Below, in pieces: positions 1 to 33,293 of a stretch of DNA of 33,293 nucleotides. The notes below the pieces were generated by a model. It did not search any database. It saw nothing but the letters and a program-made list of their open reading frames with translations, and was not told where the DNA came from. Location of the stretch: positions 1 through 33,293 of the forward strand of contig JBEKHC010000056.1 of NCBI GenBank assembly GCA_050012475.1. The letters run 5' to 3'. This stretch comes from Candidatus Velthaea sp. Its GTDB lineage: Bacteria; Vulcanimicrobiota; Vulcanimicrobiia; Vulcanimicrobiales; Vulcanimicrobiaceae. The translations under genes and the position numbers were made by a program. The stretch's first letter is position 1; every line of letters begins with the position of its first letter.

Positions 1-138
1 TTCAGCATGGGGCAGATCTTCTATTTCCTGTGCGTGCCCATCTTCATCGGCATCGTCGCGGCGTACTCAATGGAACGTCTCGCCAAGACGCATCCGGATG
101 CCACGACCATTGCGGCCGAACCAACCCTCGCCCACTGA
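1..138 (+). CDS. C-terminal fragment of a membrane protein, probably an MFS transporter (5' truncated by window edge)
   Basis: Frame 1 is open from base 1: FSMGQIFYFLCVPIFIGIVAAYSMERLAKTHPDATTIAAEPTLAH*. One hydrophobic helix, then a short polar tail, like the last TM of MFS permeases. Followed by a GC-rich hairpin. Confidence 0.55.
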   Translation, partial: FSMGQIFYFLCVPIFIGIVAAYSMERLAKTHPDATTIAAEPTLAH

Positions 139-156
139 GCAATTGCATTCGCATCC

Positions 157-194
157 CGGCGTCGAGATAAGGCCTGGCCTCATTCTCGACGCCG
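157..194 (+). terminator. Stem-loop downstream of first CDS (possible terminator or mRNA 3' stabiliser)
   Basis: CGGCGTCGAGA (157-167) pairs perfectly with TCTCGACGCCG (184-194), with inner AGGC/GCCT pairing; no U-tract. Confidence 0.4.
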
Positions 195-689
195 CAAGTC
201 GAAATGTTTACGGCGGCATTCGGGTCAAGCTCGCCTTCGTTCGTGGGGCGCATCGCGCTCGGGCGGAGCAAAGTGGTTCGCGCGTTGAGACAGAAGTCGC
301 CGATGAAAAGGCAGCCGATGAGCGCGAGTCTTTCAGAAACAAAGGTCTCTCGGGAAATAGGGCTTTTCGAAAGTCGGGAGGTAACGGCGAAAGCCGCAAA
401 AGTCCATTCGGTTTTACCATTTCGCCAGGACGTGGTCTCCTCAATTGCATTTCGCAACGGCGACACCTGAAAAACGCCAGCGCATTCGGGCTTTGCATTG
501 TCGGTTAGACCAAATCTCTGTCGTCACAATCCCGGCCGGAAACGACGGTGTGCACGCGTCACGCTCGTCGAAGCAAAAGCGGCCGTGGAAGTGGTAATCA
601 CGCTTTCATGGACGCGAGCGAATCTTTTGTTCCATTGCCAAGCATGCGCTGCGCTGGCATTTGCGCGTCAAAGTGCCGATAATAGGAGC

Positions 690-1061
690 ATGGAACAGAT
701 CAATAGCTTTCTTCGCTCGATCCATCGGAAAGCTACGAACCGTAAAGAACTAGCCGTCGCAGCATTGGCACTTGCTCTCGTCCCGTGCGCCGCCCAAGCC
801 GGGATGACGCGCCTTGCGTGCACCAGCGCAGCCACCGCTCCCGTGCGGCTGGAACTCGCTGCCGAAAAATCCTTTGCATCCGGCAAATACCTTCCAGCGT
901 ACTCGGAATTGGAGCAGGCCGCGCTCAATCGGGTTGCCTGCAAGACGCAGACGCGCGGTCGCGCCGGCCTCTGGAATACGTATTCTGCGGCGCAAGACTA
1001 TTTCGAGCTCGCGTTCCTCTCCAGCGTCGTGAATACGCCGCTACCGAAAACAACGCGCTGA
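690..1061 (+). CDS. Hypothetical secreted protein, 123 aa
   Basis: AGGAG immediately before ATG690 (very short spacing); basic N-region then signal-peptide-like LAVAALALALVPCAAQA (AxA site); no recognisable domain. Confidence 0.5.
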   Translation: MEQINSFLRSIHRKATNRKELAVAALALALVPCAAQAGMTRLACTSAATAPVRLELAAEKSFASGKYLPAYSELEQAALNRVACKTQTRGRAGLWNTYSAAQDYFELAFLSSVVNTPLPKTTR

Positions 1062-1083
1062 CAACAGCGAGAACGAGCGCCGG

Positions 1084-1857
1084 CTAAAAGACCGGCGCTC
1101 GTTTTTCCAGGAAAGCGCGGATGCCTTCCTCATAGTCGGCACCAAAGTAGATGTCGCGGCGTATGCCGTGCAGATACTCGAACGTCGAAGGGCTGATCGC
1201 GACGGATTGGCCTCGCAAGACGTGCAGCTGTTCGCGCAAACCGGCAACCGCCACCGACGACCGCTTTGCGATGACTTTCGCCATTTCGTACGTCCGCGTC
1301 TCGAGCTCGTTCGCGGGAACGATCTCGTTGACGATGCCGACGCGTTCGGCTCGCCCGGCCGCGATCGGATCGGCCGTAAAGAACATCTCCTTGACGACAT
1401 TGAGCGGCAAGCGCGAAACGAAGCGCTGCAGTCCGGCGATGTTGTAGGGAACGCCGATCTTCACCGGCGTGATCGCGAAGGTGCACGTTTCATCGCCCAA
1501 GATGATATCGCAGGCCATGATGAGCTCGCACGCGCCGCCCCACACGGATCCGTGAACCATGGCAATGATCGGCGCCGGATATTCATCGACCGCGCGCAGC
1601 AGGACTTCGAGCGGATCGCCGTACGGCAACGGATCGATGCCGACGCGCGGAAGCTCTTCGACGTCGTGACCGGCAGACCAAACCTTCGCGTCTTCCAAGG
1701 CGCGCAGGACGATGACGCGCACCTTTTCGCCCTTGCAGCGGTCGAAAGCGGAAATGATCTCACTGATCATAGCGGTGCTCAACGCATTGCGTCGCTTGAA
1801 GTGATCGAACGCGATCGTCGCAATCCGATCTTTGATCTCAAGTCGGATGAGTGACAT
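1084..1857 (-). CDS. scpB: Methylmalonyl-CoA decarboxylase (crotonase superfamily, ScpB/YgfG type)
   Basis: KVWSAGHDVEELP, DPLPYGDPL, GSVWGGACE, TPVKIGVPYN, DYEEGIRAFLEKRAPVF match my recollection of E. coli ScpB; AAGGGG RBS before ATG1857. Confidence 0.88.
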   Translation of the reverse strand: MSLIRLEIKDRIATIAFDHFKRRNALSTAMISEIISAFDRCKGEKVRVIVLRALEDAKVWSAGHDVEELPRVGIDPLPYGDPLEVLLRAVDEYPAPIIAMVHGSVWGGACELIMACDIILGDETCTFAITPVKIGVPYNIAGLQRFVSRLPLNVVKEMFFTADPIAAGRAERVGIVNEIVPANELETRTYEMAKVIAKRSSVAVAGLREQLHVLRGQSVAISPSTFEYLHGIRRDIYFGADYEEGIRAFLEKRAPVF

Positions 1858-1876
1858 GAGCGCTTGCCCCTTATGG

Positions 1877-1927
1877 TGCAAATGTCAGGCCAGGTGAATT
1901 CGACTCACTGACAGCCTGACCTTTGCA
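1877..1927. promoter_or_regulatory. Long imperfect inverted repeat just upstream of the scpB RBS
   Basis: TGCAAA-T-GTCAGGC ... GCCTGAC-C-TTTGCA with inner GTGA/TCAC pairing. Confidence 0.4.
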
Positions 1928-1995
1928 AAGTTGCTGCGTAGATTTTACCTCGATCGCGAACCGAAGCACGGTTGCGTCGGTGCCTGAATATCCCA

Positions 1996-3033
1996 TCATG
2001 CAATCCGCACGATGCCGCCCGTCGCAGCGGCCTTCTTCACCGCCTCGATGACTTTTAATGCTTCCAGGCCTTCGCGACCCGACACCAGCGGCGCTTCGCG
2101 GCGGCGGATGACGTTCACGAATTGCCGAATCTGCAGCGTCAGCGGGTCTTGGTCCTCGAATGCAACGCGCTCGCGCTCGATCGGTTCCATCCAGCTTCGC
2201 TTTTCCTTGTTGTACCAGACATCGAGATAGGGGATCGTCAACGACCCCTGCCTACCGCCGATGAAATAACACGACTCGCCAGTATGCGGATACGCGGGAT
2301 TCTCGCCGGTCGTCAGTTCCCAGCTCCAAGGCGCGACCACGGCATCCGAGACATTGATCGTTCCGAGCGCGCCGCTTCGGAACCGCAGCAGAATGACCGC
2401 CGCGTCCTCGACCTCGTTCCCGCGATGCTCGTTCGTCTCGAGCGCCTGGACGGACACCACGTCACCGCACAGGTAACGCAAGTCATCGACGTCGTGGATC
2501 AAATTGAGAAAGATCGGGCCGGCGCCTTTCTGCGTGCGCCACTCCACATCAAAATAGTCATCCGGCTTCAAGAACCAACAGAAGCCGTGAACCGAGACGA
2601 TGTTTCCCAACCGCCCGGAATCGACGATCTCCTTCGCCTTCTGGATCATCGGATTGTGCCGCCGGTGATGACCCGTGAGCAGCGGCACGTGGGCTTTGGC
2701 CGCCGCAGCGACGAGCTTCGTCGCTTCCGCGACGTTGACGGCAAGCGGCTTCTCGACCAACAGCGGGATGCCGGCAGCGATCACTTCGAGCCCGTTTTCG
2801 AGGTGGAGCTGATTGGGCGTTGCGACGATGACGCCCTCGGGCGTCACGCTTTCGCGCATCGCGGCGAACGATCGGAACCATTGCACCCCGTGTTCGGCGG
2901 CGATCGCACGCCCGGCGTCCGAAGGATCGACGACCGCGACGAGTTCCGCGGTCGGCTCTGCAAGAACGTGCTCGATGTGGCGCTTTCCGACCAGGCCGGC
3001 CCCCATCACCGCAAGCGTTACCGGTGCAGCCAC
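1996..3033 (-). CDS. Gfo/Idh/MocA family oxidoreductase
   Basis: GAGLVG Rossmann motif, VATPNQLH, VEKP, GHHRRHNP, NLIHDVD. Confidence 0.92.
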   Translation of the reverse strand: MAAPVTLAVMGAGLVGKRHIEHVLAEPTAELVAVVDPSDAGRAIAAEHGVQWFRSFAAMRESVTPEGVIVATPNQLHLENGLEVIAAGIPLLVEKPLAVNVAEATKLVAAAAKAHVPLLTGHHRRHNPMIQKAKEIVDSGRLGNIVSVHGFCWFLKPDDYFDVEWRTQKGAGPIFLNLIHDVDDLRYLCGDVVSVQALETNEHRGNEVEDAAVILLRFRSGALGTINVSDAVVAPWSWELTTGENPAYPHTGESCYFIGGRQGSLTIPYLDVWYNKEKRSWMEPIERERVAFEDQDPLTLQIRQFVNVIRRREAPLVSGREGLEALKVIEAVKKAAATGGIVRIA

Positions 3034-3035
3034 GG

Positions 3036-3497
3036 CTATGCCTGCGCGGCTTTCTCGCTCTCGTCGATCAACCGCCCCAACCGCTGCAGCGCGAGCTGAT
3101 AACCTTGGGTTCCAAACCCGGCGATGACGCCGGTCGCCTTCGCCGAAACAAACGAGTGATGTCGAAAGGCTTCGCGCTGATGGACGTTCGAGATGTGCAC
3201 CTCGAAGATCGGGAACTCACAGGTGTTGAGCGCATCCAAGATCGCGATCGAGTAGTGGGTGAAGGCCGCGGGATTGATCACCATGCCCCCGGCGATCTCG
3301 CGGCTCTCGTGAATCCAGTCGATGATTTCGTACTCGCGATTGCTCTGATGGAAGCGCAGCTCCAGCTTCAGCGAATCCGCGAGCGCGCGACAGTCGCGCT
3401 CGACGTCAGCCAGCGTCTCGTAGCCGTAGATCTTGGGTTGACGCTTGCCGAGCAAGTTCAGATTCGGTCCGTTCAGCAAGTACACGATGCGGCTCAT
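3036..3497 (-). CDS. aroQ: Type II 3-dehydroquinate dehydratase
   Basis: [57 protein letters not shown] signature. Confidence 0.97.
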
Positions 3498-3572
3498 CAG
3501 GGTCCCTTTCGTTTCGAGTATATTGATGCTTGACGGCGTCTGCGCCGGTGCGACAGAGCGGCGAGCTTGATG

Positions 3573-4403
3573 TTACACGAGCGGTACGGTCAGTTGCTCG
3601 ATGACGGGCCGCGTGTCGGGCTCGATCCCGCGCCACCACGCGAACGCTTGCGCGGCTTGTTCCACGAGCATCCCAACCCCGTCGGCGACTCGCCGCACTC
3701 CGGCGCTCTGTGCCAAACGCAAAAAGGGCGTCAACCCTTTTCCGTACACGAGTTCGTAGGCCAGGCAGTCGGATCCGAACACGTCGGGGCTCAGCGGCGG
3801 CAGCTCACCGCGCAGGCTTGCCGACGTCGCATTCACGACGAGGTCGAAACGGCCGAACCGGCTGGCCGTCAACTCCGGGTAGCCGCTGACGGCAAACGTG
3901 CCGTAAGCAGCAAAATGTCGTTGCAGCGCTTCGGCTTTCGGGACCGTTCGATTGACCATCACGAATTCGGCCGGCTGCTGCTCCAAGAAGGGCAGCACGG
4001 CGCCCCGTGCGGCGCCCCCCGCGCCGAGCATGAGCACGCGACGCCCGCGCATCGGACAACCGTAATTTCCTTGGATGTCGTTCACGAGTCCAAGACCGTC
4101 GAAGTTGTCGGCCACGACCCGTTCGCCGTCGAACATCATCGCATTGACCGCACCCGCAAGCCGGGCGCGTTCTTTGAGTTCGGTCGCATACGCGAAGGCG
4201 TCGAGCTTGAAGGGCGCGGTGATGTTGAGGCCTCGACCGCCGCCCGCCCGAAACTCATCGACCACCGCATTGAAACCGCCGATCGGCGCCTCGAGGGCGA
4301 CGTACTCGATGTTCTGTCCGGTCTCGCGCGCGAACGTGAGGTGGATCAACGGCGACTTGCTGTGGCCGATCGGATTTCCGATCACCGCGTAGCGGTCGTT
4401 CAT
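3573..4403 (-). CDS. aroE: Shikimate dehydrogenase
   Basis: GNPIGHSKSP, NITAPFK (catalytic Lys), GAVN, NFDG, GAGGAARG, NRT, NATS, DGVGMLVEQAA. Confidence 0.95.
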   Translation of the reverse strand: MNDRYAVIGNPIGHSKSPLIHLTFARETGQNIEYVALEAPIGGFNAVVDEFRAGGGRGLNITAPFKLDAFAYATELKERARLAGAVNAMMFDGERVVADNFDGLGLVNDIQGNYGCPMRGRRVLMLGAGGAARGAVLPFLEQQPAEFVMVNRTVPKAEALQRHFAAYGTFAVSGYPELTASRFGRFDLVVNATSASLRGELPPLSPDVFGSDCLAYELVYGKGLTPFLRLAQSAGVRRVADGVGMLVEQAAQAFAWWRGIEPDTRPVIEQLTVPLV

Positions 4404-4498
4404 GCGCGAACGGTCTTCGCGGCCAACTCGCCGGCCGCGGTCTGTGCCTGCGGCCTAGTCCGGGCTTGATACGTCATCGGTAGGCTCCTACGCAGCGG

Positions 4499-5440
4499 CT
4501 ACGCTTTGCCGGGATACGCGGTCGTTGAGAACTCGATGCCCTTGACGCACGCCACGAGCGTCTGGTTGACGGGCGTCGGTACGCCGTATTTTTCGCCCGA
4601 GCGAATGACCGCACCATTGATGAAGTCGATCTCGGTTGGCGTGTTGTTTTCGAGACTTTGCAGCATCGAGGCTTTGAATTCCGGCGGCAACCCTTGCGCT
4701 GCCTTGATCCACGATTGGCGCGGGTCGTCCGTCGACAACCTGACCCCGGCCGCCCTCGCGACCGCCATTCCCTCAGCGACGGCAGCCGTCGCGCAGGCTT
4801 CGAGGTCGGGGACGCGGTACAGGCCGCCGTACGTCAGGCGAGTGATCGCGCTCAGCGCTCCGGTCGCGACGTTGATCAGCAGCCTGTCCCACATGACGGC
4901 CATGATGTTGTCGCTGACGATCGTGAGCAGCTTGGCCCGATTGAATTCGTCGGCGACGGCTCGCACGCGGTCGGTGATCGAACCGTCGAGTTCGCCGATG
5001 ATCGTTTCTTTGCCGGCGGTCGTGGCACGGACATGCCCGGCGCCGAGAAACACCCCGCCGGCATACGTCTTTCCGCCCAAGACGCGTTCGCGCCCAACGA
5101 CGTCGGCAATGATGTCTTCATGACCCAGGCCATTTTGGAGCGACATGACCAGCGTGTTGCTGCCGATGATCGGCGCCGCGCTTTCGACGGCCTGACGGGT
5201 GTGAAATGATTTGACCAATACGATGACCAGATCGGCTACGCCGATACCGTCGCAACTGGTGCGGGCGTTGACCTTCACCGTCCGCTCGACGTCGCCGTCG
5301 CGCATGCGAAGCCCAATGGCGTTCATGACGTCGACGTGCTCCTTGTAACTGTCGATCAGCCACACGTCGGATCCGCCCTCCGTCAGCGTTCCGCCGATGG
5401 TACAGCCGGCGGCACCAGCGCCGACGACGCATACTTTCAT
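4499..5440 (-). CDS. panE: Ketopantoate reductase (PanE/ApbA) family protein, copy 1; catalytic Lys replaced by Arg
   Basis: GAGAAG, LVKS, LQNG, ASMLQ, TEIDFING; WDRLLIN where the family has WxKLxxN. Confidence 0.88.
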   Translation of the reverse strand: MKVCVVGAGAAGCTIGGTLTEGGSDVWLIDSYKEHVDVMNAIGLRMRDGDVERTVKVNARTSCDGIGVADLVIVLVKSFHTRQAVESAAPIIGSNTLVMSLQNGLGHEDIIADVVGRERVLGGKTYAGGVFLGAGHVRATTAGKETIIGELDGSITDRVRAVADEFNRAKLLTIVSDNIMAVMWDRLLINVATGALSAITRLTYGGLYRVPDLEACATAAVAEGMAVARAAGVRLSTDDPRQSWIKAAQGLPPEFKASMLQSLENNTPTEIDFINGAVIRSGEKYGVPTPVNQTLVACVKGIEFSTTAYPGKA

Positions 5441-5567
5441 GCGCTTTTCATCTCCATTGATAAATAGCAGCTGCGTTTGCGCGCGACAAAGACCAAAGCA
5501 TGTGCGGCGCCGGCCGCTCGCCGCCGGCTATCCCCGATCGAATTTCCGATGAGCGCGTCGCGGCCGT

Positions 5568-6818
5568 TCACGCGCGGGGGGTCTTTCCGGCCAACTCGGC
5601 GACGGCGGCCTCCGCGTACAGCACGCCGTCGTGCATCATCGCGTCGATGTCGGCCGGCGGATACCCGAGGCTCGAAGCAATCTCGCGATTGTGCTGGCCC
5701 ATCAGCGGTGCCACACTGCGCGGCGACGTGTCGCAATCGGAGAACCGGAACGGCAGATTCGGCAGCCTCACGCGGCCGAGCACGGGATGGTCCTGCTCGA
5801 CGATCATCCCGCGGGCGGCAACCTGCGGATCTGCCAAGACTTGATCGATACTCTGCACCAGCGCGGCCGGAACCCCCGCGGCATCGAGCGCGGCGATGCA
5901 CGCCTTGACCGACGGCTGCGCCATCGTCCAGTCGCTCACGTATTGGAGGGCGTGCACGCGATTGGCATTCCGGCTTGCCGGATCGAGGAATCGCGGGTCG
6001 CCCGCGAGTTCATCGCCGCCGATCAATCGCGCCAATCGCTTCCAAGCATCGTCGACCTGCGCGGCGATGACCAGGCATCCGTCGCGTGCCGCGAAGACGC
6101 CGTAGACGGTCGACTCGGGCAAATCGTGGCCCGTCTGCACCGGGATCTCCTTGCCGCCGCTGAGCGTATACGCTTGCACCGCGTAGTCGTGGATGGAGAT
6201 CATGCAGTCGTACAGCGCGATGTCGACCTGTTGGCCCTTGCCCGTGGTCGCCCGCCCGACGAGCGCCGCGCAGACCGCCGCAACGCCATGGACGCCGGCG
6301 TACATGTCGGCGATCGGGATGCGCAGCAGCGGCGGCATTTCGCCGGGTACGCCCAGCTGCGCCATCGCGCCGCTCTTTGCTTCGGCGATGAGGCCGAAGC
6401 CCGGACGCGCGGCGTCCGGTCCGGTGTGCCCGTACGCGGACACCGAGCAGTAGACGAGCCGCGGGTTCAACGTCGAGAGCTCTTCGTATCCGAGCCCGAG
6501 TTTGTCGAGCGCACCCGGCCGGTAATTTTCGACGAAGACGTCAGCGGTTTGGACGAGCTTATGCAGCATCTCCAGGCCGCGCGGGTCCTTGAGATTAACG
6601 CACAACCCTTGCTTGCCCATGTTCTGCTGCAAAAAATAGCCGCTTTGGCCGTTGATGAAATATTGATGCGCGCGTCCGGCGTCGCCGGCCGTCGGCCGTT
6701 CGACCTTGATGACGTCGGCCCCAAGCGCGGACAAGCAGCGCGAAAGAAACGGGCCGGCGAGAAAGTGACTGTAGTCGATGACTTTGATGCCCGTGAGGGG
6801 CAACGGCTGAGTCGCCAT
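5568..6818 (-). CDS. CaiB/BaiF (family III) CoA-transferase
   Basis: PLTGIKVIDYSHFLAGP, LGADVIKVE, ADVFVENYRPG, SAYGHTGP, catalytic Asp in IADMYAG, APLMGQHN. Start abuts the MaoC stop (TGA-ATG). Confidence 0.95.
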   Translation of the reverse strand: MATQPLPLTGIKVIDYSHFLAGPFLSRCLSALGADVIKVERPTAGDAGRAHQYFINGQSGYFLQQNMGKQGLCVNLKDPRGLEMLHKLVQTADVFVENYRPGALDKLGLGYEELSTLNPRLVYCSVSAYGHTGPDAARPGFGLIAEAKSGAMAQLGVPGEMPPLLRIPIADMYAGVHGVAAVCAALVGRATTGKGQQVDIALYDCMISIHDYAVQAYTLSGGKEIPVQTGHDLPESTVYGVFAARDGCLVIAAQVDDAWKRLARLIGGDELAGDPRFLDPASRNANRVHALQYVSDWTMAQPSVKACIAALDAAGVPAALVQSIDQVLADPQVAARGMIVEQDHPVLGRVRLPNLPFRFSDCDTSPRSVAPLMGQHNREIASSLGYPPADIDAMMHDGVLYAEAAVAELAGKTPRA

Positions 6819-7283
6819 TCAGCCCTCGAACGTTCCGGGCCGGCGCGGGATCATGAGGCGATGCTCGCCGAGCTGAACCACCTCGCCGTGCTGGTTGATC
6901 AGCTCCGAGGGCAGCACCACGATGCCCCAGCCAACGCGTCTGGTAAGCCGCGCGCTGCCGACCTTGAACTTTACGTGAACCGTATCGCCCAGCTTGATCG
7001 GCAACCTGAAATCCCACGTCCAGCCCAGCGACATCCCCGGCACGAAGCGATACTCGGCGCGCGTTTTCAGACCGTCGGCCAACGACAAGCCCAACAGTCC
7101 ATGCGCGACGCGCGTGCCGAAGGGGGTGGTCTTGGCATATTCCTCGTCGACGTGCACCGGCGTGAAGTCACCGGTCATCTCCGCATACGTGTTGACCATC
7201 GCCTCCGTCACCGTGACCGACGCAGTGGTGGCCTCGTCTCCGACGGTGGCATCGTCCCAATAGCGCTCGCCGGTAGCTGTCAT
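6819..7283 (-). CDS. MaoC-like (R-specific enoyl-CoA hydratase/dehydratase, hot-dog fold)
   Basis: YAEMTGDFTPVHVD (Asp...His dyad), PFGTRVAHG, FRLPIKLGDTV. Confidence 0.92.
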   Translation of the reverse strand: MTATGERYWDDATVGDEATTASVTVTEAMVNTYAEMTGDFTPVHVDEEYAKTTPFGTRVAHGLLGLSLADGLKTRAEYRFVPGMSLGWTWDFRLPIKLGDTVHVKFKVGSARLTRRVGWGIVVLPSELINQHGEVVQLGEHRLMIPRRPGTFEG

Positions 7284-7298
7284 GGCTTCTTCCTTTCG

Positions 7299-7685
7299 TT
7301 ATGCACGCGGGTTGATTGCCAGGGACTCGGCGACGGAATTCCCGCTCGCCTGAAGTATTTCGACGTTGAGACCATCGGGCAACGCGAGCCAATTCCGGCC
7401 TTGCGGCAACTCTTTCACGCCCCAGGCCTGCGCCTCGCGCAGCACCGCCTCCTGATCTTCGGCCATCACGCCCAAGTGCGCGAGCCGGCCCTCGGGCCCG
7501 GCAAAATCCGGATCGGCCATCAGCTGCAATCCCCCGATCGTCCAGACTTGGCGCGGCGCGTTTGGCTCTCCATCCACTTGACGGATCGTCATGCCGAGCA
7601 CATCGCGGAAAAAACGGACGTGCCAATCGATGTCCTTGACGCGGATCGCGGCGTGCTCGATATAGGCTTTCTTGGAATACGCCAT
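7299..7685 (-). CDS. VOC/glyoxalase family protein
   Basis: AAGGAG RBS then MAYSKKAYIEHAAIRVKDIDWHVRFFRDVLGM...LAHLGV...LPDGLNVEILQ (His/His/Glu metal-ligand pattern). Confidence 0.9.
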   Translation of the reverse strand: MAYSKKAYIEHAAIRVKDIDWHVRFFRDVLGMTIRQVDGEPNAPRQVWTIGGLQLMADPDFAGPEGRLAHLGVMAEDQEAVLREAQAWGVKELPQGRNWLALPDGLNVEILQASGNSVAESLAINPRA

Positions 7686-7726
7686 CGGCGCTCTCCTTGC
7701 TGAAAACGACGGCTGCGAAGCGGCGG

Positions 7727-8668
7727 TTAGGCTTTGCCGGGATAGGCGGTGAGTGACAACTCGATTCCCTTGATGCCGGCGACCAGCGTTTGATTGACGG
7801 GCGTCGGCACGCCGCACTTCTCGCCCCAACGAACGACCGAACCGTTGATGAAATCGACCTCGGTGACCGCACCGTTTTCGAGGCTTTGGAGCATCGACGC
7901 CTTGAACTCCGGCGGCAGTCCCTGTGCGGCTTTGACCCATGCTTCGCGCGGCTCGTCGGACGATAGTTTGACCCCGGCGGCTTGCGCCACCGCGATCGCT
8001 TCAGCGACGGCAGCGGTCGCGCAGCGCTCGACTTCGGGAATGCTGTACAGACCGCCGTACGTCAGTCTCGTGATGCCGCTGAGCGCTCCGGTTGCCACAT
8101 TGACCAGCAGCTTGTCCCAGATGACGCCCATGATGTTGTCGCTGACCGTCGTCAAGAGCCCGGCGCGATTGAATTCTTTTGCCACCGCTTGCACGCGTGC
8201 GGTGAGCGATCCGTCGAGTTCGCCGATGATCGTCTCTTTGCCGCGCGTCGTGGCCCGCACGTGCCCCGGGCCGAGAAACACGCCGCCGGCATACGTCTTC
8301 CCCGCCAACACGTGCTCGCGACCGACGACATCGGCGATGATGTCCTCATGGCCCAGACCATTCTGGACCGACATCACCAGCGTGTCCTTGCCGATGATCG
8401 GCGCCGCTTCTTCGACCGCCTTGCGGGTGTGAAAGGATTTGACGAGCACGATGACAACATCGGCCGGCCCGATGCCGTCGCAGTTGGTGCGGGCCTTGAC
8501 CTTCACCGTCCGCTCGGTGTCGCCGTCGCGCATGCGAAGACCGATGGCGTTCATGACGTCGACGTGCTCCTTATAGCTGTCGATCAGCCAAACATCGGTT
8601 CCGCCCTCGGTCAGGGTGCCGCCGATCGTACAGCCTAACGCACCCGCGCCCACAACGCAGACTTTCAT
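7727..8668 (-). CDS. panE: Ketopantoate reductase (PanE/ApbA) family protein, copy 2 (motifs intact)
   Basis: GAGALG, VQNG, WDKLLVN, ASMLQ, TEVDFING; GGAG RBS. Confidence 0.9.
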   Translation of the reverse strand: MKVCVVGAGALGCTIGGTLTEGGTDVWLIDSYKEHVDVMNAIGLRMRDGDTERTVKVKARTNCDGIGPADVVIVLVKSFHTRKAVEEAAPIIGKDTLVMSVQNGLGHEDIIADVVGREHVLAGKTYAGGVFLGPGHVRATTRGKETIIGELDGSLTARVQAVAKEFNRAGLLTTVSDNIMGVIWDKLLVNVATGALSGITRLTYGGLYSIPEVERCATAAVAEAIAVAQAAGVKLSSDEPREAWVKAAQGLPPEFKASMLQSLENGAVTEVDFINGSVVRWGEKCGVPTPVNQTLVAGIKGIELSLTAYPGKA

Positions 8669-8916
8669 GCGCTCTCGATCTCCATTTCAGCAGACCTTGC
8701 GCTTGCAAGGGAGACATACGGTAGCTACGTGTTTCTTGTTGAACGCACCCGCACGGCGCGCATTGTTTTACGACATACTTCTTGCGCCGACCGGACAGAT
8801 TCGGGCGCCGAATCGATGCTGTTGATGGAGTGCGAAAGCGCTGCCATCAGTAGGCTTGCGCGAAGCTCTTATCGAGAAACCGCGATCGCAATCGCTTTCG
8901 CGTTGCGCTTTCTTTA

Positions 8917-8943
8917 GAGAAGTTGCCGCCGAGAAGTTGCCGC
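8917..8943 (+). repeat. 13-bp direct repeat (GAGAAGTTGCCGC x2)
   Basis: Identical copies at 8917-8929 and 8931-8943, right after the ADH stop codon. Confidence 0.6.
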
Positions 8944-8945
8944 GC

Positions 8946-10076
8946 CTACGAGGCGAACTCGATCACCTGGCGGACGGCTTTGGCTTCGTGCAGCAGGTCG
9001 AAGGCCTCGTTGATGTCATCGATTTTCAGCTTGGCGCTCATGAGTCGATCCACCGGCAGGCGCCCTGCGCGATAGAGTGCGATGTACCGCGGGATATCGC
9101 GCGTCGGCACGCAGGTGCCGATGTAGCTGCCCTTGAGCGTCCGTTCCTCCGCGACGAGCTGGACGAGCGGCACGGCCAACGTGGCAGCCGGCGGCGGCAA
9201 CCCGGCGGTAATCGTCGTGCCGCCGCGGCGTGTGATTTTCCAGGCCAGTTCCATCGCGCGTGCCGAACCGGCCATCTCGAACGCGAAGTCGACGCCGCCG
9301 CCGCTGACTTTTTTCACTTGTTCCGCCGCGTCGGGGTCGCGCGCATTCACCGTGTGGCTGGCCCCGAGTTCCCGTGCAAGGCGAAGCTTGTCGTCCGAAA
9401 GGTCGATGGCGACCACTTGCGGCGCACCGCACGCGATCGCGCCAAGGACGGAAGCAAGTCCGACGCCGCCGAGACCGATGACGGCCGCCGACTGGCCGGG
9501 CCGAAGCTGGCCCGTGTTCACCACGGCACCCACCCCAGTCAAGACCGCGCAGCCGAAGAGCGCCGCTTCGTCCAGGGGCAAATCCTTATCGACCTTGACC
9601 ACCGACCGGCGCGACACCACGGCGAACTCGGCGAAGCCCGATACGCCTAGATGGTGGTTCACGTCCGTCCCGTCACGGTGCAGCCGGCGGAAACCGGACA
9701 GCAGCGTGCCGGCGCCGTTGGCGGCGGCACCCGGTTCGCACAACGCGGGCCGGCCTTCGGCACACGGCAGGCACTGCCCGCAGCTCGGCATGAACACCAT
9801 GACGACATGATCGCCGACAGCCAAATCGGTGACGTCCTCGCCCAACGATTCCACGATACCCGCGGACTCGTGTCCCAGCGCCATCGGCATCGGCCGCGGC
9901 CGCACACCATTGATCACGGACAAGTCGGAGTGGCACAGGCCGGCGGCGACGATCCTGACCAGCAGTTCCCCGCGGCCGGGCGGATCGAGATCGATCGTTT
10001 GAATGTGCAGCGGCGTGCTGGCGGCATAGGGCGGTTCGGCGTCCATGCGATCGAGGACGGCTGCTCGTATTTTCAT
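8946..10076 (-). CDS. Zinc-dependent alcohol dehydrogenase (MDR, class III/liver-ADH-like)
   Basis: GLCHSD, LGHE, structural-Zn CGQCLPCAEGRPALC, LFGCAVLTG, GLGGVG; acidic residue in AIDLS suggests NAD preference. Confidence 0.95.
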   Translation of the reverse strand: MKIRAAVLDRMDAEPPYAASTPLHIQTIDLDPPGRGELLVRIVAAGLCHSDLSVINGVRPRPMPMALGHESAGIVESLGEDVTDLAVGDHVVMVFMPSCGQCLPCAEGRPALCEPGAAANGAGTLLSGFRRLHRDGTDVNHHLGVSGFAEFAVVSRRSVVKVDKDLPLDEAALFGCAVLTGVGAVVNTGQLRPGQSAAVIGLGGVGLASVLGAIACGAPQVVAIDLSDDKLRLARELGASHTVNARDPDAAEQVKKVSGGGVDFAFEMAGSARAMELAWKITRRGGTTITAGLPPPAATLAVPLVQLVAEERTLKGSYIGTCVPTRDIPRYIALYRAGRLPVDRLMSAKLKIDDINEAFDLLHEAKAVRQVIEFAS

Positions 10077-10089
10077 ACTTCAATCTCTC

Positions 10090-11742
10090 CTATGCAAGCG
10101 CCGACGCGTCCATACGCGAGCGCAATTCATTCACCAGCACGCGCGTATTTTCGCTGTAATCGATCGGCACCGCGACCAGGTGCACGCCGCCGCCTTTGAA
10201 CGCGGCTTCCAGCGCAGGGATGAAATCCTCGGTCGCGCCGACGCGGGTGCCTTTGGCGCCGTAGCTCTCGGCATACTTGACGAAGTCCGGGTTGGCGAAG
10301 GTCAGACCGAAATCCGGGAAGTTGTCCACCGCCTGTTTCCAGCGAATCATGCCGTAGGCGCTGTCGTCGAGAATGAGCACCACGAGGTTCAGCTTCAGCC
10401 GAACTGCCGTCTCGATCTCCTGACTGTTCATCATGAAACCGCCGTCGCCGCACACGGCCATCACCCGCCGATCCGGGTGAATCATCGCCGCCATCATCGC
10501 CGACGGCAGTCCGGCGCCCATCGTCGCCAGCGCATTGTCGAGCAAAAGCGTATTGGCGGTGTGGGTGCGATAGTTCCGGGCGAACCAAATCTTGTACATG
10601 CCGTTGTCGAGCGCTACGATCCCGTCTTCGGGAATCACTTGACGTACATCGTGCACGATGCGCTGCGGCGTCGGCGGCCAGCGGTCCTCGGTGTTGCGAT
10701 CGGCGATCCGGCTCAGGATGCCTTGGCGCAGCGGCAGCAACGCGCCGGCATTGTGGAGCCGCCCTTCGAGCCGATCGGCCAGCAGTTCCAGACTGAGACT
10801 GACATCGCCCACGACCTCGGCATGCGGGAAGTAGACTTGATCGACGGTGGCCGGCGTATAGCTGACGTGGATGACGTGCGGACCGTCCGGACCCATGATG
10901 AACGGCGGCTTCTCGATGGTGTCGTGACCGATGGCGATGATGAGATCCGCGGCGTCCACCGCTTCGTGCACGTAGTCGCGCTCGGACAGCGCGGCCGTGC
11001 CCATGTAAAGGTGCGCGCCGCTGGCGACCGTGCCTTTCCCCATCTGGGTCGTGAAGAACGGAATTTGCATCCGGCGCACAAAGCCCGCGAGCCCGGACGT
11101 GGAACGCGGGCGCGATGTTGCGGCGCCAAGCATGATCAGCGGGCGCTTTGCCTCCAGAATCATGTCGGCCGCACGGTTGAGCGCGTCGCGGTGCGCGACG
11201 GGCGTTTCGATCGGGTGAGCCCGAATCGGCTGCACGTCCGGAGCGGCCTCACGGGCGACGTCTTCGGGCAACTCCAGTAAGACCGGACCGGGGCGTTCTT
11301 GCATGGCGATGCGGAACGCGTCGCGCACGACCGCCGGAACGCTGGGGGCACTGGCGATTTGGCGCGACAGTTTGGTCAGCGGCTTGAACGCGCTCACCAC
11401 ATCGACGAGTTGGAACCGCGCCTGGCGGCTGGTATGGATCGCCTTCTGCCCGGTGATCATCACCATCGGCATGGCGCCCAGCAGGGCGTACGCAGCGCCC
11501 GTGGTGAGATTCAGCGCGCCCGGGCCAAGCGTAGTCAGGCACACGCCCGGCCTTCCGGTGAGCCGGCCGAAGGTCGCGGCCATGAACGCCGCCGCCTGCT
11601 CGTGCCGGGTCACGATCAATTTGATGGAGGAGCCGCGCAGGCTCTCGACCACGTCGAGGTTCTCTTCGCCGGGGATTCCGAAGATGCTGTCGACACCCTC
11701 GTTTTCGAGCGCCGCGACGAGAAGGTCGGATCCTTTTGGCAT
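10090..11742 (-). CDS. ThDP-dependent enzyme, acetolactate-synthase-large-subunit-like (GEENL type; candidate 2-oxoacid/2-oxoglutarate decarboxylase)
   Basis: IFGIPGEENL, RHEQAAAFMA, LGPGALN, GPVLLELPEDV, GDGGFMMNSQE ThDP motif; RBS AAGGAAG before MPKGSD; no regulatory small subunit adjacent. Confidence 0.9.
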   Translation of the reverse strand: MPKGSDLLVAALENEGVDSIFGIPGEENLDVVESLRGSSIKLIVTRHEQAAAFMAATFGRLTGRPGVCLTTLGPGALNLTTGAAYALLGAMPMVMITGQKAIHTSRQARFQLVDVVSAFKPLTKLSRQIASAPSVPAVVRDAFRIAMQERPGPVLLELPEDVAREAAPDVQPIRAHPIETPVAHRDALNRAADMILEAKRPLIMLGAATSRPRSTSGLAGFVRRMQIPFFTTQMGKGTVASGAHLYMGTAALSERDYVHEAVDAADLIIAIGHDTIEKPPFIMGPDGPHVIHVSYTPATVDQVYFPHAEVVGDVSLSLELLADRLEGRLHNAGALLPLRQGILSRIADRNTEDRWPPTPQRIVHDVRQVIPEDGIVALDNGMYKIWFARNYRTHTANTLLLDNALATMGAGLPSAMMAAMIHPDRRVMAVCGDGGFMMNSQEIETAVRLKLNLVVLILDDSAYGMIRWKQAVDNFPDFGLTFANPDFVKYAESYGAKGTRVGATEDFIPALEAAFKGGGVHLVAVPIDYSENTRVLVNELRSRMDASALA

Positions 11743-12120
11743 GTGTCTTCCTTTTTCAAACGCCTGGGCGCTACGCCGCGTGGGGCATCCTCGAATCGCC
11801 GATCGGCCTCGTTCTGGCGCGCCGTGCGCCGCTTCCCGAACGCTCAAACATTGGTTGTGAGATTAGCACCAAACCTGCTCCGCTGCGAGCCGCCGATGCA
11901 AGAACTTTCTTACTGTCAGCGGCCGATCCTTACCACTCCCTACTTGATGCCAGCGCAAGGACAGCCGAGAGGGTGCGCGTCGATTTCGTTCGCTACGCAA
12001 GCCCGCGCGGCGCATCAAGCAGACGGCCCAGCCGCGCTCTCGGCGCGCGGGGAAGGCCTGCGCTCAGCGTGCTTCGCGATTCGCCGTGCGCCGCTCTCAG
12101 CTTTCCAAAGATACCAATTG

Positions 12121-12136
12121 AACTATCCGGATAGTT
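12121..12136. promoter_or_regulatory. Perfect 16-bp palindrome, candidate repressor operator in the divergent region
   Basis: AACTATCCGGATAGTT; overlaps a minus-strand TTGACG(12143-12148)-17 bp-TAGTTC promoter-like arrangement (weak -10). Confidence 0.65.
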
Positions 12137-12441
12137 TAACTTCGTCAATTTAGTACCGGAGCGCACACTCCTTCGGTGACGCGGGCTACACTCTTGAAAC
12201 CCGAGAGGCCGTCCCCTGAAGTACCACGCGCTGGAAATCCCGTTCCGCACGAGCAAAAGCTCGCCCGTTCAGCACCCGACCAGCGCCTATCACCGCGCCG
12301 GACGCTTCGAGTCGAACGCCATATGTCGACTAGGCGCGATCGTTCGCGGCCGGCTTTCCGCACGTTCACCAGCTCTTCGCCGGGTCTCCACATTCCCGGC
12401 CTACGCTATATGCGTATAAATTTAGCTCAAGGGGATTCTAC

Positions 12442-14013
12442 GTGGCACTCAAGACGCCGGAACAGTACGAAGAAAGTCTGCGCAAACTCAACTTCAAGCT
12501 CTATCTGCAGGGTGAATTAGTGGGCAATCCGGTCGATCACCCGATGATCCGGCCGTCGATGAACTCCGTCAAAGCGACCTACGAACTGGCTGGGGATCCG
12601 CAGTACGAAACGCTGATGACGGCCACGTCGCACCTCACGGGTAAAAAAATCAACCGCTTCACACACCTGCACCAAAGCACGCAAGATTTGGTGAACAAGG
12701 TAAAGATGCAGCGGCTGCTCGGTCAGAAGACCGGCTCTTGCTTCCAGCGCTGCGTCGGCATGGACGCCTGCAATGCGCTCGACACCACCACCTTTGAGAT
12801 GGATCAGAAACTGGGGACCGACTATCACAAGCGCTTCGAGGCGTTTTTGTTGAAGGTCCAGGAAGAAGATCTGGTGGTCGACGGGGCGATGACCGACGTC
12901 AAAGGCGATCGCTCCTTGGCGCCGAGCAAACAGGCCGATCCCGACATGTTCCTGCGGATCGTTGAAAAGCGGGCCGACGGGATCGTCGTTCGCGGCGCAA
13001 AAGCTCACCAGACCGGAGCGCTCAATGCCCACCAGATCGTCGTGATGCCGACGATCGCGATGGGACCCGAAGACGCCGACTACGCCGTCGCATTCTGCAT
13101 CCCGGCCGACACGGAAGGCATCGTGTACATTTACGGCCGCCAGTCATGCGACACGCGCAAACTCGAGGGCGGCGACATCGACGTCGGAAACAAGAACTTC
13201 GGCGGCCACGAAGCGCTCATGATCTTCGAAGACGTCTTCATTCCGACGGCCAACGTGTTCATGTGCGGTGAAATCGAGTTCACCGGGATGCTCGTCGAGC
13301 GCTTCGCCGGCTATCACCGTCAGAGCTACGGCGGCTGCAAGTCCGGCGTCGGCGACGTGCTGATCGGCGCGGCCGCCTTGGCGGCAGACTATAACGGTGC
13401 GTCCAAAGCGTCGCACATCAAAGACAAGCTCATCGAGATGACCCATCTCAACGAGACGCTCTATGGTTGCGGGATCGCGTGCTCGGCGGAAGGCACGAAG
13501 ATGGCGTCCGGCACGTATCAGATCGATCTGCTGCTGGCAAACGTGTGCAAACAGAACGTCACGCGTTTCCCGTACGAGATCGCCCGCTTAGCCGAAGACA
13601 TCGCCGGGGGCGTCATGGTCACGATGCCGTCCGAGAAGGACTTGCAAAATCCGCAAACGGCAAAATACGTCAAGAAATATCTGCGCGGCGTGGCGTCGGT
13701 GCCGACCGAGACTCGGATGCGCGTGCTGCGTCTGATCGAGAACATCACGCTGGGATCCTCGGCCGTCGGCTACCGGACCGAGTCCATGCACGGCGCCGGT
13801 TCCCCGCAAGCGCAGCGAATCATGATCGCGCGCCAGGGCAACCTCGCGAAGAAAAAAGCACTCGCCCGGGTCATCGCTTGCATCCCCGATCCGGAGCGCA
13901 CCACGCCGCCGCCGGCCACCAACGGCAGCGCCAAGAACGGCACCGCCGCGAACGGCAGCGCAAAGAACGGCAGCGCGAAGGCTGACGCACAGAAGGCAAC
14001 CGTCGCGAAGTAA
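12442..14013 (+). CDS. abfD: 4-hydroxybutyryl-CoA dehydratase / vinylacetyl-CoA delta-isomerase ([4Fe-4S], FAD)
   Basis: CFQRCVGMDA and YHRQSYGGCK supply the 3 Cys + His cluster ligands; AMTDVKGDR, GAKAHQTG, ESMHGAGSPQAQR; GTG start with AAGGGG RBS. Confidence 0.95.
   Translation: MALKTPEQYEESLRKLNFKLYLQGELVGNPVDHPMIRPSMNSVKATYELAGDPQYETLMTATSHLTGKKINRFTHLHQSTQDLVNKVKMQRLLGQKTGSCFQRCVGMDACNALDTTTFEMDQKLGTDYHKRFEAFLLKVQEEDLVVDGAMTDVKGDRSLAPSKQADPDMFLRIVEKRADGIVVRGAKAHQTGALNAHQIVVMPTIAMGPEDADYAVAFCIPADTEGIVYIYGRQSCDTRKLEGGDIDVGNKNFGGHEALMIFEDVFIPTANVFMCGEIEFTGMLVERFAGYHRQSYGGCKSGVGDVLIGAAALAADYNGASKASHIKDKLIEMTHLNETLYGCGIACSAEGTKMASGTYQIDLLLANVCKQNVTRFPYEIARLAEDIAGGVMVTMPSEKDLQNPQTAKYVKKYLRGVASVPTETRMRVLRLIENITLGSSAVGYRTESMHGAGSPQAQRIMIARQGNLAKKKALARVIACIPDPERTTPPPATNGSAKNGTAANGSAKNGSAKADAQKATVAK
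13921..13980 (+). repeat. Four in-frame 15-bp tandem repeats (NGSAK/NGTAA/NGSAK/NGSAK) in the AbfD C-terminal tail
   Basis: AACGGCAGCGCCAAG AACGGCACCGCCGCG AACGGCAGCGCAAAG AACGGCAGCGCGAAG. Confidence 0.85.
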
Positions 14014-14032
14014 GTTGGGCGCGAGCCGACCC

Positions 14033-14068
14033 AAGGCGGCCGGGGCACTGCTCCGGCCGCCTTCGTTT
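14033..14068 (+). terminator. Probable intrinsic terminator after abfD
   Basis: AAGGCGGCCGGGGC-ACT-GCTCCGGCCGCCTT 14-bp stem (one G-U) followed by CGTTT. Confidence 0.65.
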
Positions 14069-14391
14069 GCGGCAGCCCGCGGACCCGAGTTCGGCCAACA
14101 GTCACGTTTTGCGGCTCCGCCGCACGATCCGGCCCAAGCCTTCATCGTGTCGCCCCAACGTGTGGTGCGGAATCGACTCGATGCAGCCGCCGGCGCCTCG
14201 GGCAGCGGCCGTCGACGCATCCTCCGATAGACGCCAGCGAAGGACGTTCTTGCAGAAGGGAGGCTCCGCAAGACCGGAAAGGGTAGCTTAAGGCAAGCGC
14301 GTTCGAAGCCTGATGACGCTGCATGTCATAGCTATTTTTCCACTGTAACGGAGTCGGAAAGCGTTGTCTTTTCGCTCGATCTCGTCGGAGA

Positions 14392-15690
14392 GTGAGTAGC
14401 CGCATCGTGAATGACTGGAGATCCGCGCATAAGAGCAAGCTGGTGTCGGCAGAGACCGCGCTCGAGAGCGTGAAATCCGGAAACCGCGTCGTGATCGCGC
14501 ACGCGTGCGGCGAACCCCCGACGCTCGTCGAGGCCCTCGTCGCGCGGGCGCCTGAACTCCGCGACGTCGAAGTCGTGCACATGGTGACGATGGGGCCGTC
14601 GAAATATGCCCAACCCGGAATGGAACAGAGTTTTCGCCACAATACGCTCTTCGTGGGCGCGACGACACGCAAGGCGATACACGAGGGCAGAGCCGATTTC
14701 ACCCCGTGTTATTTCTCGCAAGTCCCGCGGCTGTTCAGGCAAAACTATTTGCCGGTCGACGTGCTGCTGTTTCAAGTGACGCCGCCCGATGCAGACGGAT
14801 TCTGCAGTTTTGGCGTTTCGGCCGATTACACGCAACCGGCTGCCGAGTGCGCCCGCATCGTGATCGCCCAAATGAACCGCTTCTTGCCGCGCACGTTCGG
14901 CGCGAAGATCTCGCTCGACGCGTTGACGTACATCGTCGAGAAGGATGAGCCGATTATCGAGTTGCAGCCGCCCAAGATCGGAGATGTCGAGCGCCGAATC
15001 GGCGAGAACGTTGCCGCCCTCGTTCCCGACGGCGCGACGCTGCAGCTCGGCATCGGCGCCATCCCCGACGCGGTCCTCACGTTTCTGACCCATAAAAAAG
15101 ATCTAGGAATACATTCCGAAATGTTTTCCGACGGAGTCGTCGCCTTGGCCCAAGCCGGTGTGATCAACAACCGCCGCAAGACGATCCACACCGGGAAGTT
15201 CACGGCGACCTTCTTGATGGGCACGCGCAAGCTGTACGATTTCGTGCACGACAATCCGGATGTCGAGTTGTTCCCGGTGGACTACGTGAATAACCCGTAC
15301 GTGGTCGGTCAGTACGAGAACATGGTGGCGATCAATTCGGCACTCCAGGTCGATCTGACGGGCCAAGTGAACGCCGAAGCGATCGGCTTCATGCAGTACA
15401 GCGCTGTGGGCGGCCAAGTGGACTTCGAACGCGGCGCCAGCCGATCCCCCGGAGGGAAATCGGTCATCGCCCTGCCGTCAACCGCGGCCGGCGGAAAGAT
15501 CTCACGTATTTGCCGGCAGTTGGACGAGGGGGCGCCCGTCTCGACTTCCCGTTACGATATCCATTTCGTCGCGACGGAGTACGGCGTCGCGGACTTGCGA
15601 GGCAAAACGCTGCGCCAGCGTGCCGATGCCCTCATTGCGATCAGTCACCCGGACTTTCGCGATATGCTGCGGGCACCGCGTCCGACCTGA
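14392..15690 (+). CDS. cat2: 4-hydroxybutyrate CoA-transferase (acetyl-CoA hydrolase/transferase family, Cat2/AbfT-like); start may be GTG14407
   Basis: VVIAHACGEPP, TLQLGIGAIPDAV, GIHSEM (catalytic Glu), TFLMGT, GGQVDF, TEYGVADLRGK; adjacent to abfD. Confidence 0.85.
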   Translation: MSSRIVNDWRSAHKSKLVSAETALESVKSGNRVVIAHACGEPPTLVEALVARAPELRDVEVVHMVTMGPSKYAQPGMEQSFRHNTLFVGATTRKAIHEGRADFTPCYFSQVPRLFRQNYLPVDVLLFQVTPPDADGFCSFGVSADYTQPAAECARIVIAQMNRFLPRTFGAKISLDALTYIVEKDEPIIELQPPKIGDVERRIGENVAALVPDGATLQLGIGAIPDAVLTFLTHKKDLGIHSEMFSDGVVALAQAGVINNRRKTIHTGKFTATFLMGTRKLYDFVHDNPDVELFPVDYVNNPYVVGQYENMVAINSALQVDLTGQVNAEAIGFMQYSAVGGQVDFERGASRSPGGKSVIALPSTAAGGKISRICRQLDEGAPVSTSRYDIHFVATEYGVADLRGKTLRQRADALIAISHPDFRDMLRAPRPT

Positions 15691-15702
15691 CCGGCGACAG
15701 GC

Positions 15703-16491
15703 TCAGTAGAGTCCCGGGGTCCCGCCGCCATCCACTGCAATCGCGGTTCCCTGAATATGCCGAGCGCGATCGTCGGCCAGGAAAAGGGCCAGCTCCGCAA
15801 CATCTTCGGGCTTGCCCAGACGACGAATGCCATCTTTCGCGATCGCATCACGGCGTGCTTGCTCCGGCGTTATGCCCATCGCCGTAGCACGCTGCTCAAA
15901 CAGCGTCTGGACCCGTTCGGTCTCCGTCAGTCCCGGCAATATGGCATTGACGTTCACGTCGTCGCGCTTGCCGAGGCCGGATAAACCCTTCGTAAAGTTT
16001 GCCATTGCGGCGTTCACCGAACCGCCGACGAGGAACTCGGGATCGGGCGTCCGCGCAGCGCCGCCGATGATGTTGATGACGGCACCATGTGAGGTTCGCA
16101 GCAGTGGCCAAAACAGCCGGCAAAGCCGCACGCACGAATAAAACTTTAGCGCGAATCCGTCCTGCCATTCTTCGTCCGGCTGGGCAAGGAAGGCGCCGGC
16201 TCGCGTCGCACCCGCGGAGTTCACGAGCACGTCGCATCGGCCAAAACGTTCGCTTACGACGCGATAGACATTGTCACAGCCAGCGAGCGTTCTTAGGTCC
16301 GCGCTGACGGTGATCGGCGTGGGTGCGCCTGTCGCTTCGATCCGGCGCCCGGCATCGGCAAGCCTCGCCTCCGATGAAGCGGCGATGACCGTTTGCGCAC
16401 AGGCTCGCGCAAAGGCCCGCGCGATCGCAAGACCGATGCCGCGGCTCGCGCCGCTCACGACCACGATTTTCCCCTCGAACGAACTTGTCAT
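15703..16491 (-). CDS. Atypical short-chain dehydrogenase/reductase (no YxxxK)
   Basis: SGASRGIG, LVNSAG, VNAILPG, RLGKPEDVA, AVDGG; catalytic region reads FLVGGSVNAA. Start uncertain (ORF open to 16524). Confidence 0.88.
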   Translation of the reverse strand: MTSSFEGKIVVVSGASRGIGLAIARAFARACAQTVIAASSEARLADAGRRIEATGAPTPITVSADLRTLAGCDNVYRVVSERFGRCDVLVNSAGATRAGAFLAQPDEEWQDGFALKFYSCVRLCRLFWPLLRTSHGAVINIIGGAARTPDPEFLVGGSVNAAMANFTKGLSGLGKRDDVNVNAILPGLTETERVQTLFEQRATAMGITPEQARRDAIAKDGIRRLGKPEDVAELALFLADDRARHIQGTAIAVDGGGTPGLY

Positions 16492-16643
16492 CTCCAGGCG
16501 AGTATTTTTCGAGGGAGAGAACAATCACTGCACGCCGGGCCACGACTCCGTCGCGGTGCACCCTTGCGTCTCGCGTTCCGATCGCGCGCATGATTCTGCC
16601 GCCCCGAAAACGAGACGGCAGCATCGATGAGCGCAGGATGAGC

Positions 16644-16700
16644 CTAGGGATGCGCTGATTTCGTCCTGGCGAGGAGCATAGCGGCGAAGCGCATCCCTAG
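16644..16700. mobile_element. 57-bp MITE-like element C with perfect 13-bp terminal inverted repeats
   Basis: CTAGGGATGCGCT...AGCGCATCCCTAG; internal 35 bp (16655-16689) is 34/35 identical to 23821-23855; right CTAG contains the porin TAG stop. Confidence 0.7.
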
Positions 16701-18067
16701 AACGTCGCCTTGATTTGCAGACCGTAGATCCAGGCGTTGCCGTACTGTTTCTGCGTGAATGCGCCCGGATTCATGAGGTATTGCAAGTCCGGCCGCACGA
16801 TGACCGTCGGCGAGATGCCGATGCCGTAACTGAGTTCGGCGACTTGTTCGCCGGGTGCCAAATCGAGACCGGGCTCGCTCTTGATGGCGATGAGGCGTGG
16901 GTTGACGGCGGCCCGGACGTAGCCGAGGTTGAGGTTGTCGCGATCGCGGCCCGGGAACGTGCCCTGTAAAACGAGACCGGCATCGAGATAGTACTTGATG
17001 AGCGCGGTTTGCGGATCGGAATTCGATCCCTGTGCGAAGACCCAGAGGCCGCCCGGCCGCGACGGTTCGCGCACGACCATTTGGCTGGCAAGGACGTAGT
17101 AGCCCCAGCGCCCGCTATCGGTCAGGTGCTCCGTCGCGATGTCAGCGACGTGCGAGCTATCGTAGTAGCCGCCGATCTTGAACTCTCCGGGAAGCTGACC
17201 GGGATTGTGGCCCGGCAGCCAGGCAAACTCTACGGGATAGATCGTGCCCGTTGCACCGTGCAAGCTCAGGTCGAAGCCATTCGCCTTGAGCGCGACGAGC
17301 GGGTTGGTTTCGAACGCGCCGGTTTCAGCATACGTCGTCGAGCTCGTGTTGTCGCGGACGCGAATACCGAGTCTCGCATTGGGATAATCCGCCCAGCCGC
17401 TGTCGTTGGGCAAGGATTGCGTATGACCGCAGAAGCCGCTGTTCATGAAGTTGCAGAGCAGCACCGTCAGTCCGAAATCATTTCCCCAGGCCCAATAGCC
17501 GAGTTTGACGTTGTACTTCTTCTTGGCGAGGCTCTGGTCGACGGTCAACTCGCCCAAGCGGAAGTTCTGACCGACGCCGTAGATCTCTTGAACGGCCAGC
17601 TTGTTCGAGAAGTTGTTGGCGGACAGACTGCCGCCGGCGCGATCGTTCAAGGTAAGGTGGAATGTGGCGCCCTCGAATTTGAGCAGTTTGCCCAGATCGA
17701 GATCGGTGCCGAAGCGGATCTGCTGCGCGTATGCCGCGCCGCGATGTCTGCCGCCCGTCGTATTGACGGCCGACTCGGAAATGTAATCGAGTCGCAGATC
17801 GACGCCCTTATTGTGCAATTGCTTACGCCAGCCGCCGCCGGCGAGCGGCGTCGGTGAAGGCAGCGGACTCGTCCCCGGGGCCGGAGTCGCACCGGCCGGC
17901 GGCGGCCCTTCCGTCGGCGCCGTCGCCGGCGCCGGAGCCGCAGACGGCGCGACCGTCGGAGTCGCGGGCGCGGGCGTGGGCGCTTGGGCCAAGGCCGAAC
18001 TCGAGGACGCCCACAGAGCAATTCCGGCAATCAACAAAATGTTGTGCCACGGCCGCAAACACGGCAT
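16697..18067 (-). CDS. oprB: OprB-family carbohydrate-selective porin with signal peptide and Pro/Ala/Thr-rich linker
   Basis: Signal peptide ...SSALAQ, GTDLDLGKL, AVQEIYGVGQNFRL, CNFMNSGFCG, PGEFKIG, RPDLQYLMNPG, C-terminal Phe. Confidence 0.92.
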   Translation of the reverse strand: MPCLRPWHNILLIAGIALWASSSSALAQAPTPAPATPTVAPSAAPAPATAPTEGPPPAGATPAPGTSPLPSPTPLAGGGWRKQLHNKGVDLRLDYISESAVNTTGGRHRGAAYAQQIRFGTDLDLGKLLKFEGATFHLTLNDRAGGSLSANNFSNKLAVQEIYGVGQNFRLGELTVDQSLAKKKYNVKLGYWAWGNDFGLTVLLCNFMNSGFCGHTQSLPNDSGWADYPNARLGIRVRDNTSSTTYAETGAFETNPLVALKANGFDLSLHGATGTIYPVEFAWLPGHNPGQLPGEFKIGGYYDSSHVADIATEHLTDSGRWGYYVLASQMVVREPSRPGGLWVFAQGSNSDPQTALIKYYLDAGLVLQGTFPGRDRDNLNLGYVRAAVNPRLIAIKSEPGLDLAPGEQVAELSYGIGISPTVIVRPDLQYLMNPGAFTQKQYGNAWIYGLQIKATF

Positions 18068-18094
18068 ACGTCAAAACTCCCTTAGTCTCTATCA

Positions 18095-18160
18095 AACTAC
18101 CGGACTGGTTAGTTTAGTACAGGCCAGGTATATGATGGTAGAGAAATACAAGCTCGTCAA
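18095..18160 (-). promoter_or_regulatory. Sigma70-type promoter of oprB with downstream operator-like pseudo-palindrome
   Basis: Minus strand TTGACG (18155-18160), 17 bp, CATCAT (18132-18137); AACTACCGGACTGGTT at 18095-18110 lies between predicted TSS and RBS. Confidence 0.55.
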
Positions 18161-18537
18161 GGGCTCAAGAAACTTTTGTGCGGCACAACATGCGCCTTCG
18201 CCTACGCGGCCGGCACCGCTCGCGCTCGAACTCGAGCTGCCGCCGCACGTCCCCAGATCGCCGACGGGCTCCTCATTGCGAGCGACAAGAACGCGATAAG
18301 GTTACCCTAAGCCGGCGTCCCCTGTGTCGTCGCCGGCGGCCGCCGCCGGCGCAATTGCCCACGCGACAAACGTTGCAGTCCACACCGCGTAACCGACCAA
18401 CGCGGCCGCAGCCAGTGGAAAACATTCTAATTAGCAGTGAGACTCGTTATCTCAAAGCACGCCCGTTGCCGACGGCACGTTTCACAAGCCGAAATCGCCG
18501 CCATCGAACGGCCCGACCCGGCTTGGCTCTCCGGGCG

Positions 18538-19299
18538 TCACCGAGCCTTCCGCGGGCGTCCGTTCTGCGCAGCGCGAGCCCGGGGTGCCGCAGCCTTCGG
18601 CGTTCCTTCCAGATAGCCGACGATCGAATCGGCGAACATCCGCCGATGGCGAGCCCGTACCGCCGGAGCCAAAAGATCGCGGCCGAACAACGTGCCGAAC
18701 GTATGATGATTGGAGATCCGATAGAAACACGGTGCGATGATGAGCAGATGCAGGTCGATCGCATCGATCGCCGTGTGAAAGATTCCTTCGCGGCGGCCGC
18801 GCTTGAGGATTGCCGCGAGCATTTCGATGACGGAGACATTTAATTTTTGGATCGTTTCCGACTTCGCGACGTGAACGCCGTCGTGAATGTTTTCGATGCT
18901 CACGAGCCGCGCGAGCTCGGGGTGCGCTTCCTCGTAGTCGAACTGATACTGCACGAGGCGGCGGATGGCTTCCCGAGGCGGCAATCGCACCAAATCGAGC
19001 TCCCGCTCCGCGGCACGCATCTGGGCGTACGCCCGCTCGAGAACCGCCAGGTACAGCCCTTCTTTGCTGCTGAAATAATAATAGATCATTCGCTTGGAGG
19101 TTCGGGTACGCGCCGCGATCGTATCGACCCGGGCACCGGCGAGGCCGTCTCGCGCGAACTCTTCGGTCGCGACCTCCAGGATATCATGCTGCGTTCGCAC
19201 TGGGTCGTGCTTGCGTTCGAGCTCCAGGCGGCTGGCGGCTGCGCGCGGCGCGCCGCTGGTTTTTTTCGGGGTGGAAACGGGTTTTCTCAGGGCCATCAT
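18538..19299 (-). CDS. TetR/AcrR family transcriptional regulator (NicS/RutR-like C-terminus); start approximate
   Basis: ILEVATEEFARDGLAGARVDTIAARTRTSKRMIYYYFSSKEGLY HTH; RLVSIENIH, CFYRISNHHTFGTLFG C-domain. Confidence 0.93.
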   Translation of the reverse strand: MMALRKPVSTPKKTSGAPRAAASRLELERKHDPVRTQHDILEVATEEFARDGLAGARVDTIAARTRTSKRMIYYYFSSKEGLYLAVLERAYAQMRAAERELDLVRLPPREAIRRLVQYQFDYEEAHPELARLVSIENIHDGVHVAKSETIQKLNVSVIEMLAAILKRGRREGIFHTAIDAIDLHLLIIAPCFYRISNHHTFGTLFGRDLLAPAVRARHRRMFADSIVGYLEGTPKAAAPRARAAQNGRPRKAR

Positions 19300-19454
19300 C
19301 CTTGTTGGCAGCCGCGATTCCAGCATCGACGGAAGTCGCGTTTCATTTGCGCCGATCTCGTTGCGTTGCAGCAAACGTACACACCAGATGGGACAGGCGC
19401 AGGCTCTTCTTCGCCGATCGGCTACGGCCGCCCGCCTGCCTGGGCGAACCACCC

Positions 19455-20888
19455 ATGAACGCCCGCCACCCGAGCCTCGACCCGCTGGTTCTGCTGGTTG
19501 CCAGCGCGTTTTTCATGGAGTTCCTCGACGGAACGATCATCGTGACCGCGCTGCCGGCGATGTCGGTGAGCTTCGCAACCTCCGCCGTTTCGCTGCAGGT
19601 CGGCATCACGGCCTACCTCCTCACCGTCGCAGTCTTCATCCTCCCGGGCGGCTGGGCGGCGGAGCGCTTCGGTGCCCGAACCGTGTTCACGGCTGCAGTC
19701 GCGACGTTCACCGCGGGTTCCGTACTGTGCGGTCTCGCCGGCTCCACGGCGAGTTTCGTCGCTGCCCGCGTGCTGCAGGGCGTGGGCGGCGCCATGATGG
19801 TGCCGGTTGGACGGCTCGCGGTCCTGCGCAGCACGCCCAAACCTCAGCTCATGGACGCCATCGCCCTGCTGACCTGGCCGGCGTTAAGCGCGCCGCTGCT
19901 CGGGCCTCCGCTGGGCGGGTTCATCGCTCAACATCTGTCGTGGCGCCTGATCTTCTTCATCAACTTGCCGCTGGGTCTGGCCGGCGTCGCTCTGTCGCTG
20001 TGGCTGGTGCCGCGGCTGCCGGCGCTGGAGCGGCGACGGTTCGACTGGCGCGGCTTCGGGGCGGGTGCGGCGGCGCTGGTTTGCGCGGTCTGGGCGCTCG
20101 ATGTCATCGCAGACGGGACGGCGCCCTGGCCGTTTGTCGCGCTGCTGACGGGCGGCGCCGCGGCATCGGCAGTCCTGCTGCAGCGGCGGGTTCGGTCCTG
20201 CGCCGAGCCGCTGTTCGATCCGGCCCCGCTGCGCGTCCCGACGTATCGCTTCGTCATCGTCGTGGGCACCGCGATGCGGGTCCTCATCAGCGCTGTGCCG
20301 TTTCTCTTGCCGCTGATGTTCCAACTCGGTTTCGGCCTCGATCCTTTTACCGCCGGCCTGCTCGTAATCGCGCTCTTCGCGGGAAATCTCGGGATCAAAC
20401 CGCTGACGTCTCCGCTGCTCAAACGGTTCGGCTTTCGCACCGTGCTGGCCGCGAACGCTTTCGCGCAGGCGGCGACGATGCTGGGTTGCGCCGTCCTGGC
20501 AACTACGGCTGCCGTGCCGGTCGTCGTCCTGTTGATCGCCTCGGGCGCCTCGCGCTCGCTGCAATTCACGGCGCTGGGCACCCTCGCTTTTGCCGACGTG
20601 CCCCAGCCGGTCATGAATTCGGCCAATACCGTTTTTTCGGTGGCGTTTCAACTCGCGCTCGGAGTCGGTGTCGCGGTCGGCGCCGCGCTGCTGCGCGCAG
20701 CAGGTCTGGTCCTGCGCGTGCCGGCGGCTCCAAACCTGGCGGTCTTTCACGGCGCGTTCGGCGTCCTGTCGGTCGTGATGGCGCTGACGGGGCTGGCGGC
20801 GCTGCGGCTCGCCGGCGACGCGGGCGCCGACGTTTCGGGCCATTTGAGGGCGCGCTCAGCCGACGGTTCACTCGTCGAAGCCGAATAA
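19455..20888 (+). CDS. MFS transporter, DHA2 (EmrB/QacA/HsrA-like)
   Basis: FMEFLDGTII, GWAAERFGAR motif A, RVLQGVGGAMMVPVGRL, GPPLGG, WRLIFFINLPLG; divergent from tetR. Confidence 0.92.
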   Translation: MNARHPSLDPLVLLVASAFFMEFLDGTIIVTALPAMSVSFATSAVSLQVGITAYLLTVAVFILPGGWAAERFGARTVFTAAVATFTAGSVLCGLAGSTASFVAARVLQGVGGAMMVPVGRLAVLRSTPKPQLMDAIALLTWPALSAPLLGPPLGGFIAQHLSWRLIFFINLPLGLAGVALSLWLVPRLPALERRRFDWRGFGAGAAALVCAVWALDVIADGTAPWPFVALLTGGAAASAVLLQRRVRSCAEPLFDPAPLRVPTYRFVIVVGTAMRVLISAVPFLLPLMFQLGFGLDPFTAGLLVIALFAGNLGIKPLTSPLLKRFGFRTVLAANAFAQAATMLGCAVLATTAAVPVVVLLIASGASRSLQFTALGTLAFADVPQPVMNSANTVFSVAFQLALGVGVAVGAALLRAAGLVLRVPAAPNLAVFHGAFGVLSVVMALTGLAALRLAGDAGADVSGHLRARSADGSLVEAE

Positions 20889-21698
20889 CCGGCGCGGCGT
20901 CTCCCACAGCAGCTTCCGCCGGTCGACCGGCCGTGGAAAGAGGGTTTCCACGAGCGTCAACAGCGGTCCGTAATCGACACGCTCAGGCGCGCGCAGAAAT
21001 GGCCAATCGGAACCCCACACACAGCGGTCCAAGGTGAACGCCTCGACGATGGCGCGGACGAACGGCCACGTGTCGGCGAACGGGTGCGATTCCTGCGAGA
21101 ACTTGATGTAACCGGAGAGCTTGATCGCAGCGCGGCCGCTTCGGCCCAGTGCCAGCAGCGCCTGAAAACCCGGCTGCTCGAGCCCGGCCGACGGAACCGG
21201 CCGGCCGCAATGGTCGATCAACAGGCGCCCGGCGAAGGGCTCGATGAACTCGAGCAACGCCGGCAATTGGTTCTCGTGAACCTGCACTTGCAAAAACATG
21301 TCGAACTCGACGAGTTTGGCCAGCAGCGCCTCCGTGCCGCGATAATAGGCGATCCCGTGGAACGGCAGATTGAAGGCGACGCCGACGATGCCCGCTGCGC
21401 GCAAGCGCGCGAGCTCGGCGAGGCCGATGTCGTGCGCGACGACCGCGACGCCTTTGAATCGGCCGCCGCTCTCGCCGATCGCGGCGAGGAGGCACCGATT
21501 ATCGGCGCCGTAGCCGGAGTTGGGGCCGACGAGCAAAGCGTTGCGCACGCCGTACGCGGCGAACGCGTGGCGCATTTGATTTGCCGTGGCGATCTCCGCG
21601 CCGGCCGGCCGAAACGGCGTGTCGGCGGCGTAGGGAAACCGCGCCGGATCGAAGACATGGCAGTGGCAGTCGACCTTGGGTTCGTCAAAAACGGACAT
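20868..21698 (-). CDS. Amidohydrolase_2 family (LigI-like lactonase superfamily)
   Basis: DCHCHVFD, YGADN, IDHCGRP, IKLSG, WGSDWPF; 3' end overlaps the MFS 3' end by 21 bp. Confidence 0.9.
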   Translation of the reverse strand: MSVFDEPKVDCHCHVFDPARFPYAADTPFRPAGAEIATANQMRHAFAAYGVRNALLVGPNSGYGADNRCLLAAIGESGGRFKGVAVVAHDIGLAELARLRAAGIVGVAFNLPFHGIAYYRGTEALLAKLVEFDMFLQVQVHENQLPALLEFIEPFAGRLLIDHCGRPVPSAGLEQPGFQALLALGRSGRAAIKLSGYIKFSQESHPFADTWPFVRAIVEAFTLDRCVWGSDWPFLRAPERVDYGPLLTLVETLFPRPVDRRKLLWETPRRLFGFDE

Positions 21699-21971
21699 CG
21701 TGCTGGCCCGGCCTTTCTGTGCGCATTTCGTGCGAATGCTGCACGAATGGGCAGTTTTCGCGCGACGGGTCTCGCGTGCGGCGGTCGATCGGGCTCGACC
21801 CGGAGCCGTCCGGGACGGTCGGCTTGCTGCGCAGCAACTGCCCTGACCGCGGAGCGGCAAACGCTGCCGGCGCCGCACACTTTAGCGGCGAGAAGCTCAC
21901 CCGTCGTGTCCGGGGACGGAAAGTTTCGTCCACAACGCGAACGAATTTAGGACAAGGAGTTTTTTGTTTCC

Positions 21972-23558
21972 ATGCTGACTTCCGTCGAGCCCGCACTGAA
22001 TATCCGTCAACTCGATCCGTTCGACTTTCTCGAGCGCAGCGCTTCCATCTATCGTGACAAGATCGCCGTCATCGATGGCGACATTCGTCGCACCTACCCC
22101 GAATTTCTCGACCGCGTGAAGCGGCTCGCGGCCGCCCTGCAGGCGCGCGGGATTCAGAACGGCGAGCGCGTTGCCGTGCTCGCGCCCAACGTCACGAGCA
22201 TTCTCGAAGCGACGTATGCAGTGCCCCTCGCTGGCGGCATCCTCTGCGCGCTCAACACCCGCTTGAATGCGGCCGAGGTCGACTACATCCTCGGCCACTG
22301 CGGTGCGTCACTGATGATCTACGACACCGAGTTGGCCCCGCTGGTCGAGAAACTCGAAACGAACGTCGTCACCATCGCATCGGGCGCGGCCGACGACGAG
22401 TACGAAGCCGTAATCGCCGCGACGGATCCCGCTGCGCTCGTCCGGCGCCAAATCAACGAAGACGACACGATCTCGATCAATTACACCAGCGGCACGACCG
22501 GCAAGCCCAAAGCCGCGGAGTACACGTATCGCGGTGCGTACATCAACGCGCTCAGCGAGGTCTTCCACGCCAATTTGCGCCCGGAAAGCGTCTATTTGTG
22601 GACGCTGCCGATGTTCCACTGCAACGGCTGGTGCTTCCCGTGGGCGGTGACCGCGGCTTCCGCGACCCACGTCTGCTTGCGAAAGGTCGAAGCCGCTCGC
22701 GTCGTCGACGCCATCGAAAACCTTGGCGTAACGCACATGTGCGCCGCGCCGACCGTCCTGGTCGGCATCTGCAACGCACCGGGCATCCAGCCGTTCCCGC
22801 ACCTGGTCAGCATCATCACCGCCGGCGCGCCGCCGTCGCCGACGACGATCGCCCAAATCGAAGCCTTGGGCGCGCGGATCACGCACGTCTACGGCCTCAC
22901 CGAAACCTACGGTCCGGTTACCGAGTGCGCTTGGCAGTCACCGCAATGGGACCCGGTCGTGGGCGCCGAACGGGCGCGGCTCAAGAGCCGCCAAGGCGTC
23001 CCGCTCATCTCCGTAGGCGCGCGCGACGTGCGCGTCGTCGACCTGGAGATGGTCGACGTTCCCGCCGACGGCGTGACCAGCGGCGAGATCATCATGCGCG
23101 GCAACAACGTCATGAAGGGCTATTACAAAGATCCCGAAGCGACCGCCGCGGCATTCGAAGGCGGCTACTTCCACAGCGGCGACGTCGCCGTGCAGCATCC
23201 CGACGGGTACATCGAAATCGTCGACCGCTCCAAAGACGTGATCATCAGCGGCGGCGAGAACATTTCCACCGTTCAGGTCGAAAAAATCCTCTTCGAACAC
23301 CCCGCCGTGCTCGAGTGCGCGATCATCGCGGTGCCCGACGAGAAGTGGGGCGAGGTTCCCAAAGCCTTCGTTACCCTCAAGCCGGGCGCGGAAGTCACGG
23401 TCGAAGAACTCAAGCTCTTCGCGCGCGAACGGATCGCCGCGTTCAAAGTCCCGAAATACATCGAGTTCTCCGAGCTGCCGAAAACCGCCACCGGCAAGAT
23501 CCAAAAATTCGTGCTGCGCGAGAAGGAATGGGGCGATCGCAAGCGGCGCGTGAACTAA
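21972..23558 (+). CDS. AMP-forming acyl-CoA synthetase (medium-chain/AAE-like)
   Basis: YTSGTTGKPK, LPMFHCNGW, YGLTETYG, FHSGD, DRSKDVIISGGENIS, LPKTATGKIQK; AAGGAG RBS. Confidence 0.95.
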   Translation: MLTSVEPALNIRQLDPFDFLERSASIYRDKIAVIDGDIRRTYPEFLDRVKRLAAALQARGIQNGERVAVLAPNVTSILEATYAVPLAGGILCALNTRLNAAEVDYILGHCGASLMIYDTELAPLVEKLETNVVTIASGAADDEYEAVIAATDPAALVRRQINEDDTISINYTSGTTGKPKAAEYTYRGAYINALSEVFHANLRPESVYLWTLPMFHCNGWCFPWAVTAASATHVCLRKVEAARVVDAIENLGVTHMCAAPTVLVGICNAPGIQPFPHLVSIITAGAPPSPTTIAQIEALGARITHVYGLTETYGPVTECAWQSPQWDPVVGAERARLKSRQGVPLISVGARDVRVVDLEMVDVPADGVTSGEIIMRGNNVMKGYYKDPEATAAAFEGGYFHSGDVAVQHPDGYIEIVDRSKDVIISGGENISTVQVEKILFEHPAVLECAIIAVPDEKWGEVPKAFVTLKPGAEVTVEELKLFARERIAAFKVPKYIEFSELPKTATGKIQKFVLREKEWGDRKRRVN

Positions 23559-23579
23559 ACGCAATCGCCCGCACAGACA

Positions 23580-23614
23580 AGAGGCGCCCCGCACCGGGGC
23601 GCCTCTCTTCTCTT
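23580..23614 (+). terminator. Intrinsic terminator after acyl-CoA synthetase
   Basis: AGAGGCGCCCCG-CAC-CGGGGCGCCTCT perfect 12-bp stem then CTTCTCTT. Confidence 0.75.
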
Positions 23615-23617
23615 GGT

Positions 23618-23813
23618 CTAGTGTGGTGTCTCAGAAGTTCGCATACAAAATCTCACTCGTCTTTTCGCCCGGCTCATCGTCGTTCTTCGGTCACGAAGCT
23701 GCGGCTTCGCCGGGTGCACCGAGCGAAGCCGAGGGCACCCGTCTCATCACTCCTCGATCCGAACGAAAATCCTTCGCGATCTTTTGCATGGAACTTCTGA
23801 GACGCCACACTAG
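23618..23813. mobile_element. 196-bp MITE-like element A, CTAG-bounded, 23-bp terminal inverted repeats
   Basis: CTAGTGTGGTGTCTCAGAAGTTC ... GAACTTCTGAGACGCCACACTAG (1 mismatch), nested internal hairpins, no credible ORF. Confidence 0.8.
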
Positions 23814-23916
23814 TGTTGGTCTGATTTCGTCCTGGCGAGGAGCCTAGCGGCGAAGTTTGCTTCAGCAAATCAGCCGCGCAGCGACGACGTCCAGGGCGGA
23901 ATCAGACCATCCCTAA
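23810..23916. mobile_element. 107-bp MITE-like element B sharing a CTAG with element A
   Basis: Arms TGGTCTGATTTCGTCCTGG / CCAGGGCGGAATCAGACCA (two G-U), inner GCGGC..TTTGC-TTCA-GCAAA..GCCGC; core repeated at 16655-16689. Confidence 0.72.
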
Positions 23917-24092
23917 GATTTCGTCGGGCGGCGCATCTTAAACCAGCGGTACGCGAGGTAGGCGTTGAGCATACACACGCTCACGGAAATGACGGCGAAG
24001 AGCGTATCGTGGTTTTGAATCGCCCAGAAACACAAAATCGCGAAGAGAATCGACGTGTTGACCGGCAAGAGCCAAGCCCGTTTGTTGAGCAT
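23913..24092 (-). CDS. Small 59-aa two-TM membrane protein directly downstream of nuoN (absent from ORF track)
   Basis: MLNKRAWLLPVNTSILFAILCFWAIQNHDTLFAVISVSVCMLNAYLAYRWFKMRRPTKS*; ATG 3 nt after the nuoN TAG; two hydrophobic segments, basic termini. Confidence 0.65.
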   Translation of the reverse strand: MLNKRAWLLPVNTSILFAILCFWAIQNHDTLFAVISVSVCMLNAYLAYRWFKMRRPTKS

Positions 24093-24095
24093 GGT

Positions 24096-25532
24096 CTATT
24101 TGACGAGCGGCAATATGTTGCTCGGCGCAAGCGGATACAGACCGAAGACGAACACCGCTGCGGCACAAACGGCGACCGAAATCCAGGGCAGCGGATTGCT
24201 CGAGCGTTCGTCCGAGACGTGCGCCGGATCGACGCGCACGAACATCGCGCGCACGATCTTGAAGTACACGTAGACGGAGATCGCCGTCCCCGCGATCAGC
24301 AGCACGGAGAGCCACCAATAGCCGGCCCCGACCGAACTTGCGAGAATCAGAATCTTTCCGGTGAAGCCCGCCGTCGGCGGCAGACCAGCCAGACTGAGCA
24401 AGAAAAACGTCATCGCGGCCGCCAGCCACGGGCGCCGGTACGCAAGCCCGGCGAAGCGGCCCAAGCCCACGATTCCGTCGGCGTCTTTGGTCATCAGCGC
24501 GACGACCGCGAACGCGCCGAGGTTCATGAACGTGTACGCGGCGAGATAGAAGATCGCATAGCGCAAACCCAGCGCCGTTTGTCCGGCGAACGCCGCGACG
24601 ATGTACCCGACTTGGGCGATGCCCGAATACGCCAACAGCCGCTTCATGTCGACTTGGGTGAGCGCGGCCATATTGCCGACGATCATCGAGATCGCGGCGA
24701 CCGTCCACATCGGCAGCAGGATCGCATTCGCGGACTGCGGCGGCAGCGCAGCGTACGCGAAGCGGCCCAGCACGGCCAACACGCCGGCTTTGGTCGCGAC
24801 CGACATGTACGCGGTCACCGCGAGCGGCGCGCCTTCGTACACGTCGGGAGTCCAGGCATGGAACGGCACCAAGCTCAGCTTAAAGGCCAGGCCGACCAGA
24901 AACAGTCCGGCGCCCAGCGCGATCAACGGGGACGGCGGCGCGGCAGCGATCGCCGCCAACGCCACCGAACCGGTTCCGCCGAACAGCAGCGCCATGCCGT
25001 AGAGCAAAAAGCCCGACGCCATCGACGACAGCAGCAAATACTTCAAACCCGATTCGCGCGCCGCCGGACGGACCGACATCGCGCACAGACAATACAGTCC
25101 CAGCGACAGCAGTTCCAAGCCCAGGAACACCATCATCAAGTTGCCGGCGCCGGCCATGAGCATCGCCCCGCAGGTGCTCCACAGCACCAGCGCCGTCGTC
25201 CCCGCAACCTGATCGTCGCGACCGATTCCCACGCCCAGCGCAAGCGCGACGAGGGTGGCGAACAGCGCGATCTCGCTGAACACGACGCTGAACCCGCCCA
25301 CGATGTAGGCTCCGCCGAACGCCGCATACGGATGCCCGTACTGCTGCGCCGTCAGCAAACCCGCGATCACCAATCCGATCGTCGCCACCGTCACGGCGAT
25401 ATAGCGCCGCGACCGGCCGCCGGACATGAACAGATCGATGACGAGCGCGACGAGGGCGGCAGCCGCAACCACGACCGTCGGCCACAGCGCGGCCAGATCG
25501 GCCGGACTAGCGTATTGAACTGGCGACGACAT
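24096..25532 (-). CDS. nuoN: NADH-quinone oxidoreductase subunit N
   Basis: FLGLELLSL, ESGLKYLLL, FKLSLVPFHAWTPDVYEGAP, KRLLAYSGIAQVGY, SLAGLPPTAGFTGK. Confidence 0.96.
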   Translation of the reverse strand: MSSPVQYASPADLAALWPTVVVAAAALVALVIDLFMSGGRSRRYIAVTVATIGLVIAGLLTAQQYGHPYAAFGGAYIVGGFSVVFSEIALFATLVALALGVGIGRDDQVAGTTALVLWSTCGAMLMAGAGNLMMVFLGLELLSLGLYCLCAMSVRPAARESGLKYLLLSSMASGFLLYGMALLFGGTGSVALAAIAAAPPSPLIALGAGLFLVGLAFKLSLVPFHAWTPDVYEGAPLAVTAYMSVATKAGVLAVLGRFAYAALPPQSANAILLPMWTVAAISMIVGNMAALTQVDMKRLLAYSGIAQVGYIVAAFAGQTALGLRYAIFYLAAYTFMNLGAFAVVALMTKDADGIVGLGRFAGLAYRRPWLAAAMTFFLLSLAGLPPTAGFTGKILILASSVGAGYWWLSVLLIAGTAISVYVYFKIVRAMFVRVDPAHVSDERSSNPLPWISVAVCAAAVFVFGLYPLAPSNILPLVK

Positions 25533-27033
25533 TCGTTCTTTCCACAGCAGTTTGGCGCGGTTGCAGCCCGCGGGGAAGCGGGGCTTGGGCGGCAGACGCG
25601 CCGGTGAGGACGCGCGCCGCATCGGCCGCGAGGCCGGCCACCGGGGCCGGGTCGATGCCGAGCAGGACGAAGCCGATCACCAGCGGCGCAACGGCGAAGC
25701 CTTCGATCCAGGTGAGGTCGCTGCGTTCGGGCAGATCGGCCACCTTCGGTCCGTTCATGATGCCTTGGAAGAGCCGCAGCATGTACCCGGCCGCGATCAC
25801 GATCGGGATGAGCGCGACGAGCGCCGCGATCCCGAAACCGGCGTGATACAGGCCGGCCAGGATCAGCAGCTCGCCGGCAAACCCGGCCAAACCCGGCAAA
25901 CCCAGCGCCGCGAGCGCGGCGAGCATCAGCGCGCCGCCGAGCCGCGGATTGTCGTACGCGAGGCCGCCCAGGCGCTGGAGCGAGCGCGTTTCCTCGCGCG
26001 ACTCGACGTAGCCCAACACCAGGAACAGCGCGGCGCTGAACAAACCGTGGGCGACGATGTAGACCACCGTTCCCGCGATCGCCAGCGGGTCGAAGCTGAA
26101 AATCCCGATCAGCATCAGCCCCAGATGCGAGAGCGAACTGTACGCTACGATCCGTTTGGCGTCGGTTTGCGTCAAGGAGATCAGCGCGCCGTACAGCAGG
26201 CTGATCAGTCCCAGCGCGACCATCAGCGGCGTCGCAGCGCGCATCTGCTCGGCAAAGAACGGCAGCCCGATCACGATGAAGCCGTAGAGCCCGGCCTTCG
26301 ATTGCACGGCGCTCACGACGGCGACGACCGGCGGCGGCAATTCGCCGTACGTCGCCGGCATCCAGGTGTGGAACGGGAAGACCGGCGTTTTGACCAAGAA
26401 CGCGAAAGCGAACCCGCTGAAGATCCAGGCGCCCCAAACGTTGCCGATCGTCACGCCGGCGTGCGGATTGCCGATCACGTCGGTCGAGCCGTTCACGACG
26501 CCGAACGCGGCGGTCGCCAAGAGCAAACACAGGCCGCCGGCCAGATTGTAAATCAGATAGCGCCAGGCCGCGGTTCCGGTGCGCCGCGGGCCGCCGCCGG
26601 GCGTGCCCCAGCCGATCATCAGCAGGAACACCGGGATCAGCATCAGGTCCCAAAACAAGGCGAAGAGCAGCAGATCCTTGGCGGCAAACACGCCGGTCAT
26701 CGCGCCCAGCAGCACGAGCATCTGCGCGGTGTACTCGCGCATGCGCGTTGCGCGGAGCGCGACGAGCGCGCTGAACGTCGCGACTTGCAGCAGCACGACG
26801 ATCCAGTACGAAATCGCGCTCAAGCCGAAGTGGAACGACGCGTCGAATGGCCGCGAGAGCCAGTGCAGCGAGTCGTCCGGCGCATGCGGATTGCCCAGCG
26901 TCAACACCAGCGCCAACGCGGCGACGATCGCCCCGATCCATTTGGCGGCGCCGTCGGCGCCTTTGGGCAGCGCGTAGAGCGCGAATCCGATCAAGATCGG
27001 CGCGACGACCAGCGCGGTCACCAGCCCGTTCAT
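25507..27033 (-). CDS. nuoM: NADH-quinone oxidoreductase subunit M
   Basis: LFWDLMLIPVFLL, VKTPVFPFHTWMP, KRIVAYSSLSHLG, GLPGLAGFAGE; start overlaps nuoL stop. Confidence 0.95.
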   Translation of the reverse strand: MNGLVTALVVAPILIGFALYALPKGADGAAKWIGAIVAALALVLTLGNPHAPDDSLHWLSRPFDASFHFGLSAISYWIVVLLQVATFSALVALRATRMREYTAQMLVLLGAMTGVFAAKDLLLFALFWDLMLIPVFLLMIGWGTPGGGPRRTGTAAWRYLIYNLAGGLCLLLATAAFGVVNGSTDVIGNPHAGVTIGNVWGAWIFSGFAFAFLVKTPVFPFHTWMPATYGELPPPVVAVVSAVQSKAGLYGFIVIGLPFFAEQMRAATPLMVALGLISLLYGALISLTQTDAKRIVAYSSLSHLGLMLIGIFSFDPLAIAGTVVYIVAHGLFSAALFLVLGYVESREETRSLQRLGGLAYDNPRLGGALMLAALAALGLPGLAGFAGELLILAGLYHAGFGIAALVALIPIVIAAGYMLRLFQGIMNGPKVADLPERSDLTWIEGFAVAPLVIGFVLLGIDPAPVAGLAADAARVLTGASAAQAPLPRGLQPRQTAVERTNVVASSIR

Positions 27034-29066
27034 GGATGCGTTCCGATCACGGCGTAGTACACCACGAAACAGGCGACCCCGAACACGATGTAGAGCGCGT
27101 ACCCGCGCACGAGGCCGGTTTGAAAGCTTCGGAAGAGGTGACCGAACCAGGTCGCCGAGTGGGCGACTTCGCGGACCCCGCCGTCGATGACCACCGGATC
27201 GACGATGGTGCCGCAAAACCGGCCGATCGCGACGGCCGGCTTCACGATCAACGCGTCGATCGCCGCATCGAAGTAGTAGGCGTTGGCCAACACCGGCGGC
27301 ATGTGCACGGTCTCAGCGCGCAGCCGCGCGACGCTATCGCTCAGCGCCGCCTTCGTTCCATAGCGCAGGTACGCGAGCGCAATGCCGACGGCAACGACGG
27401 CGAGCACGATCAGCCCCGATAGCAGTTCGGGGATCGGCGCGGCGGTTTCAGCGCCGGCCGCCGCATGCGGAAAGACCGGCGCGAAAAACGTGCGCCACGG
27501 ACTTTGCTCGCCGCCGATTGCCAACCAGCCGATGCCGATCGAAAACGGAATGAGCGCGATCACCGGCGCGCTCATGATCCAGGCCGGCGCGTGAGCCGCG
27601 TGGCCGTTGCCGTGCTCGTCGTGCTCCTCGGCGGCGTGCGCAGGCTGCGCCGATTGCGCCGTCCCGGCGAGTTCCGGATGACGGATTCCCAAATCCGAAA
27701 GGTCGACGTTCCCGCGATACTGACCGAAGAACGTGACGAACAACAAGCGGAACATATAGTAGGCGGTGATCCCCGCGGTGATCACGCCGACGGCATACAG
27801 CCACGGATGGCCGCTCGACAGCGTGTCGTACAGCACCGCATCTTTGCTGAAGTAGCCGCTGAAACCGGGGATGCCGCAGATCGCCAGCACGCCGACGAGG
27901 ATCGCGACGAAGGCGACCGGCATCTGTTTGCGCAGCCCGCCCATCCGGCGCACGTCCTGCTCGTTGGCCAAGTTGTGAATGATGATCCCCGAAGCCAAGA
28001 AGAGCTCGGCCTTGAAAAACGCGTGGGTGAAGAAGTGGAGCACGCCGGCGTCGAACGCGCCGACGCCCACCCCCATGATCATGTAGCCGATCTGCGACAT
28101 CGTCGAATAGGCCAAGATGCGCTTGATGTCCCATTGCGCGATACCCAGCACGGCTCCGGCGATCGCGGTGAGCGCACCGATCACGCCGACGAGTTCGCGC
28201 GCTTCGGCCGATGCGGTCCACAGCGGCGCGCAGCGCGCCACGAGATACACGCCCGCAGTGACCATCGTTGCTGCGTGGATGAGCGCGGAAACGGGGGTCG
28301 GACCCTCCATCGCGTCGGGCAGCCAGGTGTGCAGCGGAACCTGCGCCGATTTCGCCGCGCAGCCGACGAACAGGGCAACGCAGACCACGAACAGTTCCTG
28401 CGAGGTGAACGCGTGCGCGGCGTTACCGAACACGTCGCCGTAGCCGATCGAGCCGACCTTCGTCACGATCACCACGATCGCGAACAAGATCCCGACGTCG
28501 CCCAGCACGTTGATGACGAACGCTTTGCGCGCCGCCGCAACCGCCGACGGCCGCTCGAACCAAAAGCCGATCAGAAAATACGACGCCAAGCCGACGAGGC
28601 CCCAACCGACGAGCAAGCCGACGAAGTTGTCGGAAAGCACCAGCGTGAGCATCGCGAACACGAAAAAGTTCATGTACGCGAAGAACCGCGCGAAGGCGCG
28701 GTCGCCCGCCATGTAGCCGATCGAATACACGTGGATGAGGAAACCGACGCCGGTGATGATCAGCGTCCACACCAGCGCGAGCCGGTCAAAGAGCAGCCCG
28801 AACGCGAAGCCCGGCAGCCAGGAGAACATCGTCGCGTGCGCACCGCCAAGCGAACCGCTGATCTGCGTCGCATCGTTCCACGAAACGAGCGTGGCGATGA
28901 ACGACATGCCCAACAGGCCGGCGCCGATCGGGCCGCCGAACGAGCGCAGCTGCGGGCCGAACGCCCACAAGATGACCGCCCCCAAAAGCGGGAGCAGCCA
29001 AATGAGATACAGCAGCGGATAGACGCCGTAGATCCCCAAGGCGCTGTGGGTCATTGCCGCGTTCAT
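27030..29066 (-). CDS. nuoL: NADH-quinone oxidoreductase subunit L
   Basis: IHVYSIGYM, KSAQVPLHTWLPDAMEGPTPVSALIHAATMVTAGVYL, THAFFKA, GYFSKD; ATGA overlap with nuoK. Confidence 0.97.
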   Translation of the reverse strand: MNAAMTHSALGIYGVYPLLYLIWLLPLLGAVILWAFGPQLRSFGGPIGAGLLGMSFIATLVSWNDATQISGSLGGAHATMFSWLPGFAFGLLFDRLALVWTLIITGVGFLIHVYSIGYMAGDRAFARFFAYMNFFVFAMLTLVLSDNFVGLLVGWGLVGLASYFLIGFWFERPSAVAAARKAFVINVLGDVGILFAIVVIVTKVGSIGYGDVFGNAAHAFTSQELFVVCVALFVGCAAKSAQVPLHTWLPDAMEGPTPVSALIHAATMVTAGVYLVARCAPLWTASAEARELVGVIGALTAIAGAVLGIAQWDIKRILAYSTMSQIGYMIMGVGVGAFDAGVLHFFTHAFFKAELFLASGIIIHNLANEQDVRRMGGLRKQMPVAFVAILVGVLAICGIPGFSGYFSKDAVLYDTLSSGHPWLYAVGVITAGITAYYMFRLLFVTFFGQYRGNVDLSDLGIRHPELAGTAQSAQPAHAAEEHDEHGNGHAAHAPAWIMSAPVIALIPFSIGIGWLAIGGEQSPWRTFFAPVFPHAAAGAETAAPIPELLSGLIVLAVVAVGIALAYLRYGTKAALSDSVARLRAETVHMPPVLANAYYFDAAIDALIVKPAVAIGRFCGTIVDPVVIDGGVREVAHSATWFGHLFRSFQTGLVRGYALYIVFGVACFVVYYAVIGTHP

Positions 29067-29383
29067 CCGTGCAGCGTCGCAATCTCGTCGACGTCGACGT
29101 TCACCGCGCGCCGGAAGACGATGACGACGATCGCCAAGCCGATCGCCGCTTCCGCCGCGGCGACCGTGATCACCAAGAACGCGAAGATGTGGCCCGCGGC
29201 GTTGACCCAGGCTTTGGCATACGTGATCAGCGCGAGGTTGGCGGCGTTGAACATCAGCTCGATCGACATGAGCATGATGAGCGGGTTGCGCCGCACGATC
29301 ACGCCCAGCACGCCGAGAAAAAAGACGATGGCCGAGAGACCGATGTAATTTTCCATCGGAACGGCGAAGACGCTGGGACTCAT
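29063..29383 (-). CDS. nuoK: NADH-quinone oxidoreductase subunit K
   Basis: RRNPLIMLMSIELMFNAANL, VAAAEAAIGLAI. Confidence 0.97.
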   Translation of the reverse strand: MSPSVFAVPMENYIGLSAIVFFLGVLGVIVRRNPLIMLMSIELMFNAANLALITYAKAWVNAAGHIFAFLVITVAAAEAAIGLAIVVIVFRRAVNVDVDEIATLHG

Positions 29384-29988
29384 CGGGTAAGCGGCTCCTG
29401 AGGTTTGGCGATCGGCTCGCGCGCGGTGCCGCGTGCTTTGGGCCGGCGGCGGGCCGGCTCGTCGTCGCCGGCGAGCAAGACCACACCGATCACGGCCACC
29501 ATGAGCAGCAACGCGGTGACCTCGAACGGCAGCAAATTGGTGGTGAAGAGCGACTGACCGAAGTTGGCGACGCTGCCGAACACGTCGGCTTCGCCGGTGG
29601 CTCCGAGGGCGCCGGGACTGCCTGCGGCGATCGACGGCCGCGCCGCCAAGGGCACGCGCGCCGTGCCGTACACGATCGCGGCCAACGCGACGGCGCCGAT
29701 GACCAGCGCTGGAAGGAGCACCTTGGGCAGCCGGTTGGGGCCGACGTTAAACGGCTGCACGCCGCTGGAGAGCAGCGCGATGACGAACACGAACAAGATC
29801 AAAATCGCGCCGCTGTAAACGACGATCTGAATGACGGCCAGAAATTCGGCCTGCAGGGTGAGATACAGAATCGCCAGCGCGACGAAATTTCCCAGCAGCC
29901 CGACCACGCTGTAGACCGGCTTCTTGGCGGTTATCGTGAACACGCCGGTCCCGATCAGGGCCAACGCGAGCACCCAAAAAGCGATCAA
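29380..29988 (-). CDS. nuoJ: NADH-quinone oxidoreductase subunit J
   Basis: LQAEFLAVIQIVVYSGAILILFVFVI, LPFEVTALLLMVAVIG; TTG start overlapping the nuoI stop. Confidence 0.95.
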   Translation of the reverse strand: MIAFWVLALALIGTGVFTITAKKPVYSVVGLLGNFVALAILYLTLQAEFLAVIQIVVYSGAILILFVFVIALLSSGVQPFNVGPNRLPKVLLPALVIGAVALAAIVYGTARVPLAARPSIAAGSPGALGATGEADVFGSVANFGQSLFTTNLLPFEVTALLLMVAVIGVVLLAGDDEPARRRPKARGTAREPIAKPQEPLTR

Positions 29989-30587
29989 CCCGCGAGTCCT
30001 CGGCGATGATCTTTCAAATATTTACCGCGCGCGGTGGCCTCGTAGCCGGTCGCGATATCGACCGTCGATTTCTCGCGCGAGACCATGCCGAGATCCGAGG
30101 GGATCCCGTTGGGGCGCTCGTCGGGGGCCACGCCGACGCCCTCCTCCGCGGCGACCAGCAGCCGGTCTTTGGCGTACACGAAGGCGCCGCGCCGGTAATC
30201 GGCCATCTCGAAGCGCGGGGTGAGGACGATCGCGTCGGTCGGACACGCTTCCTCGCACAACCCGCAAAAGATGCAGCGCAACTCGTCGATCTCGTAGCGC
30301 GCGGCGTACCGTTCGCCCGGCGAATGCCGGTCTTCGGGCGTGTTCTCCGCGCCGATGACGGTGATCGCGTTGGCCGGGCAGGCGATCGCGCACAATTCGC
30401 AGCCGATGCAGCGCTCCTTGCCGTCGGCATACCGGCGCAGTTCGTGCAAGCCATGAAAACGCGGCGCGTGCTGCTTCTTCACCGACGGATATTCGATCGT
30501 CGGCTTCTTATAGAAAAAATACGAAAACGTGGTGCGGAAGCCGTTGAAGAGCGCGCCGACGTTAAAAAGATTTTTACGCATGGTCAT
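29985..30587 (-). CDS. nuoI: NADH-quinone oxidoreductase subunit I (2x[4Fe-4S])
   Basis: ERCIGCELCAIACP and RCIFCGLCEEACP ferredoxin motifs; ATGA overlap with nuoH stop. Confidence 0.97.
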   Translation of the reverse strand: MTMRKNLFNVGALFNGFRTTFSYFFYKKPTIEYPSVKKQHAPRFHGLHELRRYADGKERCIGCELCAIACPANAITVIGAENTPEDRHSPGERYAARYEIDELRCIFCGLCEEACPTDAIVLTPRFEMADYRRGAFVYAKDRLLVAAEEGVGVAPDERPNGIPSDLGMVSREKSTVDIATGYEATARGKYLKDHRRGLAG

Positions 30588-31600
30588 CCGTTCGTGGGCC
30601 AAAAGGCGACGACGATCGCGGTCAACACCAGATTGAGCGTGGCCGCGGGCAACAGAACCTTCCAACCGAAGTCCATCAGGCGGTCGTACCGGAAGCGCGG
30701 CAGCGTCGTGCGCAGCCAGATGTAGAAAAACAAGAATCCACCGGCCTTGAGCAAGAACCAGATCAGGCCCGGAATGAACGTCAGCCCGAACAGCGCGTTC
30801 CAGCCGCCGAGAAACAGCAGCGTCGCCAAGCACGAGACCGTGATCATGTTCAAGTACTCGGCGATGAAGAACAAGCCGAACCTCAGGCCGGAGTATTCGG
30901 TGTGGAAACCGCCGACGAGTTCGGTCTCCGCCTCGACGAGATCGAACGGCGCGCGATTGGTTTCGGCGACGGCGGTGATCACGTAGATGATGAAGCCCAG
31001 AATCTGCGGGACGACGAACCAGATGCGGTACTGGGCGTGGACGATGCCCATGAGCGAGGTCGTCCCGGCCAAGATCAGCACGCCGATCACCGACATCGTC
31101 ATCGACAACTCGTAACTGATCATCTGGGCGGTCGCGCGCACGCTGCCCAACAGCGGAAACTTCGAGCCCGACGACCAGCCGGCGAGTGAGATGCCGTAAA
31201 TTCCGATCGAGGTCAGCGCGAAGACGAACAGGATGCCGGCATTGACGTCGCCGATCGAACCGAACCAACCCGTGCCCGAGGGCTCGGCGAACGGAATGAC
31301 GGCGAACACGCCCATCGCGGTGATGAGCGAGATGAACGGTGCGAGCTTATAGATCAGCGGATCCGCGGTGTTGGGGGTGAGGTCTTCCTTGAACATCATC
31401 TTGACCGCGTCGGCGGCCGGCTGCAGCAGCCCCCACGGGCCGACCCGGTTGGGACCCGGACGCAGCTGCATCCAGCCCATGATTTTCCGTTCGAACAGCA
31501 TCGAATACGCGAACGTCGTGATGACGATCAGCAGCAGGATGCCGGATTTGATGAGCACGATGAGCCAGAACGGCACCGCTGACGTTAGCGCGGCATCCAT
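30584..31600 (-). CDS. nuoH: NADH-quinone oxidoreductase subunit H
   Basis: ERKIMGWMQLRPGPNRVG, AQMISYE, AETNRAPFDLVEAETELVGGFHTEYSG, LPRFRYDRLM. Confidence 0.98.
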   Translation of the reverse strand: MDAALTSAVPFWLIVLIKSGILLLIVITTFAYSMLFERKIMGWMQLRPGPNRVGPWGLLQPAADAVKMMFKEDLTPNTADPLIYKLAPFISLITAMGVFAVIPFAEPSGTGWFGSIGDVNAGILFVFALTSIGIYGISLAGWSSGSKFPLLGSVRATAQMISYELSMTMSVIGVLILAGTTSLMGIVHAQYRIWFVVPQILGFIIYVITAVAETNRAPFDLVEAETELVGGFHTEYSGLRFGLFFIAEYLNMITVSCLATLLFLGGWNALFGLTFIPGLIWFLLKAGGFLFFYIWLRTTLPRFRYDRLMDFGWKVLLPAATLNLVLTAIVVAFWPTNG

Positions 31601-31603
31601 CGG

Positions 31604-33292
31604 CTAGACCCCCGCCCCGGACACGGCCCGCGCCGCGGTTACCCTCACGGCGTTTGCGGCAAGCGCGTTCGCCGGCGCGTCCGGCAGACCGTCGACAATG
31701 GCGACCGCACCTTGCGGTACCCGTTCGGTCACCATAACGGACAGGTTTTCGAGCGACCCGAGGCCGCTCGCCGACGTGATATCGATCGAGCCGCCGTCGC
31801 TGACTCCCAGCGTAGCAGCGGTCTGCGGATGCAGCTTGGCGCGCGGCTCGGTGCGCAAGCCCGCGACGCGCTCGTCGAACGCCGACGTTCCCCCGCCGGT
31901 GAAGATCGCCGACTCGACGATGAGCCGGAGGTTGTCGCCCGCACTGGGGGCCGCCGAACTCGGCGCGGGCAGCGCACGCCCGTCGCGCGGCGCTTTGCCG
32001 GCCGCCGACGCAACGGCTTGCTCCAGTTCGACCGGATCGGGCAAGCCGACATCGAGAGCGTCGGCGAGCAGGACGAGCATGTCGCCGTCGGCCTTCGCCT
32101 CGCCAGGTGCAACGACCGAACCCATCACCGGCAGAACGTCGCCGGCGAGATCGATCGTCGTGCCGCTCTTCTCGAACGCCGAGCACGCCGGAAGGATCAG
32201 CGTCGCGCGTTGAGCCGTCTCGGTCATGAACAGCTCGCTCACGACGACGAACGGGATCTTCGCCAGCGCTGCATCGACCAGCGCCCGATCCGGATAGTGC
32301 AGCAGCGGATTTGCGCCGAAGATCGCGAGCACCGCAAGCTTGCCGTCACGCCCCGCTTCGAGCATCGCGCAAGTGTCCCAGCCGTTGCCGTGCGGCAGCA
32401 TGCCCACCGCTTCGGCGCCCCGCGCATTGGGCGCTTCACCCGGGATGAACAGGTTGACCGTCTTGCCGGCGTCGCGCAACGAATCGGCCAAAGCCAGCAG
32501 CGAACCGGCTTGCGCCGCTTCCGTTCCATCCCACACCAGCGCAATACGCTGCGCGTCGGCGGGCAGCGCTTCCTGCGCCTGCGCGACGGTCGCGACGACC
32601 TGCGAGGGGATGACTCGGCTCGCGAGATGATCGCCGATCGAAATGAGCGTCGCGCCTTTGCGCGCCACGGCTTTGCGGATCCGCAAATCAAGCACCGGAG
32701 CTAACTGCGCGGCGGAACGGCCGTACGTCACGATCGCCTGCGCGTTCTCGAGGTCGAGGTGACTTCCGCCCAGCGCACCCGGATGCGCGCGCAGCTGGCG
32801 CCCGGCGCGCCAGTCGAGGTTCTCGATCCCCTGCGCGCGGTGAATGTGCTGCAAGAGAAACGCTTCTTCATTGAGAAGCCGCCCGCCGCCGAGCACGCCG
32901 ACCGACTGTGGGCCGCCCGCAGCCAGCGCCGCCTTGAGTTTGGCGGCCCACAGCGCGATGGCATCGTCCCAGGCAAGCTGCGACCAGCTGCCGTTTTCTT
33001 GCTGCAGCGGTTGCGTGATGCGGCGCTCGTCGGCGACGTAGCCGACGTTGTACCGTCCGCGGTCGCACAGCCAGCCGTCGCTGATCTGATCGTCCGCTTC
33101 GACGCTCATCGTGCGCAGGATCGTGTTGCCGCGTTCGTCGACGTGCATTTGACAGCCCACGCTGCATTGCGTGCAGGTCGTGGTGGTGCGGTGGTTATCC
33201 CACGGCCGCGACTTGAAGCGATACGTTTTCGACGTCAGCGCGCCGACCGGGCACAGTTCGGTGACGTTGCCCGAGAAATCCGAGACATACGG
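31604..33292 (-). CDS. nuoG: NADH-quinone oxidoreductase subunit G, C-terminal part (5' truncated by window edge)
   Basis: Frame open from the window edge: FSGNVTELCPVGALTSK, RPWD, CTQCSVGC...WLCDRGR (N7-cluster motif), molybdopterin-oxidoreductase-like body; directly upstream of nuoH. Confidence 0.94.
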   Translation of the reverse strand, partial: PYVSDFSGNVTELCPVGALTSKTYRFKSRPWDNHRTTTTCTQCSVGCQMHVDERGNTILRTMSVEADDQISDGWLCDRGRYNVGYVADERRITQPLQQENGSWSQLAWDDAIALWAAKLKAALAAGGPQSVGVLGGGRLLNEEAFLLQHIHRAQGIENLDWRAGRQLRAHPGALGGSHLDLENAQAIVTYGRSAAQLAPVLDLRIRKAVARKGATLISIGDHLASRVIPSQVVATVAQAQEALPADAQRIALVWDGTEAAQAGSLLALADSLRDAGKTVNLFIPGEAPNARGAEAVGMLPHGNGWDTCAMLEAGRDGKLAVLAIFGANPLLHYPDRALVDAALAKIPFVVVSELFMTETAQRATLILPACSAFEKSGTTIDLAGDVLPVMGSVVAPGEAKADGDMLVLLADALDVGLPDPVELEQAVASAAGKAPRDGRALPAPSSAAPSAGDNLRLIVESAIFTGGGTSAFDERVAGLRTEPRAKLHPQTAATLGVSDGGSIDITSASGLGSLENLSVMVTERVPQGAVAIVDGLPDAPANALAANAVRVTAARAVSGAGV

Positions 33293-33293
33293 G

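Follow-up and report, generated by a model that had tools for sequence, protein, structure and literature searches.

The window, the whole 33,293-nucleotide stretch of Candidatus Velthaea sp. DNA that was analysed, carries four intact neighbouring genes that probably form a natural 4-hydroxybutyrate (4HB)-making module. On the minus strand lie a gene for a 376-aa Zn-dependent medium-chain alcohol dehydrogenase (Zn-ADH; 8946-10076), a putative succinic semialdehyde (SSA) reductase/4-hydroxybutyrate dehydrogenase, and a gene for a ThDP enzyme of family PRK08322 (10090-11742; 550 aa from its ATG), a candidate 2-oxoglutarate (2-OG) decarboxylase, whose stop codon and the start of the ADH gene are separated by 13 bp. 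On the plus strand follow abfD (12442-14013; 523 aa), encoding a 4-hydroxybutyryl-CoA dehydratase/vinylacetyl-CoA isomerase of the anaerobe type, and cat2/abfT (14392-15690; likely true start GTG at 14407), encoding a 4-hydroxybutyrate CoA-transferase. The four open reading frames are uninterrupted, lie where the first-pass annotation had placed them, and show a codon use that resembles that of the host; the divergent arrangement of the two pairs around a gap of 699 bp (11743-12441) was confirmed. The abfD and cat2 genes are adjacent on the same strand, but form a looser pair than had been described, because the spacer between them measures 378 bp and contains a strong hairpin. The ATG of the ThDP gene is preceded by a purine-rich ribosome-binding site, and a longer alternative frame with a TTG start, reaching 11847, was discarded because relatives start at the ATG-encoded Met.

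One contig of an independent 2018 peat metagenome run (X5) spans positions 11491-13110 with one difference and bridges both pairs, and an assembly chimera at their junction was therefore rejected. The NuoH protein encoded on the same contig as the locus is 93-95% identical to that of 3/3 same-genus genomes, so the contig is considered the host's own. Near-identical contigs cover abfD in two RNA runs (X17 and X19), where one near-identical contig also covers the ThDP 5' end and the intergenic region; among the matches listed there was no such piece for the ADH gene or cat2, but as these are contigs, the gaps carry no weight and neither level nor strand can be taken from them. The locus is part of an accessory island of unrelated acquired genes beside nuo, away from the syntenic site of genomes G001 and G002.

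The divergent region contains a near-perfect palindrome of 22 bp (12118-12139; 11-nt arms, 91% complementary), a candidate regulator site, of which a 16-base stretch has no second copy in the genome at up to 2 mismatches; perfect 16-bp palindromes occur genome-wide at about 0.05 per 700 bp. No sigma-70 consensus site was found in the 699 bp by a promoter scan, the sigma-70 promoter and terminator scans both giving results at chance level. The G+C-rich hairpin just after the abfD stop (14033-14063, plus strand; 15-nt arms, 93% complementary, with a short U-tail) may be a terminator or stabiliser; it has a z of -2.55, with 3/200 shuffles equally stable, and is not among the calls of the terminator scan. 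The two halves are divergent, with no regulator gene adjacent and with this hairpin separating abfD from cat2, and the abfD-cat2 spacer holds no remnants of NifU-like or small Cys-rich genes.

Family assignment of the four enzymes

The ThDP enzyme possesses the three TPP domains (N, M and C; Pfam) and scores 820 bits with NF006187/PRK08322 (cut-off 509). The database label of this family is 'acetolactate synthase large subunit', and the best solved relatives are also acetolactate synthases; the acetolactate synthase models NF006378 (437, cut-off 510), TIGR02418 (402, cut-off 551) and TIGR00118 (343, cut-off 538) are not passed. The first-pass annotation had likened the protein to the cyanobacterial 2-OG decarboxylase OgdA through its N-terminus. 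The PGEE motif is indeed common to the enzyme and 75/75 cyanobacterial-type sequences, and the likeness extends to the family and to most key residues, but not to close orthology: identity to the 75 OgdA-type proteins is 40-46% (~43%), the assayed KGDs being mutually 77-98% identical, and in a FastTree phylogeny the enzyme falls outside the cyanobacterial clade, in a separate clade with an SH-like support of 100. There it nests among Rhodopila/Acetobacteraceae operon members, with up to 89% identity. This branch carries a DNGMYK motif, and a literature search found no assayed member of it.

Residues E48, K384, A406, M408, D433, D460, Y463, K469 and Y529 match those of MaKGD at a constant offset of 2, with counterparts of MaKGD E50, M410, D435, D462, Y465 and Y531 and of the 2-OG-docking K386 and K471 all present. 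In the available text of PMC10418658, the source of this residue set including both lysines, the 2-OG docking contacts come from a model rather than a crystal, and neither lysine is among the mutants noted. All nine residues are invariant in 104/104 branch members (Y463 in 103/104), and the two lysines occur together in none of the three other ThDP enzymes of the host. Four pocket positions differ, MaKGD V382, A384, H385 and L467 being replaced by N, M, Y and M, and Gln254 is apparently not kept. The partner gene encodes a Zn-ADH, not the SSA dehydrogenase (ssaD) of OgdA-type operons; an aldehyde dehydrogenase gene is found next door in 66/120 cyanobacterial-type loci. Gene context and residues support the earlier proposal of a 2-OG decarboxylase-like enzyme, and we infer that 2-OG would be its substrate. 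An acetoin/butanediol pathway was also considered and is unsupported, with no acetolactate decarboxylase gene (alsD) in the host genome; in 52 of the 72 immediate neighbours listed for partner-less loci, neither AlsD nor a small-subunit/ACT domain occurs.

The Zn-ADH (Pfam ADH_N/ADH_zinc_N) is a liver/class-III-like Zn-MDR protein that passes no NCBIfam cut-off, including that of any curated 4HB dehydrogenase model; its nearest solved structures are liver/class III ADHs, and among the sequences compared it is not close to an assayed 4HB dehydrogenase. The likeness to the crenarchaeal SSA reductase drawn by the first-pass annotation gained no support. The zinc ligands (C48/H69/C176 and C99/C102/C105/C113), the NAD-type D225, and R59 and H142 are invariant in 20/20 relatives. 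The latter two align with Leu57 and Phe140 of liver ADH, positions that we take to line the substrate pocket, and such a pocket fits a carboxylate substrate. The closest proteins (82-87% identity) belong to Acetobacteraceae/Rhodospirillales, and the genes of its relatives precede phaE-phaC-CoA transferase or gabD, a genomic tie to SSA-making and SSA/4HB-using genes. Context and residues are consistent with the predicted role as SSA reductase/4HB dehydrogenase.

AbfD aligns with its best solved relative, 1u8v of C. aminobutyricum, at E 6e-228, retains the [4Fe-4S] ligands C100, C104, H292 and C299 (Cys-x3-Cys, His, Cys), and ends in a low-complexity tail of 40 aa. Its relatives (79-82% identity) are from Sporomusa, Desulfitobacterium and Syntrophobacteraceae; AbfD is 82% and Cat2 76% identical to one Sporomusaceae pair (the Cat2 figure being for locus L069). 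The closest solved relatives of Cat2 are the 4HB CoA-transferases 3eh7 (best, E 5e-150), 9vag, 3d3u and 3gk7. It is a family I CoA transferase with a conserved Glu, E243 within a SEMFSDG motif, presumably the catalytic residue, and is linked to abfD; 4HB is its likely substrate. The order abfD-cat2 was found in 38/80 abfD loci; at L069 and L083 the pair is accompanied by a permease, a sigma-54 regulator, a NifU-like gene and thl/bcd/etf, which the pair lacks here. The proposed functions of 4HB-CoA dehydratase and CoA transferase are well in line with this context and these residues.

A recurring PHA-linked operon and the distribution of the two pairs

Judged by gene order in relatives, the ThDP-ADH pair of the window is a fragment of a recurring phaEC operon, which reads citrate/2-OG supply, ThDP, Zn- or Fe-ADH, phaE, phaC (class III), CoA transferase, and then hydrolase and gabD. 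This operon was found in 28 distinct loci, spread over Alphaproteobacteria, Betaproteobacteria and Actinomycetota. The ThDP gene is directly upstream in 28/80 ADH loci, with downstream phaC in 20 and a CoA transferase in 24 of these 28; in loci without phaEC, a phasin, a CoA transferase and the ThDP-ADH pair are still clustered. None of the operon partners accompany 43/80 ADH loci and 44 distinct ThDP sequences. The ADH slot is occupied by a Zn-MDR or an unrelated Fe-ADH (252 against the 4HB dehydrogenase cut-off of 500), and the CoA transferase slot by a Cat2-type or, usually, a broad-range YdiF/propionate-type enzyme, the operon's YdiF type having a C-terminal extension. Upstream genes for 2-OG supply are Icd-like (19 loci), AcnA (8 loci; some loci are duplicated) and AraD/KdgD; the common Icd-like gene scores below its own family cut-off (449 versus 510) and also scores with homoisocitrate dehydrogenases. 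The Mycobacterium sp. 141 operon contains a true monomeric IDH over cut-off and a citrate symporter, and a PRK10406 transporter, which we take to be KgtP, is directly upstream in L089, L103 and L184. In 19/80 loci, the next gene after that of the ThDP enzyme encodes an aldehyde dehydrogenase. GabD over cut-off is encoded 3' of the ThDP gene in L103 and by the last gene of the Methylobacterium operon, in L235 (over cut-off) and L239 the Zn-ADH stands alone and has a GabD-cluster gene behind it, and SucCD is among the genes around relatives.

Since the partners typically seen are a class III PHA synthase together with a CoA transferase, the end product of the pair in most carriers is probably 4HB polyester, not crotonyl-CoA, a product that the first-pass annotation missed. 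The literature search returned only engineered routes, reviews and unrelated work, with no description of a PHA-linked ThDP-ADH operon in the text available from them. We lean, at somewhat better than even odds, towards the view that wild-type bacteria that live in soil or peat or in association with plants (among them Acetobacteraceae, Bradyrhizobium, Methylobacterium, Caballeronia and Mycobacterium) hold a dedicated operon that would make 4HB polyester de novo from citrate, pentoses or 2-OG by a ThDP decarboxylase, a Zn- or Fe-dependent SSA reductase, a CoA transferase and class III PhaEC. Such an operon would correspond in nature to the P4HB route built by engineering, and the window would be a derivative rewired through AbfD/Cat2 into a fermentation from 2-OG to crotonyl-CoA.

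The expectation that the two pairs co-occur elsewhere failed: they were found together at 0/240 genome loci and 0/80 metagenome loci (0/320 in total), and close pairing of abfD-cat2 with the ThDP pair was seen in none of 80 whole genomes. An AbfD-like gene is present in only 4/40 genomes with the ThDP pair or operon (37-59%), and 2/40 abfD genomes have a PRK08322 gene, which belongs to the other branch and lies away from abfD; in two Syntrophobacteraceae genomes, abfD-cat2 and a PRK08322 gene of that other branch are unlinked. Bradyrhizobium forestalis (L116) encodes the ThDP enzyme with an Fe-ADH, but its abfD-like gene (59%) is on a different contig. Closer to the host, abfD was not found in the 40 relatives or 300 phylum genomes searched, NF006187 not in 150 class genomes and the ADH not in 3 genus genomes. 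Because no second lineage was found and the halves have different nearest relatives, the coupling of the pairs is drawn from their complementarity, not from conservation.

The proposed 2-oxoglutarate outlet and its alternatives

From the genes, motifs, neighbourhoods and linkage observed, we infer the substrates, direction, coupling and conditions of the module. In our main reading, which we hold at a probability of roughly 0.5, two blocks, both acquired, make up a mosaic locus and together form a one-way 2-OG drain at low oxygen, via SSA, 4HB and 4HB-CoA, into crotonyl-CoA and/or PHA. The ThDP enzyme would convert 2-OG into SSA and CO2, and the Zn-ADH would reduce SSA with NADH to 4HB. Cat2, by its family function and strong homology, would move CoA from acetyl- or butyryl-CoA onto 4HB, and AbfD, with its family function and all cluster ligands kept, would dehydrate 4HB-CoA to crotonyl-CoA. 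The first two steps would derive from the widespread operon ending in a class III PHA synthase, with Cat2/AbfD standing in here for the missing CoA transferase and phaE-phaC. Crotonyl-CoA may be turned into acetyl-CoA and acetate (redox-neutral, with ATP via AckA), butyryl-CoA or PHB, and 4HB-CoA might also be built straight into PHA by the several synthases of the host. Thiolase, hbd, bcd, etf, crotonase-like, two ackA, class III and class I/II phaC, and nifH genes are present in the host. The module most likely runs at low oxygen, since AbfD of the anaerobe type is oxygen-sensitive and the host has a nitrogenase, PFOR-type enzymes and hydrogenases, next to aerobic respiratory and Calvin-cycle genes; this would coincide with throttling of 2-OG dehydrogenase by NADH, known from rhizobia. 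A role in filling a gap of the TCA cycle is rejected in view of the host's Kgd/SucA-type enzyme, KorA-type enzyme and SucCD. At 94% completeness of the host genome, gene absences are provisional: GabD, GabT and GAD over cut-off, a close 4HB dehydrogenase, and any other 4HB source passing its family cut-off were not found, and a Fe-dependent AbfH, SucD/Cat1 and GABA transaminase are neither at the locus nor over cut-off in the genome.

The lack of a second lineage with this arrangement and the differing nearest relatives of the halves suit two pairs that have the chemistry proposed, but came to lie together in the accessory island by chance and act separately; abfD/cat2 would, for example, take 4HB or a different acyl-CoA of other origin, and the ThDP-ADH pair would be a remnant that either makes 4HB for export or sees little use. 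The mixed gene content of the island beside nuo, off the G001/G002 syntenic site, the presence of two more abfD-like genes at other sites of the genome and the hairpin after abfD point in the same direction. Yet the blocks meet in exactly one metabolite, neither has its usual partners (CoA transferase/phaEC on one side; permease, sigma-54 regulator, NifU-like gene and thl/bcd/etf on the other), no other 4HB source over family cut-off was found in the genome, and four intact frames have host-like codon use; we regard independent operation as unlikely.

The tie of the pair to phaE-phaC and phasins in relatives raises the prospect that the pair and Cat2 mainly feed 4HB-CoA to host PHA synthases, a reversible AbfD balancing 4HB-CoA against crotonyl-/3HB-CoA or making 4HB-CoA from crotonyl-CoA. 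This seems improbable, as the locus is without a synthase gene, the class III PhaC of the host shares only 43% identity with the operon type, and the dehydratase equilibrium lies toward crotonyl-CoA. It would gain from the host's phaE-phaC on contig C5, about 8 kb from a second abfD-like gene, from four class I/II-like synthase hits, and from an archaeal 4HB-CoA dehydratase that, in the available text of PMC13288912, ran from crotonyl-CoA to 4HB-CoA for PHA in C. necator. Less probable again is a different 2-oxoacid, in which case the ThDP enzyme would be an acetolactate synthase, or would decarboxylate oxaloacetate (towards 3-hydroxypropionate) or 2-oxoadipate (towards 5-hydroxyvalerate), and the pair would not feed AbfD. 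The database label and solved relatives, the four differing pocket positions, the broad-range YdiF/propionate-type transferase and the homoisocitrate dehydrogenase scores of the Icd-like gene would agree with this; the genome without acetolactate decarboxylase, the 52 neighbours of partner-less loci without AlsD or small-subunit/ACT domains and a separate ilvB-like gene on host contig C45 speak against it, and the true IDH, citrate and PRK10406 transporters, GabD and SucCD near relatives indicate C5 to C4 chemistry.

Relation to known systems

The proposed 2-OG drain resembles three known systems in part. With the cyanobacterial OgdA/KGD and SsaD bypass (Synechococcus PCC 7002 A2770/A2771, Synechocystis Sll1981 and Microcystis MAE_06010; PMC10418658, PMC5160925) it has in common the PRK08322 family, a length of about 550 aa, PGEE, the nine residues and the putative conversion of 2-OG to SSA and CO2, whereas the window enzyme is on its separate branch and SSA would be reduced by the ADH, cyanobacteria oxidising it to succinate. 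SucA is kept in 33/33 tested carriers of the window-type ThDP enzyme, which therefore represents a side branch, not cycle repair. Compared with the clostridial 4-aminobutyrate/succinate fermentation (AbfD, AbfT/Cat2, AbfH/4HbD, and SucD or GabT), AbfD and Cat2 are close orthologs with intact motifs and the same order; the locus lacks the Fe-dependent AbfH, SucD/Cat1 and GABA transaminase, with SSA presumably supplied by the ThDP decarboxylase and used by the Zn reductase, in a host that also has aerobic respiratory and Calvin-cycle genes. The operon of relatives has the same four chemical steps (ThDP, ADH, CoA transferase, PhaEC) as the OgdA-4HbD-Cat2/OrfZ-PhaC(E) route engineered into Synechococcus 7002 and Halomonas for P(3HB-co-4HB), as given in the available parts of PMC7147479 and PMC8659255. 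It differs in being natural, with a sister-branch ThDP enzyme, a Zn-MDR or Fe-ADH and the extended YdiF-type transferase, while the window is without phaEC and has AbfD.

P4HB is a medically approved polymer, and the operon, if its function is as proposed, would provide new parts for it, including a Zn-reductase replacing the clostridial iron enzyme. Three large protein groups that now carry wrong labels ('acetolactate synthase', 'zinc-dependent ADH family' and 'CoA-transferase') would likewise be assigned functions. According to two reviews, in the text available, wild-type bacteria form 4HB-containing PHA almost exclusively out of precursors related to 4HB, and a few exceptions, for instance Hydrogenophaga pseudoflava on L-arabinose, lack an explanation; an operon with the four steps of the engineered route would alter this view. 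Its presence in cultured strains, such as Methylobacterium hispanicum DSM 16372, Bradyrhizobium canariense BTA-1, Caballeronia pedi LMG 29323, Paraburkholderia sp. FT54 and Skermanella mucosa, makes the question directly testable. The ThDP branch also offers a type of gene that might underlie the 2-OG decarboxylase activity reported in Bradyrhizobium, as mentioned in PMC10418658. The four-gene form at the window, seen in one lineage so far, would give a nitrogen-fixing peat bacterium a new way to dispose of 2-OG at low oxygen.

The four-gene locus and its contig

The locus is composed of a minus-strand pair, a Zn-ADH (8946-10076) and a ThDP enzyme (10090-11742), and of a plus-strand pair, abfD (12442-14013) and cat2 (14392-15690, probable start 14407), the divergent halves being separated by 699 bp. 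All four reading frames are intact and lie where the first-pass annotation had placed them. The window represents the entire contig C56 of the 5.36 Mb, 94% complete host genome. Its nuo genes are native, NuoH being 93-95% identical in three of three same-genus genomes, and among the island genes tested only the acyl-CoA synthetase occupies the same site in the relative genome G001. The juxtaposition of the two gene pairs is real; region 8500-16600 is present in 20 of 21 listed runs from 15 studies, mostly of peat, and a DNA contig from an independent study (11491-13110) reaches from the interior of the ThDP gene to that of abfD and shows a single difference (four runs compared).

Elsewhere on the contig, two panE/ApbA-like genes (4483-5458 and 7711-8686; proteins 83% identical) enclose genes for a CaiB CoA-transferase, a MaoC dehydratase and a VOC protein, and a 78-bp repeat occurs at 4366-4443 and 5534-5611. 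This arrangement looks like a duplicated catabolic cassette. A methylmalonyl-CoA decarboxylase gene (1084-1857), scoring above the NF008506 cut-off, has a Gfo/aroQ/aroE-like block downstream. REP-like short repeats common to many other contigs of the genome are located at 16644-16689 and 23618-23931, and a minus-strand block (16697-21698) encodes an OprB porin and, with names read off the sequences, a TetR-type regulator, an MFS transporter and an amidohydrolase.

The ThDP enzyme and the proposed route

The ThDP enzyme passed the PRK08322 cut-off (820 vs 509 bits) and failed those for AlsS and biosynthetic AHAS. Cyanobacterial-type relatives were retrieved with a motif taken from PMC10418658; 75 full-length proteins from 120 such loci, 66 of which carry an aldehyde dehydrogenase, share 40-46% identity (median 43%) with it. 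Of the residues of MaKGD, the Microcystis 2-oxoglutarate (2-OG) decarboxylase, E50, K386, A408, M410, D435, D462, Y465, K471 and Y531 are conserved, all shifted by the same 2 positions, whereas V382, A384, H385 and L467 are not conserved. In a FastTree phylogeny of 114 rows, which included 10 of the 75 cyanobacterial-type sequences and from which identical sequences were dropped, the protein groups with two Rhodopila proteins (SH-like support 99, up to 89% identity) on a branch separate from the cyanobacterial one. The whole ThDP-ADH block shares 81% DNA identity with Rhodopila locus L165, and a search of 150 genomes from the host's class gave no PRK08322 member. The kinship proposed earlier with OgdA, the cyanobacterial 2-OG decarboxylase, therefore holds in part: family membership and the nine conserved residues favour it, but the level of identity, the four lost residues and the separate branch place the enzyme, on sequence grounds, outside the assayed cyanobacterial clade, so that we infer an OgdA-like function rather than membership. 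At a Syntrophobacteraceae locus (L386, 9105-12105), a different Zn-ADH (32%) comes after a PRK08322 gene belonging to the other (~40%) branch, possibly an independent decarboxylase-ADH association.

In the proposed route, the ThDP enzyme would convert 2-OG irreversibly to succinic semialdehyde (SSA) and CO2, and the Zn-ADH would reduce SSA with NADH to 4-hydroxybutyrate (4HB). Going by family function, Cat2 would form 4HB-CoA from 4HB and an acyl-CoA, and AbfD would convert this to crotonyl-CoA, a reaction described in PMC13288912 as reversible and oxygen-sensitive. Oxidation of crotonyl-CoA to two acetyl-CoA would give, in sum, CO2, 2 acetate and 1 ATP per 2-OG with zero net NADH; in an electron-sink version, crotonyl-CoA would yield butyryl-CoA or PHB, or 4HB-CoA would yield PHA.

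AbfD, Cat2 and the coupling of the two halves

The closest solved relative of AbfD is the C. aminobutyricum enzyme, with the four cluster ligands kept, and those of Cat2 are 4HB CoA-transferases. Their nearest genome relatives belong to anaerobes, namely Sporomusaceae L069 (82% and 76%, respectively), followed by Desulfitobacterium and Syntrophobacteraceae. In those relatives abfD-cat2 keeps company with thl/bcd/etf/hbd, two small genes and genes for a permease and a sigma-54 regulator (names read from the sequences), none of which is found at the window locus; no abfD turned up among 40 relatives of the host and 300 genomes from its phylum. Two RNA runs, drawn from two studies, yielded near-identical contigs over abfD, both starting at 12469-12471, a weak hint that the transcript 5' end lies near the gene start.

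AbfD ends in a low-complexity tail of 40 aa with NGSAK-like repeats (13890-14013), missing from five other AbfD-like sequences aligned. A second abfD-like gene (53%, Cys/His pattern kept) is located on host contig C5 (region 3912-15331), about 8 kb from a class III phaE-phaC, and a third (36%, Cys pattern altered) on C12 (63638-65143). At anaerobe loci L069, L083, L073 and L024, a NifU-like gene and a small Cys-rich (CGGC) gene sit between abfD and cat2, where they perhaps serve AbfD cluster assembly.

The two pairs occur together at none of 240 other genome loci and none of 80 metagenome loci. Any AbfD-like gene is present in only 4 of 40 genomes with the pair or its parent operon (see below), and a PRK08322 gene in 2 of 40 abfD genomes, unlinked to abfD; conservation gives the coupling of the halves no support. 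Some support comes from their complementarity, the ThDP-ADH pair having no CoA transferase and synthase of its own and abfD-cat2 no 4HB supply of its own. GabD, GabT and GAD gave no match over cut-off in the 94% complete host genome, and a close 4HB dehydrogenase is likewise absent from it. Sinks for crotonyl-CoA and 4HB-CoA are encoded by thiolase genes, hbd, bcd, etf and two ackA, by crotonase-like genes below cut-off, and, for PHA synthesis, by the C5 phaE-phaC genes and by those for class I/II-like synthases located on C14 and C45. The host also encodes nifH, NiFe hydrogenases, RuBisCO, PFOR-type enzymes, Kgd/SucA, KorA and SucCD, and looks, from its genes, like a versatile microaerophile. 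Contigs C43, C14, C67 and C6 carry nifH with nif/fix-like neighbours, the hydrogenases, RuBisCO, a fused actinobacterial-type Kgd/SucA and several PHA synthases. The reading first proposed for the four genes is partly supported: the chemistry predicted for the pair and the AbfD and Cat2 families agree with it, but the two pairs were not found together elsewhere. We consider the chemistry predicted for the pair likely to be correct, and put the probability that the two halves are functionally coupled in this host at about 0.65.

The parent operon in other bacteria

Clustering of the genes around 80 ThDP and 80 ADH relatives recovered a recurring operon with the order (transporter, acnA, icd)-ThDP-ADH-phaE-phaC-CoA transferase-hydrolase-(gabD), found within loci L084-L243 (e.g. 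L143, L089, L189, L202). PhaC scores above the class III cut-off, PhaE matches PF09712 and GabD exceeds the TIGR01780 cut-off; the Icd-like and Fe-ADH genes score below curated cut-offs. The ThDP gene lies directly upstream in 28 of 80 ADH loci, of which 20 have phaC downstream, 24 a CoA transferase and 19 both. ADH, phaC and CoA transferase follow in 13 of 80 ThDP loci, the ADH being a Zn enzyme in 4 and an Fe enzyme in 9. Those with a Zn enzyme share contigs with ADH loci, and the full set amounts to 28 distinct loci, which are not 28 independent events because many are kin; their taxonomic range takes in Acetobacteraceae, Bradyrhizobium, Methylobacterium, Caballeronia and Actinomycetota. 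L164, from a MAG labelled Janthinobacterium lividum, has a ThDP protein nearly identical to those of Acetobacteraceae L166/L168, a possible case of mis-binning or recent transfer. None of these partners was found at 43 of 80 ADH loci and for 44 distinct ThDP sequences, and as a control no phaC match was found near 80 abfD or 80 Cat2 loci.

The ADH slot is filled by a Zn-MDR or an unrelated Fe-ADH, and the CoA transferase slot by YdiF-type or Cat2-type enzymes, unrelated to each other; the YdiF-type protein (650 aa) has a C-terminal extension of ~135 aa without Pfam match. In the Zn-ADH, R59 and H142 are invariant and align with liver ADH Leu57 and Phe140, positions which we take to line the substrate pocket. 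In 2 of 80 loci the Zn-ADH gene stands on its own upstream of gabD. Where the pair occurs on two annotated plasmids, its neighbours include a CoA transferase and a phasin but no phaEC (plasmid loci L502, L503 and L475 are listed with the operon). The 2-OG source encoded upstream varies: a monomeric IDH and a citrate symporter in Mycobacterium sp. 141 (with sucCD downstream), a PRK10406 transporter in 3 loci, and AraD or KdgD genes of pentose/sugar-acid routes in others. SucA is present in 33 of 33 carriers tested, so the pathway would be a branch off the cycle.

The single steps have precedents in the cyanobacterial bypass, in clostridial 4HB fermentation and in engineered strains (PMC5160925, PMC7147479, PMC8659255), and reviews hold that de novo 4HB polyester requires engineered genes, with rare unexplained exceptions. 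No description of a natural PHA-linked operon or of the four-gene locus was found in the literature searched, most subscription papers being outside its reach. The significance of the locus rests mainly on the parent operon, a candidate natural 4HB polyester pathway, rather than on the four-gene form present in the window.
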